In this document: positions 1 to 56,260 of the stretch, in pieces
How the letters are laid out: each line of letters opens with the position of its first letter
How positions within the stretch are numbered: position 1 is the stretch's first letter
Sequence record: PX583170.1
Length of the DNA stretch: 56,260 bases
Direction: 5' to 3' (one strand)
Source of the DNA: a phage
The notes under the pieces: generated by a model
What the model was told of the DNA's origin: nothing
What the model saw: the letters and a program-made list of their open reading frames with translations, nothing else
The model's database searches: none
Position numbers and translations under genes: made by a program

Positions 1-135
1 CGGACTTAAAATACGGTCCCTACCCCAACTTTTTCCTACAGCCTATCGGCTTAATGATAACACCAAGTTAGGCGCTTCGCTTATGAGTCAAGGTCAAAGG
101 CAATCAGAGCACGCTGTTGTAACGAGCTAGTCTTA

Positions 136-157
136 CCATTAGTTGGTTGTGATTATG
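136..157 (+). promoter_or_regulatory. Promoter-motif copy P1 (candidate phage-RNAP promoter) upstream of the RNAP gene
   Basis: ccATTAGTTGGttgtgattatg; shares the CATTAGTTG core with 13 other sites. Confidence 0.4.
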
Positions 158-214
158 AATAGGCTACGCAAGTCTAATCCGTTTCAGTTAAATCATAATC
201 AATTGGAGACTATC

Positions 215-2329
215 ATGACTAATGAAGAATATCGTGCACTGGCTGCTGATGGCGCTCGCTTAAAAGAAGAAGGCCACGGTTGGAAAGACGTGCTTGATAC
301 GATGGACCGTTGCAACCAAATGGTTGATGAAATCACTACTGCTACACAATCCGAAACTAAAACCGAAACTAACTTGGAGACTCGCAAAATGACAACTATC
401 TCAACTCAAACTATCAAATCCGTTGTCCCTGCTATCACGGCTCTGGTATACCGTGCTAAAGAGAAACAGAACTACATGCAGCCTCAGACCTGTGCTATTG
501 CTGCTCTTGCAATCTTCAAGATGATGACCTCATTCACTCGTGATGATGTTGTCCCAGCCATTGCAATGGTTGAGCTGGCTTCTGCTTCTATTGCTGATGC
601 CAACCGTTATAACAACGATTTGAAAGCAATGCACTATGTTGACCCAGCTATCAACCTCATTGGTTTGGCTAAGCACTTTGGCTTCATTACCATGAACGAA
701 GACAAGTCATTCCAACAAACTGATACATGGGTTGAACTGGTTACAACCAAAGACACAGCAGTGCCATTCACTGAGCGTGTTACATCTGAATCTCGTCGCA
801 AGCCTTTCGTTAAAGGTGGCAAAGTTAAGCCATCCAAAACTTTGAAAGCTGCAATCGAATTCCTGCAAGATACTGAGTACCATGTGGAGACTGAGATGGT
901 TCGCATCATCCAGTCCATGCTTGAGCAACGTACCTACGGTGGTTTGCAGATGCCAGAAGCAATCCAGACTGAACTTCATGTTTGGAACAATGCTGTAGCA
1001 ATGATGAATCAGGATAAGCTGTATTCTGACTACTTTGCTGATAACCGTGGTCGCCTGTATCATGTAGCATGTGCTGGCCCTAACCCACAATCCTCTGACT
1101 TTGCTCGTTGCTTGTATTCTCACAATGTTGAGAACATCGTTAAGAAGTTTAACGAAGATGGTTCTACTACCATCGCATACAACATGTTCATGGCAGAGCT
1201 GGAAGATATTTCTGGTGGTGAATGGTGCAGTGCTAAGCGTTTAACTTATGTTGCTCAGAATCCAGCTGGTTCACTTGCTCGCATGATGAACATGCCTAAA
1301 GCTGAACGTCCTTCCAAGCCATTCACTTATGTTCGTCTGGCTCTGGATTGGTTCAAGTTTGAGACTACAGGTGAGTGCGATTCTCGTGTAGGCTTTGGCT
1401 TAGATGCTAAATGTTCTGGTACTCAATATCTGGCATTCATTGCTGGTAACATGGAAATGGCTCGTGCAACAGGTCTGGTTGATTCTGAGACTAAAGCATC
1501 TGACCCATACCAGTTATCTCTTCGTGAACTGTTGAAGTTACTCGACCGTTCTTCAATGAAGCCATCTCCTGAAATCATGGATGAGTTCTTGAATCCGAAA
1601 GCTGGTCGTAAGTTTATCAAAACTCCATACATGGCTATCCAATATGGTGGTGGTAAAGCAGCATTGACTGGTTCTTCTGACTTCATTAGCTACATGACAG
1701 AAGCTCTCCAGATTCCTATGGAGAAAGCTGAGGCATTTGCTGAACTGTGTGTAGAAGCAATCCATAACGCATTGGGTGCTAAGATTAACATGTTCATCGA
1801 GAAAGCTGCTGATGCTGCATACAATCGTTGTGTTGAACTTGGCAAAGAGTACATCACATATCGCCACACTGATGGTCAGGTTGTAATGAAGCCTTGCTTC
1901 CCATCTCGTGAAATCTGTGAGGCATTCAGCATTCGTGTTGATAGTCAAACTCGTGTTATCTTTGGTCAGATTCAGGAGAACAAGCCTTGGACCATTCGTG
2001 AGTCCAATCCAACTAAAGAAGAGTTCAAGCGTACCTTCGTTGTTAACTACATCCAAGGTATTGACGCATTGGTTGCTCGTACTGTTGCAGTTAAAGCTAA
2101 AGAAGCTGGTCTTCGTGGCTTTACTTCAATTCACGATTGTTTCCGTTGCTGCTTAGCTGATGCTCCACGTATGATGGAAGTTATTCGTGCAGCATATGTT
2201 GAAATCTTCGTAACCAACAATCAATTCGAGAATCTGTCTAAGCAACTCGGTGGCATTCAGATGTATCATGAGAACATCGTAACCGAAGAGCTTCTGATGA
2301 GCGAACATGCTTACTACTTCTGTCAATGA
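215..2329 (+). CDS. T7-like single-subunit DNA-dependent RNA polymerase (ORF opens at 143; ATG at 215 has SD ggaga)
   Basis: Motif A-like FGLDAKCSGTQYLAF (T7 DGSCSGIQHF), motif B-like KFIKTPYMAIQYGGG, motif C-like TSIHDCF (T7 HDSF). Shorter than T7 RNAP. Confidence 0.85.
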   Translation: MTNEEYRALAADGARLKEEGHGWKDVLDTMDRCNQMVDEITTATQSETKTETNLETRKMTTISTQTIKSVVPAITALVYRAKEKQNYMQPQTCAIAALAIFKMMTSFTRDDVVPAIAMVELASASIADANRYNNDLKAMHYVDPAINLIGLAKHFGFITMNEDKSFQQTDTWVELVTTKDTAVPFTERVTSESRRKPFVKGGKVKPSKTLKAAIEFLQDTEYHVETEMVRIIQSMLEQRTYGGLQMPEAIQTELHVWNNAVAMMNQDKLYSDYFADNRGRLYHVACAGPNPQSSDFARCLYSHNVENIVKKFNEDGSTTIAYNMFMAELEDISGGEWCSAKRLTYVAQNPAGSLARMMNMPKAERPSKPFTYVRLALDWFKFETTGECDSRVGFGLDAKCSGTQYLAFIAGNMEMARATGLVDSETKASDPYQLSLRELLKLLDRSSMKPSPEIMDEFLNPKAGRKFIKTPYMAIQYGGGKAALTGSSDFISYMTEALQIPMEKAEAFAELCVEAIHNALGAKINMFIEKAADAAYNRCVELGKEYITYRHTDGQVVMKPCFPSREICEAFSIRVDSQTRVIFGQIQENKPWTIRESNPTKEEFKRTFVVNYIQGIDALVARTVAVKAKEAGLRGFTSIHDCFRCCLADAPRMMEVIRAAYVEIFVTNNQFENLSKQLGGIQMYHENIVTEELLMSEHAYYFCQ

Positions 2330-2370
2330 TATTAATTGGTCAAGGATGACCACAAACTTGGAGACTTATA

Positions 2371-2571
2371 ATGAACATTCAACAAATCAATCAAATCGAA
2401 AACTGTTTCAATCCTCATCATACCTGTGACATGAGCAACTTATCTCGTCCTACAGTGGAGGAGACTAAAGACTTCTTAGAATTGTTAGCAGAATATAAAC
2501 AAGAATCGCATGTACTATTGCATGCATATTTGCACAATTCTGGATACTTTGATACAGAAATACCGTTCTGA
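2371..2571 (+). CDS. Hypothetical small protein (66 aa)
   Basis: ATG with SD ggaga 8 nt upstream; followed by a terminator. Confidence 0.5.
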   Translation: MNIQQINQIENCFNPHHTCDMSNLSRPTVEETKDFLELLAEYKQESHVLLHAYLHNSGYFDTEIPF

Positions 2572-2576
2572 TATTT

Positions 2577-2603
2577 GGGAGCTTCGGCTCCCTTTTCTTG
2601 TTT
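2577..2603 (+). terminator. Rho-independent terminator
   Basis: GGGAGC-ttcg-GCTCCC perfect 6-bp stem with UUCG loop, then ttttcttgttt. Confidence 0.75.
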
Positions 2604-2623
2604 CAACTAAGTCGCATAACTCA

Positions 2624-2645
2624 GCATTAGTTGTATGTGAATCTA
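2624..2645 (+). promoter_or_regulatory. Promoter-motif copy P2
   Basis: gCATTAGTTGtATGTGAATcta, directly after the terminator and 22 nt before the next gene. Confidence 0.5.
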
Positions 2646-2666
2646 ATAAACCATTTGGAGCATATC

Positions 2667-2834
2667 ATGTTTACAGTGACCTTAGTAACCTATTATGGCA
2701 AGCAAGTTTGTGAGAAGTTTGAGACTTTGAAAGAAGCCCGTGAGTTTGCAGCTCGTGAAGAGAATATTTATGTAGACTGTGAAATCACAGATGGTGATAA
2801 GCAGTATGAAGTTGTAGCTCCTACACTCAACTGA
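2667..2834 (+). CDS. Hypothetical small protein (55 aa; ORF opens at 2631)
   Basis: ATG at 2667 preceded by tttggag SD; the earlier TTG start lies inside the promoter motif. Confidence 0.45.
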   Translation: MFTVTLVTYYGKQVCEKFETLKEAREFAAREENIYVDCEITDGDKQYEVVAPTLN

Positions 2835-2848
2835 TTCCCAATATTCGG

Positions 2849-2858
2849 ACAATATTGT
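2849..2858. promoter_or_regulatory. Perfect 10-bp palindrome ACAATATTGT (operator-like)
   Basis: Self-complementary; flanked by aatattcgg and gcatgtaatattgt. Confidence 0.35.
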
Positions 2859-2884
2859 TGCATGTAATATTGTCCCGATATTCG

Positions 2885-2906
2885 ACATTAGTTGGATATG
2901 AAGTAA
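2885..2906 (+). promoter_or_regulatory. Promoter-motif copy P3
   Basis: aCATTAGTTGGATATGAAgtaa; followed by hairpin CGGAG-aaata-CTCCG at 2913..2927; no gene for ~1 kb downstream. Confidence 0.45.
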
Positions 2907-3277
2907 AGAATACGGAGAAATACTCCGCATGACATATTGAATCATTCTAGAAACATTCAGCATGTCAGCTTTGAGTTACAGTGTTGTAATGATGTGGCAA
3001 TCATTGAACTCCCTGGGTAGGCCACCTACAGTTCCAGCAACCATGACACAGAGTAGGAATATCTATCCGAAACTTGTACTTCACCTATAGCATGTCTATT
3101 AGCTACAGTATTGTTCCTTCTCCTATTATCAAGGCCCACCCACAAGCCGGGAGATAACTTTGACAAGACTGGAACTTTTGGACATGCTTCTTTCTTTCTA
3201 CAAGAATTTGAAAGAAGAGAAGAAGTCGGACTAAGCCTCTCGTTTTCACGCAGAAGCCGCCCCGATTTTGAGCAACA

Positions 3278-3294
3278 AATATTGTGACAATATT
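3278..3294. promoter_or_regulatory. 17-bp inverted repeat AATATTGT-G-ACAATATT (operator-like)
   Basis: 8-bp arms are exact reverse complements; 51 bp beyond the repeat end at 3227. Confidence 0.4.
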
Positions 3295-3525
3295 GTCGCA
3301 GTATGGCATGTAAATATTGCTACAAATTGGCATGTTGGAATGTGGCAGAATTGTTAGAGGACTAATCACCTCGAAGATACAATCGTCTACCAATCTGGCA
3401 TGTTAATTTTGTAACAGTATTTGTGCCAATTTCGCATGTAATAGTTGTATCAGTAATGACCCAATATTCTTGCAACCCGCATGAATACTGGCTTCCAGCC
3501 AAGCGAAGGCTTTATCATCGCATGT

Positions 3526-3542
3526 AATATTGTGACAATATT
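3526..3542. promoter_or_regulatory. Second exact copy of AATATTGT-G-ACAATATT
   Basis: Identical 17-mer to 3278..3294. Confidence 0.4.
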
Positions 3543-3716
3543 GGGATAAAACCCTTTATTTAATTAGTTTTATTATGCTGTACATGGTCGGTTTTCCGTA
3601 CCTGCTTGCTCCAATCTTAATGTGCCAAATACGTTAAGTATGGGAGTAAACCTACGTGAACGTAGTGAACAATGACGCATGTTTAATTGTGACAAAATTC
3701 GTCTATTTGGCAGATG

Positions 3717-3735
3717 AATTAGTTGCAATTAAGCA
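3717..3735 (+). promoter_or_regulatory. Promoter-motif variant P4
   Basis: aATTAGTTGcAATtaagca; core retained, 3' half divergent. Confidence 0.3.
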
Positions 3736-3745
3736 TGTCCATTTA

Positions 3746-3767
3746 TCATTAGTTGCATGTGAATAAG
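3746..3767 (+). promoter_or_regulatory. Promoter-motif copy P5
   Basis: tCATTAGTTGcATGTGAATaag; ~190 nt upstream of the first gene of the unique region. Confidence 0.5.
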
Positions 3768-3955
3768 ACCAAATCTCTGTAAACTCTGCTGAAATTGTGT
3801 GACAGATTTTAGAGAGATTATGTCTCCAAGCTAATCATTGTAGTTTTTCGGCACTTGCTGTGTCACATACTCCCTACAACTTTAAGGTGGATTAAGGTAA
3901 GACAAGACCTCCACAATCGTTCTGTAGGGAGTTTTCCTTAACTTAGGAGAATAAA

Positions 3956-4174
3956 ATGACTCGTTTTAAAGATTTGGAAGATGGTGCAATCTTCTTTACG
4001 CGTGGTGGAGAACATCTGCAAAAAGTTTTGGAAGATGATGTTAATGTAAATGCTGTATTCGTTGGTGATTCTAACATTGGTGTTTTATTAAATGACAATG
4101 AGAGAACTTTTACAGAGGAGGAGTTTAAAGAAATCTCAGCCTCTGATTTAGTTCAAGAGCCAATTGAAGTTTAA
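3956..4174 (+). CDS. Hypothetical protein (72 aa)
   Basis: ATG with SD aggaga. Confidence 0.5.
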   Translation: MTRFKDLEDGAIFFTRGGEHLQKVLEDDVNVNAVFVGDSNIGVLLNDNERTFTEEEFKEISASDLVQEPIEV

Positions 4175-4189
4175 TACATAGGAGTAAAC

Positions 4190-4378
4190 ATGGACTTCAT
4201 CGTCTACTTTAAGTTAAATGGTGTGGAGCAAAGATTGTACTTCAATTCTTTACTTCGTTTGCAACAGTGGGCGGAGAAGTTTGTTGGGTATGACTTTGAA
4301 TACATTAACGCATGTACACCTGACGAACATGAAGAAATCGTGTTCAGTTCTTTAAATCAAATTCTGGAGGCCAAGTGA
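4190..4378 (+). CDS. Hypothetical protein (62 aa)
   Basis: ATG with SD aggag. Confidence 0.5.
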   Translation: MDFIVYFKLNGVEQRLYFNSLLRLQQWAEKFVGYDFEYINACTPDEHEEIVFSSLNQILEAK

Positions 4379-4539
4379 AGAAGCTCAAGTATATGACCAA
4401 AACTGTGTCATACATGGCAGCTTACGGTGCTTCAAAGAGACGTGCGAAGAAACTTGCAAAAGCTGCAAACCCTCGTATGCCAGCACGTAAGGTGGCTCAA
4501 ATCATCAATTCAGTATTCGACATATGGAGTATGAAATGA
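4375..4539 (+). CDS. Hypothetical small basic protein (54 aa, GTG start overlapping upstream stop)
   Basis: GTGA start/stop overlap with SD ggagg; Lys/Arg-rich; not in ORF track (<60 aa). Confidence 0.3.
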   Translation: MKKLKYMTKTVSYMAAYGASKRRAKKLAKAANPRMPARKVAQIINSVFDIWSMK

Positions 4540-4709
4540 ACGACCAGCAATTCAACACATTCATGCAGCAGATTAATCATCAAGAACTGATGGAAGCCAT
4601 CAAGGGCAAGAAGCCGGTTGAACGTCAATATCGTAAAATTGATAATTATATGCCAACAATCATTGCATGTGTTGGTGTTGCTATTGTTCTCTACTTCCTG
4701 GTGAAATAA
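4524..4709 (+). CDS. Hypothetical small membrane protein (61 aa)
   Basis: C-terminal hydrophobic stretch PTIIACVGVAIVLYFLV. Confidence 0.45.
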   Translation: MEYEMNDQQFNTFMQQINHQELMEAIKGKKPVERQYRKIDNYMPTIIACVGVAIVLYFLVK

Positions 4710-4802
4710 TGGACATTGTTAAGAAATTAGTATTCTGTATCGTAATGTTCCCTCTGGTGCTGCTCGTTGTGGGCAGCTTCTTAATCTGTTAATAGGTATC
4801 AC

Positions 4803-5096
4803 ATGTCAATTCAGAAATTCCTTGATGTAGCAAATGTTGCTAAGAATTCTATTCCAAGCAATCCCGATATTCTTACCTCAATGCGTGTTGATGTTGCACT
4901 TCTGGCTTTAGCTGGTGAGCACATCAATGCGCTTGAGAAGCAAGTTTCAGATTGCAAAAGTGAAATAACCACTTTGCGTGACCAGATTGCCAGCCAAGAA
5001 GCGGCATATTCTGACCTCATGGATGCGAAAAACCATTTACAGCAACGGCTTGCAGTTGCGCTTGAAGAAATAGACAGACTAACACTAACCAAATAA
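4803..5096 (+). CDS. Hypothetical protein (97 aa)
   Basis: ORF in the unidirectional early gene array. Confidence 0.45.
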   Translation: MSIQKFLDVANVAKNSIPSNPDILTSMRVDVALLALAGEHINALEKQVSDCKSEITTLRDQIASQEAAYSDLMDAKNHLQQRLAVALEEIDRLTLTK

Positions 5097-5111
5097 CAAT
5101 TGGGAGTTATT

Positions 5112-5375
5112 ATGGCTACTAAGACCGGAATGATGATTGTCCCAAGCCGTAATAACTCTTTAAGCGGCTTTACACCATATAAAATCTATGAAGTTATTTC
5201 TGGCACTGGTGAAGCAAACCTGTCAGAAGTTGCTTTGAAGTTGGGCCGTATGGTCCACTCCGAAATCTCCTGTAACGTAGTTGATGATGAAGGTAAAATC
5301 CGTTTTGTAACAATGGATTTCTTTCGTGAATTTAACCTCAAATCTGAGATAGGTGTTTTATATCATGAAATTTAA
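5112..5375 (+). CDS. Hypothetical protein (87 aa; ORF opens at TTG 5100)
   Basis: ATG at 5112 with SD gggag. Confidence 0.45.
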   Translation: MATKTGMMIVPSRNNSLSGFTPYKIYEVISGTGEANLSEVALKLGRMVHSEISCNVVDDEGKIRFVTMDFFREFNLKSEIGVLYHEI

Positions 5376-5592
5376 ATGTGTTGCTTCAACCAAAGATTAT
5401 GTTCCAGTTGGCTTCATCGTTGAAGGTGAAGCTATCTCACCTTTGGAATTTAAAGTGACTAAATCTGCTGAGAATGTTTCTCCAGCATTTCGTAAAGGTG
5501 CTGTAGTGCCTATGAATGGTGCATTCTGGACATGGCAGCGTGACCATGAAGCAGAATTTGCAGATATTTGTGAACAAGGTTTATTGCAATGA
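5365..5592 (+). CDS. Hypothetical protein, paralog of next gene
   Basis: Shares KFKCV-ST, VG-IEGE-I and WTW with the 5589..5819 product. Confidence 0.45.
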   Translation: MKFKCVASTKDYVPVGFIVEGEAISPLEFKVTKSAENVSPAFRKGAVVPMNGAFWTWQRDHEAEFADICEQGLLQ

Positions 5593-5819
5593 CAAAGTTT
5601 AAATGTGTGAAATCAACCTCTTCATCTGAGCACTCTCCGAAAGTTGGAGATGTGATTGAGGGAGAACTTATCCAAGTACACGGAGGTCGTGGATTCCGCC
5701 ACAGAGTGCTTATTTCTAAAGATAGTGACCGAAAAATGCCAGACGGTAAGCCATACTTTTCACTTGGTGAAACAGTTCCCTTAGAAGGTAGTGTTTGGAC
5801 TTGGAAAGAGGTTAAATAA
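5589..5819 (+). CDS. Hypothetical protein, paralog of previous gene
   Basis: MTKFKCVKST...VGDVIEGELI...WTW. Confidence 0.45.
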   Translation: MTKFKCVKSTSSSEHSPKVGDVIEGELIQVHGGRGFRHRVLISKDSDRKMPDGKPYFSLGETVPLEGSVWTWKEVK

Positions 5820-5882
5820 TTTCCTCAACCACTTTTGTAATGAGAGTGGTTGCTGAATATTATTAATCAACTTGGAGCATTT

Positions 5883-6173
5883 ATGAAACAACGTACTCGT
5901 TTACAGCGTGACCCCGCCACAGGCCGCTTGTTACCAGCATATTTGAAAGTTGGTGACTTAGTTTACACTCGTGACTTTGCTTTTGACATTTGCCCAAGCA
6001 AAGCATATAAAGTTCTTGCCACCAGCTTGTCTGGACCTAAAGTAATATTTGGTTCACTTGAGCCAATTCAGCTGACCGGAACCCAATTCGTCATTAAGGA
6101 TGAATCTGGCTGTAACCGAATCTTTAGCCTTGAAGGTGGCCTATCCAAATGGGAGAAGATTAAGCGTGGGTAA
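5883..6173 (+). CDS. Hypothetical protein (ORF opens at 5850)
   Basis: ATG at 5883 with SD ttggag; upstream 8-bp-stem hairpin at 5826..5852. Confidence 0.45.
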   Translation: MKQRTRLQRDPATGRLLPAYLKVGDLVYTRDFAFDICPSKAYKVLATSLSGPKVIFGSLEPIQLTGTQFVIKDESGCNRIFSLEGGLSKWEKIKRG

Positions 6174-6186
6174 GAACTACATAGAA

Positions 6187-6399
6187 ATGTTTAAAAGACT
6201 CGATATCAATGGACAAGAGTTCTTGTTAAACGATGCAAGACAAGATGTGGAGCTGTCTGATAAATATAGCTCCTCGTATCAGAGAACCATTGTAAAATGG
6301 ACGTTCTCTTACATATCCTACAATCTTCCAGGAGAAACGCTTGTGATTAGTGGTTCTGGAGATTCAGTTTTGGCAGCTTTGGAGAAACTAAAGCAATGA
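6187..6399 (+). CDS. Hypothetical protein (ORF opens at 6100)
   Basis: First ATG after the upstream gene stop. Confidence 0.35.
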   Translation: MFKRLDINGQEFLLNDARQDVELSDKYSSSYQRTIVKWTFSYISYNLPGETLVISGSGDSVLAALEKLKQ

Positions 6400-6683
6400 A
6401 CAAGAATTCAATCTTACGTTATGTTGGTAAAACAAACTACAACTTTACCAACGGTAAGAAATACAAAATCGTCGCAGGTCGTGGTGACGGGGTTCCTCGC
6501 AACAACGGTACACTCGGTGCGTATATTCAATCTCCTTTGGGTTTTGTCGTTAATGACGATAACCGCAATTTATGTTATCGTACATTCTCCGATAATTGGG
6601 AACTTGTGAAAGATTCTGGCGAAGTCAGTTGGTATAAACCTGAATCAAACATGGACCCAATTCCAATTTCAAAGATGATGTAA
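6396..6683 (+). CDS. Hypothetical protein (95 aa)
   Basis: ATGA start/stop overlap with previous gene. Confidence 0.45.
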   Translation: MNKNSILRYVGKTNYNFTNGKKYKIVAGRGDGVPRNNGTLGAYIQSPLGFVVNDDNRNLCYRTFSDNWELVKDSGEVSWYKPESNMDPIPISKMM

Positions 6684-6723
6684 ATTAACAAGGAGCATTC
6701 ATTGAGTGTTCCTGATTAATCTA

Positions 6724-6745
6724 ACATTAGTTGAATGTGAATAAC
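6724..6745 (+). promoter_or_regulatory. Promoter-motif copy P6
   Basis: aCATTAGTTGaATGTGAATaac, 18 nt before the next gene. Confidence 0.5.
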
Positions 6746-6762
6746 AACTTTTGGAGGTATTT

Positions 6763-7284
6763 ATGTTTTACACTGGTGTGGGAAGTCGTGAAACTCCCGG
6801 GCATATTTGCGAACTGCTGACTAAAGTGGCTTCCAAACTGGCCAGACTTGGTTGGGTAGTTCGTACGGGAGGTGCTCAAGGTGCTGACGAAGCATTCCTG
6901 GCTGGCTGCAACGGAAGGACAGAGAACTTTATACCTTGGAATGGTTTTGGAAGTTATGGTGGCGTAGTGCCGGACCTGAATCGAAATTGGGAATACCTGC
7001 AAAGTGTTGAAAACGTAAACCCGCTAATTCACAAGAAAGAGACAAGAAACCTCGACAAATACAGAGGATTTTGGAAACTACAGGCACGAAATGTTAGTCA
7101 GGTACTTGGGCTTAACTTGGACACTCCATCCAAGTTCTGTATCTTGTACGCTCCGACAACATCAACTGGTGTGAGCGGTGGCACCAACACTGCGTACCAG
7201 GTTGCAATGCAGTCTGGAATACCTTGTTTTAACTTATTCGACCCTGCTATAGTGGCAAGGTTTGAGAAATTTATATCTGAGTGA
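6763..7284 (+). CDS. DprA/LOG-like (SLOG superfamily) Rossmann-fold protein, tentative
   Basis: YTGVGSRETP ... VVRTGGAQGADEAF resembles the DprA Rossmann core as recalled; SD ggagg. Confidence 0.3.
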   Translation: MFYTGVGSRETPGHICELLTKVASKLARLGWVVRTGGAQGADEAFLAGCNGRTENFIPWNGFGSYGGVVPDLNRNWEYLQSVENVNPLIHKKETRNLDKYRGFWKLQARNVSQVLGLNLDTPSKFCILYAPTTSTGVSGGTNTAYQVAMQSGIPCFNLFDPAIVARFEKFISE

Positions 7285-7319
7285 TTATCAGGGTGCATTT
7301 ACGAGTGTACCCGAATAAT

Positions 7320-7340
7320 CCAATTAGTTGGATAAGAGGG
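7320..7340 (+). promoter_or_regulatory. Promoter-motif variant P7
   Basis: ccAATTAGTTGGATaagaggg. Confidence 0.35.
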
Positions 7341-7409
7341 ACAAAGCTATTCCGTGGTTAGCAATGTCGCTGAAACTTAAACTGTAATTAACTTAAGAGA
7401 ATCTTAATC

Positions 7410-7787
7410 ATGGCACAATATTCAGATGTAAACACTGGCATCATCGGCCCAAATGGCTTCAAGAAAGACCCAAAACATCCTGACGTTCGTGGACGTATTA
7501 ACGTTGACGGAATCTGGTATTGGGTATCTGGCTGGAACAAGCAAGCAAATGGTAATGAATTTACCTCGCTGGCACTCACCATCATGACTCAAGAACAGGT
7601 CGATGAAATGATGCGTAAGCGTGAGGAGAAAGCTAAAGCCAAAGCTCAACCTCAAGCTGCCGCTCAACAGCAACAGCAACGTCAACAGCCAACCCAGCAG
7701 CAGCAAACTCAGGCACAACAGCCTCAGAGTAATTCTGCATACAATCCGAACGAGCCGAAAGACTTCGACGACGACATTCCGTTCTAA
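7410..7787 (+). CDS. Small protein ending in the bacterial SSB tail DFDDDIPF (SSB-tail mimic or minimal SSB)
   Basis: ~70-aa N-terminal domain, Gln-rich linker, C-terminus KDFDDDIPF; the E. coli SSB tip is DFDDDIPF. Confidence 0.55.
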   Translation: MAQYSDVNTGIIGPNGFKKDPKHPDVRGRINVDGIWYWVSGWNKQANGNEFTSLALTIMTQEQVDEMMRKREEKAKAKAQPQAAAQQQQQRQQPTQQQQTQAQQPQSNSAYNPNEPKDFDDDIPF

Positions 7788-7908
7788 TGGAGATGCCCTA
7801 TGAAAATCTTATGTTTTATAGGGCTACATAATTGGGAAATTTCACACGAAAACGATTATGTAACCATTTGGGTTTGCAAACACTGTGCAGCAATGCGTGA
7901 GGAATATC

Positions 7909-8811
7909 ATGGCAAATAATGTTGTTGAAATACCAGCCAATTTAGTTAAAACTGGCGACATTGTATTTCACAAAGACAGAGAATATTTAATTGTACACAT
8001 CAACAGATTGAGTGATGTAGTTCAATTGCAGCACTCTGGTGGATTCTTTAACTTTGAATTGGGCCGATTAGTCAAAATAGTGGAGCGTCCTGAGGCGAAC
8101 TTTTTTGCAAAACTTGTCACAACACGAGCAGTGTTGGCATATCAGGTGCGTCCTGGCAACACTTTGTCTTATGGAACTAAATTATTTAAGATAAAGGAGG
8201 TCAAAGACCTTGGGGAAATGCCTGAAAATGTTGTTCGACTAGTCCATGAAACAGGCTACTTCGACTTTGCACCCAACCGGATAGTCCATGTTGTTAACAC
8301 GCCGTCACCAGCTTTAGGAACCCCAACAATCAAACCTCCAAGCCAAATAAATCCAACATTCCTTCCTTACGAGGAAGTAAAACCATTCTCAGACGAAGAG
8401 GATGTTAAAGGCGTTGATGTAGAAGTTGGCGATGTTATTTGGTACAAGGGTAATTGGGCAACTGTTACAAACGTGTATAAACATCCAAACTCTCCGTACA
8501 ATAAAGTCAATATTGACTACGATGGCGTAAAAGGTTTGCAAGTGCGCCTGACGTTAACCGGAACTTATTCGAGAAAGGTAAAAGCAGTAATGGAAACATT
8601 AAATATTCAAAATGCAATCGAAGCACAACGTATTCTTCTGCAAAAGCTGGAGCAAATGCTGGACCTACAGCAACTTGCACCAACAGAAGATGGCAAGATT
8701 GCAATCGGCAACTGCAACATTCGCGTGGACAAGGCATCAATCACTAAAGCCGCACGCGATGAAATGAAAGTTGCCGCAAGCAAATCCGCAGAGCTTATCA
8801 AGAAACTGTAA
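7909..8811 (+). CDS. Hypothetical protein (300 aa; ORF opens at 7885)
   Basis: ATG at 7909 with SD gaggaa. Confidence 0.5.
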   Translation: MANNVVEIPANLVKTGDIVFHKDREYLIVHINRLSDVVQLQHSGGFFNFELGRLVKIVERPEANFFAKLVTTRAVLAYQVRPGNTLSYGTKLFKIKEVKDLGEMPENVVRLVHETGYFDFAPNRIVHVVNTPSPALGTPTIKPPSQINPTFLPYEEVKPFSDEEDVKGVDVEVGDVIWYKGNWATVTNVYKHPNSPYNKVNIDYDGVKGLQVRLTLTGTYSRKVKAVMETLNIQNAIEAQRILLQKLEQMLDLQQLAPTEDGKIAIGNCNIRVDKASITKAARDEMKVAASKSAELIKKL

Positions 8812-8999
8812 TTAACAGAGGTCATTCCACTTCGAGTGGCCTCGATTAATTATTGGAGGTTATATGTGGGACATATATCTTGAAGGTGTTGATGAACCAA
8901 TTTCAACACTTAATACACAATTTATTATAGTTGGGTGTGCAATTCTTTATAAAGGTAAGCTACACACTGTATCTAAAATAGTTCAGAGGCATTAATTCC

Positions 9000-9350
9000 G
9001 TGAAAACTTTATACATTGCACTTACAATCTTATTTGGAGTATTTGCATTCAAATCAGAAGCATCTATTCGTAACTTTCAGTGTGGCGGATATAAAATGTC
9101 CGTTGAAACAATTACAATGAGCCAGCCACTCATTGCAACAATTTCTTTGCACGAAGGTACTTGGATTGAGATTCCAGACAACGGAAACCCTAACCCAATG
9201 TCTACAGTGTTCTACAACACACAGAGCAGTAAGCTGGCTTTAGTTGGTGTTGACGCTGAGGAACGTTTAGTGCTACAGATTTATCGTGACATTGACTTCT
9301 TTCATGCCAAATTTCCACTGCTATCAACATATTGTAAGGAAGTTAAATGA
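9000..9350 (+). CDS. Hypothetical secreted/periplasmic protein (GTG start)
   Basis: N-terminal signal-like MKTLYIALTILFGVFAFKSEA. Confidence 0.4.
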   Translation: MKTLYIALTILFGVFAFKSEASIRNFQCGGYKMSVETITMSQPLIATISLHEGTWIEIPDNGNPNPMSTVFYNTQSSKLALVGVDAEERLVLQIYRDIDFFHAKFPLLSTYCKEVK

Positions 9351-9580
9351 CGTCATCTGAATTTACCATTGATGGAGTACCGTACTTACTTGAATCCAGT
9401 TGCGAATATCGTCACTGGTCAGTAATTCGCGACCGAGTAGTTAAATTCTTGGAGCGAGTAGGGAAAGATGCAGCTATTCTGACTACAGCCACAGTAGAAG
9501 GGACAACCGAAATTAATCGGGAGCTTGTATCTTTTAAATTAACCATCAACCCAACAGGAAATCCATTCCGTGAAAGTTGA
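9347..9580 (+). CDS. Hypothetical protein (77 aa)
   Basis: ATGA overlap with previous gene. Confidence 0.45.
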   Translation: MTSSEFTIDGVPYLLESSCEYRHWSVIRDRVVKFLERVGKDAAILTTATVEGTTEINRELVSFKLTINPTGNPFRES

Positions 9581-9839
9581 AGAACTAGCTGACCACCTTG
9601 AGGCAGCAAAACAAGAGCTTGCAACTCACTCAGAACGTGTTGAAACACTGAAAGGGCAAGGTTCAACAACCGAAGAAATCCAACTATTTACAGATAATGT
9701 ATGGTTTTCAATGAATCGTGCACAGTTTATTCAGATTCAGGAAGACCGTCTTGCTGAATTGGAAAAGCGTGTTAAAACACTTGAGAACTTGCTCGTAACA
9801 TTGCAAGAAACTTTGGACCAGGAGCTGAAAAATGTCTAA
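9570..9839 (+). CDS. Hypothetical coiled-coil protein (89 aa)
   Basis: Heptad-like Leu/Glu-rich sequence. Confidence 0.4.
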   Translation: MKVEELADHLEAAKQELATHSERVETLKGQGSTTEEIQLFTDNVWFSMNRAQFIQIQEDRLAELEKRVKTLENLLVTLQETLDQELKNV

Positions 9840-10230
9840 TGTTAAGCTGGGCCAACGTTCTCTTGACCGGCTCAAGGGCGTAAATCCATCTCTTGTAGCA
9901 GTTTTCAAACGTGCATGTGAAACAATGCCTTTTGATGTAACTGTTTTGGAGGGTTTACGCTCTTATGAACGTCAACAAGAGCTTTTAAAGCAGGGTGCAA
10001 CCAAAGTTTCTGTTAGCCGACACATGTCAGGCAACGCTTTGGACATTGCACCATACCCAATTGACTGGAATGACCTCGAACGATTCCAAATTGTAGCTGA
10101 ACACATGTTCAAAGCCGCAGAAGAGCTTGGAGTTGTTATTCGTTGGGGCGGAACATGGGAACGAACCTTCACTAAGCCAGTGAAATGGGCCAAGTTCCTC
10201 GACGCACCTCACTTCGAACTTCCAGCATAA
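9832..10230 (+). CDS. Peptidase M15 (VanY / L-Ala-D-Glu endopeptidase-like) peptidoglycan hydrolase
   Basis: SRHMSGNALD (H-x6-D zinc motif), RWGG, C-terminal APHFELP. Confidence 0.7.
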   Translation: MSNVKLGQRSLDRLKGVNPSLVAVFKRACETMPFDVTVLEGLRSYERQQELLKQGATKVSVSRHMSGNALDIAPYPIDWNDLERFQIVAEHMFKAAEELGVVIRWGGTWERTFTKPVKWAKFLDAPHFELPA

Positions 10231-10250
10231 CTTCATCAATGGAGCATCCG

Positions 10251-10529
10251 ATGAATTACGAAGATATTCCAAGAGAGTTGAATGCACTAGAGTCAAGAAC
10301 CATCCGTGCAGAGAATATTCTCCACCAGCACCTATCAATTAACGTAGGTGATGAAAAGAAGATGCAGTACACTATGGAACTTGACGATGTAGTCTACACT
10401 GTCAGTTACAACGAGAAGGCTGCGATTCTCAGTGCGCTTATCAAAGGTGGGAATGAGCGAATCAATCAACTAAAAATTCTGGACACAGAATTGAGAGGCA
10501 CTTGGGAGAAACTAAATGCAAAACGATAA
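10251..10529 (+). CDS. Hypothetical protein (ORF opens at 10185)
   Basis: ATG at 10251 with SD ggag. Confidence 0.4.
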   Translation: MNYEDIPRELNALESRTIRAENILHQHLSINVGDEKKMQYTMELDDVVYTVSYNEKAAILSALIKGGNERINQLKILDTELRGTWEKLNAKR

Positions 10530-11076
10530 CATTACTCAAGCAGTAGAACAGCTTAAGTCCTGGCGTAAAGATGAAACCTTATTGGTTCGTTTCTACACAG
10601 ACACATATACAGGTGAAAACAGCTCTAAATTTGTAGATGCGTGGATTGATGGACTGTCTTGGCGCCACTATGATTTCGACATGCGGGAGTATTTGCATGA
10701 AGAATACGGCATTGAGTATCCAGAATCCGGTACATATGACGTAATTGAATCAAACGAAGAAGATGTTACCGAAGTTTGTTTTGTCAATGGTCTGTTCAGC
10801 ATTCGTAAGTATGATAAGTTCAATGAGCTGCTTGTTGATACCGATTTGGATGTAATTCTTGCAGCATTACGTAGTGGTGATATTGATATTTTCACTGTGG
10901 ATGACTTGAACGATATGGTCATTGCTCGGTGCGACTCAATTGTAGACTACTTTAAAAATTATGATGGCATAGAAGTTCCAGACCATCTTCGTCCATATAT
11001 CGATTGGGATGCAGTTGCGAGAGATTACGGAAGTGACTACACTTTCTCCGAAGGGATACTATTCTCAAATGCGTGA
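10516..11076 (+). CDS. Highly acidic hypothetical protein (186 aa)
   Basis: Asp/Glu/Tyr-rich throughout; strongly net-negative by eye. Confidence 0.5.
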   Translation: MQNDNITQAVEQLKSWRKDETLLVRFYTDTYTGENSSKFVDAWIDGLSWRHYDFDMREYLHEEYGIEYPESGTYDVIESNEEDVTEVCFVNGLFSIRKYDKFNELLVDTDLDVILAALRSGDIDIFTVDDLNDMVIARCDSIVDYFKNYDGIEVPDHLRPYIDWDAVARDYGSDYTFSEGILFSNA

Positions 11077-11308
11077 TTTAAATATCGCTGAACTTGAGGC
11101 TGGATTGATTGTTCACCACCAGCCTCGAAACACTTTCTATCGTATTCTTGGTCCTACAAAGATTAAAACTCACTGCGGAAGTTGGGTGGATGGGTTTGCT
11201 TACCAAGAAGTGAAGAAGTACGGGGACCATACTTTCTTAAGTATTGATTCTTCTACTATCTACACACGACCGAAAGAGCTATTTGACTCAGACTGGAAAA
11301 CACTATAG
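11069..11308 (+). CDS. Hypothetical protein (ORF opens at 11009)
   Basis: ATG at 11069 overlaps upstream stop (ATGCGTGA). Confidence 0.4.
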   Translation: MRDLNIAELEAGLIVHHQPRNTFYRILGPTKIKTHCGSWVDGFAYQEVKKYGDHTFLSIDSSTIYTRPKELFDSDWKTL

Positions 11309-11377
11309 TTCCAGGCGGGTTTCTTCGAAGTGCCAAGCGGGTTTTGTGCTCGCATTGGCCTTCGGCTTTAGTCTGAA

Positions 11378-11399
11378 ACATTAGTGGGATTTGATTCGG
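11378..11399 (+). promoter_or_regulatory. Promoter-motif variant P8
   Basis: aCATTAGTgGGATttgattcgg. Confidence 0.35.
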
Positions 11400-11517
11400 A
11401 CCACTTAGGGAAGAAAGGCATTATACACTTATCGCCAAATGGGTGTCAAGCACTTTCTTCATTTATTTAATTTATTCTTATTATTCTTTTTGTTTGGAAT
11501 ATTGGAATAATTCTGAA

Positions 11518-11539
11518 ACATTAGTTGGAATTGAATTAG
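11518..11539 (+). promoter_or_regulatory. Promoter-motif copy P9
   Basis: aCATTAGTTGGAATTGAATtag, with prefix ttctgaaa shared with P8 and P12. Confidence 0.45.
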
Positions 11540-11654
11540 TGTAATTCTGTCTGTACTCTTTTCCATTAGCAATTGTAGAGGAAGTCCACTGCAATAAGCG
11601 CAGCCTCAAACAACCAAGTCTGGACAACTTGGGAAGAGAGTGCAGCACAAAATT

Positions 11655-11676
11655 ACATTAGTTGGAATTGAAGAAA
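11655..11676 (+). promoter_or_regulatory. Promoter-motif copy P10
   Basis: aCATTAGTTGGAATTGAAgaaa. Confidence 0.45.
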
Positions 11677-12309
11677 CAACATCAGATAATAACTTTGTAA
11701 CTCGGTAGACCGTTGCGGCCGCATCGTGCGAGAATGTTCGACTCATTCTACAAAGTTATTTTCGATGGAATGTTTCCATCATATACATTTATCTTTTAAC
11801 ATAGGCCAAAGGGCCGGAATACTTATTCGCAGAAAAGCTATTCACTTGTTATAGGCGATGTATTGGGATGAATTGGAACTAAATAAGCAAGCTGTTAGGG
11901 CTGAATAATTAGAGGGTTATGCCTCATGCTTATGTTAGTCATTCGAAAATAGGTTTGTGCCACAAGCCGCTGGTGCTCTGAGGAAGTCGGACAAACAGGG
12001 CTTAGAGTGGCATAATCCGCACAAAACCGCGCCACCAGCTATGCCAAAGCAGGTGGTTTGGGTGAATGTATTGGGAAGGGTTGCAAAGCCTCTGTGACAC
12101 GCCTGAGCCGCAAGGCGACGACACTCATGTGATTAGCGTATCGCACCCTAACGGGAGTAACCCTTCGCCAATGCAGTTATCCAGAATTGACACAAACGGC
12201 AGGCAGTGGCCCGATTTTCGGCCCTCCTGCGCTGCCCTGTGGCCTGTTTCACGGGCTAAAAGATGAGAAGAGAAGTCACAAACACTGAATCGAAAATTGG
12301 AGAGTTCCT

Positions 12310-12621
12310 ATGATTCGCAAGCATTCTGCTAAAGTTTTGACGTTGAGAAATGTAGTCAGGGGGGACCATGAGGTTTCCCTACACTATGTACTAATTGGTG
12401 GTCGTTGGTATTACAATGGCTCCTCATATATGGCCTTTATATCCTCCTCTGATAAGGACGGATTTTGGACCGATAAGGGTATCAAAGGTGTGTTAGAAGA
12501 TAGCTTCCCACTCACGTTAAAGGAAGTAAAAGACGTCTTCTACCACGGCCCAAACAAGTCCATGCAAATCGCAACTCGCGAGTGGACAACTAATCAAGAA
12601 GTTTACGGAGTCCCATTTTGA
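12310..12621 (+). CDS. Hypothetical protein (103 aa)
   Basis: ATG with SD ttggagag. Confidence 0.5.
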   Translation: MIRKHSAKVLTLRNVVRGDHEVSLHYVLIGGRWYYNGSSYMAFISSSDKDGFWTDKGIKGVLEDSFPLTLKEVKDVFYHGPNKSMQIATREWTTNQEVYGVPF

Positions 12622-12908
12622 ACTTACAAGATAAATCCAAAGAAGAGCTGATTGAGATTATCCAGAAAGAGCACGAACTCGCTGGAATCACAATTAACTT
12701 TGAACTCCAGGCAATGCAAGCTGTTGCTTTGGGTCATGGTCTAATGGCTACACTCATTCATGCCAAGAATGTGTTAGGCGTTGACAACGAAAAATACCAA
12801 ATTCTGGAGAAAGCTGCGCAAGAGCGGATTTCGCAGTGCTTGGTGACATTAGTTGATTTGGGAATCGACGCAGAAACTGCGAACAAACGTATCCTACAAG
12901 GCCACTAA
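12618..12908 (+). CDS. Hypothetical protein (TTG start overlapping upstream stop)
   Basis: TTGA start/stop overlap. Confidence 0.4.
   Translation: MNLQDKSKEELIEIIQKEHELAGITINFELQAMQAVALGHGLMATLIHAKNVLGVDNEKYQILEKAAQERISQCLVTLVDLGIDAETANKRILQGH
12846..12867 (+). promoter_or_regulatory. Promoter-motif copy P11 (inside the 3' end of the preceding gene)
   Basis: aCATTAGTTGatttgggaatcg, 43 nt before the next start. Confidence 0.35.
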
Positions 12909-12909
12909 A

Positions 12910-13584
12910 ATGTCTTATCATGATGATGACAAAGAGATTGCACTATCAACGTGTAAGCAATGGCTCAATGATAATGATGCCGTCTATCTTGCCAAGGAAG
13001 ATGTTATCATTATGTGGGTCCATTTTAATCCAGAATCGAAGCGCGGTGAGTGGCAACGCTACAAGATGAAAGAGGCTTGTCGCATAATTAAAGCCACACG
13101 CGCTGGCTTCTCTGCTATGAAGTACATTAAGCCAGAGATGCTGATGCTTGCTGCACAGGAAGAAGAACGTGCGTATAAGCAAGCTGTTAAATCTCGTTCA
13201 ACTGTTCCCCCAGAGTTCTTTAATTTGGAGCGCGCTGGACACTTCAACAATTTAGAAATGTTGACACTGTGCCTGTTGCAAGAATTAGTTGGAAGAGGAC
13301 AAAACATTGAAGCTGTTTGTCTTGGAGAACTCATGAAAGAGTTGTTCTCGGCAAAGGGCTTTGCTGTGCCAAATCGAACTTTACGCTGGAAATTGTTGCG
13401 AGCAGTCGCGCAAGAAGCTGGTGTAGTTGTTCGTGACAGAACAAACCGACTCACTGTAACTGGAGTTGGGCGTTTTGTAGCAATCCAGATTGAGGGTTAT
13501 GACGAATCAATCATCACTGAACTCACTGTCGCTGAGACAAAGGATTTAGTAAATAAAACACTAGAACGATTCAATAGATATTGA
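12910..13584 (+). CDS. Hypothetical protein (224 aa; ORF opens at 12853)
   Basis: ATG at 12910, 2 nt after upstream stop. Confidence 0.5.
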   Translation: MSYHDDDKEIALSTCKQWLNDNDAVYLAKEDVIIMWVHFNPESKRGEWQRYKMKEACRIIKATRAGFSAMKYIKPEMLMLAAQEEERAYKQAVKSRSTVPPEFFNLERAGHFNNLEMLTLCLLQELVGRGQNIEAVCLGELMKELFSAKGFAVPNRTLRWKLLRAVAQEAGVVVRDRTNRLTVTGVGRFVAIQIEGYDESIITELTVAETKDLVNKTLERFNRY

Positions 13585-13613
13585 GTCGTTTGACGAATCA
13601 GAGCAGTTCTGAA

Positions 13614-13635
13614 ACATTAGTTGGATGTGGAAAGA
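13614..13635 (+). promoter_or_regulatory. Promoter-motif copy P12
   Basis: aCATTAGTTGGATGTGgAAaga. Confidence 0.5.
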
Positions 13636-13707
13636 GAAAGGCTCTTTAATTTTATCTAAGTCACGTCACCGTGGCGTGCAAAACTATTCAATATAAGGTA
13701 TATACAA

Positions 13708-14046
13708 ATGGCTAAGATTGTAACCGTAACTCAGTACGAAGCTAACGATGGTTCCCTGTTCCTGACCGAAGCAGAGTGTAATGCACATGACTTCAAACTG
13801 GAAAACGGTGCTAAAATTGAGAAAGCTGCCGAAGCGTACCTGAATACCGTTGGTGCTATCGACCGTTCTCGCTCCATGCAGAAGAACACCATCGAGCAGT
13901 TCCTGGCATTCTACCTGCCGTGGGTTGAAGCTGGCGAGCCAGAAGTTGAGCGTACTAAGTTCGATACTCCGAAAGAAGCTAAAGTTGCTGACGCAAGTGT
14001 TGCCGAAGCTGCCGAAGCTGCTGTTGAAGAAGCTCCGGTATTCTAA
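13708..14046 (+). CDS. Hypothetical acidic protein with host-like codon usage (112 aa)
   Basis: SD aaggta; CTG/CGT/GAA/CCG-rich; acidic C-terminus ending EEAPVF. Confidence 0.55.
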   Translation: MAKIVTVTQYEANDGSLFLTEAECNAHDFKLENGAKIEKAAEAYLNTVGAIDRSRSMQKNTIEQFLAFYLPWVEAGEPEVERTKFDTPKEAKVADASVAEAAEAAVEEAPVF

Positions 14047-14413
14047 GTTGCCGATGGCAAACTTGAGAGACTAAGCTAAATCGATCTGGCATGCACTGGA
14101 AGATCGTCCGGTGCTGCCTTGAACCCGCTCTGAAAGGAAGAGTGGGCTTCAATGAGCATTCTTGTGATTAGAGTTGGGAGGAAGGCCGATGCCCAAGCTC
14201 ATGGCCCAGACGAGAGTGTTCATTGAAGTTATTTCAATTTGTGCATAATTCAAACACCAGTGCATGAGCCTTCGACGGAAGGCAATGTTGGGAAATTTGT
14301 TGTGTACAAATTGAAGTAGTTTTCTGAGTCTTACGACGGGCCTAAACTGCCTGGAGTTATTGCGACTGTTTTATTCATTTAAAATAAATGCAAATGATTC
14401 TGAAATGCGAGTT

Positions 14414-14711
14414 GCGGCTTAATTAAATTTAAGTCCTCTCCGTGGTCTTCCAATCCCACGTAACCAAATTTGGCGCATTGTGGCTTCGAGATGTGATTAA
14501 TAAATCGGAGCAATAATTAATTTGTATTCTGCGATGCAATGCAGGCTTAAGTCCTCCAGTGCGCGTGGGGATGTGACAGAGTACAAACTTAATTATTAAT
14601 TTGTATTCTGGTGTTGTTCGCCAAGATTGGTGCACTCATGATTGGTAGTGTTGGGGAGCGCGGAGCCTAAAATATTATGTGGCATCTCCTACCAGAGTAC
14701 AAACTTAATTA
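14414..14711. repeat. Degenerate tandem copies of a ~70-120 bp non-coding element
   Basis: Exact repeats: ttaagtcctc (14429, 14547), attaatttgtattctg (14516, 14595), cagagtacaaacttaatta (14577, 14693). Confidence 0.6.
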
Positions 14712-15147
14712 TGCAGTTGGATATTTCTAGAGGACGGACGAGCACACTGGAATGTCTTCAATTGGTTTAGTGTGAGAAGCTATGCCAATTTGAAACGTAA
14801 CTCCTTGAGGAAGTGCTCCTCTGGATTTCCCTCCACACAGGAATCTCAAGCCTGTGGCAGTGACTTCGAAGCTGCACTGCGTAACCTAATTCACCCTAAA
14901 GTGAGTTGCCCTGAGCATGGAAATAAACTGCTCAAACCAATGATGCCCACAAAGGTGGGATAAGTTAGGTTGCCTGTTGGTACTTGGGTTCAACACCTGC
15001 TTGCACTCGCAAAGTAGTGCCTCGTACCTGAGATGAAGTGAGTCGGGACCATCAATCCCACGTTATGTCAAAACACAGTAGGCGGCTCACAGATTCTACA
15101 AGCCTCGCAGTTCGGGAAAACCTGCGTTATCAAAACCCACCCAATTT

Positions 15148-15240
15148 GGACGAGTAGCTCAGAAGGTCTGCTCCAGAGCTTAGTCAGGTAGAGCAATCTG
15201 TTCGACAGATGTGTCGTTGGTTCGAATCCAACCTCGTCCA
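15148..15240 (+). tRNA. tRNA-like gene, unusually long (93 nt); anticodon tentatively CAG (Leu)
   Basis: Perfect 7-bp acceptor stem GGACGAG/CTCGTCC, canonical T-arm GTTGG-TTCGAAT-CCAAC, discriminator A; loop GTCAGGT at 15183..15189; the D-arm could not be folded by eye. Confidence 0.5.
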
Positions 15241-15269
15241 CCCACTTTCAACAATAACATGGAGTCCTC

Positions 15270-15410
15270 ATGGACATTGATGCACTAGACAATTTGGACT
15301 TCGGTGCTGCCGAAGAAGCCATTGAAGAACTAAAGAAAAAGCAGGACGAAGAAGCAATCGTTCCTGGTGCTGGCGATAATGACTGCTCAAGCGGTGCGTG
15401 TGCCATCTAA
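15270..15410 (+). CDS. Hypothetical small acidic peptide (46 aa)
   Basis: ATG with SD ggag; ends GAGDNDCSSGACAI; below the ORF-track cutoff. Confidence 0.3.
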   Translation: MDIDALDNLDFGAAEEAIEELKKKQDEEAIVPGAGDNDCSSGACAI

Positions 15411-15418
15411 GGTGATTT

Positions 15419-15655
15419 ATGCAACAGCTTAAATCAGTAATTCTTGGCGTCCTGACTGCATTTGGCATTCTTATTGCAGTGTTCCTCAAAGGCAAAAGCT
15501 CAGGCAAAGCCGAGGAGCGTCAGGAAGCCACAGAGAAGCAACTAGATTCATTAAAAGAATCTATCGAGATTAAATCGCATGTTCAGAAAGAAGTGTCTAG
15601 CAGTTCTGATAGCAATGTCGATAGTGAGTTGCTCTCAAAGTGGGTTCGTAAGTGA
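15419..15655 (+). CDS. Hypothetical small membrane protein (78 aa)
   Basis: N-terminal hydrophobic segment VILGVLTAFGILIAVFL. Confidence 0.4.
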   Translation: MQQLKSVILGVLTAFGILIAVFLKGKSSGKAEERQEATEKQLDSLKESIEIKSHVQKEVSSSSDSNVDSELLSKWVRK

Positions 15656-16625
15656 TTACTGCTTGATTGCACAACCAATTTATTTGGATGTTGCAGAAGT
15701 AAAAATCTTATCACGCGAAACCAAAACACAGATTTTAGTCCACAATGAAACGTGGGCACAAAAGTGTTCGAAACTTACCCGACAGTGAGTTGAACAAAAT
15801 GCTCGCCATCGCATGAACAACATTTGGCAGTCCGGTACGGGACTTTAAACACACGTATATCATAGTCGAGGGAGTGCGCGACTTTAAATAACGAGACTCT
15901 AGCCACTTGTGGTATGGCAGGTGTAACTCCTGCAATTGCTCTGGGCATAACAATTAAAATTGCTGCCTCGTATTGAACGCGAGAAAGTTCAGGTAGTCAC
16001 TTCCTAGAACAGTGGCCGGGAACATACCTAGACAAAAGTGCTTGAGAACGTTAGCTCTGTCTTGCCAGCATTAATGGCACGTTGGCCGCGTAAAGGCCAC
16101 AGCGTCTGGCCAACGTATCGGCCACCAAATTCAATGGGCTAGTGCAAATGTCAGTCACTAGAAGATGTGTTGCAAAACGTCTTCCACGATGTGCAAAGTG
16201 TCAGTCACGTGCCCGCCAATTTCCTCCAACAGTTATGCCTCTGTTCAAAAGGCTCAAGAGAGCGTCTGGCATACCGTAGCGATACGGCTTAGTTGCGCTG
16301 ATTGTGTTGTGCAGAAAGAAAGTTCAGGCTTTCGTTTGGGTTACTCCTCATCCCGAAGTTAGCTGGATTCAAAATCCAGACTATGTTCCTATACACATGA
16401 AATATGCAAGTCGAGGGTTCTTAATGTTCAAACATGATGCGAGCATTAAGCGGGTTTATACTTTTCCCCGATGGTCCCCATAAACAAGGCTGATTCACTT
16501 GGGCGGTTCGAATCAAATTTAATAAGTGTCTTGGCCGCAGTGGAAACATCATTTAAGCCAATGTATTGTAATGTTCGTAATAGTCCACGTCAGGACACTT
16601 ACTTAAATTTTAACTGGAGAGAAAC

Positions 16626-16856
16626 ATGAAAACTGCTGAAATTGCCGAAGAGATTTATAAGGCCGTAATAGCCAGCCAAATCACAAGTGAAGTCCTGCAC
16701 ATGGATATTGAAGAAGTTCGCAATGCCTTTGGTGGTTTTGCAATCTTGTCAATAGAAGCTGCGGAAGCACTGACAAACACGTACAATCAACGCGAATATG
16801 AAAAGCGTTCTGTACTAAATGCGTCGATGAAAGAAATTCAGGCGTCATTAAAATAA
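16626..16856 (+). CDS. Hypothetical protein (76 aa)
   Basis: ATG with SD ctggagag. Confidence 0.45.
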   Translation: MKTAEIAEEIYKAVIASQITSEVLHMDIEEVRNAFGGFAILSIEAAEALTNTYNQREYEKRSVLNASMKEIQASLK

Positions 16857-16912
16857 TACCATTATCATGGTGCGGAGCTAATTAATCTCCCACCATATGA
16901 ACCGGAGAGCAA

Positions 16913-17563
16913 ATGATTACTGCAACACTCGTTGACCACATGGGCAGCGACCTCACAACTGTTAATGCTGCACGAGTTTCTTATGGTGCAGAGTCGCATG
17001 AAATATCTTTACGTGACGAGAAGCTGATTGAGTTTCTTGCAAAGCATAAGCACATTACGCCGTTTCGCCACGCTCAGGTAACATTGCGCTGCAAAGCCCC
17101 AATCTTCATTGCACGTCAGCTTGGCAAACATCAAACGGGCTTTAGTTGGAATGAAGTTAGCCGTCGCTACAAAGATGGTGAAGCAATCTCGATTGAATGC
17201 TTTGTACCAGATGTTGTATTCGGTCGTCCTGAGAAGTTGATGACTCAGACTGCACAACCGTTGCCACAAGATTTTGCTGACGATATTCATTATCGCATGG
17301 AAAGCCATAACAAGGCTTGCATCGCAGAGTATGAAACGTTAATTGGTTTGGGGATTGCCCCAGAGCAAGCTCGCATGGTTCTTCCACAATCCATGATGAC
17401 TACATGGATTTGGACTGGCTCACTTTATGGCTGGGCATCTATGTATAATCAACGTTCCTCCGAACACGCGCAATATGAAGTTCGCTTGTTTGCGGAAGAA
17501 GTGAATAAAATCATGTCAGAACTGTTCCCAATTTGTTGGAAGGCTCTGACCAACCAGGAATAA
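16913..17563 (+). CDS. thyX: ThyX-like flavin-dependent thymidylate synthase with a variant signature motif
   Basis: ARQLGKHQTGFSWNEVSRRY matches the ThyX pattern (RHR-x7-S ... S-x-RY) except that RHR is KHQ; SD ggaga; 10-bp hairpin at 16867..16896 upstream. Confidence 0.65.
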   Translation: MITATLVDHMGSDLTTVNAARVSYGAESHEISLRDEKLIEFLAKHKHITPFRHAQVTLRCKAPIFIARQLGKHQTGFSWNEVSRRYKDGEAISIECFVPDVVFGRPEKLMTQTAQPLPQDFADDIHYRMESHNKACIAEYETLIGLGIAPEQARMVLPQSMMTTWIWTGSLYGWASMYNQRSSEHAQYEVRLFAEEVNKIMSELFPICWKALTNQE

Positions 17564-17567
17564 ATAA

Positions 17568-19331
17568 ATGAACGTCAAGCAATGTGTGGCTAAGATTAAG
17601 CACGATGTACCAGACTGTAAATCCACATCTGGCAAGTCCTTACAGGTTTGGTTGAATGTCGATGAAGCTGGTAATAAGAACTTCTCTGGTTACTGCTTTG
17701 CGTGTGGCGTTCTAGTACCAAATCCTTATGGCAATAATCCGGAGAACATTCCAGAGATTAAAGTCAAGACTCCAGAAGAAATTCAGGAAGAAGTTGATGA
17801 AATCACTGCTTGTCCTCCGTTTGATTTAACCCATCGCAGTATTGAGCCAGAATTCTGGAAAGCTGCTGGTGTTCGACTTCTGTATTCAGAGTATGATGGA
17901 AAGACTCCAAATGCTTTGGCACATGGCTATACCAAAAATGGTAAACTTGTTCGTTGGAAGATTAAACTTCTGAACAAGAAAGTTATGTGGTCGGTTGGCG
18001 ACACCCAGGGTAACGACCCTTACAACTGGATGGCTGCAAAAGCAATTGGCGGTAAGACACTGTTCATCACAGAAGGTGAAGAAGACTGCATCGCATTGCG
18101 TCAAATCCTCAAAACTATGAACCGTGGTGGTGCATATGAAGATTTGGATTTTGCTGTAATTAGTTTGAGTGATGGAAGTGATTCCGTACACAAATGTTTG
18201 TCACCAGTTGCAGAAGAAATTAAGCAACGTTGGGAGCAGGTTGTTATCGTATTTGATGATGATGAACCTGGACGTAAAGCTGCAAAAGAAGCGTGCCGAT
18301 TGTTGCCTGGTGCAATGATTGCAACACTTCCAGCTAACGATGCCAACGATTGTTTGAAGCGTGGCTTGCTAAAAGCTACTCAGTCTGCTGTTGTATTTCG
18401 TGCTGCTCGTCCTCTTCCTACAGCACTTGTCAACAAAGAACTTCTTATGGAGGAACTTGATGACGAGGTTGAACAAGGCGTGGACTATCCTTGGCCCAAG
18501 TTAACCGACTTAATGTTTGGTCAGCGTCGAGCCGAAGTTATTACAATCGGTGGTGCAGAAGGTGGTGGTAAAACTACGCTGTCCCGTCAGATTGTGCATC
18601 ACAACATTACCAAGCATGATTGGGGAGTGTTTACTGCATACATGGAGGAAACTCCTATAGAGACATTGCGCCGAATGGCTGGCCTCAATGACAACTTGCC
18701 ATATTGGGAACCTGCGTTTACTCGTGAAGACCCTCGATATGATGAAGCTAAGTTCCGTCAAACTGCTGCGAAGATGCTTCGTAACATGGAGATTTGGGAC
18801 CGCAAGCAAGCTGGAGAAGACCCTTATGAAACCTGGGATGGGTTAAAGACGATTCTTCGTCAGATTGGACCAGACATTGATATGTTTGTCCTTGATAACT
18901 TAACCTACTTATCGGAAGGGATTTCTGCCTCAGAGAAGAACGACTTCTTAGGTAAGCTGTATGCAGATATTACTAAGCTGGCAGACCAATACCAGTTCCA
19001 TGTGAATATCTTGTCGCACCTTAACCCTGTGGCAAAAGGTCAACGACCTCATGAGGATGGTGGCCGTATTAAGAAGTCAGACTTTACTGGCTCCCGTGCT
19101 GCTGCTAAATATTCTCATGGTATGTTCGGCTTTGAGCGTAATAGCCAGGCAGTTGACCCAAACTGCTCTATTATTCGTTCCATTAAGGCTCGTAAGAGTG
19201 GTAAAACAGAAGGCTTCAAGACGTATTATGACACCGAATCTGGTCGAATTATTCAACGTTCTTGGGACGACTCGCTGTTCGAAACTAAAGAGATTGTTCA
19301 GCTTACTAAGAAGAACGGTCCACATCAATAA
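17568..19331 (+). CDS. Bifunctional primase-helicase (T7 gp4-like)
   Basis: Cys pair CFACG, TOPRIM-like FITEGEEDC and VFDDDEPGRKAA, Walker A GGAEGGGKTT, Walker B MFVLDN. Confidence 0.85.
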   Translation: MNVKQCVAKIKHDVPDCKSTSGKSLQVWLNVDEAGNKNFSGYCFACGVLVPNPYGNNPENIPEIKVKTPEEIQEEVDEITACPPFDLTHRSIEPEFWKAAGVRLLYSEYDGKTPNALAHGYTKNGKLVRWKIKLLNKKVMWSVGDTQGNDPYNWMAAKAIGGKTLFITEGEEDCIALRQILKTMNRGGAYEDLDFAVISLSDGSDSVHKCLSPVAEEIKQRWEQVVIVFDDDEPGRKAAKEACRLLPGAMIATLPANDANDCLKRGLLKATQSAVVFRAARPLPTALVNKELLMEELDDEVEQGVDYPWPKLTDLMFGQRRAEVITIGGAEGGGKTTLSRQIVHHNITKHDWGVFTAYMEETPIETLRRMAGLNDNLPYWEPAFTREDPRYDEAKFRQTAAKMLRNMEIWDRKQAGEDPYETWDGLKTILRQIGPDIDMFVLDNLTYLSEGISASEKNDFLGKLYADITKLADQYQFHVNILSHLNPVAKGQRPHEDGGRIKKSDFTGSRAAAKYSHGMFGFERNSQAVDPNCSIIRSIKARKSGKTEGFKTYYDTESGRIIQRSWDDSLFETKEIVQLTKKNGPHQ

Positions 19332-19396
19332 CAGAGCTGCTACGCTGCATGGTTCGCCCACCAGCGTAGCCCTCACCAATCCATTGGAGCCATACT

Positions 19397-21331
19397 GTGT
19401 TGTATCCTTGGGAAAATATGTATGCCAGTGACATTGAAACAACTGGTCTGTTGGAGCAAATGCGCAAGCAAGCTGCACCACGTCTTCACAACATCGGATA
19501 TATTGATGTTCTAACTCGTGAAGAAACTGTAATAGAGTGGACCGACAGAAAATCTATCCAGGCATTTCTGGACACAGGCCCAACATTAATCATGCACAAC
19601 GGCGCAACCTTTGACTTTGAAGCACTGAGGTTCCTTGGTTACGACGTTTCAAAATGTACCTTAATTGATACTTTGTTTATCAGTTGGTATCTGCAACCTC
19701 GTCGTGTTAAGCACGGCTTAGAAGGTTACGGCGAAGAGTTTGGCGTGCCAAAACCAGTCATTGAAGATTGGGAAAATCAAACTCAAGAAGAATACAACCA
19801 TCGTGTGATGGAAGACTGCAAGATTCAGTTGAAGCTGTGGGAACAGCAATACATTCAACTCTTGAAGATTTATAAATCTCCTAGCGAAGTTAAGCGCTTC
19901 GTTGAATACCTGATGACAAAAGCTCGTCAACAAGTTATTCAACAACGTACTCGCTGGAAGCTGAACATTGAGAAGGCATTGGCGTTTAAGGCCAAGCTGG
20001 AACCAATGATTAAAGAGAAGACGGACGCATTGGAAGCATCAATGCCGCGTGTTCCGGAATATGTTATCAAAACCCGTCCAGCTAAATGCCACAAGATGAA
20101 CGGGCAACTGTCTGCCACTGGGATTAAGTGGAAGGCTATTTGTGATGCAAACGGTTTGGATTGGAAAGACCCAGACCTGGCTATCAAAGTTCTTAAAGGT
20201 TATAAGAAGCCTAATGCTGGTTCCCATGTTCAAATTAAGGATTGGTTGTTCAGCTTAGGCTGGGAACCAGAAACCTTTAAGTTTGACCGCAACAAGGAAA
20301 CGGGTGAAACTCGCCAGATTCCTCAAATCACTGTGAAGGATGAAGATGGCAATCCTGAAATATGTCCGAGCTTGCATAAGCTGGCGGAAAGAAACCCCGA
20401 CTCTGGTATTCAACATCTTATTGGGATGGGCGTGTATAAACACCGTCTGTCTGTTGTTAATGGCTTCCTTCGCGACGTCGATGAAGATGGGTTCCTTACT
20501 GCACGATGCGGTGGCCTTACCAATACTTTACGCCTTAAACATCGCGAACTTGTTAACCTCCCTTCTATTCGTGTATTTGGCGGTGAAGAACTGCGTTCAA
20601 TGTTGGAAGCGTGGCGCGAAGACTACGAACAGTTAGGTTCTGACTTGTGTTCTTTGGAAGACCGCTGTAAGCACCACTTCCAATGGATGTATGACCCTGA
20701 ATACGTTAAGAAGCAGTTGGCACCAGACTATGATGCTCACCTTGCAATTGGCGTAATTGGTGGATTTATTACTGAACAGGAATCTCAGGACCACAAGGAC
20801 GGAATTAAGAAGTGTAAACAACGTCCAATGTTTAAGACCACAAACTATGCTTGTCAGTATGGTGCTGGTGTACCAACTGTAGCCCGTTCTGCTGGCTGTG
20901 ACCAGACCACTGCTGCACGACTGCATAAAGCATATTGGGACTTGAACTGGTCTATTAAAGAGATTGCTGCAAACACCAAAGTTATCACAGTTGATGGTCA
21001 GATGTGGCAACAGAATCCAGTAAACAAATTCTGGTATTCGTTGCGTACAGAGAAAGACCGCTTCTCCACATTGTGTCAGGGTACTGGTGCATATGTGTTT
21101 GATGTTTGGTGTAACAACATCATTGCAATTTGTAACGAACGTTGGGGCTGTGACCCGCTTCTGTCTGGACAATTCCACGATGAATTGATTCTCCAAGTTA
21201 AGAAAGGTTTCCGTGATTTATGGACGGACTTGCTTAATGAAGCAATGGACCGAACCAACAAAGAACTTAAACTTAACCGTGATTGTGCATGTGATGTACA
21301 GTTCGGTGATAACTACGCAGAGATTCACTAA
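19397..21331 (+). CDS. Family A DNA polymerase with 3'-5' exonuclease domain
   Basis: Exo I DIETTGL; motif B-like RPMFKTTNYACQYGAG; motif C-like QFHDELIL. Confidence 0.85.
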   Translation: MLYPWENMYASDIETTGLLEQMRKQAAPRLHNIGYIDVLTREETVIEWTDRKSIQAFLDTGPTLIMHNGATFDFEALRFLGYDVSKCTLIDTLFISWYLQPRRVKHGLEGYGEEFGVPKPVIEDWENQTQEEYNHRVMEDCKIQLKLWEQQYIQLLKIYKSPSEVKRFVEYLMTKARQQVIQQRTRWKLNIEKALAFKAKLEPMIKEKTDALEASMPRVPEYVIKTRPAKCHKMNGQLSATGIKWKAICDANGLDWKDPDLAIKVLKGYKKPNAGSHVQIKDWLFSLGWEPETFKFDRNKETGETRQIPQITVKDEDGNPEICPSLHKLAERNPDSGIQHLIGMGVYKHRLSVVNGFLRDVDEDGFLTARCGGLTNTLRLKHRELVNLPSIRVFGGEELRSMLEAWREDYEQLGSDLCSLEDRCKHHFQWMYDPEYVKKQLAPDYDAHLAIGVIGGFITEQESQDHKDGIKKCKQRPMFKTTNYACQYGAGVPTVARSAGCDQTTAARLHKAYWDLNWSIKEIAANTKVITVDGQMWQQNPVNKFWYSLRTEKDRFSTLCQGTGAYVFDVWCNNIIAICNERWGCDPLLSGQFHDELILQVKKGFRDLWTDLLNEAMDRTNKELKLNRDCACDVQFGDNYAEIH

Positions 21332-21603
21332 TGAAAATTGTATATTCTATTTACGATATGCAGGAGTTAGAGCACCATATGTTTGCTACTGATTCCGAAG
21401 TTCTCGCAAAGGACGCTGTAATGGCGTTTCTTGAAAAGATTAAGGGCAACGTATTCGCTTCGTCCGACCCACAGTCTCAAGCACTTAATGACGAAACATT
21501 TAAAAACATCCAAACTTTAATCTCGGCAACGACTTCGATTGAAGAGCTGTCCGAAGTATTAGTTGGATATGACTTCCAGCTTGCAATGTTGCAAGTTGAT
21601 TAA
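21331..21603 (+). CDS. Hypothetical protein (90 aa)
   Basis: TAATG overlap with the polymerase stop. Confidence 0.45.
   Translation: MKIVYSIYDMQELEHHMFATDSEVLAKDAVMAFLEKIKGNVFASSDPQSQALNDETFKNIQTLISATTSIEELSEVLVGYDFQLAMLQVD
21556..21577 (+). promoter_or_regulatory. Promoter-motif copy P13 (inside the 3' end of the preceding gene)
   Basis: gtATTAGTTGGATATGActtcc, 58 nt before the next start. Confidence 0.4.
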
Positions 21604-21634
21604 CTCCCAAAACTGAAATTTAAAGGTACTCAAA

Positions 21635-22501
21635 ATGGCATTTGCTGCTCCTACACTGGCCTCGAACAAGACTCCTTCTGCTGCACCATTACTGGAAGCG
21701 GGTGGTTATCCTGCTCGTGTTTGCCGTATTATCGACCTTGGCTTACAGCCTGGTTCTGCTAAATATCCTACTCCGTCCCTGAAACTTCTGGTGACTTTCG
21801 AACTGCTCGACGAGTACATGAAAGAAGTTGACAGTGAAGGTAAAATGGTCATGGTTCAAGACCCAGACGAAGATGACGGCATCATGATGGCGAAGAATCT
21901 TGAAGACAAGCCGCGTTGGTTTGACTTTGAGTTTACCTATAATGCTGACGGCTTCATGGGTGAGAACTCCCACATCTACAAATTCGCTAAAGCGATTGAT
22001 GCACTGGAAGTTAAACCTAACCTGGAACAAGGTATTCAGGGCCATCCTGCCAAGAACCTGCCGGATTGGTTGGGCGAACCTCTGATTGTTGGCATTGTTC
22101 AGTATACCAAGCAGTCAGGTAAGAACGCTGGCCAGGTTGCGAACAAAGTTGCTACCTTCTCTCCGATGAAATCTAAAGAGAAGAAAGAAGCTAAAGCCCT
22201 GGTTAACCCGACTGTCTTCTTTGACATGTCTGAGCCGGACTTAGAAGTATTCAACAAACTGCCAGGTGGCGAATCTCCGTATGCAATCAAGAACCGTATT
22301 ACTTCCGGTGTTGATTTCTACAAGACTAAGCTGTCTGCACTGTTAGGCGGTAAACCTGCTGATGAAGGCGCTGTACCAAATCAGGCTTCTGATGAAGAGG
22401 TTGATGCAGCCATGAAAGCTGAACTGGAAGCACAGGCTGCTGCAAAAGCACAGCGTGAAGCGGAAGGTGGCGCTGCTGGCGGCACAGGTATGCCGTTCTA
22501 A
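21635..22501 (+). CDS. Putative ssDNA-binding / annealing protein (tentative)
   Basis: Position between polymerase and exonuclease; Ala/Glu-rich C-terminal region ending GMPF. Confidence 0.35.
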   Translation: MAFAAPTLASNKTPSAAPLLEAGGYPARVCRIIDLGLQPGSAKYPTPSLKLLVTFELLDEYMKEVDSEGKMVMVQDPDEDDGIMMAKNLEDKPRWFDFEFTYNADGFMGENSHIYKFAKAIDALEVKPNLEQGIQGHPAKNLPDWLGEPLIVGIVQYTKQSGKNAGQVANKVATFSPMKSKEKKEAKALVNPTVFFDMSEPDLEVFNKLPGGESPYAIKNRITSGVDFYKTKLSALLGGKPADEGAVPNQASDEEVDAAMKAELEAQAAAKAQREAEGGAAGGTGMPF

Positions 22502-22509
22502 TTGTAAAT

Positions 22510-23571
22510 ATGGCTCCTTCGGGAGCCTTTAATTTGGAGCTTACCAAAGTGAGTAAGAAACGAGTATTGTTGCTGGTTGACGGCGACATGGTTGCATTCA
22601 GTCACTGTGCTGCTGAGGAATACGGCAAAGATTCAGAAGATATTAACTTTGCTAAGATTCAAATGTCAATGGATTCCAAGATGGAATTCCTTGCGAAACG
22701 TGTAGGAGCTACAGAAGTAGTCACCTGCATTTCGCCATCCAAAACATTCCGTAACGTTCTTGCCGAGAATTACAAAGGCAATCGTGATGACGTATGGCGA
22801 CCAGAAAACTTGAAGAATGCGAAAGCACATCTCATGGTTGCCTGGAATGGCGTATGGATGAAAGGTCTGGAAGCAGATGACCTCCTTGCTGTATTCGCAC
22901 GTCATGAATACGAAATGACAATGGGTAAACGTAATGAGATTAAGAGCCTCAGGCGCATTGGTCCTTGCACATATGATGAAGTCTGGATTGCGTCGCTGGA
23001 CAAAGACTTGCGACAAATCGGGCAGAATGGTGGTGCTGGTCCAGTAATTAAACATTACCAATGGGAACGAGAAACCCAGGGTATCGGTGAGAAGGTTGTA
23101 ACTCCGCAGGACTACGGCGAACTCAAACTAATCATCAAGGACAATGGCAAGTCGAAGAAGAAAGAAGTTAAAGGCAATGGCCCTAAATTCTTCTTGCATC
23201 AATTGCTTATTGGCGACTCAACGGATAACGTTATGGGTTGCGGAGTTCTTGAAGAAAGAATTTACAAAACTGGTGCCAAAGCCGGAGAAACCTATTTCCG
23301 TCGTGATGGCATTGGTGCAGTTGCTTCATTCGAAATGCTGGATGGTACAACATCCTATGCAGAAGGTTTGAAGAAAGTTATTGGTGCATATATTGTGCGC
23401 TTCGGAGATGGTTGGGAACAAGAGCTACTCAAAGTAGGTCGCCTTGTTTACATGCACCATCAAATTGAAAAGGGTAATTGTGTTCGCTTGTGGCATTACA
23501 AGAACATTAACGAATACTTTGACCTTAAAGAGAATCGTATCCTCACTCAAGAAGAGTACCTCCAGAAATAA
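22510..23571 (+). CDS. 5'-3' exonuclease / flap endonuclease
   Basis: N-terminal VLLLVDGDMVAF; synteny with T7 gene 6. Confidence 0.6.
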   Translation: MAPSGAFNLELTKVSKKRVLLLVDGDMVAFSHCAAEEYGKDSEDINFAKIQMSMDSKMEFLAKRVGATEVVTCISPSKTFRNVLAENYKGNRDDVWRPENLKNAKAHLMVAWNGVWMKGLEADDLLAVFARHEYEMTMGKRNEIKSLRRIGPCTYDEVWIASLDKDLRQIGQNGGAGPVIKHYQWERETQGIGEKVVTPQDYGELKLIIKDNGKSKKKEVKGNGPKFFLHQLLIGDSTDNVMGCGVLEERIYKTGAKAGETYFRRDGIGAVASFEMLDGTTSYAEGLKKVIGAYIVRFGDGWEQELLKVGRLVYMHHQIEKGNCVRLWHYKNINEYFDLKENRILTQEEYLQK

Positions 23572-23582
23572 TTGGAGTTGGA

Positions 23583-24107
23583 ATGGCTTACGGTTATTGT
23601 GGAACGGAAGCCAAGTTTGTATCTTGGCTCCAATCTGCTATTCGAAGTGTTTGGTCTAAACACCCAAGCAAACTCGCGCTGATACAATCTCGACGCATTG
23701 CATTGAAGGTCGGTGACTCAAAGAAACCAATCTTCCACATTCAATGCTACCATTGCAAGAAGTTGTATAAGCTCAAAGAGATTGAAGTAAACCACAAAGT
23801 TCAGGTTGGTGGCCTTCTTAAGTTGGAAGACCTGCACCGCTTTGTGGACAATCTTCTACTGGTTCAGCCAGAAGATTTGGAATTGCTGTGTAAAGATTGT
23901 CACGGCATTATTACATACATGGAACGATATGGTGTATCACGACGTGATGCAGTCATTGAGAAGAAGTGTATTGCATTTGCCAAATTGTCTGACGAAGAGC
24001 AAATTGCCAAGTGCAATCTTGCTAAAATAGAGCCAGTTCCTAAAACCAAAATCGGACGTAAGAATGCTGTCCGAGAATACCTGAGAAAGAATCTTAATGT
24101 CTATTAA
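23583..24107 (+). CDS. HNH-type or endonuclease VII-like nuclease (tentative)
   Basis: Cys pairs CYHCKK and CKDCHG flanking NHKV. Confidence 0.4.
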   Translation: MAYGYCGTEAKFVSWLQSAIRSVWSKHPSKLALIQSRRIALKVGDSKKPIFHIQCYHCKKLYKLKEIEVNHKVQVGGLLKLEDLHRFVDNLLLVQPEDLELLCKDCHGIITYMERYGVSRRDAVIEKKCIAFAKLSDEEQIAKCNLAKIEPVPKTKIGRKNAVREYLRKNLNVY

Positions 24108-24852
24108 GCTCCTCGCTGATGGTACAAGATATACAAAGGCTCACGCACATGATTGGGAAGACCCAAACTGTCTTATTCGTGGTCGATGCGAATTGTACAT
24201 CAAAATTGACGGCATACGAGCGATTCGTAATGCTTCTGGTGAGGTATGGAGCCGCAACTCTAAACCTCTCCCTCACTGCGACCATCTCAAATTTAAAGAT
24301 GCAGAAATCTTTCGCGGTTCCTGGAACGAGACTTCATCTATCCTTGGGCGTATCGACCCTCCGACCGTACCGTTATCGCAAGAAAACGTTTACGAGCTGA
24401 GTGATGGTGCTGTTGACCCACGCTTGTACATCGGCTGGTGCAAAGACCCAAGCAATGAAAACCTTAAGGCATTGATGGATAAATATCTGGCGCTTGGTCA
24501 TGAAGGTATCATTGTCCGTGATGCAAAAGGTAAATGGTGGAAGATTGTACCATATAAATATGCCGATGTGAAGATTACTGGTATGAAAGAAGGTACTGGT
24601 GCTCTTAAAGGTATGTGTGGTTCTATCTCCTCAAACTACGGCAGTGCTGGTTCAATGGTGAAAGATTGTCTGGCAGACCACGGTATTCCAGAATCTAACA
24701 CATTGATTCGTAAGTGGTTGTGGGAACATCGCCACGAGCTAATTGGTTCGATTATGCAAGTTCGATATCGTGAGAAGACAGAAGCTGGTAAGTTCCGGTT
24801 CCCGTCACTCGTTCGTTTACGTGCAGACAAAAGTGAGGAAAGTTTTGATTAA
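24097..24852 (+). CDS. ATP-dependent DNA ligase (small)
   Basis: Adenylation motif I KIDGIR; motif IV-like EGIIVRD; downstream KGKWWK. Confidence 0.7.
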   Translation: MSIKLLADGTRYTKAHAHDWEDPNCLIRGRCELYIKIDGIRAIRNASGEVWSRNSKPLPHCDHLKFKDAEIFRGSWNETSSILGRIDPPTVPLSQENVYELSDGAVDPRLYIGWCKDPSNENLKALMDKYLALGHEGIIVRDAKGKWWKIVPYKYADVKITGMKEGTGALKGMCGSISSNYGSAGSMVKDCLADHGIPESNTLIRKWLWEHRHELIGSIMQVRYREKTEAGKFRFPSLVRLRADKSEESFD

Positions 24853-25471
24853 GCGATTAGCTGTTATTCTTAATGGACCTCCTGGCTGCGGTAAAGACAC
24901 CATTGCAAATAAGATTGTTGCTGCCGAGGAACCTTACTTTCTAGGTAAGCGCAAATTCATTAAACACCAGTTTAAGGATGCACTGTATGAGCATACTGCC
25001 AAACACTTTCAAGTTGATGTGGACAAGTTTATTCACTACGCTTCGGACCGTGACCTCAAAGACTCTATCTCCCTTGCAGGTCTTGGTGGCAGAACACCTC
25101 GTCAGGCTCTTATTCACGTTAGCGAAGACGTGTATAAACCTCGCCACGGACAAGACTACTTCGGTAAGGTTGAAGCTGCTCGTGTTGAGGAACTCGCGGG
25201 GCGTATGGGTGGCATTATTAATGTCATTTATCCCGATGGCGGTTTTGGTGATGAAGTCGTTGCCATTGAGTCTGCTTATGATTTTGTCCTCATTGTGCGT
25301 TTGCATCGTGATGGTTTTGATTTCACGGGCGATTCTCGCAGATACATCAACCTCCCAGACACACCTACCCGCGTAACAGTGGACGAACATTTAGTTGATG
25401 GTAAAGTGGGTGATTCTGTATTCAAAGTGTTCAACTGGATTGAACGCGTAACTTATCAAGTAGAGAAATAA
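24845..25471 (+). CDS. P-loop (deoxy)nucleoside monophosphate kinase (TTG start; GTG 24833 alternative; ORF opens at 24743)
   Basis: Walker A NGPPGCGKDT, resembling T4 dNMP kinase as recalled. Confidence 0.5.
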   Translation: MIKRLAVILNGPPGCGKDTIANKIVAAEEPYFLGKRKFIKHQFKDALYEHTAKHFQVDVDKFIHYASDRDLKDSISLAGLGGRTPRQALIHVSEDVYKPRHGQDYFGKVEAARVEELAGRMGGIINVIYPDGGFGDEVVAIESAYDFVLIVRLHRDGFDFTGDSRRYINLPDTPTRVTVDEHLVDGKVGDSVFKVFNWIERVTYQVEK

Positions 25472-25473
25472 TC

Positions 25474-25995
25474 ATGTCTTGTATTACCCAAGTTGTTGCA
25501 GTTAAACGAGTGCATCCTAATGCGAAATTACCTGTGTACGCTACTGCTGGTGCTGCTGCTGCTGATGTTTGCACTATCTCCGATAGCACTGTTGTTATCA
25601 ATCCCGGCTGCTCTGCTGTTTTCGATACTGGCCTCCAATTCGAGATTCCAGTTGGATACGAACTCAAAGTATATAGCCGCTCTGGTCATGGCTTTAAGTC
25701 TGGTATTCGCCTGGCAAACTGCACAGGAATTCTGGACTCCGATTATCGTGGCAATCTTATGGTTAAGTTGCACAACGACTCGGACACAGCCTTTGTGGTT
25801 CAACCAGGTGAACGTATTTGTCAAGTGCAAGTTAGTAAAGCTACTCAACACCATTTCGTTGAAGTTGACCGCTTGAATGCAACTGGTCGTGGCGAAGGTG
25901 GCTTTGGCTCAACTGGTCGTGTGGAACTTGGTCAGCATGAAAGACCACATATTCCAGAAGGCTTGACAGTCCACAATCACAGCATTGCCAAGTAA
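25474..25995 (+). CDS. dut: dUTPase
   Basis: Motifs SRSGHGFKSG and GILDSDYRGNLMV. Confidence 0.85.
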   Translation: MSCITQVVAVKRVHPNAKLPVYATAGAAAADVCTISDSTVVINPGCSAVFDTGLQFEIPVGYELKVYSRSGHGFKSGIRLANCTGILDSDYRGNLMVKLHNDSDTAFVVQPGERICQVQVSKATQHHFVEVDRLNATGRGEGGFGSTGRVELGQHERPHIPEGLTVHNHSIAK

Positions 25996-26034
25996 TATTC
26001 GACATTCTCAGTAACCAATTGGAACCTATCTGAA

Positions 26035-26364
26035 ATGAAACTGTCCTCACCTGTTGTAGTAAATAACCGCAAAGTTAAATTTGCATACCTCAAGTCTAAT
26101 GTCACCTCCACCGGTGGCGGGACTTATCTCACCCGTGCACTTGCAGTTCGCAACGAAACAGGTGCGGATGTTATCGTTTTCATGCTCCCTCGTGGTGAAA
26201 ACACAATCAAGAACGTCGAACGTATCAAGCGTGGGCGCGAAGATTTAATGTCGGCTGTTAAGCCGCTGATACTGCCATTTAAGATTGTGGTGGTTGTTGG
26301 TTCTACCCAAGCATATCTGGAAGATTTCTATAAAGATATGGCCTGGAGCGATATTAAATATTAA
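26035..26364 (+). CDS. Hypothetical protein (109 aa); possible small terminase subunit by position
   Basis: Immediately upstream of the terminase large subunit; no motif recognised. Confidence 0.4.
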   Translation: MKLSSPVVVNNRKVKFAYLKSNVTSTGGGTYLTRALAVRNETGADVIVFMLPRGENTIKNVERIKRGREDLMSAVKPLILPFKIVVVVGSTQAYLEDFYKDMAWSDIKY

Positions 26365-26380
26365 GCGACACGCGTAACTA

Positions 26381-26410
26381 AGGAGGCTATCTGGCCTCCT
26401 ATCTTATTCG
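26381..26410 (+). terminator. Possible terminator / attenuator hairpin
   Basis: AGGAGGC-tatctg-GCCTCCT 7-bp stem then atcttattc; weak U-tract. Confidence 0.35.
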
Positions 26411-26419
26411 GAGTCGCTT

Positions 26420-26605
26420 ATGCGCACAATACAATGTCCTAACTGCCACTATGAAATTGCAGAAGATGATTTCATAACGCAGCAATGTCCTATCTGTGAT
26501 TCATATATGCCACTAAACCGCCTGTATTTAAAGGCCGATTCTGGTTTAGGCAGCATCATTCGCATCAATCCCGTGCAAACTCAGCCATTAGTGGATTGTG
26601 ATTAA
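26420..26605 (+). CDS. Small zinc-ribbon protein (61 aa)
   Basis: CPNC-x17-CPIC. Confidence 0.45.
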   Translation: MRTIQCPNCHYEIAEDDFITQQCPICDSYMPLNRLYLKADSGLGSIIRINPVQTQPLVDCD

Positions 26606-28643
26606 AAACAAAGAGAACGAATCAATGTCAAAGACTGATGACCTCGGACCGGAGTTTAATGATACAGTAGCCTCGTATCTTGCCAAGCACTACGGTGACG
26701 TATTAAAAGTCTCAAGAGAAAGATTCTGTATTCTATCTTTGCCATTGCTCCGTCGATATATTTCAGAAAATACTGCAATAGTTGACAGCTATGAAGAACA
26801 AATTCAAGCAGAGTTAGAAGGCCAGGGTCTTGAAAACGATGCTGTATTGCGTTCCGTTTTCAGAGCACAACTTGAGCGTCTTCGCTCTGGCGACAAGAAA
26901 GACTCGACTGCCTATGCAGATGAGTTGAAGAAAGGTATTCAAGCAGGTGTTACTGACCGTGTTGCAGGTTCCACATTAGAGGAGCCAAACTCGGAGCATG
27001 ATAACACCGAGGAACTTGTAGACAAGATTCTGCATGACCCACACAATGTGGACCCAACTGTAATCCCTGCCAAGGTTGCAGAGCGTGTTCGCAAAATCTT
27101 GATGAAAAGTTTCGAAGCCTTTGGTAAATGGCAGTTCCATATTCAGATGGGATTTCCATTTCAAGCACAAGACTTTCACGATGTAATATTCAGTGTTGGT
27201 CAAAAGGTTGTTGATGGTGAGATTGACCGCTTAATAGTGACCATTCCTCCACGACACTCTAAGACTCAGCTCATGAGTATTGCATTGCCCTTGTATTCAT
27301 TTTGCCACAATGAATCAAGCCATAACATTATCACCTCGTATGCAGAAGACGTTGTTCTTGAATCGAGTGGCTACATCCGTGCTGTAATGATGGACCCACT
27401 ATTCCAACGCATATTCCCTAAGGTGAGAATCGACCCTAACAAACGTTCTCTTGAACGCTGGGGTACAACCAAAGCTGGAGTTATGCACGCAGTACCTACT
27501 GGTGGTAAGCTAACTGGTAAAGGTGCTGGACTTCTTGTTGCAAAATACTCCGGCTGTTTCGTGGTGGATGACGTTATCAAACCAAAAGATGCCTACTCTG
27601 ACACAGTTCGAGCAGAAATCAACGACAGATTTGATAACACCTTTATGTCCCGTCTTGCCAACGATGGTTGCATAACTGATTCGTACGGAAACCAAATCAA
27701 GTGTGCCCGTACACCAATGGTTATTATCATGCAGCGAGTCCATGACCAGGATTTAGTTGGTTACATACTCCGTGGCGGCTCTTCCGACAAATACCATTAT
27801 CTCAATATCCCAGCGATTATTGAGAAAGGAGTTGGAAGTGCTGAATGGTATGATAAGTTAATCAAGAAGCAGAACTACACTCATGCTATTCCCATTCTGT
27901 ATAATTTGAACAGGAAGGAAGAGAAGTCTGCATTATGGCCTTCACGTAAGAGTTTAGAATCTCTGGAGGCAATGAAAGAGTCTAACCCATACACGTACAA
28001 TTCACAGTATGCTGGCGACCCATCTGCACAAGGCCACGGCCTTATCAAAGAAGATTGGTGGCAAGAGTATGAACCAGACGTTTTCGACAGAAGTCGCATA
28101 GTCAGAAGTTTTATTACAGCGGATACGGCATCAACTGCCAAATCTTATTCTGATTATTCGGTCCTTAAGCATTGGGGCGTGACTAAAGAGCGTGATGTTT
28201 ATTGCTTAGATATTATGCTCGGTAAGTTTGAAACTCCAGAACTCAAGACTGCTATCATCGACTTCTGGAACAAATGCAACAAGTTGGATTTGAAGTGTGT
28301 AGGTTGTATTCCTCGTGCACTGTACATGGAAGACAAGTCTGCTGGACAATTCTTGAACCAACAATTTATTAGAGATGGGAGTGTCCGAGTTTTACCGCTG
28401 CCTCGTGACGGCATTAATGGTAATGACAAGGTAACTCGATTCCTTAACGCAATCCCATATTTCTCGCAAAAGAGAATATTCTTCCCCGCTGGTCATGAAC
28501 ACATTGACCATGTTAGACGTGAAATACTTGGATTCACTTCTTTGGGTAGTGGTACTGGACACGACGATTGCGTCGATAACGTTTCAGATATGGTTGCAAT
28601 CGAATTCTCTGGCCCAAGTGCCAACTACTCCGCATGGATGTAA
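26598..28643 (+). CDS. Terminase large subunit
   Basis: Deviant Walker A PPRHSKT (compare T4 gp17 SRQLGKT), Walker B CFVVDDV, C-terminal Asp motifs ITADTAS and HDDCVDNVSDM. Confidence 0.65.
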   Translation: MIKNKENESMSKTDDLGPEFNDTVASYLAKHYGDVLKVSRERFCILSLPLLRRYISENTAIVDSYEEQIQAELEGQGLENDAVLRSVFRAQLERLRSGDKKDSTAYADELKKGIQAGVTDRVAGSTLEEPNSEHDNTEELVDKILHDPHNVDPTVIPAKVAERVRKILMKSFEAFGKWQFHIQMGFPFQAQDFHDVIFSVGQKVVDGEIDRLIVTIPPRHSKTQLMSIALPLYSFCHNESSHNIITSYAEDVVLESSGYIRAVMMDPLFQRIFPKVRIDPNKRSLERWGTTKAGVMHAVPTGGKLTGKGAGLLVAKYSGCFVVDDVIKPKDAYSDTVRAEINDRFDNTFMSRLANDGCITDSYGNQIKCARTPMVIIMQRVHDQDLVGYILRGGSSDKYHYLNIPAIIEKGVGSAEWYDKLIKKQNYTHAIPILYNLNRKEEKSALWPSRKSLESLEAMKESNPYTYNSQYAGDPSAQGHGLIKEDWWQEYEPDVFDRSRIVRSFITADTASTAKSYSDYSVLKHWGVTKERDVYCLDIMLGKFETPELKTAIIDFWNKCNKLDLKCVGCIPRALYMEDKSAGQFLNQQFIRDGSVRVLPLPRDGINGNDKVTRFLNAIPYFSQKRIFFPAGHEHIDHVRREILGFTSLGSGTGHDDCVDNVSDMVAIEFSGPSANYSAWM

Positions 28644-28857
28644 ATATGGCGGTTATCACTCGATTAGATGCCCGCTCACGCAAGAACAATTCCTTCCAGA
28701 TTCAAGATTTGGAAGGAAACATTTTGTGCGTGGTTGAGGCAGTTTCTACCACAGAGAGCGACTGTGTTAAGTTAAAGCACGAGTCAAATCTGCGACTCCA
28801 CACCTCCGACAGCATTCAAATTGTTAAGGGTAATGGAACTGTTCTAAGGAAGAAATA

Positions 28858-30466
28858 ATGACTTCCAAGAAGAAAAACAATCTCTCTGTTAAAGTTGCAG
28901 ATGGGTTAGAAAACCTTGTAACGGGGTTGGGCGGTCAGGCAGATAAGTCCACTTTTAACCAGTGGACTTTCTCAAACAAGAACGCGAACTATCGCGAACT
29001 TATGAACCGCTTCCGTGAGGACTGGGTTGCACAGAAAGTGTGTACCGTCATTCCTCAAGATATGACGCGTAAGTGGCGGCATATTGATACCGAAGAAGGA
29101 CGCAAAGCGGATAAGAAACTTCGTATTCGTAAGCTGTTCCGTGAGGCGTATCAATGGGCCAGGTTGTATGGTACTTCGTTTGTTCTGCTCGACCGCGAAC
29201 TTATGAACCGCTTCCGTGAGGACTGGGTTGCACAGAAAGTGTGTACCGTCATTCCTCAAGATATGACGCGTAAGTGGCGGCATATTGATACCGAAGAAGG
29301 ACGCAAAGCGGATAAGAAACTTCGTATTCGTAAGCTGTTCCGTGACTCAAGATATGACGCGTAAGTGGCGGCATATTGATACCGAAGAAGGACGCAAAGC
29401 GGATAAGAAACTTCGTATTCGTAAGCTGTTCCGTGAGGCGTATCAATGGGCCAGGTTGTATGGTACTTCGTTTGTTCTGCTCGACCTAAAAGGTACGGGC
29501 AAACTTGATACACCATTGCGACTGGATAACTTGAAGACTGGATGTATTAAATCCATGAGAGTTATTGACCGCTCACGCTTATTTGCCGCAGGGACTATGG
29601 TTCTGGACCCTTTGAGTCCTCACTATGGTTTGCCAGAGTATTACACTTTGGCTGGGTATCCCGGCTATATCCACTACACTCGTTTCCTTCGGTTCGAGGG
29701 TACTGAACTGCCGCTGTTCGAATTCCAACGCAACATGTGGTATTCTGATTCGGTACTTATTCCACTGCTGAAAACGATTGACCAATTCTACACAACTGCC
29801 GCTGCTGCTGCCAGCCTTGCCCAAGAAGCCACTATTGATGTGGTAACTGTTGAAGGCTTACAATCTCTGCTTACATCACCGGAAGGTGAAGCTGCTGTGA
29901 TGAAGCGCTTCAAACTCATGAAGCTGGCAAAGAGTATTTATAACGTCTTAATTCTCGACAATACGGAGAAGTATGACACCAAGTCAATTGCACTATCTGG
30001 TGTGAAAGATTTGATTTGGGAATACTTGAAGATAGTTGCTGCCGCAGTTGGTATTCCGGCTACACGTTTCCTTTCTGCATCTCCAGACGGTATGAATGCT
30101 ACGGGCGAATCTGACCTCGTAAACTATATCGACTTGTTGACTGGCTTGCAGACTTCTGTGTTCGACCCTCGTTTAGATGTGGTAGACAAGATTGTCCAGG
30201 CGCACTTTGGCATTGAAGAATATAACTACGAATGGTTAGATATCTTCCCTGAATCCAATGTTGAGAAAGCGAAGCGAGCTAAAGATTTGGCATTTGCTGT
30301 TGACCTGCTGGTTAACAACGGTACTATTACTACCGAAGTTGCAAACGAAGTCATGTTCCATTCGGGCGTGTTCGGAACTTGTGACCTTGGCAAACCAAAT
30401 CCTAATCCTCCTAACATCCAAAAGGGTAACGCAAGTGAAGCAAAACCAAAACCTGGTTCAGCTTAA
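28858..30466 (+). pseudogene. Putative portal gene split into two ORFs (28858..29364 and 29285..30466) by a scrambled tandem duplication
   Basis: Removing 29194..29485 (292 bp) gives one continuous 438-codon ORF; portal call is by position after TerL only. Confidence 0.5.
28993..29485. repeat. Scrambled tandem duplication: full 201-bp unit, then two partial copies
   Basis: Unit 28993..29193; copy 29194..29345 matches unit bases 1-152; copy 29346..29485 matches unit bases 62-201. Confidence 0.9.
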
Positions 30467-30479
30467 CGACGAAGATACC

Positions 30480-31499
30480 GTGAATGAAGTAGTTTTGTTG
30501 AACGACAAGGCTACTTTAACGACCCGTCGTTTACGTGACTCTGGCGAAATGATTGCAGAATGCACCATCGCCCGTACCGGCATCATGCTGTACAAGGCGA
30601 AAGAACTTGGTGAAATTGCAAAACATCTAGACCCAGAATCTATTTGCCGTGTTCGTACCAAGCCGGAAGTATTATTTGACGAAGCAACCATCGAAGGCTG
30701 TCGTTCAATTCCGGTTACTATCGGCCATCCGAAAAATGATGTTAACATCAAGAACAACAAAGAACTCCAGAAAGGGTTCATCGAAGGGCGTCCAGTTGCA
30801 GACGGTTCTTTCTTGGCTGCATCAATCGTTTTGAATGACGAGCAAGCTATTCGATTAGTTGATTCTGGTGTTGACCAAATCTCCTTGGGCCATAATGCTG
30901 AACTGGCTGTATCAGAAGATGATGAAGCTGACTTCGATAAAGTTCGCATTATCCCCAACCATGCTGCAATTGTTGTTCGTGGTCGTGCTCAGACTACTCG
31001 CATTGGTGACTCTGGTGAAGAGATTGCCATTGTTGATAAGGCAACCTTTGACGTTGTTGAAGCAGAGCGTGATGCAGCGCTTGACAAGATTAGTGTCCTT
31101 GAGCAGAAACTTGCTGATGCAGAAACTGCACGACTATCCGATGAAGCCATTCAGGCTGAGGTAGACAAACGTGTAGTTGCTCGTACAGCATTGCTTGTTG
31201 ATGTGGCCCGTCTTGGCGACGAGTTCTCCAACCTAGATTTCTCCGGCAAGACCGATGCAGAAATTAAGTTGGCTGTAGTTAATAAATTGCATGACAAGGA
31301 TTTCAGCGATAAGAGCGAAGACTATATCTCCGCCCGTTTCGATGCAGCTCTTGAAGATTGCGATTCCATTACTTTGGGAGATGCCCTGAATCAGTCTATG
31401 CAATTTTCTGCTAAGAAAGATTCAGAAGCTCGTAAACCTAAAGTTTCTATTTCCGAAGAAGCTAACAAACGTCGTTTAGAACGCTTCAACTCTTTATAA
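30480..31499 (+). CDS. Putative prohead scaffold and/or protease (GTG 30480; ATG 30549 alternative; ORF opens at 30258)
   Basis: Position between portal and capsid genes; coiled-coil-like DAALDKISVLEQKLADAETARL. Confidence 0.4.
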   Translation: MNEVVLLNDKATLTTRRLRDSGEMIAECTIARTGIMLYKAKELGEIAKHLDPESICRVRTKPEVLFDEATIEGCRSIPVTIGHPKNDVNIKNNKELQKGFIEGRPVADGSFLAASIVLNDEQAIRLVDSGVDQISLGHNAELAVSEDDEADFDKVRIIPNHAAIVVRGRAQTTRIGDSGEEIAIVDKATFDVVEAERDAALDKISVLEQKLADAETARLSDEAIQAEVDKRVVARTALLVDVARLGDEFSNLDFSGKTDAEIKLAVVNKLHDKDFSDKSEDYISARFDAALEDCDSITLGDALNQSMQFSAKKDSEARKPKVSISEEANKRRLERFNSL

Positions 31500-31508
31500 G
31501 GTAAGACA

Positions 31509-31982
31509 ATGCCAAAGCAAGATTGGTCTATTAATACTGGTGAAGCATATGCAGGTGAACAATATGGCCTGGCTACCACCAACTCTCAGCGCCTGACTTA
31601 CGTTGCCGAAGAAGAAATGGCAAACTTTGGTCTGGCTGTTGTTCAAGGCACGGCCTCTAATCAGGTTAAACCTGGTATTGAAGCTGATGGCACTGTTCTG
31701 GGCATTACTATGCGCCAGCTTAACATCGAATCTGCCACCCGCCCTGGTGACGGCACTGTTGCTATTAAAGTTGGCTGGCCTCTGGGCGTTATGCTGTCTG
31801 GCCCAATCATGGTCAAACTGGTAACTGCAATCACTGATAAAGACATTGGCGTATCTGCCACTGGTCAATTTGGTGGCGTTGGTGCTGGTTATACTAAAGC
31901 AACCAACCTGACTGCCCTGCGTTATCCGGCTTCCGCTGGTGATGTTGTCCCGGTCATGATTAACGTAGTCCCAAAGCCGTAA
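31509..31982 (+). CDS. Head-region structural protein (157 aa) carrying a slippery site at its 3' end
   Basis: SD aaggtaa; ends MINVVPKP*. Confidence 0.55.
   Translation: MPKQDWSINTGEAYAGEQYGLATTNSQRLTYVAEEEMANFGLAVVQGTASNQVKPGIEADGTVLGITMRQLNIESATRPGDGTVAIKVGWPLGVMLSGPIMVKLVTAITDKDIGVSATGQFGGVGAGYTKATNLTALRYPASAGDVVPVMINVVPKP
31970..31976 (+). other. Candidate -1 ribosomal frameshift heptamer C_CCA_AAG
   Basis: X_XXY_YYZ in the zero frame; the -1 frame is open from 31964 to 32557. Confidence 0.5.
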
Positions 31983-32557
31983 CGCCACCTCCAGCTCCTA
32001 CAGTATCTGCTGTTGCAGGGGCTGTAACTGCGGACGCATCTGCCTCTGATGCAACTGTAACTGTAGACAAACTGTTTAAGTTTGAGAACTCTGCGGCAAC
32101 AGATTATAACTTCGCTGTTACACCTCCCGTGACTGGTGTTTCTGTGGCGGCAAACGGCACTGTGACTGTACTCAGTGCAACGACTACAGCCACTTCTGCG
32201 ACAATCAAGGCAACAAATAAAACAGAGTCTGGCGTAACTGCATCCAAACAGATTACGATTAAGCCTAAGCCTCCTGCACCTACGGTGTCTGCTGTAGATG
32301 GAGTTGTAACGGCTGATGCGTCTTCTACTGATGCCACTGTAACTGTGGACAAACTGTTTAAGTTTGGTAACTCTACAGCAACAGACTACACCTACGCTAT
32401 TACGCCTCCTGTGACTGGCGTTTCTGTGGCTGCAAATGGTACTGTAACCGTCTTAAATGAGACAACTACCGATACCTCTGCCACGGCTAAGGCAACAAAC
32501 AAAACAACCTCCAGCGTGACTGCAACTAAAGAGATTGCTATTACGCCGAAGTCTTAA
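31976..32557 (+). CDS. Two tandem Ig-like (Big_2-like) domains in the -1 frame, reachable only by frameshifting
   Basis: No ATG/GTG/TTG between 31964 and 32128 in this frame; repeat unit PPAPTVSAV...VTGVSVAANGTVTVL...KATNKT occurs twice. Confidence 0.5.
   Translation, partial: AVTPPPAPTVSAVAGAVTADASASDATVTVDKLFKFENSAATDYNFAVTPPVTGVSVAANGTVTVLSATTTATSATIKATNKTESGVTASKQITIKPKPPAPTVSAVDGVVTADASSTDATVTVDKLFKFGNSTATDYTYAITPPVTGVSVAANGTVTVLNETTTDTSATAKATNKTTSSVTATKEIAITPKS
31988..32554. repeat. Diverged tandem duplication, 2 x 282 bp, encoding the two Ig-like domains
   Basis: Protein repeats start at 31988 and 32270; ~80% nt identity by eye. Confidence 0.7.
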
Positions 32558-32612
32558 GTTGTGATGGCGCAATTAATAGTTGCGCCTCACCAAACAAAAC
32601 GGATTAATTTAC

Positions 32613-33620
32613 ATGCCTAAGATGATTAAACTGGCGGACGGTTCTGAATTCGAACTGAACGACGCTATCACCCGTATTCAGGATTCTGGCACTGTTGTCC
32701 TGAATGACGACGATGCAGTATTCTTTCAACGCCAGCTTGAGTACATTGAAGCTCAAACTTACGACACTCTGTATCCAGAACTGGAAGCTCGTGCTGCTTT
32801 CGGTGTGGACACTACTGGTGGTGCTGGCGTAAACACTCTGACCTACCGTTCTTACAACCATGTTGGTAAAGCTCAGGTAATTAACGCCCGTGCAACCGAC
32901 CTGCCGAAGTCCAGCATTTCTGGTAAAGAATACAGTATCCCTGTTAAATCTGTTGGTACTGCATTCGACTACGATATTGATGAAGTGGCATCCGCTGCTG
33001 TTACTGGCCTCCCGCTGGAAACTCGTAAAGCAAATGCTGCTATTCGTGGTTACGAACAGTATGTTAACTCTGCTGCATGGTACGGCGATAAAGCTAACGG
33101 CTTTGTTGGCTTCTTCGAAAACCCAGACATTACTAAAGCAACTGTTGCTGCTGGTGCTGGTGGTTCTACCAAGTGGGCCGAGAAGACTCCGACCGAAGTT
33201 ATTGCTGACCTGACCACTGCTGTGTCTGCAATGTATGCCTCCACTCTGAAAATCATGCGCCCGGACGAAATCTGGATGCCTGTTGAGCATGAGCAGTACA
33301 TCTTCAACACTGCACGTTCTGAGCAGTCTGATAAGACGATTGGTCAATTCTTCATTGACAACAACCAGTTCATCAACTCCCGCGATAAAATCAAGGGTCT
33401 GAACGCAATCAAAGGTCACGGCGATGCTGGCTCTGATTGCTTCGTTGTTGTTTGCCGCAATGCAATGGGCAACCGCACTTTCCGTCTGCGTGAACCTCTG
33501 CCGCTGACCTGGCAACCAGTACAACTTCATGGTCTGGTTTATGAAGTTCCTGGCCGTGGTCGTTTCGCTGGCTTCCAAGCGATGTATCCGGCAGCAATCT
33601 CCATCAACTCCGGCATCTGA
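32613..33620 (+). CDS. Putative major capsid protein (ORF opens at TTG 32580)
   Basis: Position downstream of terminase, portal and scaffold; ~340 aa; head-completion-size genes follow. Confidence 0.5.
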   Translation: MPKMIKLADGSEFELNDAITRIQDSGTVVLNDDDAVFFQRQLEYIEAQTYDTLYPELEARAAFGVDTTGGAGVNTLTYRSYNHVGKAQVINARATDLPKSSISGKEYSIPVKSVGTAFDYDIDEVASAAVTGLPLETRKANAAIRGYEQYVNSAAWYGDKANGFVGFFENPDITKATVAAGAGGSTKWAEKTPTEVIADLTTAVSAMYASTLKIMRPDEIWMPVEHEQYIFNTARSEQSDKTIGQFFIDNNQFINSRDKIKGLNAIKGHGDAGSDCFVVVCRNAMGNRTFRLREPLPLTWQPVQLHGLVYEVPGRGRFAGFQAMYPAAISINSGI

Positions 33621-33666
33621 TAAATAGGGCGGGACTGTTCTCGCCCATAACTTAAGAGAAATAGTA

Positions 33667-34107
33667 ATGCAGATTAAGAACAACGAATCACGCAACCTTC
33701 AATTCTTCTTCTACAAGAAGGGAAAGTCTGGCAAAGCCGAACTGGACTTTGTTCACATTCCTGGTGGCGCAACTGTAGAAATCGACGATGAAATCTACAA
33801 ATCTCTTACGGCATCTCTGACGGAAGTTGAAGAACTGCGCGAAGAAGTGGTTCCGCTTGATGACGAGAATATCGGTGCTTCTGTTAAGACCGGTAAAGAA
33901 GCTCTTGTCATTAAAGAGTATTACAGCACTGGCAAAACTCGCAAAGTCAACCTGGTTAAAGAAGCAATCAAAGCTGGTTCTCTTACCATTGTTGAACGTG
34001 TGAAAGTTGGTATGCCTGACATTGATGCTATTCTGACTAAGAATGGTATTGATATTAAGGGTATGCCGGAAGACGTTAAACTGGCACTCTACGATAAGTT
34101 GGCGTAA
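33667..34107 (+). CDS. Hypothetical virion-associated protein (146 aa)
   Basis: Position in head/neck module. Confidence 0.4.
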   Translation: MQIKNNESRNLQFFFYKKGKSGKAELDFVHIPGGATVEIDDEIYKSLTASLTEVEELREEVVPLDDENIGASVKTGKEALVIKEYYSTGKTRKVNLVKEAIKAGSLTIVERVKVGMPDIDAILTKNGIDIKGMPEDVKLALYDKLA

Positions 34108-34497
34108 ATGATAACACTGACCGATTTGGTTAAACGTTATCCGGCAATGGCTGACATGACCCCAGAGCGTTTTGATATTCTAGTTGAAGATGCGAAACTC
34201 ATTATGGGGACAATCGAATCGCGTTGGTGTGGGTTTTATGACCCAGCTATGGCATCACTAATAGCGCATTGGTCTGCAACAATTGATGACCTAATGCCTG
34301 GTGATGCCGCAATGCCAGCTATGCCTGTTAGTCGTACCGATGTGGACGATGTTCAGGTAGAGTTTAGCGACCGAATCATCTCAACAATTCCATATGTTGA
34401 AGCTGATTTCATGTCTACTGTGTACGGTCAACGTTACTTGCAATGGCGGCGAATGGCATTTGCTGGGCCGAGGGTTAGCCCTGGGTCGCAGTTTTGA
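34108..34497 (+). CDS. Putative head-tail connector / completion protein
   Basis: TAAATG junction; position. Confidence 0.4.
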   Translation: MITLTDLVKRYPAMADMTPERFDILVEDAKLIMGTIESRWCGFYDPAMASLIAHWSATIDDLMPGDAAMPAMPVSRTDVDDVQVEFSDRIISTIPYVEADFMSTVYGQRYLQWRRMAFAGPRVSPGSQF

Positions 34498-34856
34498 TTA
34501 ACCAGCGTCGAGCATTTAACCGCTACACAACCACTCGTATGTATCTTGAGGTATATCAAGAAGGTTACTACGATGACAAAAATAATTGGGTTGGTGATTC
34601 ATATGCTCCAAAGAAACCCATCCGATGTACTCCCATACCTTATGGTGACAGGGATTCTGGCGTAAGCGGCCAATCGCTTAAGGCTACAGAAGTCGGAGAG
34701 CGCCAACCTGCATTCATGCAAGTACATTCCCGAACTGAAATGCCGATGAAGTCTATCCTTACTATCTACGGCCTTCGTTATAAAGTTATTTCTGTTTCTG
34801 ACTACAAGGCAGCTGGGTTCTTTGAAGTCATTGCTGCTAAGGAGTTAGAGAAATGA
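34494..34856 (+). CDS. Putative head-tail joining protein
   Basis: Overlapping start/stop; position. Confidence 0.4.
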   Translation: MINQRRAFNRYTTTRMYLEVYQEGYYDDKNNWVGDSYAPKKPIRCTPIPYGDRDSGVSGQSLKATEVGERQPAFMQVHSRTEMPMKSILTIYGLRYKVISVSDYKAAGFFEVIAAKELEK

Positions 34857-35365
34857 TTTACGATGAAGATATTCAGGCGATGAAGGATATTGTGGACGTC
34901 TGCGTTGGCGTCCCGCGCTTCTCCTATGAGATGCAAGTAAACGCACCTCGACCATCTGAAAACTATGCCGCAATAAAGTGCGTGTCGTCAGTTAATCCGG
35001 GCTTTGACGAAACTCGAATCGAAGTCCGAAATGGTGAGGAAGTATTTGTTACGAGAGGGATTCGAATCTTAACCTTCTATATTCTCTTCTCACGTCGTGG
35101 GAGTGAGTATGTTAAGTTTGACAACTCCTTCTTCCGTCCAGATGTTCAGGCTATGCTTAAGAGCAAAGGCTTTGCAACACTTGACAAAAATCCACTGAAT
35201 CTTGCCTCGTTAACTCTTGAGACAAATTGGGAATTCCGAGAAGGAATCCAAATTAAATTCAATGTTCTTCGTGAAGACGTAATGAATATTGGAACAATGT
35301 CTGACGCCAGTGTTGGCGGCAAATTCTATGATGGTGGTGAACCCATCTTAATTAAGGGAATCTAA
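34853..35365 (+). CDS. Putative tail completion / neck protein
   Basis: ATGA overlap; position. Confidence 0.4.
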   Translation: MIYDEDIQAMKDIVDVCVGVPRFSYEMQVNAPRPSENYAAIKCVSSVNPGFDETRIEVRNGEEVFVTRGIRILTFYILFSRRGSEYVKFDNSFFRPDVQAMLKSKGFATLDKNPLNLASLTLETNWEFREGIQIKFNVLREDVMNIGTMSDASVGGKFYDGGEPILIKGI

Positions 35366-36814
35366 ATGGCAATTCCAATTTCCGATATCATCCAGGTCAA
35401 CATCGCGGTATCCCCTAACGCTGTTGCCGTGGAAGGTTTTGGTCCGCTACTGTTCTTGAGCAAGCAGTTTGTTCCAGCACCAGGTGAACGTGTTCCTGTT
35501 CGCCAGTATTCCAGCATGGCTGCTGTTTCTGCCGATTTCCCATCTGGTGAAATCTACCAAGCTGCTTTGGCATGGTACTCTCAGAAACCGACTCCGAAGT
35601 ATTTCCTCGTGGGTGCTATCACTCATGAAGATGTTACTCCGGCAACTCCAGGCACTGTTACTGCATCTGCTGCTGCAACTCTGGGAACTATCACTGCGCT
35701 TACTAACGGTGTGCTGTCTATTAACGTTGATGGTGTAGACTATTCTACGGCCCCAATCAACTTCTCTTCGGCCTCTGACTTTGATGCTGCTGCCTCTATG
35801 GCAAACGCTGCACTGGTTGCTGCGGGTATTCCCGTAACCATGACTCATAGCGAAGGCACCTTTAAAGTTGTGACCGAGTCTAAAGGCTCTAACTCCATTA
35901 TCGGTGATGTATACGGCTCTGCTGCTCCAGCATTCGAACTTGATGCAGATTCAAGTCCGGTATATGTGCATGGCACTGATGAAGTATCTGTAGGAACAGA
36001 CCTGAACGCAATCTTGAACTCGACGTTCAACTTCTTCTTCGTTGCAATCGACCGCAAATATCGTGGCAGTGCTGCTGGCAATGTTCAAATGACTGTTGCC
36101 AAGTGGGCAGAAGCAAACGAGAAAGTGTTTGGCTGGGCTGACAGTGATAAACAGATTCTGGTTGCTGGTGCTGAATCTAGCTTCAAGCGGGCTAAAGAGC
36201 AGAATCTACAGCGCACCCTGCTGGTGTATGATGCTTCCGACAATGGCGACGAATATCCAGAGATTTCTATCCTGGGTCGTGCATCTACTGTTAACTTCAA
36301 CGTTGCAAACTCCTCGCTCGTTCTGGCGTTTAAGCAAGGTCCAGCTATCAAGACTGCTGACTTGTCCCCGAACCAGCTTGCTGCACTTGAGCGTGTTAAC
36401 GGTAACGCATTCATCAACGTTGGTGGGAACACTATGTTCTACAACGGCAAGATGGCTGACGGTACTTGGTTCGATACCGTGCAGGGTGTTTCTTGGCTAA
36501 CCTCCAAGATTCGTGCTAACGTGTTCAACCTGTTCTACACTTCCACTACCAAGATTCCTTGGACGGACACTGGTGTTGCACTGGTGAACCAGCAAGTAAC
36601 CCTGGCTCTGGAACTGGCAGTGACCAATGGTCTGATTGCTCCAGGTTACGACAATGAAGGCAACTTCTATCCTGATGGTTACAAAGTCTTGTCTACTGAC
36701 TTGGCTCTGATGCAATCTCAGAAAGGTGCTCGTATCTGGGAAGGCACTTCCTTCATTGCAATTGGCTCTGGCGCATTACAGGGTGCAGTTATCTCTGGCA
36801 ACTTCGTTCAGTAA
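35366..36814 (+). CDS. Putative tail sheath (or major tail) protein
   Basis: 482 aa directly upstream of a ~150-aa tube-size gene, a chaperone and the tape measure gene. Confidence 0.45.
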   Translation: MAIPISDIIQVNIAVSPNAVAVEGFGPLLFLSKQFVPAPGERVPVRQYSSMAAVSADFPSGEIYQAALAWYSQKPTPKYFLVGAITHEDVTPATPGTVTASAAATLGTITALTNGVLSINVDGVDYSTAPINFSSASDFDAAASMANAALVAAGIPVTMTHSEGTFKVVTESKGSNSIIGDVYGSAAPAFELDADSSPVYVHGTDEVSVGTDLNAILNSTFNFFFVAIDRKYRGSAAGNVQMTVAKWAEANEKVFGWADSDKQILVAGAESSFKRAKEQNLQRTLLVYDASDNGDEYPEISILGRASTVNFNVANSSLVLAFKQGPAIKTADLSPNQLAALERVNGNAFINVGGNTMFYNGKMADGTWFDTVQGVSWLTSKIRANVFNLFYTSTTKIPWTDTGVALVNQQVTLALELAVTNGLIAPGYDNEGNFYPDGYKVLSTDLALMQSQKGARIWEGTSFIAIGSGALQGAVISGNFVQ

Positions 36815-36824
36815 GGTGCGATAA

Positions 36825-37280
36825 GTGAAACAATATTCTTTCTATAATACCGACCTCATTATCGACGGTGCTCGTGTAGATGGTTTTACCTCTGGTAATT
36901 CCATCATCACTGCTCGTCGTAACGCACCTCAACACCTACCTGTTATTGACGCGTATGGTAAGTTGGCTGTAGCTACTACGGCTGACTTGTCTGGTACTAT
37001 TACTTTCCCGCTTCTGCAAACCGCAGACTGGAACGAAATCTTGTACAGCCGTGCTCAGTTAACTCAGGCAACTGGCCTGTCTGGCAACAAATCTCTGTGG
37101 CAACCGCTCCAGATTCAGATTGTTGACAAGATGGGTGATGTGCTGGTCAATGGTGTAAACGGCGCTATCTTGCAGCAACCTGCAATTCAGCGTGGTGTGT
37201 CCTTCACGTCTAACGTGTGGTCTATCTTTGTAGAGCGCCTCCAGATTAAGACTGGTTCTTATCCGGAGATTGGCGTTTAA
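36825..37280 (+). CDS. Putative tail tube protein (GTG start)
   Basis: 151 aa between sheath-size gene and chaperone. Confidence 0.4.
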   Translation: MKQYSFYNTDLIIDGARVDGFTSGNSIITARRNAPQHLPVIDAYGKLAVATTADLSGTITFPLLQTADWNEILYSRAQLTQATGLSGNKSLWQPLQIQIVDKMGDVLVNGVNGAILQQPAIQRGVSFTSNVWSIFVERLQIKTGSYPEIGV

Positions 37281-37291
37281 TTGGAGTAAGT

Positions 37292-37750
37292 ATGGCTTGT
37301 GAATTGCTTCAACGTGAATTCACAAACTCCAAAGGCGAAACAGTGTTAGTCGTTGTTCGACAATTGTCGGCTTCGGCTGCACTGTCTCTTCACGCGGAGT
37401 TGGTAAGCAAGTTAGGCTCACGAGTATTTCCATTCATCGAAGGTAAATATAACTTCGCTGATATTATATACTTGATGCAGCAAGTAGAGCATACCGTATT
37501 CACAGAATTGTTTAAGCGTGTTATCAGCATGCACTCGTCCATAGATGGACAAGAAATCAAACCTGCATTATATGATATGCAGTTCAATGGCGAATTGATG
37601 TTGTCTTGCCATGTCTTTGCTTTCGTGCTCGAAGCAAACTTCCTTGATTTTTTCAAGCAAGGGCTCGAAATCAACGAACAGAGACGATTGGAGGCGGAGG
37701 AAGCATCCAAGCTGGCAGAGCAGAAGAATTCGAGTCCGGAGACAGTTTAG
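37292..37750 (+). CDS. Putative tail assembly chaperone
   Basis: 152 aa immediately upstream of the tape measure gene; acidic C-terminus. Confidence 0.4.
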   Translation: MACELLQREFTNSKGETVLVVVRQLSASAALSLHAELVSKLGSRVFPFIEGKYNFADIIYLMQQVEHTVFTELFKRVISMHSSIDGQEIKPALYDMQFNGELMLSCHVFAFVLEANFLDFFKQGLEINEQRRLEAEEASKLAEQKNSSPETV

Positions 37751-37909
37751 TATCCCTGTTCCCCGACATAAAATATTTTCTGCATCGTCCTATAATCGAA
37801 GACAGTTCTCTCTGCAAGCTACATGAGTTGCAAGATGGAACCTATTCGATTATGGACTTATTGCTATTCCACGACATTCTCGATTTGCGTAAGAAACTCG
37901 AACCAGTAG

Positions 37910-40900
37910 ATGAAGACAATGGCTAATCAAAAAGATTTAATGAAGTTGAGCGTTAATGAGTTAATTGCATTAGGCTCTCAAAGCGGTCTGACTTTCCATG
38001 CTGGTATGAAGAAGTCGCACATGGTTCAACAACTTAGTGCGAGCGCTGCTTCGGGATGGCTGGATACAAATGCAGAATTAATGGGCGGGTCGTTCGAAGA
38101 TGACAGTTTAATTACTGAATCTTTGGGTGACTCTTCCATGATTTCAGACGCTGCCCACATTGCACAAGTGCTTTCAAGTGCTGGCTACACAGAAGCATTT
38201 CATGCAGCAATGAATGGCCCATCACACCATGTAGAAGCTGTTCACGCATACATGGAAAGGCTTGGCGTTAGCACAGATGATGTGTGGATGCACATGCCGA
38301 AGCCAAATCCGAACTTACCGCAAGGTAACTTCAACATGCTTAATGCCTATATGCGAGATACCTTGCAAGGGCATCAAGATATTATGCCGGAAATCCCAGG
38401 TCATTATGCTGGCGATATTATGGCAGAATACTCCACCAACCGTGGAAACATTGCTGACTCATATAACTACATGGCTCACATGTATGTTGACCGTGAGCAA
38501 TACAGCAATCATGAACAATACGCAAGAGACATTAGTCGAGTTGCCAAACGTCTGGAACGAGAGTTACCCTCAGCCTTTAAGGAAGTTGGGTATACATCCG
38601 CATCTAATGTAGGAAATAAATCGGCCCCACATATTTCTTACATGGATGCACTCCCTCAGATTGGTTCTCCTTCAATTGTTTCTGGCATTGCACATCCTCG
38701 TGCACCTCTTAACGCATCTGGACTACCACTTGGCTCTTATGGTTCTGGCATAAATCCAGAATACTCCCTCACTGCATCATTAACTGGTGGCACTGGTTGG
38801 AGTGAACCAAGCAAGGCTTTGTATTCTTCTATTAGTGAAGCTGTTAAATCTGCTGCCAAAGTTTATTCTGGCTCCAAAGGGATGCTGAATACTCGTCACG
38901 AAGTATCTGACCGTGACATGATTATGGATAGTGCAACACGCTACACGGATTTGGAAGAAGCCAGAAGCGGATACGAAAACCTTCGTTCTGAACTTGCAGA
39001 TGAGCCAGCTTATTCTGCATCAAGTGTTCGAGCCATCCTCGAAAACACTTATGATAAAATGGATGCCGAACCTGTTCGCATTCCAAAGATGAAGGGAGCT
39101 TCACAGCGAGTCGATAAAGATTCACTGTCAACATCTACAGATTTTACAGCACAACTTGGAGAGGCCACCAATTGGAACTCTGCAAGAATGCGTCGCGAGG
39201 AACTTGCGATTGCAAACATGGATAGTGCTGGATTCCGTGATGTATCAGACTATGGCACAGGACGTTCCAAGTCCCCCGTCCGATTCCACGACTTAGAACA
39301 GGGCAGCCAAGAGTGGCTAGACTTCCGTAAAAATTATGACATAACTGGCTCAACTGTTGGGACCTTTTTAGGAAACAACCCATACACCCGACCTTGGGCC
39401 GGTATGATTGATAAGATTGGCCTATCTCGTAGTAAAGAGCACAGCGATTTCACCAAGAAGATGTTCGCTGATGGTCACAGGACGGAAGAAGAAGCACGCG
39501 CTCGTGTTAGTAAGGAATTTGGATTTGATATCAAACAAACTGGCGCTATAACAAATGACAACTATCCCGCCTTCATGTATTCTCCTGATGGTCTTATTGG
39601 GGATGATGCCATTTGGGAGCACAAGAATCCGCAAAGGGCTGGTAAGTTTGCTGACCTTCTTAAAGGCGACCATCCAGACTACATGGACCAAATTCAATTT
39701 GGTATGCACGTTTCTGGCCGTTCTCGTGCTTTGTTCTCACAAACCATCAACGACGAAACACGTTCACAATGGATTGAGAAGGACGAAGGATGGTACGAGA
39801 GAAACCGAAATCGCCTTGATTCTGTGCTTGGCCGTCTTGATGCTGGGCGAGAGTTTGTTAGAAACAATGCTGGATTAGGGCGAGAAGAGCTGATTGCTGG
39901 TGCAAGAAGTGCAATGACTGGTGATGGAATCTGGAAAGATATTCGTCAAAAGTCTACTCGTGGCTATTCTGCTGTTGCTGGTACCCCAGAAGACCCGTTT
40001 ATTGGTTCGCGTTCTTCGTACAATCCAGAAGCATCCTACTCTGACTACAAGCCAAACTTTGTAATGCACGAGCAAAACTTTCCGGCAACCACTGGAAATG
40101 GTGACACCGGAAATGACTCGATGGCATTGTCTGTTAAGAAAGGTATCCTTGCTGCTCAGGAAGAAAACAGGCAGAAAGGTATCGGTGCAGATGCAGACTT
40201 TGACGGCAAAGCTGATTCAATGGGCTGGAACCGTGAGAGATTTGACGCTGCCAATGGCGGTGGATATTCTGGCGGTGGCGGTGGTCGTGGCGGCAACTTC
40301 ACAAGTGGTGGCAACTACTATGATGACTACGGTCGCATGGGTGGTTCACTAGCTGCTGGTATTGCTGGTGGCAGTATTGGTTCAGCAACCAACGGAGTTA
40401 TGCAAGCATTGATGGCAACTCCTGCGGGACGTATGGCTGCCGTAGGCATTGGTGCTATTCAGATTGGCAATGAAGCTGCTGAATACATGAATGACTTTAT
40501 CGGCAACTCGCTTGATGCTGGTGTGATAAATCCTAATGAATATTCTTCTATGTCGCAAGGCTTGGAGATGTTAGGACTCAATTCACAACAAGCGGCACGT
40601 CTGAATCAAACCACACATAGTGCCTACAACACCCTGCTTAACGGCGACCCCAGCGCCGCTGTGAACATCGTTCGCGGCAGTAGGGGATTGCTCACCATAG
40701 GTGATATTCGTGCGACAGGCGGCGACCCTGTGGCCCTGGCTCGCATCATGCAGGAAAGGGGCAAGGAGCGTGGCTGGAGTCAGGCCCGTATCGCAGGTGC
40801 TGCCGAAATGGCTGGCCTGAATGGGATGGCGCGAGCCTATGACCGCACGGAATACAGCCATGAGCAAGCTGGTTCGGTGGTAGAAGCGGGTAGAAACTCC

Positions 40901-41635
40901 GACTTTGCCGAAGGTATGGCCCAATCGGAAATGTTGCAGGGAAGCCGCGCACGGATGCTGCCAAGCTACAACGTGCCACAAAGTGTCTTATCTAATGGTG
41001 CTTCTGTATTTGAGGCTGGCAGTGATGCACTTGACGGTGTACGCACTGGACTGAATAAGACGCGAGAATTTGCTGGAAATGTTTACGACTTTATCGCTCA
41101 AGAGGAATCTGGCGGTCGTGAATATAATAAAGATGGTTCTCGTGTAACAAGTCGCACTGGTGCTCGTGGGATAATGCAGATTCTCCCTTCGACTGCCCGT
41201 GACCCAGGATTTGGAATCAGGCCGTCTGATGGAACTCCAGAAGATGATGCACGAGTTGGTCGTGAATACTATGACGCAATGTACAAGCGTTATGGCGACC
41301 ACGAAAAGGCAATGGCTGCTTACACCGATGGTCCTGGCACTGTTGACAAAGCTGTCGATAAGAATGGATTGGATTGGCTAACTGCTGTTCCTGTACAAGC
41401 ACAGAATCGCGTCAAAGCATTCCGTGAATGGTCCAAGTCTTCTCAATCTTTGGAAGAAGGTGCTACAGGGTTTACTCGTAATGGAATGTCATACGGTCAA
41501 ACCCAAACTGTTGTTAATGTTAAGATTGATGCTAAGGTCAACAACCAAACTGCTTCTGCTACAGTTGCAATTCCTGGTGGTCAGACTGTGACTCAACAAA
41601 TGAACATGAACAACGGTGCGCAACAAAGAAGGTAA
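37910..41635 (+). CDS. Tail tape measure / internal tail protein with C-terminal lytic transglycosylase (SLT) domain
   Basis: 1,241 aa; Gly-rich segment GGGYSGGGGGRGGNF; SLT-like QEESGGREYNKDGSRVTSRTGARGIMQILPSTA. Confidence 0.65.
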   Translation: MKTMANQKDLMKLSVNELIALGSQSGLTFHAGMKKSHMVQQLSASAASGWLDTNAELMGGSFEDDSLITESLGDSSMISDAAHIAQVLSSAGYTEAFHAAMNGPSHHVEAVHAYMERLGVSTDDVWMHMPKPNPNLPQGNFNMLNAYMRDTLQGHQDIMPEIPGHYAGDIMAEYSTNRGNIADSYNYMAHMYVDREQYSNHEQYARDISRVAKRLERELPSAFKEVGYTSASNVGNKSAPHISYMDALPQIGSPSIVSGIAHPRAPLNASGLPLGSYGSGINPEYSLTASLTGGTGWSEPSKALYSSISEAVKSAAKVYSGSKGMLNTRHEVSDRDMIMDSATRYTDLEEARSGYENLRSELADEPAYSASSVRAILENTYDKMDAEPVRIPKMKGASQRVDKDSLSTSTDFTAQLGEATNWNSARMRREELAIANMDSAGFRDVSDYGTGRSKSPVRFHDLEQGSQEWLDFRKNYDITGSTVGTFLGNNPYTRPWAGMIDKIGLSRSKEHSDFTKKMFADGHRTEEEARARVSKEFGFDIKQTGAITNDNYPAFMYSPDGLIGDDAIWEHKNPQRAGKFADLLKGDHPDYMDQIQFGMHVSGRSRALFSQTINDETRSQWIEKDEGWYERNRNRLDSVLGRLDAGREFVRNNAGLGREELIAGARSAMTGDGIWKDIRQKSTRGYSAVAGTPEDPFIGSRSSYNPEASYSDYKPNFVMHEQNFPATTGNGDTGNDSMALSVKKGILAAQEENRQKGIGADADFDGKADSMGWNRERFDAANGGGYSGGGGGRGGNFTSGGNYYDDYGRMGGSLAAGIAGGSIGSATNGVMQALMATPAGRMAAVGIGAIQIGNEAAEYMNDFIGNSLDAGVINPNEYSSMSQGLEMLGLNSQQAARLNQTTHSAYNTLLNGDPSAAVNIVRGSRGLLTIGDIRATGGDPVALARIMQERGKERGWSQARIAGAAEMAGLNGMARAYDRTEYSHEQAGSVVEAGRNSDFAEGMAQSEMLQGSRARMLPSYNVPQSVLSNGASVFEAGSDALDGVRTGLNKTREFAGNVYDFIAQEESGGREYNKDGSRVTSRTGARGIMQILPSTARDPGFGIRPSDGTPEDDARVGREYYDAMYKRYGDHEKAMAAYTDGPGTVDKAVDKNGLDWLTAVPVQAQNRVKAFREWSKSSQSLEEGATGFTRNGMSYGQTQTVVNVKIDAKVNNQTASATVAIPGGQTVTQQMNMNNGAQQRR

Positions 41636-41641
41636 GGAGTT

Positions 41642-41667
41642 GGGGAGAAATCCCCAGCTTTCCTTTT
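41642..41667 (+). terminator. Rho-independent terminator after the tape measure gene
   Basis: GGGGA-gaaa-TCCCC stem with GAAA loop, then agctttcctttt. Confidence 0.6.
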
Positions 41668-41689
41668 ACATTAGTTGAATATGTATTAA
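41668..41689 (+). promoter_or_regulatory. Promoter-motif copy P14
   Basis: aCATTAGTTGaATATGTAttaa, 20 nt before the next gene. Confidence 0.5.
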
Positions 41690-41708
41690 TTTCAATAGGT
41701 ATATTGCA

Positions 41709-42818
41709 ATGCCGTGGCTACGCAGAGTTGAGGTAATAGTTTCACGTAAAGAAGACCCAAGCATTCGAACAGTATTTAAATCACATCGTATTGATTTTGA
41801 AGTCCGTTCCACTGTTGGGTGGCCCGCCGATACAGCAAACATAACTCTGTTTAACTTGTCATTAGAAGAAGTTAAGTTCCTCCAGGACAAGACCTACGGA
41901 GATATGTATATTGAAATTCGTGCAGGGTATGCAGAAGATGAACGTTCGGACTCTAGTGGTGGGACTTCTAGTGGCGGCGTTAAGAAGTTTGGTCAAAAGG
42001 CAGAACAGAGCGACCGCGTAACAGTGTCTACATCACTACCAACCATCTTCTCCGGAATTATTACAAACGCAGTTGGCTACAGAAAGCCTCCTGAACATGT
42101 AACACAATTGTTTTGCATTTCCAAGGCTTATGGTGCATCCACTGATTTCAAACAGTTGACTGCAATCAAGCCTGGAACCAAGCTCATTGATGCAATGCGC
42201 TCAATGTGTTCTGACTATGGATTCAATACCATCTCCACATTTGGTGTTGAAGATTCAATCCTTGAAACAGTGATGCCTCGTGGGCGTGTGTTTCATGACA
42301 CATTCTTAAACGAATTCCGTAACATGCTTGGCGAGTATAACTTGCTATACACTGTTACAACTGGTGAAGTTCAAATCTTCCCAGACACCTTTGGTGATAA
42401 AGATGCAGTAAACAGAATGTCCAAAGACAGAGAGCCAGTTAAGCTGGATGCCAACTCAGTCATTGGAAACCCTGTTGCTGGAATCTGCACCTACACTTTA
42501 AACACATTCCTAAACCCATCTTTCCAACCAGGGATGATTCTTGATGTATCTCCTTTGCTTGGAGATGAGCTACTTGCCAATGGTGTTACCTCTGTTTCAG
42601 GGGAAGGTATTGTACTTAATACAGACCAGTCCGTATTCCGGTGGGCTGTTGAAGACAAATACTTTATCATGGAAGTTGTGCATAAAGGTTCGACTCACAC
42701 AACCACTTATCAAACATCAATCACTGCAATCCTGGGTGGCAATACAATGATGGGTGGTAAGGAAGCTGCGTGGCAGGAAATGTATGCTAACAGTGGAATG
42801 GCAATGGAGTCATTTTAA
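41709..42818 (+). CDS. Putative baseplate / distal tail protein (369 aa)
   Basis: Position after tape measure. Confidence 0.4.
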   Translation: MPWLRRVEVIVSRKEDPSIRTVFKSHRIDFEVRSTVGWPADTANITLFNLSLEEVKFLQDKTYGDMYIEIRAGYAEDERSDSSGGTSSGGVKKFGQKAEQSDRVTVSTSLPTIFSGIITNAVGYRKPPEHVTQLFCISKAYGASTDFKQLTAIKPGTKLIDAMRSMCSDYGFNTISTFGVEDSILETVMPRGRVFHDTFLNEFRNMLGEYNLLYTVTTGEVQIFPDTFGDKDAVNRMSKDREPVKLDANSVIGNPVAGICTYTLNTFLNPSFQPGMILDVSPLLGDELLANGVTSVSGEGIVLNTDQSVFRWAVEDKYFIMEVVHKGSTHTTTYQTSITAILGGNTMMGGKEAAWQEMYANSGMAMESF

Positions 42819-43705
42819 TGTCTATCTTTGATACCGACCTCATTGGTGGTGTGTCCTCTGGTTTGAAGAATTTCAGCTACGGGCATCATCCATCTATTGT
42901 TATGTGGTCCAATGGACCTGCAACACAGAAGGAAGAGGAGTCGGGGCTATTTGGTGGGTTTGCGAAATCTCTTGAGAGCTTGCCTGTTGTTGGTGAGTCT
43001 GCCACCGAAAGTTTTAACTCCTTTAAATTCGATGCTATGGTTAGTGAAGAACATGCATCTGAAACAACTGTAACCAAGTTCCCTGTTAGTTCTGGGTTCC
43101 TGGTTAGCGACCATGTTATTAATCAGAACAGGGTACTTAAGTTAACCGCTGTTGCTGTCAACATGCAGAACTCCTCTATGTGGACTGCATCTGTGCAAGG
43201 TTTGTCTGTTGCTTCTGGTGCAATCTTCAACAGTCCAGTTATCCCAATTCTTGGTGGGATTGCTGGGGGCGTTGCTTCTGCATTTGAGACAAGCAACCGA
43301 ATCCAGTCTACTTACGATTTGTTTAACAGCTTCCGTGTTACGGGGCAGAAGTTATACATCTCCACCATTCTGGGACCTTATTTGAATTGTGTAGTAACCT
43401 CAATCAAAACCAAACATGATAAGATGACTTCTGCAATGTTGTCTGTTGAAATCTTGTTTGAAGAGTTGCAAACGGTAGGGGAAGATGTTCTTGCCAGCGA
43501 GGCTCGCAAGGCAATGGAATCAATGTCTGACTACTCTGAATTTGCAAAGGTTGCGCAGAGTTTAGGAATGGGTGTTCTTGGAGGTGTTCCACTCCCGGGA
43601 CTTGGTGCTCTTGGCACTCCTCCAACCAAACAGTTATCCAACTTGAAAGGTAAGTTGAGCAAACTCGCTTCTCCACTTTCTTCTATCAAGGGACGTATTC
43701 TATGA
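42818..43705 (+). CDS. Putative baseplate / tail protein (295 aa)
   Basis: TAATG junction; position. Confidence 0.4.
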   Translation: MSIFDTDLIGGVSSGLKNFSYGHHPSIVMWSNGPATQKEEESGLFGGFAKSLESLPVVGESATESFNSFKFDAMVSEEHASETTVTKFPVSSGFLVSDHVINQNRVLKLTAVAVNMQNSSMWTASVQGLSVASGAIFNSPVIPILGGIAGGVASAFETSNRIQSTYDLFNSFRVTGQKLYISTILGPYLNCVVTSIKTKHDKMTSAMLSVEILFEELQTVGEDVLASEARKAMESMSDYSEFAKVAQSLGMGVLGGVPLPGLGALGTPPTKQLSNLKGKLSKLASPLSSIKGRIL

Positions 43706-44064
43706 TTGAGCAGGAACATCAAGCTCTTAAGCAAATTGCTGACCTTCTGCCACCTGGATATGTGAAAAGTGTTCCTTACAACATAAGGAAGGATGTGTCG
43801 TTTGAGTTTAATGGTGTAACAGTTAAAATGTCTGCACTCTACTTGAACGAACCTCTAAACTGCTACATGTTTGACTTAGCTTGGGGAGCCACGAATAAGA
43901 TATTCGGAATCCCTATTCGATGCGGTATTGATATTCTTAAGCAATACAAGACCCCGCTCCCAAACATGTATGCAGCTAACACAGTATTCCCTGGTGAAGA
44001 AGTAACAAGCTACCGACAACTCTACCTATTCATTATTGACGAGAGTGTACTTGAACGTGGCTAG
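43702..44064 (+). CDS. Hypothetical tail-module protein (120 aa)
   Basis: Overlapping start; position. Confidence 0.4.
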   Translation: MIEQEHQALKQIADLLPPGYVKSVPYNIRKDVSFEFNGVTVKMSALYLNEPLNCYMFDLAWGATNKIFGIPIRCGIDILKQYKTPLPNMYAANTVFPGEEVTSYRQLYLFIIDESVLERG

Positions 44065-44851
44065 TCATAACAATAACCAAAATGCTCCTGATATTAACAC
44101 AAGTTATCCAGGACACATCTACAACTTCGATGCAGCAACGCAGACTTGTGAAGTCCAGCTTGCAATCGAAAACTTGTTCGTGGGTTATGCCGAAGCCTAC
44201 ACCTTGCAGCCAAAACAAAGGTTGCAGGGTGTTCCTGTTCAATTTATTCAGGGTGGCGGCTGGAGTTTAACTCATCCGGTTCCAGATGGCACTCCATGCT
44301 ATGTCCATTTCTCCCAGCGAGGGATAGACCATTGGTTGTCAGAGAATAAAAGTAGTGCTGGCTTAATAAACGGGCGACCTGCCCCAGAGTTCAGCCAACT
44401 GTTCTCACACAATGCTGCCGTATGTACCATTGGGACTCAGCCTTTGACTAAAGTTATTCCAGGATTTAATGGTGGAGTAACAGAACTGCGAAACGCAGAC
44501 AGGAGCCAAAGACTAACATTGCATGGTGATGGTTTAATTGAAATCATTACTGGTGCTGCGAAGATTCAAATCACAAAAGATTCGGAGATTCTCGTTGAAG
44601 TTACGTCGCAAGCTACAGTTAAAGCGCCGCAGATTACATTGGATGGCGATACGACCGTTACAAAATCCCTAACAGTGATGGGCGGTATGGCTGTATCTGG
44701 GACCAAAGATGGCTCTACTGCAACGTTCACTGGTAACTTTAAGATGGATGGTAACATGGTTCAAACTGGTTCCCTCACTCTTAATGGTATTAAGGTTGAT
44801 GGTCACACTCACACTAACCCAGAAGGCGGCGATGTTGGGCCGATGAAATAA
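44036..44851 (+). CDS. Putative baseplate spike (gpV-like)
   Basis: C-terminal LNGIKVDGHTHTNPEGG, an HxH motif like those at phage spike tips. Confidence 0.45.
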   Translation: MTRVYLNVASHNNNQNAPDINTSYPGHIYNFDAATQTCEVQLAIENLFVGYAEAYTLQPKQRLQGVPVQFIQGGGWSLTHPVPDGTPCYVHFSQRGIDHWLSENKSSAGLINGRPAPEFSQLFSHNAAVCTIGTQPLTKVIPGFNGGVTELRNADRSQRLTLHGDGLIEIITGAAKIQITKDSEILVEVTSQATVKAPQITLDGDTTVTKSLTVMGGMAVSGTKDGSTATFTGNFKMDGNMVQTGSLTLNGIKVDGHTHTNPEGGDVGPMK

Positions 44852-45222
44852 TGGCTGGAAATTTAGCTCTTGATTCAAACCACGACATTATTATTGGTCG
44901 TGGAACAACTCGTATTTCAGGTGCTGCTCAAGTCGCTCAATTAGTTAAGTGCAGATTGCTGACAATCTTCGGAGAATGGAAGCTCGACAATTCGTTGGGC
45001 TTACCGTGGTTCGAAGCAATCTTCACAAAGCAAGTACGTCCCTCGGATATTGAGGCAGCAATAGCCAACATCATCCGTGGAACTGCTGGTGTCCAGCAAC
45101 TAATATCTATAGATATTGATGCAGACTATCGAGCCAGAAAACTTGGAATCTCCTTTACTGCATTGTCTGACTATGGCGACATTACGGAATTCTTAACATG
45201 GCAACAATCAAATACGGCGTAA
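44851..45222 (+). CDS. Putative baseplate wedge protein (gpW/gp25-like)
   Basis: 123 aa; position between spike-like and J-like genes. Confidence 0.35.
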   Translation: MAGNLALDSNHDIIIGRGTTRISGAAQVAQLVKCRLLTIFGEWKLDNSLGLPWFEAIFTKQVRPSDIEAAIANIIRGTAGVQQLISIDIDADYRARKLGISFTALSDYGDITEFLTWQQSNTA

Positions 45223-46355
45223 CAGAGAACGGCTTTGTTCGTAAGCCTGTGGCCGACGTTGTATCAAGCCTTAATAACAAATTTATTGCCGCATTTGGTT
45301 CCAACTTTGATATAAGTCCGGAATCTCCCGATGGACAATACATTGGAATTATGGCAGACGAAATAGCTTCGTGCTGGGAACAGGCCGAACAAGTATTCAA
45401 CGCATTCCGTCCAGGCGCTGTGTCTGGTGTTGGGTTGGATAACGTTTGTGAGCTAACAAACACTGTTCGATATGTCAACAAGCCTTCACAAGCAACTGTT
45501 CTGTGCAAGGGCGATACAGGGACTATTGTTCCTGCTGGTTCTGTTGTAACTGATGGAACAATGCGCTTCGTGCTGGACACAGACGTAACACTACCAGGTG
45601 ACGTAACTGTTATCGCAGAAGAGCCAGGTGAGTATTATATCGCACCTAACACCATCAACAAAATTGTAACTCCTGTTGCTGGTTGGGCTTCTGTTAACAA
45701 TGAAACGGCTGGTGAGACAGGTATTAACTATGAACCAGACCCACAACTTCGAGCACGTCGAGAAAAGACTACGGCAGTCAGTAGCACAGCCACAGTCGAA
45801 GCCATCTATGCTTCACTCGCTGACCTCGATATTGATTACATTCGTGTTCGTGATAATGATACCGGCTCTCCTATTGGCAATCAGCCTTCGGGCACTGTAT
45901 TTGTTGTAGTTGATGGCGGCACCAATAACGATATTGCCCGTCGAATCTACAATGCCAAAACTGGTGGCGTTCCTACGCATGGCGATATCACAATCACTGT
46001 GGCAGACTCAAAAGGTTATCCGCACGATATTCATTTCAGCCGACCAACTTACACAGACATCTATGTCAAAGGTACGTTCCGTCGACGTGCAAATGCCAAC
46101 TTGAGTTCTAACGATGCTATTCGTCAACTGACCGAAGCAACTGTTAACTATCTCAACTCCCTACAACCAGGGCAGAGTGTGGTATGGTCTAACATGTTTG
46201 CTCCTATCATGGCTGCAACACAGTCGCTTGAAATTGATTCCCTGTTTATTGGTATTGCTCCAAACCCAACTGGAACAGCAACCATTGATTTGGATATCGA
46301 TAAGCGTGCTCGTGGCGTTGCTGCCAATATAACCTACACTGATGTAACGGTATAA
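45198..46355 (+). CDS. Putative baseplate J-like protein
   Basis: 385 aa; position. Confidence 0.4.
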   Translation: MATIKYGVTENGFVRKPVADVVSSLNNKFIAAFGSNFDISPESPDGQYIGIMADEIASCWEQAEQVFNAFRPGAVSGVGLDNVCELTNTVRYVNKPSQATVLCKGDTGTIVPAGSVVTDGTMRFVLDTDVTLPGDVTVIAEEPGEYYIAPNTINKIVTPVAGWASVNNETAGETGINYEPDPQLRARREKTTAVSSTATVEAIYASLADLDIDYIRVRDNDTGSPIGNQPSGTVFVVVDGGTNNDIARRIYNAKTGGVPTHGDITITVADSKGYPHDIHFSRPTYTDIYVKGTFRRRANANLSSNDAIRQLTEATVNYLNSLQPGQSVVWSNMFAPIMAATQSLEIDSLFIGIAPNPTGTATIDLDIDKRARGVAANITYTDVTV

Positions 46356-46356
46356 C

Positions 46357-46998
46357 ATGGCTGGTAAACATGGCTTAGACATGCTGCTTTCGCAGTATGC
46401 ACTTTCACCAAACCTTCGCAAGTATATCTCCATTTTCTTGGAAGAGTTTGCAGAAGTTAAACAAGCCATGACCGACTCAATTAAGTACAGATACTTGGCA
46501 GACTCATTCGGCATCATGGTTGATGACCTTGCATATATTGTGGGGGCTTCTCGTGTAATTCATGGTGCCGCAGCACTTGGGTACTTTGGTTTCTATGCCA
46601 ACCCAGGTGCATTCTCTGCTGGTGATGATAATGACCCAAATGTCGGTGGTATTCTGAAATCAGATTACGACAGGGACTCTGGCGACTTTGTTCGAACAGA
46701 TGCACAGTTGAAGGCTGCAATACGTGCCCGAATCATTAAGATAACTGGCAACTGCACTATCGAACAAATCATCACGTACATTGAGTTGGTCGTGGGAAGA
46801 GAGCTAAAACTTCAAATCGTCGAAGGATTTCAGACAATGGACTATGTTGTTCATGAAATGTTGTCTGTACCTGAGAAAGTTCTTATGGCGCACATGCTTC
46901 CAAACTTTAAACCTGTTGGTGTTAAGATTACCCTCAGAGATGCTGGAGGCAATATCGCCTTGGTTTATGGTTCCAAAGATTATCCTCCGGAGAAATAA
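46357..46998 (+). CDS. Putative baseplate / tail fiber-associated protein (gpI-like)
   Basis: 213 aa; position. Confidence 0.35.
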   Translation: MAGKHGLDMLLSQYALSPNLRKYISIFLEEFAEVKQAMTDSIKYRYLADSFGIMVDDLAYIVGASRVIHGAAALGYFGFYANPGAFSAGDDNDPNVGGILKSDYDRDSGDFVRTDAQLKAAIRARIIKITGNCTIEQIITYIELVVGRELKLQIVEGFQTMDYVVHEMLSVPEKVLMAHMLPNFKPVGVKITLRDAGGNIALVYGSKDYPPEK

Positions 46999-48146
46999 TG
47001 ACTCAACGTCTTAAGTTTAATTTTCCCTGGGCGCAAGATGGTGAAGTTAAAGACCCGGACTTGGACACCACTGCGCCAAGTTTTATCGCAGACAGGTATG
47101 CCAACTTAGGTTGGGAGGTTGAAAAGCCACCTAACGAGTGGCAAAACTTTTTATCTCAAATTAGCGATTTAAAGATTATATCCCTCCTGTTTAGCGGTAT
47201 TGCTGAGTTTGATTCAAGTGTAACTTATCAGGTTGGCGCAGTATCCTCACTTGATGGGGTTGTTCGTGTGTACACTCCCAAAGGCTGGGAAGATGTATTG
47301 GACCTCAAAAAGGTTGATTACCTTAACGATGTAAGTAACTTGAAGTCTATTTATGATGGGCACATGGCTGCAACCAACCCACATAAAGAGACTGTAGACA
47401 CCATCACAGACAAAACTTACAACAAGTTCGCTATAGATAGTGCCTTTGGAAGTGAAAAAGACCCAAGAACTATTGCGTACCACAAGCTGCAAACTGGCCG
47501 TGTACACCAAGAAACTCCGCAACAGCTTGGGACACTTCCAACATCTGGCGGCAAGTTTTCCGGTCCTGTATCATTGTTGGCTGGGATGAAGTTTGGAACA
47601 AACGTCACAATTCGAATGAGCCCAGGAAATGGGAGAATCGAGATGCGTGCAGGTAATAGGATTTTATCCATTGATGCACTTGGCAATGTTCTGTGGAGCA
47701 TAGTTGGTGGTGAAGAGTACCCGGTGATGACGGAACTGAACTACTCAGAATTTCAGATTCGTTGGGGAAACAGGTTCGCACTGCCACAACCGTATCTCGA
47801 CATGAACCTTAAAACATCTATCAATGATGCCATGTCAACTCGCGGTTGGACTATAAACACATCAGATACTCCAGTGTTTCATCCCAAAGGTGGTATTAAG
47901 GTTGATGATAACACAATAACCTTTGGAGGTTTTGATGTTACATGCCCAACATCAATCATTATGTACGGAAGAGATGCTGCCGGAAATCTTATTACCGCAA
48001 GGTCTATAAAGGCTCCATCTGCCGGATATACCTCAATGGCGACCTTGTTGACAAACATGGGATTCACTTCTGCCGTTTGGGTTGAAAGAATTACTTGTTA
48101 CCCAACTCTTACCGCATATCAACAATCAATGTTAGTGAGGCCATAA
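46998..48146 (+). CDS. Putative tail fiber / baseplate protein
   Basis: TAATG junctions on both sides. Confidence 0.4.
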   Translation: MTQRLKFNFPWAQDGEVKDPDLDTTAPSFIADRYANLGWEVEKPPNEWQNFLSQISDLKIISLLFSGIAEFDSSVTYQVGAVSSLDGVVRVYTPKGWEDVLDLKKVDYLNDVSNLKSIYDGHMAATNPHKETVDTITDKTYNKFAIDSAFGSEKDPRTIAYHKLQTGRVHQETPQQLGTLPTSGGKFSGPVSLLAGMKFGTNVTIRMSPGNGRIEMRAGNRILSIDALGNVLWSIVGGEEYPVMTELNYSEFQIRWGNRFALPQPYLDMNLKTSINDAMSTRGWTINTSDTPVFHPKGGIKVDDNTITFGGFDVTCPTSIIMYGRDAAGNLITARSIKAPSAGYTSMATLLTNMGFTSAVWVERITCYPTLTAYQQSMLVRP

Positions 48147-49540
48147 TGGCAATTCGTCCTAAACTGAACCGAGTCTGGACCTCAAACAACTCTGTCGCAA
48201 GACGTGACCCAGGAGATGAAAAATATCTCAAGGGTTGGGTTGCGGAGATTCCGACCTATCAGGTTCTTAACTACCTGCAATATAAGATTGACACCACAAT
48301 GCTTGCACAAGCAGAACGTGGAATCTTTGAGTGGGGCAGTGATGTAAGTTATGGCGTTGGTAGTTTGGCTTGGGACGAAACAAACAAAACTATTTATGTT
48401 TGTACTGTCGCCAGCCCTAACAAAACACTACGCCCAAGTGCAAACTCTGCACAGTGGAGTCCTAGCTCCATCCAAGTTTCTCGTGCGAATTACGACTCAA
48501 TTGTTGCAGCAATAAATGCACACATTGCAGACGTAACCACAAACCCGCACAAAGTAACTGCTGCACAAATTGGTGCATACAACAAGTCCGAACTGGATAA
48601 TATTGTTGCCAACTACCGTGCAATGGTTCAAGCACACGTAACGGATTACAACAACCCGCACAAACTTACTGCAACTCAGGTTGGTGCTGTTCCTGCAGCT
48701 GGTGGCGCATATACTGGTGAAGTTACTTTCACAGCTGTGTATCTGAATGATTCCAAGACTGCCCAGATTGTTAACGACGGTGGTCTATATATTCGCAATG
48801 GTAGCTACTATCTTGGAATCAATGGAACTACAGGCAATGCAGAAACTGGCACTGCCTCAAGTAAGTCTAATATTGTTACGGAACTAGGCTTCCCAGATGT
48901 GAAGGCAGCGCAAGAGCCAAGATATGCTGTTGAACTTCCGGCATATGAAATGCCGCTTATTAAGTCTGTAAACATTCTTCGTGGCGCTGGGATTTTCAAC
49001 ACGTTTGCAACAGAACCTGCTTACAACGAGGCTCTTGGTGGGGCACTGGCTTTTGTATCTCCGGATGCTGGTTCTTCGGGAATAAACTGGTACAACGATG
49101 CGCAGTTGTCGAATGGTTCCATGTACACGATATGTGCAGACTATACGAAGATTGCTCAAGACGGTGCGGATGGTAGCTGGCAATTTGGCTTTGGCATGGA
49201 AACCTTGAAGGTTCTTGTATGTTTTGACGGTGGCGTCCTTCTGCGATATCGAAACCCGTCAGGGGTCCTTGTAAACACTTCCAAGGTTATCAGTCCTGCT
49301 GTCGCAACTGTTGGGAAATGGTCCAGAATTTGCGTAACAGTGTCAGACAGCACTGCAAGAATATTTGTTGACGGTGTTATTGTAGCCCGACACAGTATTC
49401 CAGGCATAGATTCCAACAACCGTCGGCCAACACTATCGACGTGGACCAAATCTTCTGCCGTTACAAGGGCAGAGTTTGCTGCACGGTCTTTTCGTATTTG
49501 GGACAGTGCGCTGTCAAATGAACAAGTTTCAACTTTATAG
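48146..49540 (+). CDS. Putative tail fiber protein (ORF opens at 48095)
   Basis: ATG 48146 overlaps upstream stop with SD gtgagg; repeated NPHK(V/L)TA(A/T)Q(I/V)GA segments. Confidence 0.45.
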   Translation: MAIRPKLNRVWTSNNSVARRDPGDEKYLKGWVAEIPTYQVLNYLQYKIDTTMLAQAERGIFEWGSDVSYGVGSLAWDETNKTIYVCTVASPNKTLRPSANSAQWSPSSIQVSRANYDSIVAAINAHIADVTTNPHKVTAAQIGAYNKSELDNIVANYRAMVQAHVTDYNNPHKLTATQVGAVPAAGGAYTGEVTFTAVYLNDSKTAQIVNDGGLYIRNGSYYLGINGTTGNAETGTASSKSNIVTELGFPDVKAAQEPRYAVELPAYEMPLIKSVNILRGAGIFNTFATEPAYNEALGGALAFVSPDAGSSGINWYNDAQLSNGSMYTICADYTKIAQDGADGSWQFGFGMETLKVLVCFDGGVLLRYRNPSGVLVNTSKVISPAVATVGKWSRICVTVSDSTARIFVDGVIVARHSIPGIDSNNRRPTLSTWTKSSAVTRAEFAARSFRIWDSALSNEQVSTL

Positions 49541-49548
49541 GATTCAAA

Positions 49549-50574
49549 ATGGCTAAAGGTTACTCTTTAGATGCCCTCGTTCTAGAACGTTGGTCCAGAT
49601 ATGCAACTCCGATTGGCATTCGTACAGACATAAATAAGTTAGATGGTGTTGATAATGCAGGCATCTATATGGTGTCTTCAAACAGTGCCGCAGGAACTAT
49701 TAATGGTCTGCCAGTTAAGATGGCTGGAGTTTTAGAGGTCCTTCCCTGGACAGCTACAGGACAGAGTATTCAAAGGTATACTGTATATAATACCTCAGAG
49801 GAATACTCAAGAACTGAAACTGGTGAACCAGGCCTGTGGACGGATTGGCGTAAGAAAATAGATGTAAGGAACGTTTTCGATGCCATTTACCCAATCGGCA
49901 TTGTTCTCCAGTTTGACAACGCCACCAACCCGAACAACATGTTCACCGGTACTGTGTGGGAACAAATTGTAGATGGTCGTTCTTCCCGTGCTGCAACTGG
50001 CCCAGAGGCAGGCACAACTGCTGGTCAGATTGGTTCAGTAGGTGGGTCTGATACCGCCACAATTGCTGTAGCCAACCTACCAGGCCACACGCACGGAATG
50101 CAAAACCACACCCACGGTATTGCAGCCCACTCGCACACAATGGCCCACACTCACACCATTAACCACGACCACGGTGCGGTAACATCAAGTTCATCTGGCA
50201 ACCATGCGCACAGTGTAAGTGGAAGTACGTCATCTGCTGGGGACCACACGCACTCAATAGGTGGGGCCGTCTCTGTTGCTGCTGGCGGTGGTGCCACCAT
50301 TAACCAAAACCAAAGTGGTGTAAACACTCGCTCTGCTGGTGCTCACACACACTCAATAAGTGGGTCTACCAACTCTACTGGCGCTCATGCACACACTGTG
50401 GACCTTCCAAACTTCACAGGTACAAGTGGTGGCTCTAGTGCGGGTAGCACTGGCGGCACGGCACTGACCACTGGTGGCCCTAGTAACAATGAAACGACCT
50501 CAACTGGCAGCGGGACCGCACTGAATGTGTGTAACTCTGTACACTACTATGCCTTCTGGAAACGGACGGCTTAA
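49549..50574 (+). CDS. Tail fiber / receptor-binding protein with His-x-His repeat tip
   Basis: GHTHGMQNHTHGIAAHSHTMAHTHTINHDHG...GNHAHSVSG...GDHTHSIGG...GAHTHSISG...GAHAHTV. Confidence 0.5.
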   Translation: MAKGYSLDALVLERWSRYATPIGIRTDINKLDGVDNAGIYMVSSNSAAGTINGLPVKMAGVLEVLPWTATGQSIQRYTVYNTSEEYSRTETGEPGLWTDWRKKIDVRNVFDAIYPIGIVLQFDNATNPNNMFTGTVWEQIVDGRSSRAATGPEAGTTAGQIGSVGGSDTATIAVANLPGHTHGMQNHTHGIAAHSHTMAHTHTINHDHGAVTSSSSGNHAHSVSGSTSSAGDHTHSIGGAVSVAAGGGATINQNQSGVNTRSAGAHTHSISGSTNSTGAHAHTVDLPNFTGTSGGSSAGSTGGTALTTGGPSNNETTSTGSGTALNVCNSVHYYAFWKRTA

Positions 50575-50581
50575 GGAAATC

Positions 50582-50923
50582 ATGGAACGCTTATCCATTC
50601 AGATGTTTGTGGACCTAATGCACCAATATGGCGTATGGCATGGATTATTGGCTGGCCTAACGGCTTTAATCCGTGGGGCATATGAAAGCGAAGGCTTAAG
50701 CAAGGCGCTGCTGGATGCGGCGCTGTGCAGCTTAATCGGACTGTTTGCCTTTCATGTCGCTGGTACATTTGAAACCTTCACAACTAATGTCACTATGCAG
50801 TTAGTTCTGGCTATCGTGATTGGTGTCATCGGTGCAAACCTCATTATCACAACTGTCAGGGAAAGTTTCTCTGGCGCAATCAAACAACTTAATCCTTTGA
50901 CGTGGTTCAAGAAGGCACGATGA
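50582..50923 (+). CDS. Putative holin (ORF opens at 50525)
   Basis: ATG with SD taaggaaa; three hydrophobic segments; directly upstream of endolysin. Confidence 0.5.
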   Translation: MERLSIQMFVDLMHQYGVWHGLLAGLTALIRGAYESEGLSKALLDAALCSLIGLFAFHVAGTFETFTTNVTMQLVLAIVIGVIGANLIITTVRESFSGAIKQLNPLTWFKKAR

Positions 50924-50940
50924 AATGATAAGGAACCCGA

Positions 50941-51495
50941 ATGCTATCATTCAAAGTCCTTGCAGTTCTGGCAGCTTTAGTTCACATCAACGCCCCAGCT
51001 TCGGTTGGGGCAGTGAATTCTGCTATTACAGATTTTGCAAGTCATTCTTATTTAAATGGAAGTCTGAAACTATCTTCTTCACAACGCAAAGAGCTAGAAT
51101 GCTACACTAAAGTTATCTGGTATGAAGCTCGCGGAGAAGACAAACATGGAAAGATTCTGGTAGCTAATGTCGTCCGTAATAGAACAGAGTTCGGGAAGCC
51201 ATTCGCTAACACCGTTTGTGATGTTGTCTATCAACGCAATCAATTTGCATGGACACGAGAAGCAAAGAAGAAGAATGCCCAATGGAAGCATGTAGCAAAG
51301 ATTAATTATGCCACAGAACAACAACAAGTTCTGGACACTATTAATGTTGCAATCTCTTTTGTATTATTTAATCAACCCTCTGTCACCAAAGCAACCCACT
51401 TTTGTACAGCATCGGAGAAGTGCAACTTCAAGAATGTTAAAGGTTTGGGACGTTATGGTGGTCATAAATTCTATGAGTATCTAGGAAATCTGTAA
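50941..51495 (+). CDS. Endolysin, SleB-like cell-wall hydrolase with N-terminal signal or SAR segment
   Basis: [24 protein letters not shown]; core [28 protein letters not shown]. Confidence 0.6.
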
Positions 51496-52595
51496 TGGCT
51501 TACACTACCTTTTCACAAACCAAGAATAACCAACTACTGGAGCCAATGTTCTTTGGTCAGAACGTTAACGTTGCTCGATATGACCAACAGAAGTACAGCA
51601 TCTTCGAGAAGTTAATCGAGAAGCAGTTATCTTTCTTTTGGCGACCTGAGGAGGTTGATGTTAGCCAGGACCGAATTGACTATGCTGGTCTGCCTGAATG
51701 CGAGAAGCACATCTTTACCAGCAATTTACGATACCAAATCCTGCTTGATTCCATTCAGGGACGTGGACCAACCACAGTTTTGCTGCCAATTGTGAGCATT
51801 CCTGAGCTGGAAACTTGGATTGAAACTTGGTCATTCTCAGAGACAATTCACTCCCGTTCTTACACACATATTATTCGTAATATTGTTACAGACCCGAGTG
51901 TCATTTTCGACGAAATTGTGGAGAATGAGCACATTAAAATGCGTGCAATCGGCATCTCCCAATATTATGACGAGCTTCAACATCTAACTTCCATGTGGCA
52001 TCTGCATGAAGATAAAGTTTCTCTTCGTGAGCTTAAGAAGAAGCTGTATTTATGCCTCATGTCCATCAATGCACTGGAAGCAATCCGCTTTTACGTCAGT
52101 TTTGCTTGCTCATTTGCCTTCGCTGAACGCAAGTTAATGGAAGGAAATGCCAAGATTATTCGGCTAATTGCTCGTGATGAAGCACTTCATTTGACAGGAA
52201 CTCAACACATGCTGAACCTTCTTGCAAGCGGTGTTGATGACCCAGAAATGGCAGAAATTGCTAAAGAATGTCGTGAAGAATGCCAGAAATTGTTCGAAGA
52301 TGTGGCCCAACAAGAGAAAGATTGGGCCGATTATTTGTTCAAAGATGGCTCAATGATTGGCTTAAACAAGCAAATTCTGTGCGGATATGTGGAATATATC
52401 ACGAATATTCGTATGCAAGCAGTTGGATTGGATGCTCCATTCAAAGGTGCTACTAACCCGATTCCTTGGATTAACGCATGGTTGAATTCGGATGCTGTAC
52501 AAGTTGCTCCACAAGAAACGGAGATTAGTTCGTACCTTGTCGGGCAGATTGACTCCGAAGTGGACACCAATGCCCTGGGCGGATTTGAGCTGTAA
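51495..52595 (+). CDS. nrdB: Class Ia ribonucleotide reductase beta subunit (NrdB); no NrdA in the window
   Basis: Near-collinear with E. coli NrdB as recalled ([11 protein letters not shown]...[11 protein letters not shown]...[16 protein letters not shown]...[17 protein letters not shown]...GQIDSEVDT). Confidence 0.85.
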
Positions 52596-52617
52596 CGATT
52601 ATATGTGAGAAGAGATT

Positions 52618-52642
52618 CGATGCGTTAGCGTCGTTTCTCTTT
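52618..52642 (+). terminator. Rho-independent terminator after nrdB
   Basis: CGATGCG-ttag-CGTCG stem (6 bp, one G-U) then tttctcttt. Confidence 0.55.
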
Positions 52643-52683
52643 GAACTAGAATAAAACAAGTAAATTAAATATTTATTTATTCC

Positions 52684-52701
52684 CAATATTGCTACAATAT
52701 T
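52684..52701. promoter_or_regulatory. Near-palindromic CAATATTG-ct-ACAATATT element related to the leader palindromes
   Basis: Lies in an AT-rich tract with poly-T runs and three ACGAGACT(C)-like repeats at 52907..52970. Confidence 0.35.
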
Positions 52702-53168
52702 AAGAGTAATATTAGGAATGCGTAAAGTTCAAAACCAAATGGTACATGGTCGGTCAACTGTACCTCCTTCGGAGAAGGTACCTGGATAGAAATTCGTTCA
52801 TGGTCGGTCAGCTGTATCTAGCCGAAATTTGTTCGAACAGTTGTCTGACTATGAAATAAATTTTTTTTTATAATTTTTTTTTTATTTTTAAATATTGCTA
52901 CAGAATTAATGAGACTAGAATTCGTAACAAAGCTACGAGACTCGAATTGTTTCAATATTAACGAGACTCAATCTGTGACAATATTATAATTTTTATTTTT
53001 GGGCCAGCGGGGAGGGGAAGCCCAACGTCCTATCGGACTTAAAATACGGTCCCTACCCCAACTTTTTCCTACAGCCTATCGGCTTAATGATAACACCAAG
53101 TTAGGCGCTTCGCTTATGAGTCAAGGTCAAAGGCAATCAGAGCACGCTGTTGTAACGAGCTAGTCTTA

Positions 53169-53190
53169 CCATTAGTTGGTTGTGATTATG
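53169..53190 (+). promoter_or_regulatory. Promoter-motif copy P1 (right repeat copy)
   Basis: Identical to 136..157. Confidence 0.4.
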
Positions 53191-53247
53191 AATAGGCTAC
53201 GCAAGTCTAATCCGTTTCAGTTAAATCATAATCAATTGGAGACTATC

Positions 53248-55362
53248 ATGACTAATGAAGAATATCGTGCACTGGCTGCTGATGGCGCTCGCTTAAAAGA
53301 AGAAGGCCACGGTTGGAAAGACGTGCTTGATACGATGGACCGTTGCAACCAAATGGTTGATGAAATCACTACTGCTACACAATCCGAAACTAAAACCGAA
53401 ACTAACTTGGAGACTCGCAAAATGACAACTATCTCAACTCAAACTATCAAATCCGTTGTCCCTGCTATCACGGCTCTGGTATACCGTGCTAAAGAGAAAC
53501 AGAACTACATGCAGCCTCAGACCTGTGCTATTGCTGCTCTTGCAATCTTCAAGATGATGACCTCATTCACTCGTGATGATGTTGTCCCAGCCATTGCAAT
53601 GGTTGAGCTGGCTTCTGCTTCTATTGCTGATGCCAACCGTTATAACAACGATTTGAAAGCAATGCACTATGTTGACCCAGCTATCAACCTCATTGGTTTG
53701 GCTAAGCACTTTGGCTTCATTACCATGAACGAAGACAAGTCATTCCAACAAACTGATACATGGGTTGAACTGGTTACAACCAAAGACACAGCAGTGCCAT
53801 TCACTGAGCGTGTTACATCTGAATCTCGTCGCAAGCCTTTCGTTAAAGGTGGCAAAGTTAAGCCATCCAAAACTTTGAAAGCTGCAATCGAATTCCTGCA
53901 AGATACTGAGTACCATGTGGAGACTGAGATGGTTCGCATCATCCAGTCCATGCTTGAGCAACGTACCTACGGTGGTTTGCAGATGCCAGAAGCAATCCAG
54001 ACTGAACTTCATGTTTGGAACAATGCTGTAGCAATGATGAATCAGGATAAGCTGTATTCTGACTACTTTGCTGATAACCGTGGTCGCCTGTATCATGTAG
54101 CATGTGCTGGCCCTAACCCACAATCCTCTGACTTTGCTCGTTGCTTGTATTCTCACAATGTTGAGAACATCGTTAAGAAGTTTAACGAAGATGGTTCTAC
54201 TACCATCGCATACAACATGTTCATGGCAGAGCTGGAAGATATTTCTGGTGGTGAATGGTGCAGTGCTAAGCGTTTAACTTATGTTGCTCAGAATCCAGCT
54301 GGTTCACTTGCTCGCATGATGAACATGCCTAAAGCTGAACGTCCTTCCAAGCCATTCACTTATGTTCGTCTGGCTCTGGATTGGTTCAAGTTTGAGACTA
54401 CAGGTGAGTGCGATTCTCGTGTAGGCTTTGGCTTAGATGCTAAATGTTCTGGTACTCAATATCTGGCATTCATTGCTGGTAACATGGAAATGGCTCGTGC
54501 AACAGGTCTGGTTGATTCTGAGACTAAAGCATCTGACCCATACCAGTTATCTCTTCGTGAACTGTTGAAGTTACTCGACCGTTCTTCAATGAAGCCATCT
54601 CCTGAAATCATGGATGAGTTCTTGAATCCGAAAGCTGGTCGTAAGTTTATCAAAACTCCATACATGGCTATCCAATATGGTGGTGGTAAAGCAGCATTGA
54701 CTGGTTCTTCTGACTTCATTAGCTACATGACAGAAGCTCTCCAGATTCCTATGGAGAAAGCTGAGGCATTTGCTGAACTGTGTGTAGAAGCAATCCATAA
54801 CGCATTGGGTGCTAAGATTAACATGTTCATCGAGAAAGCTGCTGATGCTGCATACAATCGTTGTGTTGAACTTGGCAAAGAGTACATCACATATCGCCAC
54901 ACTGATGGTCAGGTTGTAATGAAGCCTTGCTTCCCATCTCGTGAAATCTGTGAGGCATTCAGCATTCGTGTTGATAGTCAAACTCGTGTTATCTTTGGTC
55001 AGATTCAGGAGAACAAGCCTTGGACCATTCGTGAGTCCAATCCAACTAAAGAAGAGTTCAAGCGTACCTTCGTTGTTAACTACATCCAAGGTATTGACGC
55101 ATTGGTTGCTCGTACTGTTGCAGTTAAAGCTAAAGAAGCTGGTCTTCGTGGCTTTACTTCAATTCACGATTGTTTCCGTTGCTGCTTAGCTGATGCTCCA
55201 CGTATGATGGAAGTTATTCGTGCAGCATATGTTGAAATCTTCGTAACCAACAATCAATTCGAGAATCTGTCTAAGCAACTCGGTGGCATTCAGATGTATC
55301 ATGAGAACATCGTAACCGAAGAGCTTCTGATGAGCGAACATGCTTACTACTTCTGTCAATGA
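53248..55362 (+). CDS. T7-like single-subunit RNA polymerase, second copy
   Basis: Protein identical to 215..2329. Confidence 0.85.
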   Translation: MTNEEYRALAADGARLKEEGHGWKDVLDTMDRCNQMVDEITTATQSETKTETNLETRKMTTISTQTIKSVVPAITALVYRAKEKQNYMQPQTCAIAALAIFKMMTSFTRDDVVPAIAMVELASASIADANRYNNDLKAMHYVDPAINLIGLAKHFGFITMNEDKSFQQTDTWVELVTTKDTAVPFTERVTSESRRKPFVKGGKVKPSKTLKAAIEFLQDTEYHVETEMVRIIQSMLEQRTYGGLQMPEAIQTELHVWNNAVAMMNQDKLYSDYFADNRGRLYHVACAGPNPQSSDFARCLYSHNVENIVKKFNEDGSTTIAYNMFMAELEDISGGEWCSAKRLTYVAQNPAGSLARMMNMPKAERPSKPFTYVRLALDWFKFETTGECDSRVGFGLDAKCSGTQYLAFIAGNMEMARATGLVDSETKASDPYQLSLRELLKLLDRSSMKPSPEIMDEFLNPKAGRKFIKTPYMAIQYGGGKAALTGSSDFISYMTEALQIPMEKAEAFAELCVEAIHNALGAKINMFIEKAADAAYNRCVELGKEYITYRHTDGQVVMKPCFPSREICEAFSIRVDSQTRVIFGQIQENKPWTIRESNPTKEEFKRTFVVNYIQGIDALVARTVAVKAKEAGLRGFTSIHDCFRCCLADAPRMMEVIRAAYVEIFVTNNQFENLSKQLGGIQMYHENIVTEELLMSEHAYYFCQ

Positions 55363-55403
55363 TATTAATTGGTCAAGGATGACCACAAACTTGGAGACTT
55401 ATA

Positions 55404-55604
55404 ATGAACATTCAACAAATCAATCAAATCGAAAACTGTTTCAATCCTCATCATACCTGTGACATGAGCAACTTATCTCGTCCTACAGTGGAGGAGACTA
55501 AAGACTTCTTAGAATTGTTAGCAGAATATAAACAAGAATCGCATGTACTATTGCATGCATATTTGCACAATTCTGGATACTTTGATACAGAAATACCGTT
55601 CTGA
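55404..55604 (+). CDS. Hypothetical small protein, second copy
   Basis: Identical to 2371..2571. Confidence 0.5.
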   Translation: MNIQQINQIENCFNPHHTCDMSNLSRPTVEETKDFLELLAEYKQESHVLLHAYLHNSGYFDTEIPF

Positions 55605-55609
55605 TATTT

Positions 55610-55636
55610 GGGAGCTTCGGCTCCCTTTTCTTGTTT
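55610..55636 (+). terminator. Rho-independent terminator, second copy
   Basis: Identical to 2577..2603. Confidence 0.75.
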
Positions 55637-55656
55637 CAACTAAGTCGCATAACTCA

Positions 55657-55678
55657 GCATTAGTTGTATGTGAATCTA
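55657..55678 (+). promoter_or_regulatory. Promoter-motif copy P2 (right repeat copy)
   Basis: Identical to 2624..2645. Confidence 0.5.
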
Positions 55679-55699
55679 ATAAACCATTTGGAGCATATC

Positions 55700-55867
55700 A
55701 TGTTTACAGTGACCTTAGTAACCTATTATGGCAAGCAAGTTTGTGAGAAGTTTGAGACTTTGAAAGAAGCCCGTGAGTTTGCAGCTCGTGAAGAGAATAT
55801 TTATGTAGACTGTGAAATCACAGATGGTGATAAGCAGTATGAAGTTGTAGCTCCTACACTCAACTGA
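55700..55867 (+). CDS. Hypothetical small protein, second copy
   Basis: Identical to 2667..2834. Confidence 0.45.
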   Translation: MFTVTLVTYYGKQVCEKFETLKEAREFAAREENIYVDCEITDGDKQYEVVAPTLN

Positions 55868-55917
55868 TTCCCAATATTCGGACAATATTGTTGCATGTAA
55901 TATTGTCCCGATATTCG

Positions 55918-55939
55918 ACATTAGTTGGATATGAAGTAA
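55918..55939 (+). promoter_or_regulatory. Promoter-motif copy P3 (right repeat copy)
   Basis: Identical to 2885..2906. Confidence 0.45.
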
Positions 55940-56260
55940 AGAATACGGAGAAATACTCCGCATGACATATTGAATCATTCTAGAAACATTCAGCATGTCA
56001 GCTTTGAGTTACAGTGTTGTAATGATGTGGCAATCATTGAACTCCCTGGGTAGGCCACCTACAGTTCCAGCAACCATGACACAGAGTAGGAATATCTATC
56101 CGAAACTTGTACTTCACCTATAGCATGTCTATTAGCTACAGTATTGTTCCTTCTCCTATTATCAAGGCCCACCCACAAGCCGGGAGATAACTTTGACAAG
56201 ACTGGAACTTTTGGACATGCTTCTTTCTTTCTACAAGAATTTGAAAGAAGAGAAGAAGTC

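Follow-up and report, generated by a model that had tools for sequence, protein, structure and literature searches.

By definition, tmRNA unites two halves, one tRNA-like and the other mRNA-like. In its bacterial form (ssrA, 363 nt) a ten-codon frame opens without a start codon at a GCA alanine codon, follows an ANDxxxxxAA pattern and closes with a stop codon held in a hairpin; AUA occupies positions -6 to -4 and pseudoknots lie 3' of the frame. In the two-piece tmRNAs of alpha-proteobacteria and cyanobacteria, the coding piece contains the tag frame and pseudoknots without an aminoacylatable 3' end, the acceptor piece directly precedes it within one gene, and the acceptor 5' strand forms the beginning of the coding piece. 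Among phage RNAs of other kinds, the stable, non-tRNA species 1 and 2 RNAs of T4 sit among phage tRNA genes, as does the RNA of phage PX583170.1 described here, and the prophage anti-sRNAs AgvB and AsxR have a short 5' seed complementary to a host RNA, resembling a motif of the same PX583170.1 RNA. None of these is known to carry a tag reading frame.

Phage-encoded elements of trans-translation have also been catalogued, namely the tmRNAs of the mycobacteriophage Bxz1 group and of Bacillus phage G, which retain the tRNA-like domain, and a molecule of phage DS6A that consists of a tRNA-like domain (TLD) only and is reported to inhibit host tmRNA (PMC4131195; PMC11915505). Given this report, phage interference with trans-translation has a precedent. 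Surveys of tmRNA in viral genomes (PMC4131195; PMC11915505) did not report a tag-template-only family, and literature searches on phage tmRNA or tmRNA-like RNA, and on tmRNA in the Chaseviridae, turned up only ARAGORN citations or the known mycobacteriophage, phage G and DS6A cases. DS6A illustrates that phages can carry one tmRNA half alone, in that case the tRNA-like half. The RNA of PX583170.1 is the opposite, a tag template only, and belongs to a family without the tRNA-like domain that the catalogued phage tmRNAs retain.

Genomic setting

The window analysed here is the whole 56,260-nt stretch of PX583170.1. An earlier note had singled out positions 14414-14711 as a degenerate tandem element in an AT-rich stretch without genes, with a replication origin as its leading idea and tandem promoters or small RNA genes as alternatives. 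The block is indeed free of protein-coding genes, and it is probably a piece of a transcribed plus-strand island of non-coding RNA genes. It is not AT-rich; GC content is 0.40-0.44 across 14250-14850, the same as in the flanking genes. The surroundings include the following features:

13607-13631, plus strand: putative phage-type promoter TTCTGAAACATTAGTTGGATGTGGA, the nearest one upstream of the array
13708-14046: gp29 homologue, left neighbour of the non-coding block
14714-14722, plus strand: candidate promoter-core variant CAGTTGGAT, a sequence match directly 3' of cassette U2 (see below)
15148-15244, plus strand: tRNA-like gene closing the RNA island (Rfam tRNA, 27.9 bits)

The upstream promoter matches 'putative phage promoter 7' annotated in phiEcoM-GJ1, its core ATTAGTTGGA occurs 8 times in the window and, on sequence grounds, it is the likely source of a transcript running through gp29 and the RNA array. 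The Erwinia phages Y2 and Fifi44 have the same block as CAGTTGGAT, located ~110 nt 5' of their tag RNA. Neither sigma-70-like promoters nor intrinsic terminators were found in the block, with counts at or below shuffle expectation, and the sole match to the phage promoter core, that at 14714, falls just outside it, leaving little support for tandem promoters. The tRNA-like gene is atypical in that it scores below the Rfam gathering score of 29, is not called by ARAGORN and has ~22 nt extra between the acceptor stem and the D arm.

A structured RNA with the architecture of a tmRNA messenger half

Positions 14414-14511 form the 3' portion of a longer RNA, structured and conserved, that measures ~195 nt (~14316-14511). 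This RNA has the architecture of a tmRNA messenger half, with a start-less tag frame, a stop-codon hairpin and two H-type pseudoknots:

14316-14324, plus strand: 5' motif GUAGUUUUC, with GUUUUCG as the family core, antisense to nt 99-107 of host tmRNA
14325-14389, plus strand: weakly structured leader of variable length, ending in AUAAAU before the resume codon
14390-14422, plus strand: tag frame GCA AAT GAT TCT GAA ATG CGA GTT GCG GCT TAA (ANDSEMRVAA*), without a start codon
14416-14435, plus strand: hairpin that takes in the stop codon (GGCUUAA / UUAAGUC), the analogue of helix 5 in tmRNA
14441-14473, plus strand: pseudoknot PKa, with S1 at 14441-45 / 14456-60 and S2 at 14450-53 / 14470-73
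14474-14511, plus strand: pseudoknot PKb, with S1 at 14474-78 / 14491-95, S2 at 14483-89 / 14505-11 and loop AUUAAUAAA

As in tmRNA, pseudoknots accompany the tag frame, and the two downstream ones covary. Both helices of PKa are at least 99% paired across 45 sequences, with compensatory changes in 7 of 9 pairs. S1 of PKb is 99.6% paired and contains an invariant, strand-specific G-U, and for its S2 there are 17 different sequence pairs, the two strands being complementary in each. Taken together, PKa and PKb S1 are 99.4% paired, as against 27-49% with the partners slid, and compensatory changes affect 9 of 14 pairs. None of 500 shuffles matches them in covariation score, in the share of cells that pair or in the number of cells changed on both sides. 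The stop-codon hairpin, whose 3' strand is the first 'ttaagtcctc' copy, is present as a stem in every family, in columns that are not alignable; it is the weakest of the structural elements. Upstream of the frame no PK1 was found at the tag RNA; the leader folds no better than shuffles (z = -0.6) and its length differs between families. The possibility that the leader is homologous to the 5' region of E. coli tmRNA was considered and rejected as not significant (35-375 of 500 shuffles do as well).

A covariance model built from non-Chaseviridae members only (R1) retrieves the RNA at 14380-14514 with 93.4 bits (E ~3e-16), as the sole strong match in the window, where the next one scores 15.9 bits. 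The PX583170.1 RNA is thus a member of a phage tag-template RNA family as recognised by a model trained on other phage families. The next-best matches of R1 are the tmRNA tag regions of E. coli, Salmonella, Klebsiella and Erwinia, at 20-21 bits. Conversely, the permuted-tmRNA models of Rfam give repeated sub-threshold matches at the same place in every phage family; at the tag RNA of PX583170.1 these are far under the gathering scores (alpha_tmRNA, 17.6 bits versus 50; tmRNA_permuted, 20.5 versus 47), and unlike a bacterial tmRNA it has no BLAST similarity to host ssrA.

The tag reading frame

From its alanine codon on, the frame shares its first 8 nt with the host tag (GCAAACGA). Positions -6 to -4 are AUA, which host tmRNA also has there (AUAGUC directly before GCA), and the frame ends in a hydrophobic-Ala-Ala sequence followed by a stop codon at 14420. 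It comprises ten codons in 37 of 37 distinct versions, among which the differences between close pairs number 89, 15 and 5 at codon positions 3, 1 and 2, respectively. UAA, UGA and UAG are each used as the stop across the family, and conservation of the tag through synonymous changes is seen in Fifi44, Y2, phiA050, Klebsiella phage Madison and Felixounavirus. The search pattern recovered 131 loci; all read AN[DE]xxxxx[AV]A except L056, a chance match without a ten-codon frame, and more than 100 of the 131 have an in-frame stop 4-12 codons 5' of the tag with no start codon between. The third-position bias, the fixed ten codons, the interchanging stops and the conserved C-terminal [AV]A are signatures of translation and not of RNA mimicry. 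This substitution pattern indicates that the tag frame is under purifying selection at the protein level.

Complementarity of the 5' motif to host tmRNA

The GUUUUCG motif can pair with codons 3-6 of the tag frame in host tmRNA. Among 99 distinct members, the longest Watson-Crick match to E. coli tmRNA spans 8-11 nt in 98 and 7 nt in the remaining one, and it maps to tmRNA 96-107 in every one of them; other 20-nt windows from the same RNAs mostly show 5-7 nt of complementarity to tmRNA. Wherever a sigma-70 promoter is present the motif coincides with the predicted transcript 5' end; in PX583170.1 this short motif sits within the base of the I2 stem described below. Whole-RNA duplex prediction between phage RNA and tmRNA gave uninformative full-length duplexes. 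Covariation of the motif with the tmRNA of the respective host looked promising for Erwinia phages Y2 and Fifi44, where the motif matches the Erwinia-type UUC codon, but Erwinia phage M7 departs from it, matching the E. coli-type UAC, and host matching is inconsistent among the Erwinia phages.

Absence of a tRNA-like domain

Unlike bacterial tmRNA, which has a 7-bp acceptor stem with G3:U70, a T arm and a 3' CCA, the phage RNA has no acceptor stem, T arm, G3:U70 or CCA, nor does it have a recognisable PK1 or PK4. ARAGORN found no tRNA-like domain in the window or in 29 related loci, and Rfam, at gathering and permissive thresholds, found none for the tag RNA in the window or its relatives; at E up to 3 the whole window returned only the odd tRNA-like gene and the 17.6-bit tmRNA match. 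A custom T-arm scan likewise detected no tRNA-like domain, and a search for a T arm followed by a 7-mer able to pair with the beginning of the RNA gave only weak candidates, none of them conserved outside the genus. The best of these T-arm candidates (16363-16386) was discarded, as it shows no variation inside the genus and phiA050 does not conserve it. In several relatives a promoter or an ORF abuts the tag-RNA core, so that these have no room for such a domain in cis.

The phage RNA resembles the coding piece of two-piece tmRNA in combining a tag frame with pseudoknots, but differs in that it neither opens with an acceptor 5' strand nor has an acceptor piece just upstream, where I2 is an unbranched rod without a T arm and is itself absent in some relatives. 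An apparent acceptor pairing between GGGGAUG (14568-74) and CAUCUCC (14683-89), with G3:U70 and an ACCA one base late (CAUCUCC-U-ACCA), was rejected because relatives without U2 lack the partner strand.

Hairpin cassettes around the tag RNA

Positions 14512-14711 are two tandem long-stem (~19 bp) hairpins with unrelated inserts, and further long-stem elements lie upstream of the tag RNA:

14147-14228, plus strand: cassette I1, an inverted repeat with a 19-bp stem and a 44-nt insert
14225-14323, plus strand: rod-like hairpin I2, directly 5' of the tag RNA, its 3' arm entering the GUUUUC motif
14512-14595, plus strand: cassette U1, with 5' arm 14512-31, 45-nt insert 14532-76 and 3' arm 14577-95
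14591-14711, plus strand: cassette U2, with 5' arm 14591-610, 82-nt insert 14611-92 and 3' arm 14693-711

The earlier note had described three pairs of exact direct repeats as marking two or three diverged copies of a ~70-120 bp unit. The two long pairs are real: CAGAGTACAAACTTAATTA has exactly two exact copies in the window (14577 and 14693) and no further copy with up to 3 mismatches (0.02 expected), and ATTAATTTGTATTCTG likewise has exactly two (14516 and 14595). The third pair, the 10-mer TTAAGTCCTC, is weak, with 4 matches in the window at up to 1 mismatch versus 3.03 expected; in a post-hoc local comparison its score is reached by 1 of 1000 shuffles. Its second copy lies in the U1 insert, and the idea that this insert is a degenerate duplicate of the tag end was dropped, as the 10-mer alone aligns. 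The 16-mer and 19-mer repeats are imperfect reverse complements of one another (inverted-repeat pairs I13 and I21); the long 'direct repeats' are thus hairpin arms and not iterons. Only these arms are repeated, twice each, around inserts of 45 and 82 nt that are unrelated, so that the picture of diverged copies of a single unit has to be abandoned.

The stems of 18-25 bp contain G-U pairs and, on the transcribed strand, amount to roughly two helical turns of RNA duplex, as is characteristic of RNase III processing hairpins; the plus strand is the more stable of the two. Predicted folds on the plus and minus strands are -33.8 and -21.9 kcal/mol for I1 (z = -5.3), -41.5 and -24.0 for I2 (z = -7.1), and -37.2 and -29.4 for U2; the z-scores of U1 (-2.4) and U2 (-2.7) are modest. 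I2 has ~82-85% identity to copies in Felixounavirus tRNA arrays, and 8 of its 30 pairs are compensatory between the Chaseviridae and Felixounavirus copies. The U1 arms pair with one bulge and an invariant U-G, one relative shows a G-C to G-U change, and the inner hairpin of U1 covaries (CCUC/GGGG to CCCU/AGGG). Since the arms of U1 and U2 are near-invariant in the available close relatives, their covariation cannot separate an RNA-level from a DNA-level role.

The cassettes come and go individually. U1 is found in every Carltongylesvirus relative examined. U2 occurs only in PX583170.1, flopper and Bp7 and is missing from GJ1, Ecp_YSF, Mangalitsa and SA91KD, the last three of which also lack I2; I1 is missing in GJ1 and Bp7 and lies 3' of the tag RNA in 4HA13 and Fifi44. 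FXie has a different insert between the arms of U2, and in lambdoid and T1-like phages similar arms surround 37 clusters of different inserts. The breakpoints of U2 presence and absence fall inside the repeated arms, and U2 has been gained or lost via recombination between them.

These observations bear on two readings of the block at the level of DNA. A replication origin, in which the repeats would be initiator-bound iterons beside AT-rich unwinding DNA, is suggested by the position of the block in a long stretch free of protein genes, 5' of the primase/helicase module, and by the existence of exact repeats. However, such an origin should have at least three regularly spaced direct repeats of ~17-22 bp, an adjacent AT-rich unwinding element and conservation in relatives, whereas here each repeat is present in two copies, the two types are mutually reverse-complementary, the GC content is that of the flanks, the second unit is lacking in the four close relatives named above, and the left third of the block is explained by covarying RNA structure with strand-specific G-U pairs; we consider an origin highly improbable. 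I1, I2, U1 and U2 might also be palindromic mobile or recombinogenic modules (MITE-like elements or module linkers) devoid of an RNA function of their own, a reading consistent with their individual presence or absence, their shuffled order, the breakpoints within the arms, the many unrelated inserts between the same arms, and the lack of RNA covariation in the invariant arms of U1 and U2. Against it, the G-U pairs render the plus-strand folds markedly more stable than their complements, I2 has its 8 compensatory pairs, the hairpin in the U1 insert covaries, and there is no transposase, no target-site duplication pattern and no scatter of copies through the genome, which makes it unlikely as the sole explanation; DNA-level and RNA-level roles of the cassettes are in any case compatible. 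Of the earlier proposals, that of small RNA genes is supported: the left part of the block ends a conserved tmRNA-like RNA whose pseudoknots covary, and the right part consists of two long-stem RNA hairpin cassettes on the transcribed strand.

In bracketing functional RNAs, within long transcripts of a T7-like polymerase, by imperfect double-stranded stems of ~20 bp on the transcribed strand, the cassettes are reminiscent of the RNase III processing hairpins of T7-type phages and the leader-trailer stalks of rRNA operons. They differ from both in that their stems enclose interchangeable, shuffled small structured inserts.

Distribution of the tag RNA

The tag-RNA core is present in 772 of ~50,700 phage records and is almost always unannotated. 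Its carriers number hundreds of enterobacterial phages and include Drexlerviridae-like phages, Ackermannviridae, Felixounavirus, Chaseviridae and G7C-like phages; across five or more phage families it is conserved, with changes that are compensatory in the structure and synonymous in the frame. A lambdoid version of the locus, located between the Q antiterminator and the lysis genes, was matched in 821 of 5,426 complete E. coli genomes.

Proposed mechanism and alternatives

Taken as a whole, the block is probably best explained as a tmRNA-like messenger-half RNA flanked by hairpin cassettes, with the tRNA-like domain supplied in trans and the stems serving as RNase III stalks. We infer the two functional steps, the reading of the tag and the role of the stalks, as follows. 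Ribosomes would read the tag frame by a trans-translation-like route in which SmpB and an alanyl tRNA-like domain are supplied in trans; host tmRNA would be the most likely donor of this domain, given that codons 3-6 of its tag frame are the complement of the conserved 5' motif. The product would be the tag A-ANDSEMRVAA, equal in length and pattern to the host A-ANDENYALAA. The ~19 bp stems, I2 upstream and U1 and U2 downstream, may be double-stranded stalks for processing, probably by RNase III, or for stabilisation; such stalks would set the RNA ends and free the small inserts. A more specific and less likely version of this proposal is that of a 'tag-swap' RNA, which would dock by its 5' motif on host tag codons 3-6, mask the host frame and offer its own resume codon, with an AUA context and first 8 nt identical to those of the host, to ribosomes rescued by the host alanyl tRNA-like domain and SmpB.

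Other accounts of the tag RNA dispense with one or another part of this proposal. It might never be translated and instead be a decoy or antisense inhibitor that sponges or blocks host tmRNA through the 5' motif, or titrates SmpB, S1 or RNase R, its frame being mimicry. The absence of a tRNA-like domain, the antisense relationship of the motif and the inhibitory TLD-only molecule of DS6A are consistent with this, but the third-position substitutions, the fixed ten codons, the interchanging stops and the conserved C-terminal [AV]A run counter to it, and we regard it as unlikely. Still less probable is a complete two-piece tmRNA, in which an acceptor piece (T arm, acceptor 3' strand and CCA) encoded elsewhere in the phage would pair with the coding piece. 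The best weak Rfam matches are to permuted, two-piece tmRNA families, and anticodon-less tRNA-like modules do exist in phiA050 (locus L006, 4418-4480) and in some lambdoid cassettes; however, these modules are not conserved between families, nor even among the Chaseviridae, none has G3:U70, the whole-window Rfam scan produced no further tRNA-like or tmRNA-like element, and the search for a T arm with a matching 7-mer gave only weak candidates that are not conserved beyond the genus. The first 8 nt shared with the host tag could also be read as the mark of a decaying, functionless fragment of a captured host ssrA gene. This is hardly credible in view of the conservation with compensatory and synonymous changes over so many phage families, phage records and E. 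coli genomes, and of the missing BLAST-level similarity to host ssrA.

Implications

The tag RNA accounts for a recurrent 'gene-free' gap in the genomes of its carriers and represents a class of tag-template RNAs that annotation based on ARAGORN and Rfam overlooks. Phage groups bearing the core include ones used in therapy and biocontrol, and as the lambdoid version is common in E. coli, the question can be tested in standard E. coli systems. The tag-swap version, if true, would amount to a two-piece tmRNA of hybrid make-up, one piece from each genome, by which the degradation tag is rewritten in infected cells. More generally, a widespread RNA that is an mRNA-like half only, with a tag frame that looks translated, would mean either that trans-translation can take its template in trans or that phages manipulate host ribosome rescue and degradation tagging in a previously undescribed way.

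A cluster of small RNA genes around a tmRNA-like tag RNA

Every gene in the window, which is a Carltongylesvirus (Chaseviridae) genome, lies on the + strand; Escherichia phage flopper is 99.3% identical to the window over the region considered here, and phiEcoM-GJ1 is related. The first 3,227 bases recur exactly at its end (1-3227 = 53034-56260, offset 53,033), indicating a wrapped or concatenated genome with ~53.0 kb of unique sequence, not 56.3 kb. The earlier note had read 14414-14711 as a degenerate tandem element in an AT-rich, gene-free stretch, possibly a replication origin, with small RNA genes as an alternative. This observation is partly right. The stretch is indeed free of credible protein genes; its AT-richness is not borne out, as the GC content of the block (0.40-0.44) is no lower than that of neighboring genes. 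The replication-origin reading lacks support: small RNA genes are clustered here, a tmRNA-like tag RNA being the centerpiece, and 14414-14711 comprises the 3' structures of this RNA and two hairpin cassettes, one of them a recent insertion, in agreement with the small-RNA alternative.

Features of the region
13607-13631: closest site upstream to fit the phage promoter consensus as annotated in phiEcoM-GJ1
13708-14046 (gp29 homologue) to 15148-15244 (tRNA-like gene): the two bounds of a 1.1-kb stretch without credible protein genes
14147-14228: I1, hairpin cassette just upstream, same design as U1 and U2
14225-14323: I2, hairpin cassette just upstream, same design as U1 and U2
14316-24, +: 5' motif GUAGUUUUC, with a 9-nt complement to host tmRNA
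From 14390, +: tag frame, GCA AAT GAT TCT GAA ATG CGA GTT GCG GCT TAA = ANDSEMRVAA-stop
14416-22 / 14429-35, +: stop-codon hairpin, its 3' strand being the first TTAAGTCCTC (ttaagtcctc) copy
14441-45 / 14456-60 (S1) and 14450-53 / 14470-73 (S2), +: PKa, H-type pseudoknot
14474-78 / 14491-95 (S1) and 14483-89 / 14505-11 (S2), +: PKb, H-type pseudoknot
14512-31 and 14577-95, +: U1 arms, enclosing a 45-nt insert
14591-610 and 14693-711, +: U2 arms, enclosing an 82-nt insert

The tag reading frame

Sub-threshold Rfam matches to permuted-tmRNA families fall at the site of the tag frame, both in the window and at the corresponding position of Erwinia, Aeromonas, Klebsiella and Felixounavirus phages. 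The proposed tandem element began at position 14414, the frame's codon 9. Across the phages compared, it is the encoded peptide that is conserved, and it resembles the E. coli tag, ANDENYALAA: Fifi44 encodes the same ten residues as the window through three synonymous changes, Y2 encodes ANDNEMRAAA, the unrelated 158-kb Klebsiella phage Madison ANDDVVLMAA, and a Felixounavirus ANDNVFLAVA. A pattern search of IMG/VR matched at least 120 contigs, and the matches listed together with the other phage loci compared amount to at least 131 loci. One of the 131 listed, L056, was rejected as a chance match with no 10-codon frame; all others conform to AN[DE]xxxxx[AV]A. Among the 37 distinct nucleotide versions in the matches listed, differences between close pairs fall at codon positions 3/1/2 in a ratio of 89/15/5, and UAA, UGA and UAG are each used as the stop. 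For over 100 of the 131 loci listed, the frame is preceded by an in-frame stop at a distance of 4-12 codons, and the interval contains no start codon. Judged by these substitution patterns, the interchangeable stops and the upstream stop, the frame bears the marks of a translated sequence that lies beyond the reach of ordinary initiation, the combination characteristic of tmRNA tag frames. Adding the alanine contributed by tmRNA itself would give a tag of 11 residues, the same length as that of the host.

Conserved pseudoknots and phyletic spread

The tag frame is part of a conserved, structured + strand RNA with two pseudoknots. In an alignment of 45 diverse members, the 14 alignable pseudoknot pairs are 99.4% paired, versus 27-49% with the partners displaced by 1-3 columns; compensatory changes occur in nine of the 14, and the covariation score was reached by none of 500 shuffles. 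An invariant G-U pair in PKb S1 places the constraint on the + strand RNA. PKb S2, counted per sequence because its length varies, occurs as 17 different sequence pairs, every one complementary. A covariance model built from non-Chaseviridae members alone has a sole strong match in the window (14380-14514; 93.4 bits, E ~3e-16), and its next-best matches anywhere, at 20-21 bits, fall on the tag regions of genuine tmRNAs from E. coli, Salmonella, Klebsiella and Erwinia. Host ssrA has no BLAST similarity to any version of the tag RNA.

The core was recovered in 772 of 50,697 phage records, almost always without annotation, and its carriers include T1-like siphophages, Ackermannviridae, Felixounavirus, Kolesnikvirus, Chaseviridae and G7C-like podophages. 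A lambdoid version sits between the Q antiterminator and holin genes, and a query spanning that locus has matches in 821 of 5,426 complete E. coli genomes. STnc100 is a gammaproteobacterial sRNA; in Madison, an Rfam match to it above the gathering score (4071-4285; 53.6 versus 47) lies within the unannotated 3.2-kb RNA island that also contains the tag RNA.

Absence of a tRNA-like domain

ARAGORN called no tmRNA in the window or 29 related loci, and a full-window Rfam scan admitting hits up to E = 3 returned just the odd tRNA-like gene and the weak tmRNA match. A near-consensus sigma-70 promoter lies a few bases upstream of the 5' motif in T1-like phages and Erwinia phage M7, and an ORF begins right after PKb in phiA050 and one related contig; the conserved unit thus has no room for a cis acceptor or T arm, and the tag RNA carries no tRNA-like domain in cis. 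Two systematic tmRNA surveys, those that included viral genomes, reported only mycobacteriophages, Bacillus phage G and DS6A (PMC4131195; PMC11915505). Whereas the DS6A molecule is a tRNA-like domain only, the phage RNA described here is a tag template without one. Our literature search found no description of such a tag-template-only form, which is apparently an undescribed tmRNA variant.

Aeromonas phage phiA050 has, at 4418-4480, a 62-nt element without an anticodon arm (GGCGGC...CGAGG UUCAACU CCUCG GCUGCC A CCA), with an encoded CCA and the T loop of E. coli tmRNA; it has no G3:U70, is uncalled by ARAGORN or Rfam, and has no counterpart in the window. The tRNA-like gene at 15148-15244, missed by ARAGORN and scoring 27.9 against the Rfam tRNA cut-off of 29, has ~22 nt inserted between acceptor stem and D arm. 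Its anticodon varies among close relatives (UCG in the window phage, GJ1, Ecp_YSF, Mangalitsa and SA91KD; UAG in Bp7; AAG in FXie-2024a) in an otherwise constant body.

A 5' motif antisense to the host tag frame

The members all carry GUUUUC(G/U), which precedes the resume codon, the GCA opening the tag frame, by 42-71 nt. When the 20-nt motif region is compared with the whole E. coli tmRNA, the longest Watson-Crick complement is 8-11 nt in 98 of 99 distinct members (mode 10) and 7 nt in the other, always at tmRNA 96-107, i.e. tag codons 3-6 (GAC GAA AAC UAC); elsewhere in these RNAs, 20-nt windows mostly give 5-7 nt. This target is identical in Salmonella, Klebsiella and E. coli. Among Erwinia phages, Y2 and Fifi44 have GAAGUUUUCGU, complementary over 11 nt to the frame of the Erwinia/Pantoea type (...AAC UUC), and M7 has CGUAGUUUUCGU, complementary over 12 nt to the frame of the E. 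coli type; host matching is thus inconsistent among them. The antisense relation of the motif to the host tag frame is itself a solid observation.

Hairpin cassettes

The two long exact repeats of the earlier note are real: the 19-mer CAGAGTACAAACTTAATTA occurs exactly twice in the window (14577 and 14693), with no third match there at up to three mismatches (expected 0.02), and the 16-mer ATTAATTTGTATTCTG exactly twice (14516 and 14595). The TTAAGTCCTC pair is not above window-wide chance and marginal in a local post-hoc test. The 16-mer and 19-mer are imperfect reverse complements of one another (inverted-repeat pairs I13 and I21); hence the block is not made of diverged copies of one unit but of two adjacent hairpins, U1 and U2, with unrelated inserts. 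The + strand folds more stably than its complement in I1 (-33.8 vs -21.9 kcal/mol), I2 (-41.5 vs -24.0) and U2 (-37.2 vs -29.4) because of G-U pairs.

These flanking long-stem hairpins behave as cassettes. Conservation in relatives, suggested earlier as a check, holds for U1, found in all Carltongylesvirus examined with nearly invariant arms (G-C to G-U in one relative; one U-G invariant) and a covarying small hairpin in its insert (CCUC/GGGG to CCCU/AGGG). It fails for U2, which is limited to the window phage, flopper and Bp7; GJ1, Ecp_YSF, Mangalitsa and SA91KD lack it, the breakpoints lying within the repeated arms. FXie-2024a has a different insert between U2-type arms, upstream of U1. I1 and I2 are each individually present or absent among relatives, and their position relative to the tag RNA is altered in 4HA13 and Fifi44. 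I2 is ~82-85% identical in Felixounavirus phages, where it lies between tRNA-Ile and tRNA-Arg, directly upstream of their own tag RNA, and differs from that of the window's family by compensatory changes in 8 of 30 pairs. Among the IMG/VR matches listed (e.g. L015-L133), the arm pair GGUAAGAGCAUU / AGUGCUCUUUCC of lambdoid, T1-like and Ackermannviridae members encloses at least 37 clusters of different inserts, including tRNA-like sequences. This presence and absence, shuffling and variety of inserts identify the "tandem element" as the local form of a general design, in which interchangeable small structured RNAs held in ~19-bp stems are strung along a tRNA-associated RNA island.

One 172-nt insert between the GGUAAGAGCAUU / AGUGCUCUUUCC arms has hammerhead-like core motifs (CUGACGAG...CGAAAC), and a second recurrent element in the IMG/VR loci listed is bounded by GUGGUG...CACCAC. 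In Escherichia phage 4HA13 an HNH endonuclease gene (2300-2731) is inserted immediately after PKb and separates the tag RNA from an I1-type cassette.

Other elements in the vicinity

Directly 3' of U2 is CAGTTGGAT (14714-14722), a variant of the phage promoter core ATTAGTTGGA. The CAGUUGGAU...GACGGA block, located after U2 here, precedes the tag RNA by ~110 nt in Erwinia phages Y2 (~2325) and Fifi44 (~2425), indicating that modules are permuted between genera. A hairpin at 15097-15136, ACAAGCCUCGCAG-(variable loop)-CUGCGUUAUCAAAAC, is kept in every Chaseviridae genome examined and lies just upstream of the tRNA-like gene in Carltongylesvirus. After the small spanin gene comes a second protein-gene-free gap of ~1 kb (15656-16625) with blocks whose conservation extends across Chaseviridae genera, a hairpin of the long-stem design of I1, I2, U1 and U2 (16515-16609, z = -4.3) and, at 16363-16379, a well-formed T-arm-like hairpin (CUGGA UUCAAAA UCCAG). 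The T7-type promoter-like GCGCGACTTTAAATAACGAGAC (15874-15895), one of two nearby GACTTTAAA repeats, is within a stretch (15861-15899) 97% conserved in Fifi44.

A proposed trans-acting mechanism

RNase III has a known substrate preference and a role in T7 transcripts. On that basis, the 19-25-bp stems may be processing or stabilizing stalks that define the ends of the tag RNA. Given how trans-translation is established to work, a start-less frame like this one should be open to entry only after an alanyl tRNA-like domain and SmpB occupy the A site, which would require that the tRNA-like domain act on the tag RNA in trans. The most economical donor would be the host tmRNA, in which case the 5' motif could both tether the host molecule and mask its own tag frame.

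Follow-up and report, generated by a model that had tools for sequence, protein, structure and literature searches.

Sequence comparison indicates that a gap of ~0.8 kb in a coliphage genome, with the spanin (lysis) genes on one side and the replication module on the other, encodes a large folded RNA with tRNA-like inserts, which is conserved across several phage genera. The window, by which we mean the whole stretch of 56,260 nucleotides analysed here, is a complete phiEcoM-GJ1-like genome (Chaseviridae) with a terminal repeat of 3.2 kb and with every gene on the + strand; the flopper record gives MG1655 (E. coli K-12) as the host. The structured multi-domain RNA locus spans ~15864-16609 of the + strand and has a three-part layout (Table 1). 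Its first 3′ neighbour is the gp32-like ORF 16626-16856, which has the Shine-Dalgarno (SD) sequence GGAG at 16616-16619. The evidence comprises conservation and covariation of the RNA, its strand, the absence of a coding signal and its absence from known families.

No mention of this RNA is found in the ST32, 4HA13 and Tiny papers or in the ICTV profile, which were searched for relevant terms. The equivalent stretch carries no feature in 26 of 60 GenBank records, a further 11 records are wholly unannotated, and hypothetical ORFs are given in others. An original prediction made from the DNA sequence had described the gap as non-coding and structured, and as possibly encoding a small RNA or being a protein-binding region. 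Compensatory changes across genera bear out the claim that it is structured and probably RNA-encoding; the selected element, rather than a small RNA, is a pseudoknotted domain of ~380 nt together with a 5′ domain of ~210 nt.

Table 1. Features of the RNA locus, in positions of the window
Feature	Positions	Strand	Description
5′ domain	~15864-16052 (~210 nt)	+	moderate conservation; opens with the invariant motif
Invariant 5′ motif	15864-15899	+	hairpin AGTCG-N10-CGACT, then TTTAAATAACGAGACTC
Two variable hairpins	15903-15912; 15916-15932	+	CCAC-TT-GTGG; GCAGG-TGTAACT-CCTGC
Conserved core of 5′ domain	15974-16052	+	hairpin TGAAC 15974-15978/GTTCA 15987-15991, then GGTAGTCACTTCCTAGAACAGTG...AAAGTGCTTGAGAACG
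Linker	16064-16218	+	hypervariable, lineage-specific; degenerate tRNA-like modules
Linker module 1	16064-16127	+	hairpin GCCA-GCATTAA-TGGC 16064-16078; 9-bp stem 16079-16116; ATCGGCCACCA 16117-16127
Linker module 2	16136-16218	+	closing stem GGGC 16136-16139/GCCC 16211-16214, then G-CCA
3′ domain	16229-16609 (~380 nt)	+	high conservation; pseudoknot, nested long-range helices, hairpins, closing helix
H-type pseudoknot	16229-16253	+	ACAG 16229-16232/CTGT 16241-16244 interlaced with GCCT 16237-16240/AGGC 16250-16253
Part A	16260-16414	+	three stacked long-range helices around a multi-hairpin junction
Long-range helices of part A	16269-16273/16403-16407; 16303-16307/16393-16397; 16314-16316/16386-16388		GCATA/TATGC; TGTGT/ACACA; GAA/TTC
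GNRA hairpin of part A	16274-16287	+	CCGTA-GCGA-TACGG
Further hairpins of part A	16318-16333; 16337-16355; 16363-16379	+	invariant loop YCUCCUY in 16337-16355
Part B	16403-16522	+	hairpins CTTAATG 16420-16426/CATTAAG 16444-16450 and CGGG 16451-16454/CCCG 16467-16470; conserved CCCATA
Last hairpin of part B	16492-16496/16510-16514	+	GATTC/GAATC; conserved 13-nt loop ACUUGGGCGGUUC
Closing helix	16515-16533/16591-16609	+	AAATTTAATAAGTGTCTTG/CAGGACACTTACTTAAATT; ~19 bp; inverted repeat and MFE fold
Inner helix of closing element	16540-16544/16584-16588	+	GTGGA/TCCAC; interior variable

Coding potential and transcription signals

The gap is non-coding, as had been predicted. Its + strand has no ORF of more than 65 aa, and the variable sites of 16229-16625 show no codon periodicity (5/6/5 and 8/7/4 over the codon positions; 7/3/24 in the flanking ORF 16626 and 43/31/137 in thyX). 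Single-nucleotide indels among close relatives fall inside the gap ORFs (GTCGAGGG versus GTCAGGG, TTTTCCCC versus TTTTCCC), and no SD-like sequence lies upstream of the inspected + strand ORFs (ATG 16165 and 16471).

Neither a sigma-70 promoter nor an intrinsic terminator was found on the + strand of the region, overall counts of such sites being equal to those in shuffled sequence, and no + strand terminator-like site lies within 15000-17200. GC content is 44-45%, as in the remaining genome, with no AT-rich stretch and no turn in the cumulative GC skew. The genome contains 12 distinct + strand sites of the ACATTAGTTGGATRTG family, none of them between 13614 and 21556, and as judged from sequence this family is a better promoter candidate than ACGAGACTC. 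Three exact copies of ACGAGACTC occur in the unique genome, at 15891, 52935 and 52961; the match between a copy at ~15891 and repeats near the right genome end had been noticed before, with the copy counted as a fourth rather than a third. Allowing one mismatch, there are 16 matches versus 8.4 expected, a number reached in 2 of 100 shuffles, and the 11-mer TAACGAGACTC has exact copies at both 15889 and 52959. A T7-like promoter at ACGAGACTC was rejected on the grounds that there are only three copies and that the sequence 3′ of the motif is not conserved.

The invariant motif AACGAGACTC has its second site at 52959, upstream of the RNA polymerase gene and before the terminal repeat, and in Erwinia phage Faunus a copy likewise precedes the RNA polymerase gene. 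The motif matches neither the sigma-70 nor a phage-promoter consensus. This motif could be protein-binding DNA, and a protein-binding region as originally suggested is conceivable to that extent, but such a reading cannot account for the covariation described below.

Conserved domains and compensatory base changes

The 3′ domain is conserved far better than the 5′ domain and linker. Within the genus, 16229-16625 has 0.088 variable sites per nt, compared with 0.147 in ORF 16626 and 0.324 in thyX. Outside it, blastn searches with the gap matched phages of Erwinia, Pectobacterium, Aeromonas, Yersinia and Dickeya at 73-97% identity in discrete blocks; the adjacent ThyX protein of these phages is only 65-70% identical. 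A global MAFFT alignment of the whole gap was unusable, and block-wise and model-based alignments were therefore used. From its 5′ end, the 3′ domain consists of the pseudoknot, nested long-range helices closing a junction, three hairpins and a long closing helix, amounting to ~11 helices and a pseudoknot over ~380 nt.

The pseudoknot was tested in a structure-blind MAFFT alignment (A9) of 14 sequences, in which 98.1% of cells are paired and changes on both sides are seen in 6 of 8 pairs. On four measures out of five, none of 500 shuffles equalled the alignment; on the fifth, the count of further pair types, 261 of 500 did so. Slid partners were 17-54% paired. Parts A and B, for which the covariance models R1 and R2 were built, were tested in alignments (A6 and A8) fitted to the model structure, so that pairing is inflated there and the pseudoknot test is the only structure-blind one. 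In these, 96.4% of cells are paired in part A, with both-side changes in 23 of 33 pairs (slid partners: 26-53% paired), and 97.1% in part B, with both-side changes in 12 of 16 pairs; no shuffle among 500 was as good in either case. Taken together, the three tested parts show compensatory double changes in 41 of 57 base pairs and 96-98% of cells paired, in a sample of ~8 lineages that holds fewer independent events than the cell counts suggest. In all three tests, the shuffles never match the observed pairing, double changes or covariation score. The check by compensatory base changes proposed with the original prediction is therefore strongly positive.

Because G.U cells outnumber A.C cells in the tested helices (30 versus 5) and all genes lie on the + strand, the RNA is assigned to that strand. 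Single-sequence folding energy is no better than that of shuffles (z = -0.75 on the + strand, -0.58 on the - strand), and significance therefore comes from the comparison with relatives and not from the window alone.

Part A contains the GNRA hairpin that had been predicted one position upstream (16273-16286), and its outer helix carries a double change in phiA050 (GTATA/TATAC). This hairpin and the second copy of AGCGTCTGGC were the only parts of the selected element to be noticed originally. The loop YCUCCUY is anti-SD-like, being complementary to SD sequences. The arms of the closing helix, each of 19 nt, are 79% Watson-Crick complementary and are fully paired in the MFE fold when G.U is allowed; the helix ends 6 nt before the SD sequence of ORF 16626-16856. 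Helices of different sequence with ~13-29 pairs occupy the same place in Faunus, phiA050, L094, PM1 and Aioli, and only a 7-bp hairpin is present there in 4HA13 and L012. As modelled, the closing helix has the form of an RNase III site, namely an irregular double-stranded helix of ~20 bp between cistrons, and it may serve as such a site or as a 5′ stabiliser.

The invariant 5′ motif was found in every genus examined (Carltongylesvirus, Faunus, phiA050, L012, PM1 in diverged form, Loessnervirus and L094) and is 97% identical over 38 nt to that of Erwinia phage Aioli (blastn). Pairing of its stem is kept, with GTTG/CGAC and a G.U pair in Y2. The first variable hairpin, as read by eye, covaries to GCAAC/GTTGC in ST32 and GCTAC/GTAGC in TH23, and further to CCAGTG/CACTGG in Faunus and phiA050 and GCAATG/CATTGC in L012. 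The conserved core is 86% identical to Aioli over 63 nt; its hairpin at 15974-15991 also covaries (TGAAT/ATTCA in TH23; TGAAG/CTTCA in Faunus, phiA050 and Aioli; TCAAG/CTTGA in L012) around a loop, CTTCCTA(A/G)AACAG, that is invariant in 12 sequences. The small hairpin that comes next is CGAG/CTCG in ST32 and other genera and AGAG/CTCT in phiA050, and is rearranged in the window.

Several further candidates in the locus were rejected. A kissing interaction between the loop at 15869-15878 (GAGGGAG) and the CUCCUC loop is not conserved, the former being AGUGAAUGUG in Faunus. An 8-bp complementarity between 15944-15951 and 16232-16239 is one of ~5 such matches expected by chance in 840 nt and is broken without compensation in L012. 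Internal duplication of a unit of ~160 nt was suggested by TCTGG..CATA at 15940, 16104 and 16265 and by AGAAAGTTCAGG at 15982 and 16317, but the two folds use the shared strings differently.

Searches with R1 matched 22 of 100 sources, all of them phiEcoM-GJ1-like phages or related contigs, and none of 74 unrelated thyX loci (L014-L087). R2 gave 25 matches, Loessnervirus, L013 and L094 among them, and none in the same 74 loci or in the Spirochaete MAG contig L112, a DNA-pattern match. R1 misses domain A of Loessnervirus even with filters off; the domain is visible by eye, and R2 detects the adjacent part. A pattern scan of metagenomes found four new contigs with the element (L100, L101, L103 and L102, of which L102 has the same sequence as L094 from IMG/VR) and two chance matches. 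In the genome collection, the same approach gave one chance match. A looser pattern gave 72 unrelated IMG/VR loci; covariance-model matches are absent from these and from two Nefertitivirinae loci.

tRNA-like modules of the linker

Most of what the original prediction emphasised, namely the stem at 16079, the direct repeats and the first copy of AGCGTCTGGC, lies in the linker, the least conserved part of the locus. The stem does exist with its 20-nt loop, and is one pair longer than the 8 bp described, ending at 16116 instead of 16114 (ACGTTGGCC 16079-16087/GGCCAACGT 16108-16116). Perfect 9-bp stems with loops of up to 30 nt are expected ~0.09 times per 840 nt. As a conserved element, however, it fails, with no compensatory change even within the genus: its 3′ arm is GACCAACGT in GJ1, ST32 and TH23, giving an uncompensated C.A mismatch. 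The hairpin preceding it (16064-16078) covaries, reading GCCC-ACGTTAC-GGGC in phiA050 and L012. The direct repeats, placed 1-2 nt away from 16141 and 16190 where they had been reported, are GTGCAAATGTCAGTCAC at 16143-16159 and GTGCAAAGTGTCAGTCAC at 16191-16208, and differ by a 1-nt indel and not by the substitution described; in register, AAATGTCAGTCAC at 16146 and AAGTGTCAGTCAC at 16196 are identical at 12 of 13 positions. Two exact copies of AGCGTCTGGC are likewise present, at 16101 and 16261 rather than 16099 and 16260, and are unremarkable on their own, since ~0.3 recurring 10-mers are expected in 840 nt.

The end of module 1, ATCGGCCACCA, resembles a tRNA 3′ end. Where this module has its 9-bp stem, a real tRNA-Cys is found in PM1 and L012 (ARAGORN; Rfam 47 bits), and phiA050 has an element of T-arm, acceptor and CCA with the same end, ...GCCACCAAAT. 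Many such fragments occur in Y2, Aioli, phiA050 and GJ1. The linker modules of the window retain only the closing stem followed by N-CCA, and were recognised as tRNA neither by ARAGORN (whole window) nor by the Rfam tRNA model at E ≤ 10, whose sole match (15177-15232) lies outside the locus. A stem with NCCA stands a few nt 5′ of the pseudoknot in most genera, PM1 and L094 being the exceptions.

Module 2 holds two copies of GTGCAAA(G)TGTCAGTCAC on either side of a central hairpin, GAAGAUGU...ACGUCUUC; this hairpin and the closing stem are present in the MFE fold (z = -1.5). ST32 and TH23 lack this module, and within the genus no other stretch of the gap varies as much (0.735 variable sites per nt in the module). 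Pectobacterium phage PM1 has a copy elsewhere (L006:668-768), in which both 17-mers are identical, the frame GGGC...GCCC-A-CCA is kept and the central hairpin differs (GGTCG/CGACT). T-box-like sensing of the NCCA end by the loop at 16497-16509 was considered and rejected: complementarity is imperfect, there is no covariation, and in GJ1 the CCA-side sequence is altered with the loop unchanged.

Known RNAs, rival explanations and a proposed mode of action

The Rfam covariance-model check suggested with the original prediction yielded no family. GOLLD and ROOL have no match in the whole window at the gathering threshold, in 14000-17000 and 15850-16625 at E ≤ 10 with relaxed filters, or in seven relatives at E ≤ 0.1, all these searches giving only noise and tRNAs; nor do riboswitch, leader and other cis-regulatory families match at E ≤ 10. 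Two other candidates were dismissed. A group I intron was suggested by a P7-like 'CAGACTA...AAGTCG' and is ruled out by the nested helices and by the absence of an Rfam match, flanking exons or a split gene. A tmRNA-like RNA, considered for its tRNA-like end and pseudoknot, would lack a tag-like frame, and weak Rfam tmRNA matches lie elsewhere (14228-14477).

In GOLLD, the 3′ region is universally conserved and the 5′ region less so, and tRNAs are sometimes found in the linker; in phages it is located near tRNA islands (PMC12286853). ROOL, likewise large and with a pseudoknot, is an RNA of phages and prophages that often lies close to tRNA islands and has no known protein partner or function, and the function of both RNAs is still unknown (PMC12286853). 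The RNA of the window resembles GOLLD in being phage-encoded and several hundred nt long, in adjoining or containing tRNAs and in its covarying helices and pseudoknots, as well as in its succession of variable 5′ part, tRNA-bearing linker and conserved 3′ part, a likeness of layout only and not evidence of homology. It differs from GOLLD in having no match to the GOLLD model in sequence or structure, in its source (Chaseviridae infecting Gammaproteobacteria, as opposed to Lactobacillales, Mycobacterium and marine sources) and in abutting replication genes, apparently without a promoter or terminator of its own. With ROOL it has in common a large size, a pseudoknot and a link with tRNAs, but there is no Rfam ROOL match and its helix order cannot be derived from that of ROOL. 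The tRNA region of phage T4 includes the species 1 and 2 RNAs, of ~120-140 nt, inside a cluster of functional tRNAs, and these stable non-tRNA RNAs and the tRNAs form one transcription unit from which they are released by tRNA-processing enzymes. The processing logic that we propose would be the same by analogy, except that the tRNAs of the window are mostly degenerate and that the partner RNA is at least ~390 nt long with a complex fold.

With a probability of about one half, we explain the gap as a gene, or a cluster of genes, whose product is a large, structured + strand RNA excised at its tRNA-like modules; our best reading, by analogy, is that this would be a new GOLLD/ROOL-like 'ornate' phage RNA. 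Since no promoter-like site lies inside or next to the locus, transcription would most likely start at the phage promoter-like site at 13614 and read through the lysis genes, the RNA and the replication genes alike. The tRNA-like modules would act as punctuation at which RNase P and 3′-end tRNA processing cut, which would free the 3′ domain and define its 5′ end. Recognition of the window's own modules by RNase P is a guess, because ARAGORN and the Rfam tRNA model miss them. The terminal helix of ~19 bp could be an RNase III site, or a protective 5′ stem retained on the replication mRNA. The released RNA of ~390 nt would fold stably, exposing conserved loops that include YCUCCUY, and bind a partner conserved across hosts or phages. 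It may act in trans, as a functional analogue of GOLLD and ROOL with no sequence relation to them. The partner might be the translation apparatus, as hinted by the anti-SD-like loop, or T7-like replication or transcription proteins. We propose, tentatively, that it represents an undescribed ornate-RNA class restricted to the Cleopatravirinae (Chaseviridae) and a few metagenomic relatives, excised from a polycistronic transcript by tRNA punctuation and working in trans as a machine or scaffold.

The main rival, which we regard as unlikely though worth serious attention, is a cis-acting leader: the RNA would remain a long 5′ untranslated region controlling translation or stability of the replication mRNA, with a metabolite (riboswitch-like), a phage protein (operator) or the ribosome as ligand and the anti-SD-like loop or terminal helix as expression platform. 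Phage-protein operators are exemplified by the autoregulation of T4 genes 32 and 43. A leader would fit the position of the RNA, always directly 5′ of whichever ORF opens the replication cluster: gp32-like in the window, thyX in L013, and in L094 a 156-aa ORF (893-1363) that by reading, without a domain search, is homing-endonuclease-like. It would also fit the terminal helix, 6 nt before the SD in the window and directly beside it in L094, the want of a terminator or promoter between RNA and ORF, and the complementarity of YCUCCUY to SD sequences. Against it, ~11 helices and a pseudoknot in ~380 nt exceed known leaders and single riboswitch aptamers, the riboswitch and leader families of Rfam give no match at E ≤ 10, and tRNA genes embedded in a leader are unusual. 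Moreover, SD and start codon are unpaired in the predicted folds of the window and 5 of 7 other genera (the SD of phiA050 and L012 lies in a small local hairpin), and the anti-SD loop could pair with only 4 nt of the window SD in a manner that is not gene-specific.

It is improbable that the locus is a decaying tRNA island with ordinary mRNA-processing hairpins (RNase III/RNase E) and no further function, on the model of the T7 early region, where stem-loops for these enzymes separate and stabilise flanking mRNAs. The tRNA-Cys genes of PM1 and L012, the CCA fragments of Y2, Aioli, phiA050 and GJ1 and a hypervariable linker that gains and loses modules all agree with it. So does the long terminal helix, which recalls T7 RNase III sites as an irregular inter-cistron helix of ~20 bp ending just before a ribosome-binding site, in a likewise single-strand-coded phage of T7-RNA-polymerase type. 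However, only 16515-16609 resembles such sites, and the conserved, pseudoknotted 290 nt that precede this stretch are unexplained by them, as are the invariant single-stranded AGCGTCTGGCATAC and CACATGAAATATGCAAG, the CUCCUC loop, the compensatory change of pseudoknot and nested long-range helices across genera, and a variability below that of neighbouring protein genes. More doubtful again is an origin, as a primer or R-loop transcript (of which the T7 primary origin, T4 oriF/oriG and ColE1 RNA II are examples) or as hairpins in single-stranded DNA. The gap adjoins replication genes just upstream of those for primase-helicase and polymerase, shares the AACGAGACTC motif with the region before the terminal repeat, and has hairpins with G.T pairs that could also form in + strand DNA. 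Yet neither the phage promoter nor the AT-rich stretch of a T7-type primary origin was found in or near it, GC content stays at 44-45% with no skew turn, and the pseudoknot and the conserved loops suit a folded RNA better than hairpins in DNA; origins of T7-like replication systems are not known to require any RNA whose tertiary fold is conserved. Small protein genes (16165-16362, 65 aa; 16304-16483, 59 aa; minus-strand 15735-15953, 72 aa) are barely credible. Hypothetical proteins are annotated in the equivalent stretch of some GenBank records, among them Mangalitsa (Mangalitsa_039, minus strand), DE15, PYps3T and 2KOFFS, but the variable sites show no third-position excess, the indels fall within these frames, the inspected ATGs lack an SD, all other genes are on the + strand, and the ORFs are not conserved between genera whereas the base pairs are.

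If the reading as an excised ornate RNA is true, this would be a third unrelated RNA with the GOLLD/ROOL layout, suggesting a recurring phage solution and not a one-off; few known natural RNAs are as elaborate as GOLLD and ROOL, which form multimers. The phages, with their 53-kb genomes, grow easily on E. coli K-12 and, in contrast to the sources of GOLLD and ROOL, would provide a genetically tractable system in which the function of an ornate RNA is directly testable. Were it a cis-acting leader instead, its complexity would be unusual for a regulator of a phage replication operon. Annotations of Chaseviridae should carry an ncRNA feature at the gap.

As regards its position, the RNA invariably adjoins the gene that opens the replication cluster, the last helix ending 6-45 nt before the start region. 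This is a point against a stand-alone RNA, and the position suits a cis-acting leader equally well.

Genomic setting and conservation of the gap

Blastn assigns the phage to the phiEcoM-GJ1 group (Chaseviridae, Cleopatravirinae, Carltongylesvirus); identity to Escherichia phage flopper reaches 98.7% over 15300-17300. The first 300 nt recur 53,033 nt further on (100% identity reported over 300 nt), and the ORFs of 143-2963 are duplicated at the same offset. The window thus consists of a 53-kb genome and a ~3.2-kb direct terminal repeat (1-3227 = 53034-56260), which includes a single-subunit RNA polymerase gene (143-2329); a terminal repeat of this sort is given for the family in the ICTV profile (PMC12842549). 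All long ORFs lie on the + strand. Internal tandem duplications also occur on this strand within structural-region ORFs: one, at 31988-32551, repeats a 282-nt unit at 77% identity (31988/32270), and the other, at 28993-29436, has two copies of a 152-nt unit that are 100% identical (28993/29194), plus a third that is 69% identical.

The 0.8-kb gap between the spanin and replication genes is non-coding. Its + strand ORFs do not exceed 65 aa, in agreement with the original prediction of no credible ORF, and are interrupted by single-nucleotide indels among close relatives. Variable sites were counted between the window and seven close relatives (Table); their rates and codon-position splits indicate that constraint is stronger in the 3′ part of the gap than in the adjacent genes, and does not act on a reading frame.

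With the gap alone as query, 73 phage records were matched by blastn. Within the genus these are phages of E. coli, Yersinia and Shigella; other genera match only in discrete blocks, namely ~83-91% over 15861-16050 in Erwinia phages Aioli, Ep031 and EaPF7/9 (97% to Aioli in sub-block 15862-15899), 75% over 16232-16541 in Erwinia phage Faunus, and 73-74% over 16229-16420 in Aeromonas phage phiA050 and Pectobacterium phages PM1 and PP101. ThyX of the same other-genus phages is just 65-70% identical to that of the window. A 36-nt block (15934-15969) is 100% identical in Faunus, though located elsewhere there. The equivalent ~1 kb in those genomes is unannotated or carries only short hypothetical ORFs, and is unmentioned in the ST32, 4HA13 and Tiny papers and the ICTV profile (PMC12842549). 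The whole region is also matched, at 84.6% identity, by GenBank record PP952070.1, named Staphylococcus phage Pel53 with Staphylococcus hyicus as host; as all other members have enterobacterial hosts, this may reflect a mislabelled host or a contaminated sample.

HNH homing-endonuclease genes are annotated at varying sites near the RNA locus and thyX in relatives (Table). Two ORFs at comparable positions in metagenomic contig L094 (893-1363 and 3795-4298) appear homing-endonuclease-like from a reading of their translations alone. The window has no such HNH gene between 15788 and 17563.

Features of the RNA locus and its surroundings (window coordinates, except for HNH genes, which are numbered in the relatives' loci named)
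Feature	Coordinates	Strand	Variable sites per nt	Codon positions 1/2/3	Remarks
Spanin-like ORFs	15419-15655; 15579-15788	+	0.11-0.12	third-position excess	overlapping; 5′ neighbours of RNA locus
(a) Invariant 5′ motif	15864-15899	+			short hairpin, then TTTAAATAACGAGACTC
(b) 5′ domain	15903-16052	+			variable hairpins, then conserved core
(c) Linker	16064-16218	+			tRNA-like modules
Repeat module	16136-16218	+			GGGC/GCCC closing stem, then G-CCA; two direct repeats around central hairpin
(d) Pseudoknot	16229-32/16241-44 interlaced with 16237-40/16250-53	+			first element of 3′ domain
Stacked long-range helices	16269-73/16403-07; 16303-07/16393-97; 16314-16/16386-88	+			three, after pseudoknot
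Further hairpins	16420-50; 16451-70; 16492-514	+			last with conserved 13-nt loop
(e) Closing helix	16515-33/16591-609	+			19-nt arms
3′ part of gap, first segment	16229-16410		0.088	5/6/5
3′ part of gap, second segment	16411-16625		0.088	8/7/4
76-aa ORF	16626-16856	+	0.147	7/3/24	3′ neighbour of RNA locus
thyX	16913-17563	+	0.324	43/31/137	after 76-aa ORF
Primase-helicase	17568-19331	+			after thyX
ACATTAGTTGGATRTG sites	136, 2624, 2885, 3746, 6724, 7321, 11378, 11518, 11655, 13614, 21556, 41668	+
Annotated HNH genes	L003 3257-3709; L111 153-599; L007 477-944; L001 3881-4324

Covariation and architecture of the RNA

The original prediction listed a stem, direct repeats, a GNRA hairpin and motif copies, all of which were found, with coordinates 1-2 nt off. 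The perfect stem has 9 bp (16079-87/16108-16) rather than the 8 claimed, and the direct repeats GTGCAAATGTCAGTCAC and GTGCAAAGTGTCAGTCAC differ by an indel, not by a t/g substitution. AGCGTCTGGC does occur twice in the gap (16101 and 16261), the GNRA hairpin lies at 16274-87, and exact copies of ACGAGACTC at 15891, 52935 and 52961 confirm a link to the right genome end. By our own arithmetic, chance alone would yield ~0.09 such stems and ~0.3 such 10-mer repeats, and each feature, considered alone, is weak evidence. Folding of the whole stretch was no better than that of shuffled sequence on either strand. The proposed 'small RNA or protein-binding region' proved right in part; it was undersized and focused on the wrong part.

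Compensatory changes, which the original prediction had suggested seeking in a comparative alignment, were found across genera: hairpins follow one another with pairing preserved while their stem letters differ. Two covariance models of the 3′ domain were built. R1 (16260-16414; 33 pairs, 7 helices) matched 22 of the 100 sources searched, all phiEcoM-GJ1-like or related contigs and including Sabourvirus 4HA13 (129 bits) and metagenomic contigs L013 and L094, and none of 74 unrelated thyX-bearing viral loci. R2 (16403-16522; 16 pairs) also matched four Loessnervirus genomes; with filters off it had no match in two Nefertitivirinae loci, and its sole match among 73 loosely pattern-matched IMG/VR loci was L129, the L013 contig itself. 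In three alignments, two of them fitted to the model, and with ~8 lineages, so that independent events are fewer than the cell counts, pairing reached 96.4% of cells for R1 (changes on both sides in 23 of 33 pairs), 97.1% for R2 (double changes in 12 of 16) and 98.1% for the H-type pseudoknot at the 5′ end of the domain (6 of 8), the last aligned by plain, structure-blind MAFFT. None of 500 shuffles reached any measure observed for R1, and sliding its partners by 1-3 columns lowered pairing to 26-53%. The tested helices hold 30 G.U cells against 5 A.C cells, an excess that fits the + strand as the folded strand. Judged by this covariation, a structured RNA is encoded on the + strand in the 3′ part of the gap.

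The RNA opens with a motif present in every genus, contig L094 included. Hairpins of the 5′ domain covary (CCAC/GTGG vs GCAAC/GTTGC, GCTAC/GTAGC and CCAGTG/CACTGG), as does the core hairpin at 15974-91 (TGAAC/GTTCA, TGAAT/ATTCA, TGAAG/CTTCA, TCAAG/CTTGA); the core has an invariant loop, CTTCCTAxAACAG.

The linker is derived from tRNAs. A genuine tRNA-Cys occupies its position in PM1 and contig L012, and in phiA050, Y2, Aioli, GJ1 and Faunus it holds T-arm, acceptor and CCA fragments uncalled by tRNA finders. Its first part in the window comprises a covarying hairpin (16064-78), the 9-bp stem and a segment ending in GGCCACCA (16120-27); a ~90-nt tRNA-shaped element (GGATTCG...CGAATCC-G-CCA) of GJ1, Mangalitsa and SA91KD is missing between 16122 and 16137. 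ST32 and TH23 are without the repeat module. PM1 carries the module of window 16122-16221 at a different tRNA-like site, 668-768 of its locus, which precedes the spanin genes and overlaps PM1_020, an ORF annotated on the minus strand; the two 17-mers are identical there, and the central hairpin differs. The repeats are thus a conserved feature that belongs to a mobile module rather than to the core, and such modules seem to shift between these phages' two tRNA sites.

A tRNA-like match also lies at 15177-15232 (+; 27.9 bits vs an Rfam threshold of 29, model positions 9-63 only). The same site in GJ1, SA91KD and ST32 holds a 92-95-nt tRNA (41.8 bits in GJ1, 45.6 in SA91KD), called Leu (GJ1, ST32) or Ser (SA91KD) by ARAGORN and Arg by GenBank and the ST32 paper; the window and Mangalitsa have what looks like a truncated or degenerate copy. 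It falls within a second ORF-poor stretch, 14075-15270 (+), 5′ of the spanin genes, where relatives annotate small ORFs (e.g. an Imm-like protein in Mangalitsa) and where the Rfam models of permuted and alpha-proteobacterial tmRNA match 14228-14477 weakly, at 17.6-20.5 bits (E 0.015-0.2) and well short of the threshold.

In the 3′ domain, the GNRA hairpin and a three-hairpin junction lie inside the long-range helices, and one hairpin of the junction exposes the invariant loop YCUCCUY; the single-stranded connectors AGCGTCTGGCATAC, CACATGAAATATGCAAG and CCCATA are also invariant. The inner helix of the closing helix covaries (GTGGA/TCCAC in the window, GTCGG/CCGAC in Faunus and phiA050), and predicted folds have the closing helix formed anew from unrelated sequence in Faunus, phiA050, L094, PM1 and Aioli. 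It ends 6 nt upstream of GGAG (16616-19), with an ATG at 16626.

Distribution, probable transcription and possible function

The element was found in Carltongylesvirus, Faunusvirus, Loessnervirus, Suwonvirus, Sabourvirus and the unclassified phiA050, in metagenomic or IMG/VR contigs L012, L013 and L094, and in genus-level copies L097, L100, L101 and L103. Neither of the two Nefertitivirinae (Pahsextavirus-type) genomes examined has the element, and both lack a gap at that site; nor does the single bacterial MAG contig with a DNA-pattern match in a genome collection carry it. Its distribution is narrow. An Rfam search, likewise suggested originally, gave no family match in Rfam 15 at any threshold used, so the RNA is not GOLLD, ROOL, a group I intron, tmRNA, a T-box or a riboswitch class of that release. 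Sequence comparison gives good support for the locus as a new family of structured phage RNAs that are large and carry inserts derived from tRNAs.

Among repeated sequences of the genome, only the ACATTAGTTGGATRTG family is promoter-like. Its 12 distinct sites (Table) are confined to the + strand, and its 16-mers have 15 matches in the window vs 1.1 expected. The family is annotated as putative phage promoters in GJ1 (site 13614 is its 'putative phage promoter 7') and conserved in Faunus, where the core CATTAGTTGGAT is frequent, including upstream of the RNA polymerase gene. Chaseviridae promoters are not yet identified according to the ICTV profile (PMC12842549); because it is conserved across genera, this family is a strong candidate. 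The interval between 13614 and 21556 is free of further copies, as is the vicinity of the RNA in other genera, and no sigma-70-like or terminator-like site was found on the + strand of 15000-17200. The RNA would thus most simply be transcribed by read-through from 13614, in one transcript spanning lysis genes, RNA and replication genes.

Were the RNA to act independently, it must be excised from this transcript. Stem-plus-NCCA elements lie closely 5′ of the pseudoknot in most genera and, by analogy with known tRNA-linked transcripts, are candidate cut sites for RNase P and tRNA 3′ processing; the long terminal helix, which resembles T7 RNase III sites, is a candidate for RNase III cleavage, as in T7 mRNA processing.

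We put the probability of a stand-alone folded RNA at about 0.5, on account of its size and intricacy, conserved exposed loops, embedded tRNAs and GOLLD-like layout. GOLLD and ROOL are phage RNAs near tRNA islands, and a cryo-EM study (PMC12286853) describes GOLLD as variable in its 5′ half and conserved in its 3′ half, with a linker that bears tRNAs; the likeness is one of build at least, and any shared way of working would be analogy. A cis-acting leader of the replication operon is a tentative and rather unlikely alternative. The RNA always lies immediately 5′ of the first replication-cluster ORF, regardless of which ORF that is, no terminator separates it from the operon, and an anti-SD-like loop is present; however, most predicted folds leave the SD unpaired, and the RNA matches none of the known leader or riboswitch classes. 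Other readings fit less well than these two: that only tRNA relics and processing hairpins are present is improbable, a replication origin or primer RNA somewhat more so, and small ORFs in the gap most improbable.

The ACGAGACTC motif and the right genome end

TAACGAGACTC occurs at 15889 and 52959, with the extra ACGAGACTC at 52935. In Faunus, the corresponding site ahead of the RNA polymerase gene carries AACGAGACTC (plus AATGAGACTC), and the Faunus version of the 5′ motif contains AACGAGATTC. Sequence 3′ of the motif is not common to the copies. The motif fits neither promoter consensus and may be a protein-binding site on DNA or RNA. The stretch directly before the right terminal repeat, 52600-53033 (+), is AT-rich and non-coding, contains repeat families (AATATTGCTACAATATTAA-like, TGGTACATGGTCGGTCAACTGTACCT twice, ACGAGACTC twice) and has AACGAGACTCGAATTGCTACAATATTAATGAGACTC in common with the equivalent Faunus region; early promoters could lie here, or signals involved in concatemer processing or regulation.

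Follow-up and report, generated by a model that had tools for sequence, protein, structure and literature searches.

A Lys-His-Gln ThyX in a phiEcoM-GJ1-like coliphage carries the standard motif of a large, mostly phage-borne subfamily of flavin-dependent thymidylate synthases

The published signature of the flavin-dependent thymidylate synthase ThyX is RHRX7S (Myllykallio 2002, as cited in PMC2826268). In structures of the Mycobacterium tuberculosis and Helicobacter pylori enzymes, the Arg-His-Arg triad hydrogen-bonds the AMP phosphate, the ribityl chain and the FMN phosphate of FAD, and its first arginine also contacts the isoalloxazine ring; further FAD contacts come from a second subunit, through Ser71 and Arg190 in M. 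tuberculosis or Arg165 in H. pylori (PMC6514825). In the Thermotoga maritima enzyme (TM0449; PDB 1kq4, 1o26), R78, R80, S88 and R90 have been counted as hydrogen-bonding dUMP, in PBCV-1 ThyX the side chain of Gln89 fills the dUMP phosphate pocket, and a flexible loop has been described in ThyX (PMC3498832). PBCV-1 ThyX (A674R; PDB 2cfa, 4fzb) is a biochemically characterized viral member of the family.

The fold is shared by PolB (PDB 4p5a), a flavoenzyme of an antibiotic gene cluster that acts as the polyoxin UMP/dUMP C5-methylase. PolB contacts the nucleotide phosphate through Arg82, His83, Ser96, Ala97, Arg98 and Arg166, the ribose O3' through Glu94 and Arg86, and the base through Arg193 and Arg98, and its selectivity has been traced to Loop 1 (residues 117-131), Loop 2 (192-201) and Tyr99/Tyr126 (PMC5003785).

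Here, we describe a thyX gene in a 56,260-nucleotide phage sequence (record PX583170.1), referred to below as the window, whose product reads Lys-His-Gln at the place of the Arg-His-Arg triad. The window is the genome of a phiEcoM-GJ1-like coliphage of the genus Carltongylesvirus (Chaseviridae). The 8-kb stretch around thyX has 98% nucleotide identity to Escherichia phage flopper and 93-97% to ST32, Bp7 and phiEcoM-GJ1, all of which belong to Carltongylesvirus. The features discussed in the text are collected in the table.

Table. Features of the window that bear on the thyX gene and its metabolic context.
Feature	Position	Strand	Basis
thyX, flavin-dependent thymidylate synthase, K-H-Q / S-R-R-Y subfamily, 216 aa	16913..17563	+	PF02511, TIGR02170, PHROG 85, 1kq4
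ThyX motif region A67-RQLG-K72-H73-Q74-TGF-S78-WNEV-S83-R84-R85-Y86	17111..17170	+	direct sequence reading
Shine-Dalgarno-like GGAGAGC 5' of the thyX ATG	16899..16905	+	sequence
DNA primase/helicase gene, same replication module	17568..19331	+	ORF list and annotation of homologous records
dNMP-kinase-like P-loop protein, presumed dTMP to dTDP step	24743..25471	+	PHROG 139
dUTPase, presumed dUMP supplier	25474..25995	+	PF00692 E=6.8e-23; PHROG 135 E=1.4e-61
NrdB-like (ribonucleotide reductase small subunit), orphan	51495..52595	+	PF00268 E=2.9e-49

The thyX reading frame runs on the + strand from an ATG at 16913 to a TAA at 17561-17563, and the primase/helicase gene starts 4-5 nt beyond the stop. 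In annotated relatives, too, thyX comes shortly before the genes for primase/helicase and DNA polymerase. The Chaseviridae orthologs (phiEcoM-GJ1, ST32, flopper, PO103-1, PYps23T and Erwinia phage Y2) are 72-99.5% identical to the window protein, carry KHQ...SRRY, occupy the same position before the primase/helicase gene and are all annotated ‘thymidylate synthase’. The closest of them is the protein of PO103-1 (99.5% identity), that of PYps23T is 85% identical, and ORF38 of ST32 is listed with the same CGGAGAGcaaATG as the window gene (PMC6266442). A scan for promoters and terminators around thyX gave none exceeding the shuffled expectation.

The initial annotation of this gene, made from the letters alone, had called the product ThyX-like, and the Pfam and TIGRFAM models and the predicted fold all agree. 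PF02511 matches residues 5-206 over profile positions 1-190 of 191 (E=9.5e-43; 146.6 bits against a cutoff of 24.8), the TIGR02170 equivalog model scores 133.1 bits against a cutoff of 87.9, and PHROG 85 matches with E=7.7e-72. Among solved structures, T. maritima ThyX (1kq4) is the closest relative, found by HMMER with E=1.7e-28 and 33% identity. In a Foldseek comparison of an AF2 model (pLDDT 80.5, pTM 0.77) with the PDB, the top 50 matches were all T. maritima ThyX, the best one with a TM score of 0.76 and the highest TM score reaching 0.78. The model is disordered over residues 73-80, the motif loop, where pLDDT falls below 50, a confidence too low for motif geometry to be read from it; the low value fits a loop that is ordered only in the FAD- and dUMP-bound tetramer. 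The gene thus encodes a full-length, family-typical ThyX and is already known, being recorded as ‘thymidylate synthase’ in dozens of GenBank records.

Residues 67-86 read ARQLG-KHQ-TGFSWNEVSRRY. In the HMMER alignment, K72, H73 and Q74 stand opposite R78, H79 and R80 of T. maritima ThyX (native numbering, i.e. chain numbering minus a 12-residue tag), and S83-R84-R85-Y86 stands opposite S88-G89-R90-Y91, so that S83 equals S88 and R85 equals R90. MAFFT gives the same register for the triad. The earlier reading of the triad as Lys-His-Gln was therefore correct, and the alignment that it had asked for as a safeguard against a misread register rules out such an error. The window protein also has one extra residue before S78-W-N-E, with KHQ-x8-S where T. 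maritima has RHR-x7-S. Read literally, RHRX7S finds only its histidine and serine in the window protein, across a spacer one residue longer; nearly all of the 150 nearest representatives described below fail it in the same way, which argues that the signature is too narrow for this branch and not that the protein lies outside the family. Across the whole alignment, the window protein departs from T. maritima ThyX by RHR to KHQ, the one-residue loop extension, S-G-R-Y to S-R-R-Y, N163S, R165Y and N169S. PBCV-1 ThyX has the same fold and, unlike the window protein, keeps both R-H-R and the x7 spacing, and it is a distant match (E ~1e-9).

A private or recent substitution is ruled out by the distribution of the motif. 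Among 120 homologs with 65-96% identity, 118 carry KHQ and the remaining two KHA and KHS. At this level of identity, 80 alignment columns are invariant, all catalytic positions included; a 23-sequence subset shows no variation at K72 and H73, and conservation of Q74 is 90% or more. To look further afield, we searched 1.84 billion cluster representatives (50%-identity clusters) exhaustively with HMMER, which returned 7521 matches, of which the best 150 were aligned. KHQ is the majority state here as well. In these best 150 of 7521, the position of T. maritima R78 is Lys in 131 and Arg in 18, and that of R80 is Gln in 83, Lys in 21, Thr in 17 and Arg in only 7. The same 150 have Arg at the G89 position in 138 cases, Ser at the N163 position in 132 and a loop one residue longer than that of T. 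maritima in 123, and just one retains Arg at the R165 position. At the N169 position, 99 of the 150 have Arg, and the window protein has Ser. The changes R78K, non-Arg at R80, G89R (giving SRRY for SGRY), N163S and non-Arg at R165 thus co-occur as a package.

The package K-H-Q/K, SRRY, S163 and non-Arg165 is found in phages of widely differing type: Erwinia phage Y2 (Chaseviridae), Salmonella phage SeKF_80 (Grimontviridae), an E. coli Kuravirus, Pseudomonas phage K4 (Zobellviridae), the Roseobacter podophage CRP-125 (Autographiviridae), and Vibrio phage VBP47 and Klebsiella phage GADU21 (Schitoviridae), the last with Asn at 163. Aeromonas phage LAh_6 has the K-H package with SMRY for SRRY, and Bacillus phage Eoghan and Streptomyces phage Karimac have K-Y-V/A variants of it. 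R-H-R together with SGRY, N163 and R165 is seen in Thermus phage T72, Gordonia phage Gravy, Mycobacterium phage McWolfish and cyanophage S-RIM12, with the deviations SQRY in S-RIM12 and D163 in T72. The solved enzymes with a readable motif (T. maritima, Thermus thermophilus and PBCV-1) are all RHR, with SGRY in the first two, SQRY in PBCV-1, N163 throughout, and R165 except in T. thermophilus, which has His there; no K-H-x/SRRY structure occurs among these PDB matches, and a K-H-x/SRRY ThyX with a biochemical assay, a thyA complementation or a crystal structure was not found in the searchable literature. Overall, at least six phage families and chromosomal genes of TM6 bacteria share the variant motif, and KHQ represents the usual form of the triad in a very large ThyX subfamily carried mostly by phages.

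The bacterial members were sought by scanning one genome per GTDB species with the subfamily alignment. This gave 80 loci in bacterial genomes and metagenome-assembled genomes (MAGs), many of them on short MAG contigs or in probable prophages, and in none of the 80 is the third triad position Arg. A coherent group comes from TM6/Dependentiae/Babeliales and reads R/K-H-T/S...SRRY, which suggests that the subfamily is native to this lineage. In the TM6 bacterium GW2011_GWF2_37_49, a 124-kb contig carries thyX (R-H-T...SRRY) beside a gene for a class II aminoacyl-tRNA synthetase; directly 3' of thyX is a dCTP deaminase gene (dcd; PF22769) whose start abuts the thyX stop (locus L075 9890..11265). 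From this context, we infer that the pair is a housekeeping one, dcd for dUMP supply and thyX for dTMP synthesis; its chromosomal setting indicates that enzymes without the third arginine serve as ordinary thymidylate synthases. Similar thyX genes were seen in about 10 TM6/Babeliales/Dependentiae genomes.

The residues that handle the nucleotide are intact in the window protein. With T. maritima equivalents in brackets, it keeps H47 (H53), R68 (R74), Q69 (Q75), H73 (H79), E81 (E86), S83 (S88), R85 (R90), Y86 (Y91), E151 (E144), R154 (R147), R181 (R174) and Q187 (Q180). By the roles assigned in PMC5003785 and PMC3498832, all residues that bind the uracil, ribose and phosphate of dUMP are present, as is the folate-stacking histidine: in T. 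maritima numbering, R174 for the uracil, R74, Q75, S88, R90 and R147 for the phosphate and E86 for the ribose, with His53 stacking on the folate and Tyr91 also shared. PolB can be laid on the same frame with an offset of 8 from T. maritima, taken from S96-A97-R98-Y99 against S88-G89-R90-Y91. On this mapping, the PolB phosphate contacts would fall on R68, Q69, S83, R84, R85 and R154 of the window protein, its ribose contacts on E81 and K72, and its base contacts on R181 and R85, so that the residues recognizing base, sugar and phosphate of dUMP all appear to be retained.

What has changed is the surroundings of the FAD phosphates. The T. maritima arginines R78, R80 and R165, which address the phosphates and ribityl chain of FAD, are replaced by K72, Q74 and Y172, and the full set is absent; we take T. 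maritima R165 to be the counterpart of M. tuberculosis R190, presumably so from its nine-residue spacing to the uracil-binding arginine. From the alignment, K72 reads as a conservative swap for the arginine in contact with the 3'-OH and the flavin, and Q74 and Y172 as replacements of arginines in the FAD-phosphate shell. R84, the arginine gained by the subfamily, could plausibly supply a compensating charge, because it occupies the position at which PolB (Ala97) and PBCV-1 (Gln89) reach the phosphate pocket.

Judged by its sequence and surroundings, the window protein is very probably an ordinary dTMP-forming ThyX. It would act as a homotetrameric flavoenzyme in which NADPH reduces FAD and the flavin relays the methylene group of CH2H4folate to C5 of the stacked dUMP, yielding dTMP and H4folate; this chemistry is established for ThyX (reviewed in PMC5954106) and is extended to the window protein by homology. 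The dUTPase would feed the enzyme by turning dUTP into dUMP, and the dNMP-kinase-like protein would take the product onward from dTMP to dTDP. Since ThyX regenerates H4folate, the phage would need no dihydrofolate reductase, and its dTTP supply could be raised without recourse to this enzyme or to ThyA of the host. A genome of 44% GC (the figure for flopper) would presumably demand dTTP beyond that for which the host pool is tuned. The FAD/nucleotide phosphate shell would be built unlike that of the characterized enzymes, with K72, Q74, the longer loop, R84, Ser at position 163 and Y172, and the lack of the R80 and R165 equivalents could alter how tightly FAD is bound or the geometry of the cofactor.

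The initial annotation had placed the dUTPase, dNMP kinase and NrdB genes nearby. All three are present; only the first two share the replication module with thyX, about 7-8 kb downstream of it, and the NrdB-like gene lies at the far end of the genome. The kinase assignment comes from PHROG 139, ‘deoxynucleoside monophosphate kinase’ (E=9.1e-39), with only a weak P-loop match in Pfam. We considered this gene as a candidate 5-hydroxymethyl-dU DNA kinase and set it aside, there being no hydroxymethylase and the PHROG being that of a dNMP kinase. No large-subunit gene accompanies the NrdB-like gene elsewhere in the genome, and a lone NrdB without a large subunit is likewise found in ST32 and GJ1 (PMC6266442).

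From the changed triad and these neighbors, the initial annotation had gone on to suggest an altered substrate specificity and possibly a pyrimidine modification other than thymidylate synthesis. Such an enzyme would make 5-hydroxymethyl-dUMP or a dCMP or UMP derivative and thereby start a modification of the DNA bases. The canonical triad is indeed altered, R78 and R80 figure in a published list of hydrogen bonds to dUMP (PMC3498832), and PolB is a ThyX homolog with a widened substrate range. However, the base-, ribose- and phosphate-binding residues are all conserved, and RHR mainly binds the phosphates and ribityl chain of FAD, not the base (PMC6514825, PMC5003785). The selectivity of PolB maps off the triad, to Loop 1, Loop 2 and Tyr99, and PolB keeps an arginine, Arg86, at what would be the first triad position; this weakens the step from a changed RHR to a changed substrate. 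PolB also resides in its antibiotic cluster, whereas the window gene belongs to a phage replication module and its product is nearer to T. maritima ThyX (1.7e-28) than to PolB (E=1.2e-19). K-H-(Q/K/T) is, moreover, the norm across unrelated phage families and TM6/Babeliales chromosomes, and its occurrence in at least six phage families and in TM6 genes paired with dcd fits a housekeeping reaction.

The phage enzymes known to act at C5 of pyrimidines for this purpose, the ThyA-family dUMP and dCMP hydroxymethylases of the T4 gp42 and SPO1 gp29 type, have the ThyA fold, use no flavin and come with downstream kinases or transferases in the same phages; the window ThyX is unrelated to them in fold and in chemistry. 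Neither the larger unassigned ORFs scanned nor the annotated relatives include a hydroxymethyl-pyrimidine kinase, an amino-acid or sugar transferase, a glycosyltransferase or another hypermodification enzyme, and the combination expected of a hypermodification pathway (a C5-hydroxymethylase with downstream genes, and restriction resistance at T-containing sites) is absent from the ORFs scanned and from a relative's DNA. That relative is PYps23T, whose DNA was cut normally at the T-containing site of NdeI (CATATG): digests with NdeI and MbiI matched the in-silico pattern except for the 2.3-kb terminal repeat (PMC8762354). Coming from two enzymes and the DNA of a relative, these digests speak weakly against bulk replacement of thymine. 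We consider a change of substrate or product very improbable, and KHQ is no ground for expecting an exotic DNA base. A different possibility is that dTMP is still made and the flavin is handled unusually, with a looser or exchangeable FAD, an altered conformation of its ADP moiety, or FMN in its place. It draws on the FAD phosphate and ribityl contacts made by RHR and by Arg190 of M. tuberculosis or Arg165 of H. pylori (PMC6514825), on the near-complete loss of Arg at the third triad position and the Arg165 equivalent throughout the subfamily, and on the co-occurrence of the changes as a package. Set against this, each of Lys72, His73 and Gln74 remains a potential hydrogen-bond donor, and Arg84 or other residues may supply the missing charge; we regard unusual flavin handling as quite unlikely. 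Departure from the published signature, in a phage of a host (E. coli) that already has ThyA, might also suggest a decaying or inactive relic that is passively carried. This has next to no likelihood, given an intact, full-length reading frame, strong conservation among relatives at 65-96% identity, conservation of the motif variant itself, and 120 homologs in which no frameshifts or stops were seen.

With the window protein read as an ordinary dTMP-forming ThyX, its importance for this phage is low: the gene is an annotated thymidylate synthase, and there is no sign of modified DNA. What mild novelty there is concerns the subfamily and not this gene. An evolutionary survey dropped sequences deviating from RHRX7S by more than two residues (PMC2826268), and the branch may be under-described as a result of this filtering. 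The signature misses a large share of viral ThyX, so that motif filters of this kind mislead, as do arguments for an ‘unusual enzyme’ that start from the same motif. A wider proposition is that K-H-(Q/K/T)...S-R-R-Y ThyX forms a distinct, very abundant and never-characterized lineage with a rewired flavin/nucleotide phosphate shell; in this strong form, we think it rather unlikely. Its home, if it is true, would be mainly phages and TM6/Babeliales bacteria, and the rewiring would consist of the loss of two FAD-binding arginines and the gain of a new one beside the dUMP phosphate. Flavin binding or exchange might then differ, or the enzymes might escape inhibitors of canonical ThyX.

phiEcoM-GJ1 carries an HNH endonuclease gene between thyX and the primase/helicase gene (16986..17429) and a second in the interval between primase/helicase and DNA polymerase (19254..19739); both are absent from the window, and homing endonucleases seem to favor the replication module as a site of insertion. 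Several metagenomic ThyX proteins of the subfamily (P0121, P0214, P0226, P0257, P0185 and P0205) are 470-600 aa long and contain an intein with an HNH domain (PF14890 and PF01844). The intein site falls exactly in the motif, between K-H-x-x-G-F/M/A and S/C-W/E-N/S-E. P0185 and P0205 have a second large insertion, without a Pfam match, directly after the conserved histidine equivalent to H47.

Upstream of thyX, between the Rz-like spanin region and a small ORF at 16626..16856, about 0.8-1 kb (~15800..16620) is without a convincing ORF. Its counterpart in phiEcoM-GJ1 (14961..16028 of that record) is also without annotation, and Rfam gave no match to the stretch at E<0.1. Slightly farther upstream, 15177..15232 on the + strand matches RF00005 over model positions 9-63 with 27.9 bits, below the gathering score of 29, and ARAGORN found no tRNA in the window. 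At the corresponding place in GJ1, a tRNA-Arg is annotated that ‘may contain an intron’, and only a subset of the relatives has the tRNA gene (PMC8762354). The match may represent a degenerate or interrupted tRNA.

The two ends of the window are identical, positions 1..3227 repeating 53034..56260 with 0 mismatches, which leaves a unique genome of 53,033 bp. The RNA polymerase ORF is present twice through this repeat (143..2329 and 53176..55362). A direct terminal repeat could account for these 3227 bases, as could read-through of a circular or concatemeric assembly; among relatives, a terminal repeat of 2.3 kb has been shown for PYps23T and one of ~2.6 kb has been reported for Y2 and PM1.

Follow-up and report, generated by a model that had tools for sequence, protein, structure and literature searches.

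The portal is essential and is encoded by a single-copy gene. Spontaneous tandem duplications, which arise by illegitimate recombination or replication slippage, belong to the classical genetics of phages T4 and lambda, and their junctions usually show a few bases of homology. Extra copies of a sequence can also be false duplications created during assembly, usually with a single overlap. Overlapping ORFs in different frames are, furthermore, found where recoding is programmed, as in the tail chaperone pair G/GT and in frameshift-appended Ig-like domains. In phage genomes with direct terminal repeats (DTR), assembly errors and "manual stitching" have been described (PMC10438801).

Here we analyzed a stretch of phage DNA of 56,260 nt (sequence record PX583170.1), referred to in full as the window. 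The window is a Carltongylesvirus genome (Chaseviridae, phiEcoM-GJ1-like), 96-98% identical to Escherichia phages flopper, JL1, TH53 and SA91KD. The original prediction was that a scrambled tandem duplication of 292 nt breaks a putative portal gene, and it offered three explanations, an artefact, a defective variant and a recent duplication, which proved to be the right set. The locus lies between the genes for the terminase large subunit and the head maturation protease, in the same order as in flopper, SA91KD and JL1. Its features are the following:

26598..28643, + strand, terminase large subunit, intact, upstream of the portal
28858..29364, + strand, 5' ORF of 168 aa, matching PHROG portal family phrog_146 (E=1.8e-35)
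28993..29193, + strand, original 201-nt unit, portal codons 46-112
29194..29345, + strand, extra copy of unit nt 1-152, 100% identical (151 nt if an ambiguous C is given to the left flank)
29285..30466, + strand, 3' ORF of 393 aa from a TTG, matching PHROG portal family phrog_146 (E=1.3e-91)
29346..29485, + strand, extra copy of unit nt 62-201, 100% identical (141-nt repeat with the shared C)
30435..31499, + strand, head maturation protease (DUF2213/Pa193_gp24), intact, downstream of the portal

On recheck, all of the coordinates first proposed for the unit, its two copies, the two ORFs and the restored 438-codon ORF were exact. Sequence comparison within the window showed that the original unit is followed directly by its nt 1-152 and then by its nt 62-201, with 0 mismatches in either copy. 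The match of the second copy extends by one base to 141 nt (29054..29194 = 29346..29486), because the base at 29194 and at 29486 is a C in both contexts. Apart from these two and one 20-mer, the non-redundant part of the genome (1..53033) has no exact direct repeats of at least 20 nt; chance is therefore no issue, and the duplication is far beyond it. The extra copies are thus real features of the sequence as written, but "scrambled" overstates their disorder, since the order reduces to two nested head-to-tail duplications. The layout is most simply described as a 201-nt tandem duplication, which spans 67 codons, is in frame and begins at codon 46, plus a 91-nt duplication of unit nt 62-152 nested inside the second copy, which moves the reading frame by +1. 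The same layout would equally result from a triplication and the later loss of 110 nt. The copies are direct, head-to-tail and taken from adjacent sequence, as would be the case after slippage or template switching.

The 292 nt split the gene into the two ORFs as predicted, and their deletion (29194..29485) leaves 1317 nt, that is, 438 codons and a stop. An uninterrupted ORF of about 438 aa is absent from the window as written and is present only when these positions are removed. The 5' ORF encodes portal residues 1-112, then residues 46-95 again, and then six out-of-frame residues, DSRYDA, before the stop codon TAA at 29362-29364; its match to the portal family consists of two stretches. The 3' ORF encodes portal residues 67-438 in frame from 29348, and its first in-frame ATG is that of Met69 (29354-29356), 5 nt upstream of the stop codon of the 5' ORF. 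As written, the record is without a functional portal gene, and annotation would give two fragments or a pseudogene.

That the gene encodes a portal, which had been put forward as putative, was confirmed by a Pfam profile and by solved portal structures. The restored ORF matched PF06381 (Phage_portal_3/DUF1073) over residues 50-382 with 253 bits (cut-off, 33.8; E=4.4e-75), the cyanophage Pam3 portal (8hds) over residues 12-403 (E=6.1e-37) and the portal gp19 of Pseudomonas phage E217 (8fvh; E=8e-14). As a member of PF06381, the restored gene is unremarkable. For the fold we used an AlphaFold model of a 97%-identical homologue (P0001; mean pLDDT 71, pTM 0.65), whose numbering is that of the window +1. 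In the N-terminal region of this model the 10-residue blocks have a mean pLDDT of 81-94, and the region of the unit forms helices 46-55, 57-71, 80-88 and 91-105 and strands 75-77 and 107-114. Because residues 46-112 fall in these four helices and two strands, all confidently modelled, the break and the duplicated residues are placed by the model inside the folded N-terminal core and not in a linker.

The extra DNA was then sought in relatives. All 43 full-length phage records covering the region have 1809 nt where the query has 2101 nt, exactly 292 fewer, and by BLAST the single unit of SA91KD and of JL1 matches all three copies in the window. A protein identical to the protease of the window occurs on 24 public contigs, and the 10 of them that were listed all carry an intact 438-aa portal. 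When these 10 independent Logan/ENA contigs were aligned with the window minus the 292 nt, there were zero gaps over 4.3-6.8 kb at 96-98% identity, and neither junction was found in these metagenomic/SRA contigs. Scans for both junctions in IMG/VR and for junction 1 in JGI metagenome contigs gave 0 matches each, and the broken fragments were absent from a collection of about 15 billion proteins. In all relatives examined the portal gene is uninterrupted and encodes 438 or 439 aa. Furthermore, the restored 438-aa protein and the portals of two phage isolates, vB_EcoM_JL1 and vB_EcoP_Bp7, do not differ at any residue. The possibility that the gene is a family variant with a natural 67-aa duplication in frame was rejected, as no protein of such a length was present among the best 120 of 550 portal homologues (E<=1e-20), which were 323-475 aa long.

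Relatives differ from the window by 2-4% in the duplicated region, whereas the copies are 100% identical to the unit over 152 and 141 nt, and the event is therefore younger than any of this divergence. The extra copies also share the window's own SNPs relative to the relatives. These results bear out the proposal of a recent event, and one that is unique to this sequence, being absent from the 43 records and the 10 contigs. Two names met in the portal searches look like mislabels: the record "Staphylococcus phage Pel53" (host S. hyicus), which has a Carltongylesvirus portal in the same 90% cluster, and the NCBI name "anti-CBASS protein Acb1 family protein" for a portal homologue of an Enterobacter prophage (P0053).

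Junction 1 lies between 29193 and 29194, where …TTCTGCTCGAC is joined to CGCGAACTTATG…, and junction 2 between 29345 and 29346, where …CTGTTCCGTGA is joined to CTCAAGATATG…. The microhomology was 1 nt (a C) at junction 1 and 0 nt at junction 2, and in a null set of 100000 random backward jumps within the portal gene 56% had 0 nt and 28% had 1 nt. Both joins are effectively blunt, with microhomology at chance level. The ccgt/cgcgaact microhomologies on which the original prediction had drawn do not hold, since these motifs lie near the breakpoints but are not common to the joined partners. Because the junction microhomology is at chance level, the argument for template switching fails, and nothing supports a switch guided by homology. 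Hairpin-promoted switching was also ruled out, by the ordinary folding of the breakpoints and by the lack of inverted repeats: the minimum free energies of 60-nt DNA windows at the four breakpoints were -3.0 to -8.7 kcal/mol (background in the gene, -4.9 +/- 2.5), and a search for inverted repeats of at least 20 nt found none.

With the ambiguous C counted in the left flank, the piece in the middle measures 151 nt and the overlap of the flanks 141 nt. The standard Illumina read length is 151 nt, and 141 is the largest default k of MEGAHIT. This match to two technical constants is suggestive, but it was noticed post hoc among several possible lengths. The lengths 201, 151 and 141 can alternatively be read, as a lead, as a 201-bp library fragment with its own 151-nt read 1 placed after its end.

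The quality of the rest of the record was judged with 66 proteins of SA91KD, 63 of which have a counterpart in the window by tblastn and 3 of which do not. All 63 counterparts map in a single frame except the portal, the only split gene, and there was no scatter of homopolymer frameshifts among them. Partial-length matches were given by a dUTPase homologue and by one small divergent protein (48% identical). As judged from these comparisons, the sequence is of high quality outside this one spot, and a generally error-prone assembly from long reads only was rejected, every other gene with a counterpart being full length and in one frame. The dUTPase homologue (25474..25995) has 173 aa here and 197-198 aa in SA91KD and JL1, and the nucleotide alignment breaks at 25975-26017; its shortness may be due to natural variation at the C-terminus or to a second problem of local extent.

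The ends of the window are redundant, with 1..3227 identical to 53034..56260 over an exact 3227 nt, a repeat that contains the whole of a T7-like RNA polymerase gene (143..2329). The vB_EcoM_JL1 record has an exact terminal redundancy of 2995 nt, whose two ends fall, in the alignment, on bases 1 and 3227 of the window. The 3227-nt redundancy probably reflects direct terminal repeats that are present in the virion DNA itself, and repeats of this type are documented for this phage group (PMC8762354). The window is a complete linear genome written with both of its terminal repeats. A repeat of 3227 nt cannot be written out twice by a short-read assembler without further processing. The presence of both copies in the record therefore means that the record was finished or post-processed.

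Elsewhere in the window, a direct-repeat family (D4; 11352..11389, 11492..11529 and 13588..13625), whose copies share …TTCTGAAACATTAGTTGGA, corresponds by coordinate offset to the annotated phiEcoM-GJ1-type phage promoters in SA91KD.

The capsid cement gene lies 2.6 kb downstream of the portal duplication (31509..31982, + strand; Pfam Phage_cement, E=1e-16) and ends in …GTC CCA AAG CCG TAA. The heptamer C CCA AAG at 31967..31973 is in the correct phase for a -1 frameshift, and from it the -1 frame is open for 193 codons, which would give a fused region of 31509..32557 (+ strand) with the predicted frameshift junction …VVPK/AVTPPPAP… (window 31967-31990). The 193-codon extension consists of two tandem 94-aa repeats that match a PHROG "Ig domain containing protein" (E=2.6e-10), and the first of these Ig-like repeats lacks its own start codon. 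All 13 other genomes examined keep both the heptamer and an open extension. The extension has 193 codons in 6 of these, 99 in 5 and 64 in 1, and in flopper it is open for at least 75 codons, at which point the fetched locus ends, before a stop. The frameshift is unannotated in SA91KD, JL1 and flopper; at this site annotators and gene callers give a mere fragment or nothing. Judging from sequence and its conservation, an unannotated programmed -1 frameshift probably fuses the cement protein to one or two Ig-like decoration domains. Both domains are encoded by an in-frame tandem repeat of 282 nt (31988..32269 and 32270..32551), the two copies being 77% identical, and the number of copies varies among relatives: in 5 of 10 contigs (L006-L015) the start of the major capsid gene lies 282 nt earlier, and one of the 10 has a partial Ig-like domain. 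Unlike the portal insertion, the Ig-like repeat is a natural in-frame domain duplication.

Taken together, the 292 nt are probably a non-biological insertion introduced in sequencing, assembly or finishing. In favour of the artefact are the perfect match of the copies, the uniqueness of the event, the identity of the restored protein to that of viable phages, the intact state of the remaining genome, the blunt joins and the post-processing of the record. With respect to the three explanations first offered, the weight shifts towards the artefact because no residue of the restored protein differs from the portal of viable phage isolates, no other gene that has a counterpart is damaged and the record is a finished one. 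The copies are identical and are present in this record only, and blunt junctions fit a concatenation better than slippage. On this account, 29194..29485 would be foreign to the working genome of the phage, whose true portal would be the single 438-codon ORF, and overlapping pieces (contig ends, a read or a local re-assembly) would have been concatenated end to end rather than merged. Other routes to the same result would be a gap-fill error or a few chimeric library molecules threaded into the consensus. Chimeras from multiple displacement amplification (MDA) fit poorly, as these are mostly inverted and carry microhomology. An origin outside the phage, in vitro or in silico, is the best explanation that we can offer, and a reasonably likely one.

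Some observations stand against an artefact. Two nested events within 200 bp resemble the secondary rearrangement of a genuine, unstable tandem duplication, and we could not name a specific program or mechanism from which the exact layout derives. Furthermore, de novo assemblers rarely invent junctions, and therefore, unless pieces were joined manually or by a script, junctions 1 and 2 must be present in some molecules or chimeric reads.

These observations lend some weight to the second explanation, that of a real but non-viable duplication mutant in the lysate, in which the 201-nt duplication would have arisen by illegitimate, homology-independent recombination; we regard this as possible but rather unlikely. 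It would be followed, just as tentatively, by the second duplication of 91 nt, or by triplication and then the deletion of 110 nt. Such portal-null genomes would have been packaged through wild-type helpers in co-infection, and the assembler would have taken the longer path, a sequence of events that we likewise find doubtful. The copies are arranged head-to-tail and derive from this very genome, whose SNPs they share, nested events are typical of real duplications that are unstable, and an automatic assembler needs junction reads in order to write junctions. A DTR-type genome, which is not packaged by the headful, would also tolerate an additional 292 bp. However, genomes without a portal would gain nothing obvious in replication and should remain a rarity instead of becoming the consensus, the junctions show no microhomology, and no trace of the duplication is present in any related genome.

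The third explanation is that the arrangement is real, fixed and tolerated, the portal being made from the 168-aa N-terminal fragment together with a C-terminal fragment re-initiated at Met69 (ATG 29354), or else, with as little probability, by a +1 recoding event within the 80-nt frame overlap that restores the frame. The two ORFs do jointly encode every portal residue, and the arrangement of ATG and stop codon, ATGACGCGTAA, could allow termination-reinitiation, but inspection by eye found neither a Shine-Dalgarno-like sequence ahead of ATG 29354 nor a recognisable +1 slippery site in the overlap (29285..29364), the break and residues 46-112 lie within confidently modelled helices and strand, every relative has one uninterrupted gene for 438 or 439 aa, and the perfect identity of the copies leaves no period of selection on the new arrangement, so that we consider this explanation highly improbable. 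If the structure were uniform in a viable clonal phage, it would be a naturally split portal caught immediately after its origin, an outcome that we hardly expect.

The insertion is probably not a real feature, and neither a false duplication nor a spontaneous tandem duplication is new. The main value of the finding lies in curation: once 29194..29485 are taken out, the gene encodes the same protein as in known viable phages. Were the duplication genuine and confined to a minority of molecules, it would be of modest interest as a minor case of nested duplication without homology in a phage lysate, and a viable phage with a split portal, the unlikely case, would be surprising.

Compared with known systems, the locus has most in common with false duplications in assemblies, which show the same identical copies, blunt joins and overlapping pieces placed end to end, and which likewise appear in one record only and damage a gene that is intact in all relatives; it differs from them in having two junctions. 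The problems described for DTR phage genomes (PMC10438801) concern indels and stitching in general and not the pattern observed here. The tandem duplications of T4 and lambda are similarly direct, head-to-tail and recent, measure a few hundred bp and readily undergo a second rearrangement. However, the junctions here have 1 and 0 nt of homology, and this duplication inactivates an essential gene and so could not be the propagating genotype. Among PF06381 portals, such as those of Pam3 and E217, the restored ORF is alike in match and in gene position, and the gene of the window differs only as written, in being split into ORFs of 168 and 393 aa. Finally, programmed recoding shares with the split portal the presence of two overlapping ORFs in different frames, but the portal has no slippery site and no conservation of the split, and the shift needed would be +1; the C CCA AAG site of the cement gene in the same genome is, in contrast, an apparently genuine and conserved example of recoding.

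Follow-up and report, generated by a model that had tools for sequence, protein, structure and literature searches.

A putative programmed −1 frameshift that would add two Ig-like domains to a capsid cement protein in a Carltongylesvirus-like phage and its relatives

The DNA analysed here, referred to below as the window, is the whole 56,260-nucleotide stretch of phage sequence record PX583170.1, read on one strand (+), on which all of the features described lie. Its region 31300-32700 shared 97.7% identity with Escherichia phage flopper and 86-96% identity with other Carltongylesvirus-like phages (phiEcoM-GJ1, ST32, SA91KD and others), and this similarity places the window among the Carltongylesvirus-like phages (family Chaseviridae, subfamily Cleopatravirinae). 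The head genes are arranged in the order terminase, portal, DUF2213 protein ('head maturation protease'), cement ORF and major capsid protein, followed by neck and tail genes; the portal gene of the window contains an obviously aberrant duplication. The cement ORF occupies 31509..31982 and would give the major, zero-frame product of 157 aa (16.3 kDa). Behind it, a −1-frame extension at 31976..32557 (193 codons and a stop) encodes the linker AVTPPPAPTVSAV and two predicted Ig-like domains, and the next gene after the extension encodes the major capsid protein (32613..33620; Pfam PF09950 Major_capside, 1e-48).

The preliminary description had called the zero-frame product a head-region protein; it was right to place it in the head, and we can now specify it as a cement/decoration protein of family PF22758 rather than the major capsid protein. 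The product matched PF22758 Phage_cement (E217 gp24 / Pam3 gp6) at 1e-16, with 61.8 bits against a cut-off of 27; the match lies above the gathering threshold and is full-length, covering residues 4-152 of the protein and positions 4-146 of the 146-position profile. The ORF also matched PHROG 563 'virion structural protein' (2.8e-27). A phmmer search of the protein against the PDB gave no match, and only a profile search reached the Pam3 cement, with a homologue profile weakly matching PDB entry 8hdt_G 'Cement' (E 0.0024). The 4HA13 orthologue, with a predicted mass of 16.5 kDa, was found in CsCl-purified virions with 100% mass-spectrometric coverage and was among the most abundant virion proteins (PMC9699118, Table S2). 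On these profile matches, the 157-aa product is a capsid cement/decoration protein and not the major capsid protein. The Pam3 capsid packages 54.5 kb and carries 140 trimers of its cement protein, placed on its 3-fold and quasi-3-fold axes (PMC9942802); by analogy, the cement protein of the window would form trimers, 140 in number, on the exterior of a capsid of roughly T=7. All 86 clusters of cement homologues were 145-177 aa long, indicating that no in-frame cement-Ig fusion exists among them, and approximately 70 of the clusters end in PK or PKx.

The last codons of the cement ORF are GTC (31968), CCA (31971), AAG (31974), CCG (31977) and TAA (31980), giving the protein end ...MINVVPKP. Direct reading placed the heptamer C_CCA_AAG at 31970..31976, in the X_XXY_YYZ register of the zero frame that characterizes a −1 slip site. 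The −1 frame has a TAA at 31961-63, is open from 31964 and is closed by the TAA at 32555-57 (197 codons). Any change of frame is therefore confined to the 16-nt overlap 31964..31979, which is bounded by this upstream −1-frame TAA and by the zero-frame TAA at 31980-82 and contains only one slippery pattern. The first ATG, GTG or TTG of the −1 frame is the GTG at 32129, 149 nt past the cement stop. Reading and frame analysis thus confirmed all coordinates given in the preliminary description, namely the end of the ORF, the register of the heptamer, the limits of the −1 ORF and the lack of a start before 32129. The predicted products are the unshifted protein of 157 aa (16.3 kDa) and a trans-frame protein of 349 aa (35.3 kDa) with the junction ...VVPK-AVTPPPAPTVS....

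The bare string CCCAAAG occurred 8 times in the window against 7.2 expected and is thus not enriched there. The window was screened for all pairs made up of an ORF of >=100 aa and a subsequent −1 ORF of >=60 codons. Only the cement/extension pair had no start for the downstream ORF within approximately 50 nt of the upstream stop, and, spurious ORFs nested in larger genes aside, only this pair carried an X_XXY_YYZ heptamer in its overlap. A second shift-prone heptamer, G_GGA_AAG at 33720, served as an internal negative control: it leads into a 21-codon dead end and is not conserved in relatives. A chance origin for the placement of the cement heptamer is untenable because this placement is conserved across relatives (see below). 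[quoted passage not shown] The 3' CC context is present directly after the heptamer of the window.

The extension contains two tandem repeats of 282 nt (94 aa) each, delimited by repeat search and alignments at 31988..32269 (repeat 1, as the nucleotide repeat unit) and 32270..32551 (repeat 2), with 77% nucleotide and 79% amino-acid identity; the linker directly after the slip site (PPAPTVSAV) is identical to the linker joining the two repeats, and the start-less first half of repeat 1 has its homologue in the first, internal half of repeat 2. The two tandem Ig-like repeats of approximately 94 aa postulated earlier were thus recovered at this length, and structure prediction gave them an Ig-like fold. 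Support from Ig-like profiles, which the preliminary description had also proposed to search, was divided: the extension matched PHROG 13745 'Ig domain containing protein' (2.6e-10), whereas no Pfam match was obtained even at E <=10, and the gathering thresholds of Big_2, Ig_2, Ig_3 and I-set were not reached. An AlphaFold2 model of repeat 2, built from a 12-sequence alignment, was an all-beta sandwich with a pLDDT of 92.9 and a pTM of 0.81; the single-sequence prediction for the 193-aa extension reached a pLDDT of only 45.9, and the confident model is therefore that of one repeat with the 12-row alignment. In Foldseek searches, the repeat 2 model matched the Ig-like domain of T5 pb6 (5ngj; E 2.6e-4, TM 0.66) and that of phi29 gp8 (6qvk; TM about 0.62-0.64), and the top matches also included Ig domains of invasin, SraP and Sidekick; its BFVD matches included BIG2/Ig-like phage structural proteins. 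As modelled, the repeats of the extension are BIG2-type Ig-like sandwiches. A search of the extension profile against PDB sequences returned kinesin and uL11 matches, which were rejected as spurious, and a homologue search with the whole 349-aa fusion was dominated by low-complexity words and gave one irrelevant match.

We compared the corresponding junctions in 24 GenBank Chaseviridae genomes, 7 assembly contigs and 22 IMG/VR loci, with some redundancy among them. Approximately 30 relatives, down to 40% cement identity, carried a start-less −1 ORF of 54-191 codons at the same position, and in all of the genomes compared every long ORF between the cement and capsid genes lay in the −1 frame and was open across the cement stop. 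Every extension-bearing relative had an NNA_AAR slip motif in the overlap, located 0-1 codon before the stop (5 codons in the relative designated L050). CCCAAAG was identical in 20 of the 24 extension-bearing genomes tabulated and recurred in further loci, with diverging flanking nucleotides; the codon before it varied (GTC, GGC, ATC, CTC or GCC, encoding V, G, I, L or A), but its last base was always C. Six variants of the slip site were found: GGCAAAG (Myduc), GGTAAAG, GTTAAAG, AGTAAAG, CCCAAAA (L045) and GGGAAAA (L050), the last in a 40%-identical relative that carries yet another extension. Conversely, 10 relatives without an extension (Nefertitivirinae and several metagenomic lineages) had 15-90 nt between the cement and capsid genes. 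In all 10, the C termini were different and an X_XXA_AAG heptamer was lacking; pAh6.2TG, which is among these 10, ends in GAA_AAG TAA by chance. The genomes counted here are phylogenetically related, and the counts do not represent independent events.

Counted from the stop, the first in-frame start in the −1 ORF wandered between −37 and +236 nt among the relatives, and many genomes had none, which explains why annotators and gene callers have picked differing truncated ORFs (45-184 aa) or no ORF at all. Neither a conserved start nor a Shine-Dalgarno sequence for the −1 ORF was detected among the relatives compared, and this search of relatives, as suggested in the preliminary description, yielded no self-starting version with its own conserved start and RBS. 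Relative to Y2, the whole domain had 17/15/57 substitutions at codon positions 1/2/3 of the −1 frame, and its first 51 codons, which are start-less, had 10/7/32. The bias towards the third position was also observed between the two repeats. Synonymous changes outnumbered non-synonymous changes. Judged by this substitution pattern, the extension, including its start-less part, is under purifying selection.

The element behind the slip site differs among the relatives, with at least three unrelated types of Ig-like domain at the same junction in half, one or two copies. The BIG2-like type is that of the window; an Ig_2/Ig_3/I-set type exceeds the Pfam cut-offs in L029 and also occurs in Farigoule, Myduc, L030, L031 and L040-43; and a third type is present in Fifi44 and L044. 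Two copies were found in the window, flopper, SA91KD, JL1 and DE15 (in DE15 inferred from a full-length match), and one copy in most relatives. PYps3T retains a 54-codon remnant with internal deletions, indicating that the extension is dispensable. According to a published mobility model, Ig-like domains spread by illegitimate recombination, with occasional rescue by frameshifting (PMC5009743), and the exchange of unrelated Ig types at this junction fits that model. It is tempting to speculate, although we regard this only as a tentative idea, that the slip site serves as a fixed, family-wide, stimulator-independent 'docking point' behind which unrelated Ig modules are exchanged, duplicated and eroded, that the cement lattice acts as a natural low-copy display scaffold, and that the stop located 0-1 codon after AAG may tune or stimulate slippage (a termination-coupled −1 shift).

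We also looked for an element that might stimulate slippage. RNA folding predicted a weak hairpin at 31992..32024, 15 nt past the heptamer; the 64-nt stretch 31977-32040 that includes it had a folding energy of −22 kcal/mol with a z score of −1.83. A consensus fold over 14 relatives gave only −2.3 kcal/mol and 5 pairs, so the hairpin is not maintained, and a role as a stimulator is improbable. Of the stimulatory elements that are common, though not obligatory, at −1 sites, neither a conserved hairpin or pseudoknot downstream (typically 5-9 nt away) nor a Shine-Dalgarno-like sequence upstream of the heptamer was detected, and the site had no Rfam match. The SA91KD record annotates a 'terminator' at the equivalent position; this reading is unsupported in the window, where neither a T-run nor a terminator- or promoter-like site was found. 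Because no stimulatory element was found, frameshift efficiency could be low. The constant nearness of the zero-frame stop may contribute to slippage, or it may reflect the point of module insertion.

We propose that most ribosomes would read ...CCA AAG CCG and terminate at the TAA at 31980, producing the 157-aa cement protein, and that a minority would slip back by 1 nt on C_CCA_AAG, with the P-site peptidyl-tRNA-Pro re-pairing from CCA to CCC and the A-site tRNA-Lys from AAG to AAA. The slipped ribosomes would read GCC GTA ACG CCA... in the −1 frame up to the TAA at 32555, giving a 349-aa product in which residues 1-156 of the cement protein are followed by a Pro-rich linker and two Ig-like domains of the BIG2 type. 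If the cement is arranged as Pam3 gp6 is, sub-stoichiometric cement subunits of this kind would show flexible Ig-like domains on the head surface, where their likely role would be weak adhesion to surface carbohydrates. We infer the slippage itself, its efficiency, the incorporation of the product into virions and its function. The programmed −1 frameshift advanced in the preliminary description is supported by the comparison: the slip motif is conserved, its flanks vary, the heptamer is absent where the extension is absent, and no in-frame fusion was found among the 86 cement clusters. On this sequence evidence, a programmed −1 frameshift very probably adds two Ig-like domains to some of the cement subunits, and the comparison makes a family-wide, unannotated recoding arrangement well supported.

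Could the Ig-like ORF instead be an independent gene, translated from the GTG at 32129, from a non-canonical start or by re-initiation after the cement stop? Most GenBank records do carry a separate CDS here (flopper gp48, 142 aa from GTG; ST32 gp56; Y2 gp67), a JL1 CDS is annotated from a GTG 23 nt past the stop, and the window has an AGGGG core at 32017. However, the candidate starts range from −37 to +236 nt, are not conserved and are missing in many genomes; AGGGG at 32017 has no in-frame start or near-cognate codon at a usable distance; and the GTG at 32129 is preceded by ACACCTCCC, without a Shine-Dalgarno sequence. A start at this GTG would remove approximately half of the beta-sandwich of repeat 1, because the equivalent residues form several strands of the fold in the repeat 2 model. 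In addition, the 51 start-less codons evolve as coding sequence, the PPAPTVSAV linker after the slip site is the same as the inter-repeat linker, and an independent gene would leave unexplained both the invariance of the heptamer and its absence where the ORF is absent. We therefore consider an independent gene very unlikely. That the region is an untranslated relic, a decaying gene or a recombination scar next to an incidental heptamer is extremely unlikely: the PYps3T remnant, the variable copy number and the lineages lacking the region show that it is dispensable, and the domain type of the window has no Pfam match, but the frame is open over 54-191 codons in approximately 30 genomes, substitutions are biased towards third positions with synonymous changes in excess, the predicted fold is confident (pLDDT 92.9), other intact Ig domains have replaced this one at the same junction, and a tandem duplication has been kept in frame.

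The remaining alternatives concern the change of frame itself. A sequencing or assembly indel that splits a single in-frame cement-Ig fusion is conceivable in a window with an aberrant portal-gene duplication, which makes local assembly errors imaginable; this reading is effectively refuted by the recurrence of the frame structure in genomes and metagenome contigs sequenced independently of one another, more than 30 in all, by the 86 clusters of approximately 157 aa, by the lack of any homopolymer longer than 3 nt at the site and by the detection of a 4HA13 cement protein of predicted 16.5 kDa with 100% coverage (PMC9699118). A real change of frame that does not proceed by tandem slippage is, in our judgement, unlikely but deserves more weight. 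It would involve either a P-site-only slip of tRNA-Lys on A_AAG with the A site at the nearby stop, or transcriptional slippage. The latter was rejected, since the A3 and C3 runs at the site are too short for RNA polymerase slippage. The former would accommodate four relatives that have only NNA_AAG (GGC, GGT, GTT or AGT before AAAG), the stop directly after AAG in six to seven genomes and the lack of an RNA stimulator, and single-tRNA shifting on NNA_AAG is established in E. coli (PMC5009743). Nevertheless, a sense codon, CCG, separates AAG from TAA in the window, and most genomes keep all seven bases of the heptamer unchanged, the first C among them; this invariance argues for the re-pairing of two tRNAs, that is, for tandem slippage on C_CCA_AAG.

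Programmed frameshifts that extend abundant head proteins are known. The preliminary description cited T7 10A/10B as the precedent, which holds for a capsid frameshift but not for the added domain, as the T7 10B extension is not Ig-like; closer parallels are found in T3, Lactobacillus phage A2 and the Listeria phages (PMC5009743). T3 gene 10 and phage A2 produce Ig-like extensions of their major capsid proteins by frameshifting (PMC5009743), and in T3, A2, T7 10A/10B and Listeria A118/A500, as at the locus studied here, a −1 slip towards the 3' end of a gene for an abundant head protein gives a minor, C-terminally extended protein. T3- and A2-type systems achieve low-copy domain display without a second gene, as proposed here. 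The window differs from the T3, A2, T7 and Listeria cases in its carrier, which is the trimeric cement protein PF22758 rather than the major capsid protein, and in having C_CCA_AAG, no conserved downstream structure, two tandem domains and a varying copy number. In the concept of Fraser et al., as represented in PMC5009743 (its B148, B149 and B155), Ig-like domains (BIG2, I-set) occur at the C termini of virion proteins, sometimes through programmed frameshifts, and land in or out of frame; here, in contrast, the out-of-frame arrangement is fixed across the whole subfamily, with no in-frame version among the 86 clusters.

Other comparisons concern the single components. T4 Hoc is an Ig-domain head decoration protein with a proposed adhesion role; unlike the extension described here, it is encoded by a separate gene, has a capsid-binding domain of its own and is not a trans-frame extension of a cement protein. 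The copA slip site was reportedly identified as C_CCA_AAG by Meydan et al. in 2017. Lambda G/GT (G_GGA_AAG), E. coli dnaX (A_AAA_AAG) and copA (C_CCA_AAG) belong to the same enterobacterial X_XXA_AAG class. Sites of this class depend on a single tRNA-Lys (PMC5009743). The genes and their purposes differ from those of the window: dnaX and copA have RNA stimulators and truncated products, and lambda G/GT makes a tail assembly chaperone rather than a virion decoration. Pam3 gp6 and E217 gp24 belong to the same cement family as the zero-frame product, and no frameshifted extension of either was met in the literature searched. That literature, which did not include the original GJ1 and Y2 genome papers, likewise held no description of a frameshift in Chaseviridae or phiEcoM-GJ1, and no slippage was annotated in any GenBank record inspected for this phage family. 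The class is therefore already known from T3, A2 and the Listeria phages, whereas the cement carrier and the family-wide fixed arrangement appear to be undescribed.

If tandem slippage on C_CCA_AAG occurs as proposed, the annotation of a whole ICTV family would be corrected: between the cement and capsid genes, more than 50 Chaseviridae genomes now show either an unexplained gap of approximately 300-600 nt or 'hypothetical' ORFs that are truncated arbitrarily. Cement/decoration proteins would join the virion proteins with frameshift-appended Ig-like domains, and the family would offer a natural system for stimulator-less X_XXA_AAG frameshifting, with an invariant heptamer, natural variants, a variable distance to the stop and module swapping. 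Chaseviridae phages are under development against STEC, Erwinia and Pectobacterium, and surface Ig-like domains could alter adsorption, retention on mucus or plant surfaces, and immunogenicity. The slip site would also be an obvious insertion point for low-copy phage display.

The extension is not among the proteins reported for the 4HA13 virion proteome, a listing that comprises annotated proteins with >=50% coverage (PMC9699118). For the detection of the shifted product, the junction peptide VVPK-AVTPPPAP considered in the preliminary description would be cleaved by trypsin after Lys. The tryptic peptide YPASAGDVVPVMINVVPK is specific to the shifted product because the K-P bond in the unshifted ...VVPKP is uncleavable, and the tryptic peptide AVTPPPAPTVSAVAGAVTADASASDATVTVDK of the extension lies upstream of every start codon in the −1 frame.

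Among the related phages, the proposed slip site of the capsid cement gene (31509..31982; C_CCA_AAG, 31970-31976) and the -1-frame extension behind it displayed several natural variants. In Yersinia phage PYps3T (locus positions 2462-2620), CCCAAAG is kept and the Ig domain is reduced to a 54-codon remnant with internal deletions. The slip site of relative L045 (1875-2258 of its locus) reads C_CCA_AAA, and that of relative L050 (1923-2297), whose cement protein has 40% identity, reads G_GGA_AAA and lies five codons upstream of the stop, followed by an unrelated extension of ~105 aa.

The interval between the cement and capsid genes has been annotated in different ways. The GenBank record of phage SA91KD places a rho-independent terminator right behind the cement stop (2484-2526 of its locus, corresponding to 31992-32034 in the window) and a promoter within the Ig ORF. 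A true terminator at this position would be at odds with translating the extension; the equivalent hairpin in the window lacks a T-run, and neither a terminator-like nor a promoter-like site was found in the window at the region annotated in SA91KD. In phage 4HA13 (MN136198.2; 2475-2815 of its locus), the accessions skip from QEM43028 (cement) to QEM43033 (capsid), and a 45-aa ORF added later, QXG07486, lies between the two genes. Going by the accession numbering alone, a number of small ORFs called in this gap seem to have been withdrawn at revision, which would illustrate how confused the annotation of the interval has been.

A second highly shift-prone heptamer, G_GGA_AAG, is present in frame at 33720-33726, at codon 18 of a small gene (33667..34107) located 3' of the capsid gene. 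The -1 frame closes 21 codons after it, and the heptamer is not kept in the relatives, which carry GGATAAG, GACAAG, AGGGAAG and other sequences there. This heptamer looks incidental, and it makes a helpful negative control for the cement-gene slip site.

Upstream, the portal region (28858-30466) spans 1609 nt in the window versus 1317 nt in phiEcoM-GJ1, an excess of 292 nt. The gene contains an exact 152-nt direct repeat with copies 201 nt apart (28993-29144 and 29194-29345) and a third, partial copy 91 nt further on, the repeat-bearing stretch covering 28993-29436. The repeat splits the portal ORF in two (28858..29364 and 29285..30466), unlike the intact portal of the relatives, and the duplication probably reflects either an artefact of assembly or a defective variant. 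In the adjoining region of the DUF2213 'head maturation protease' (30258-31499), the longest ORF encodes 413 aa from a putative start at 30258, far within the portal gene, whereas the protein is annotated as 355 aa in most relatives, which would place the start near 30435.

The interval between the tail tube and tape-measure genes is the usual site of a tail-assembly-chaperone recoding event. In the window (37292-37910), these two genes, the tape measure being 1241 aa long, enclose a 152-aa ORF (37292..37750), which is followed by a 71-aa ORF in the +1 frame (37611..37826) and a 160-nt gap.
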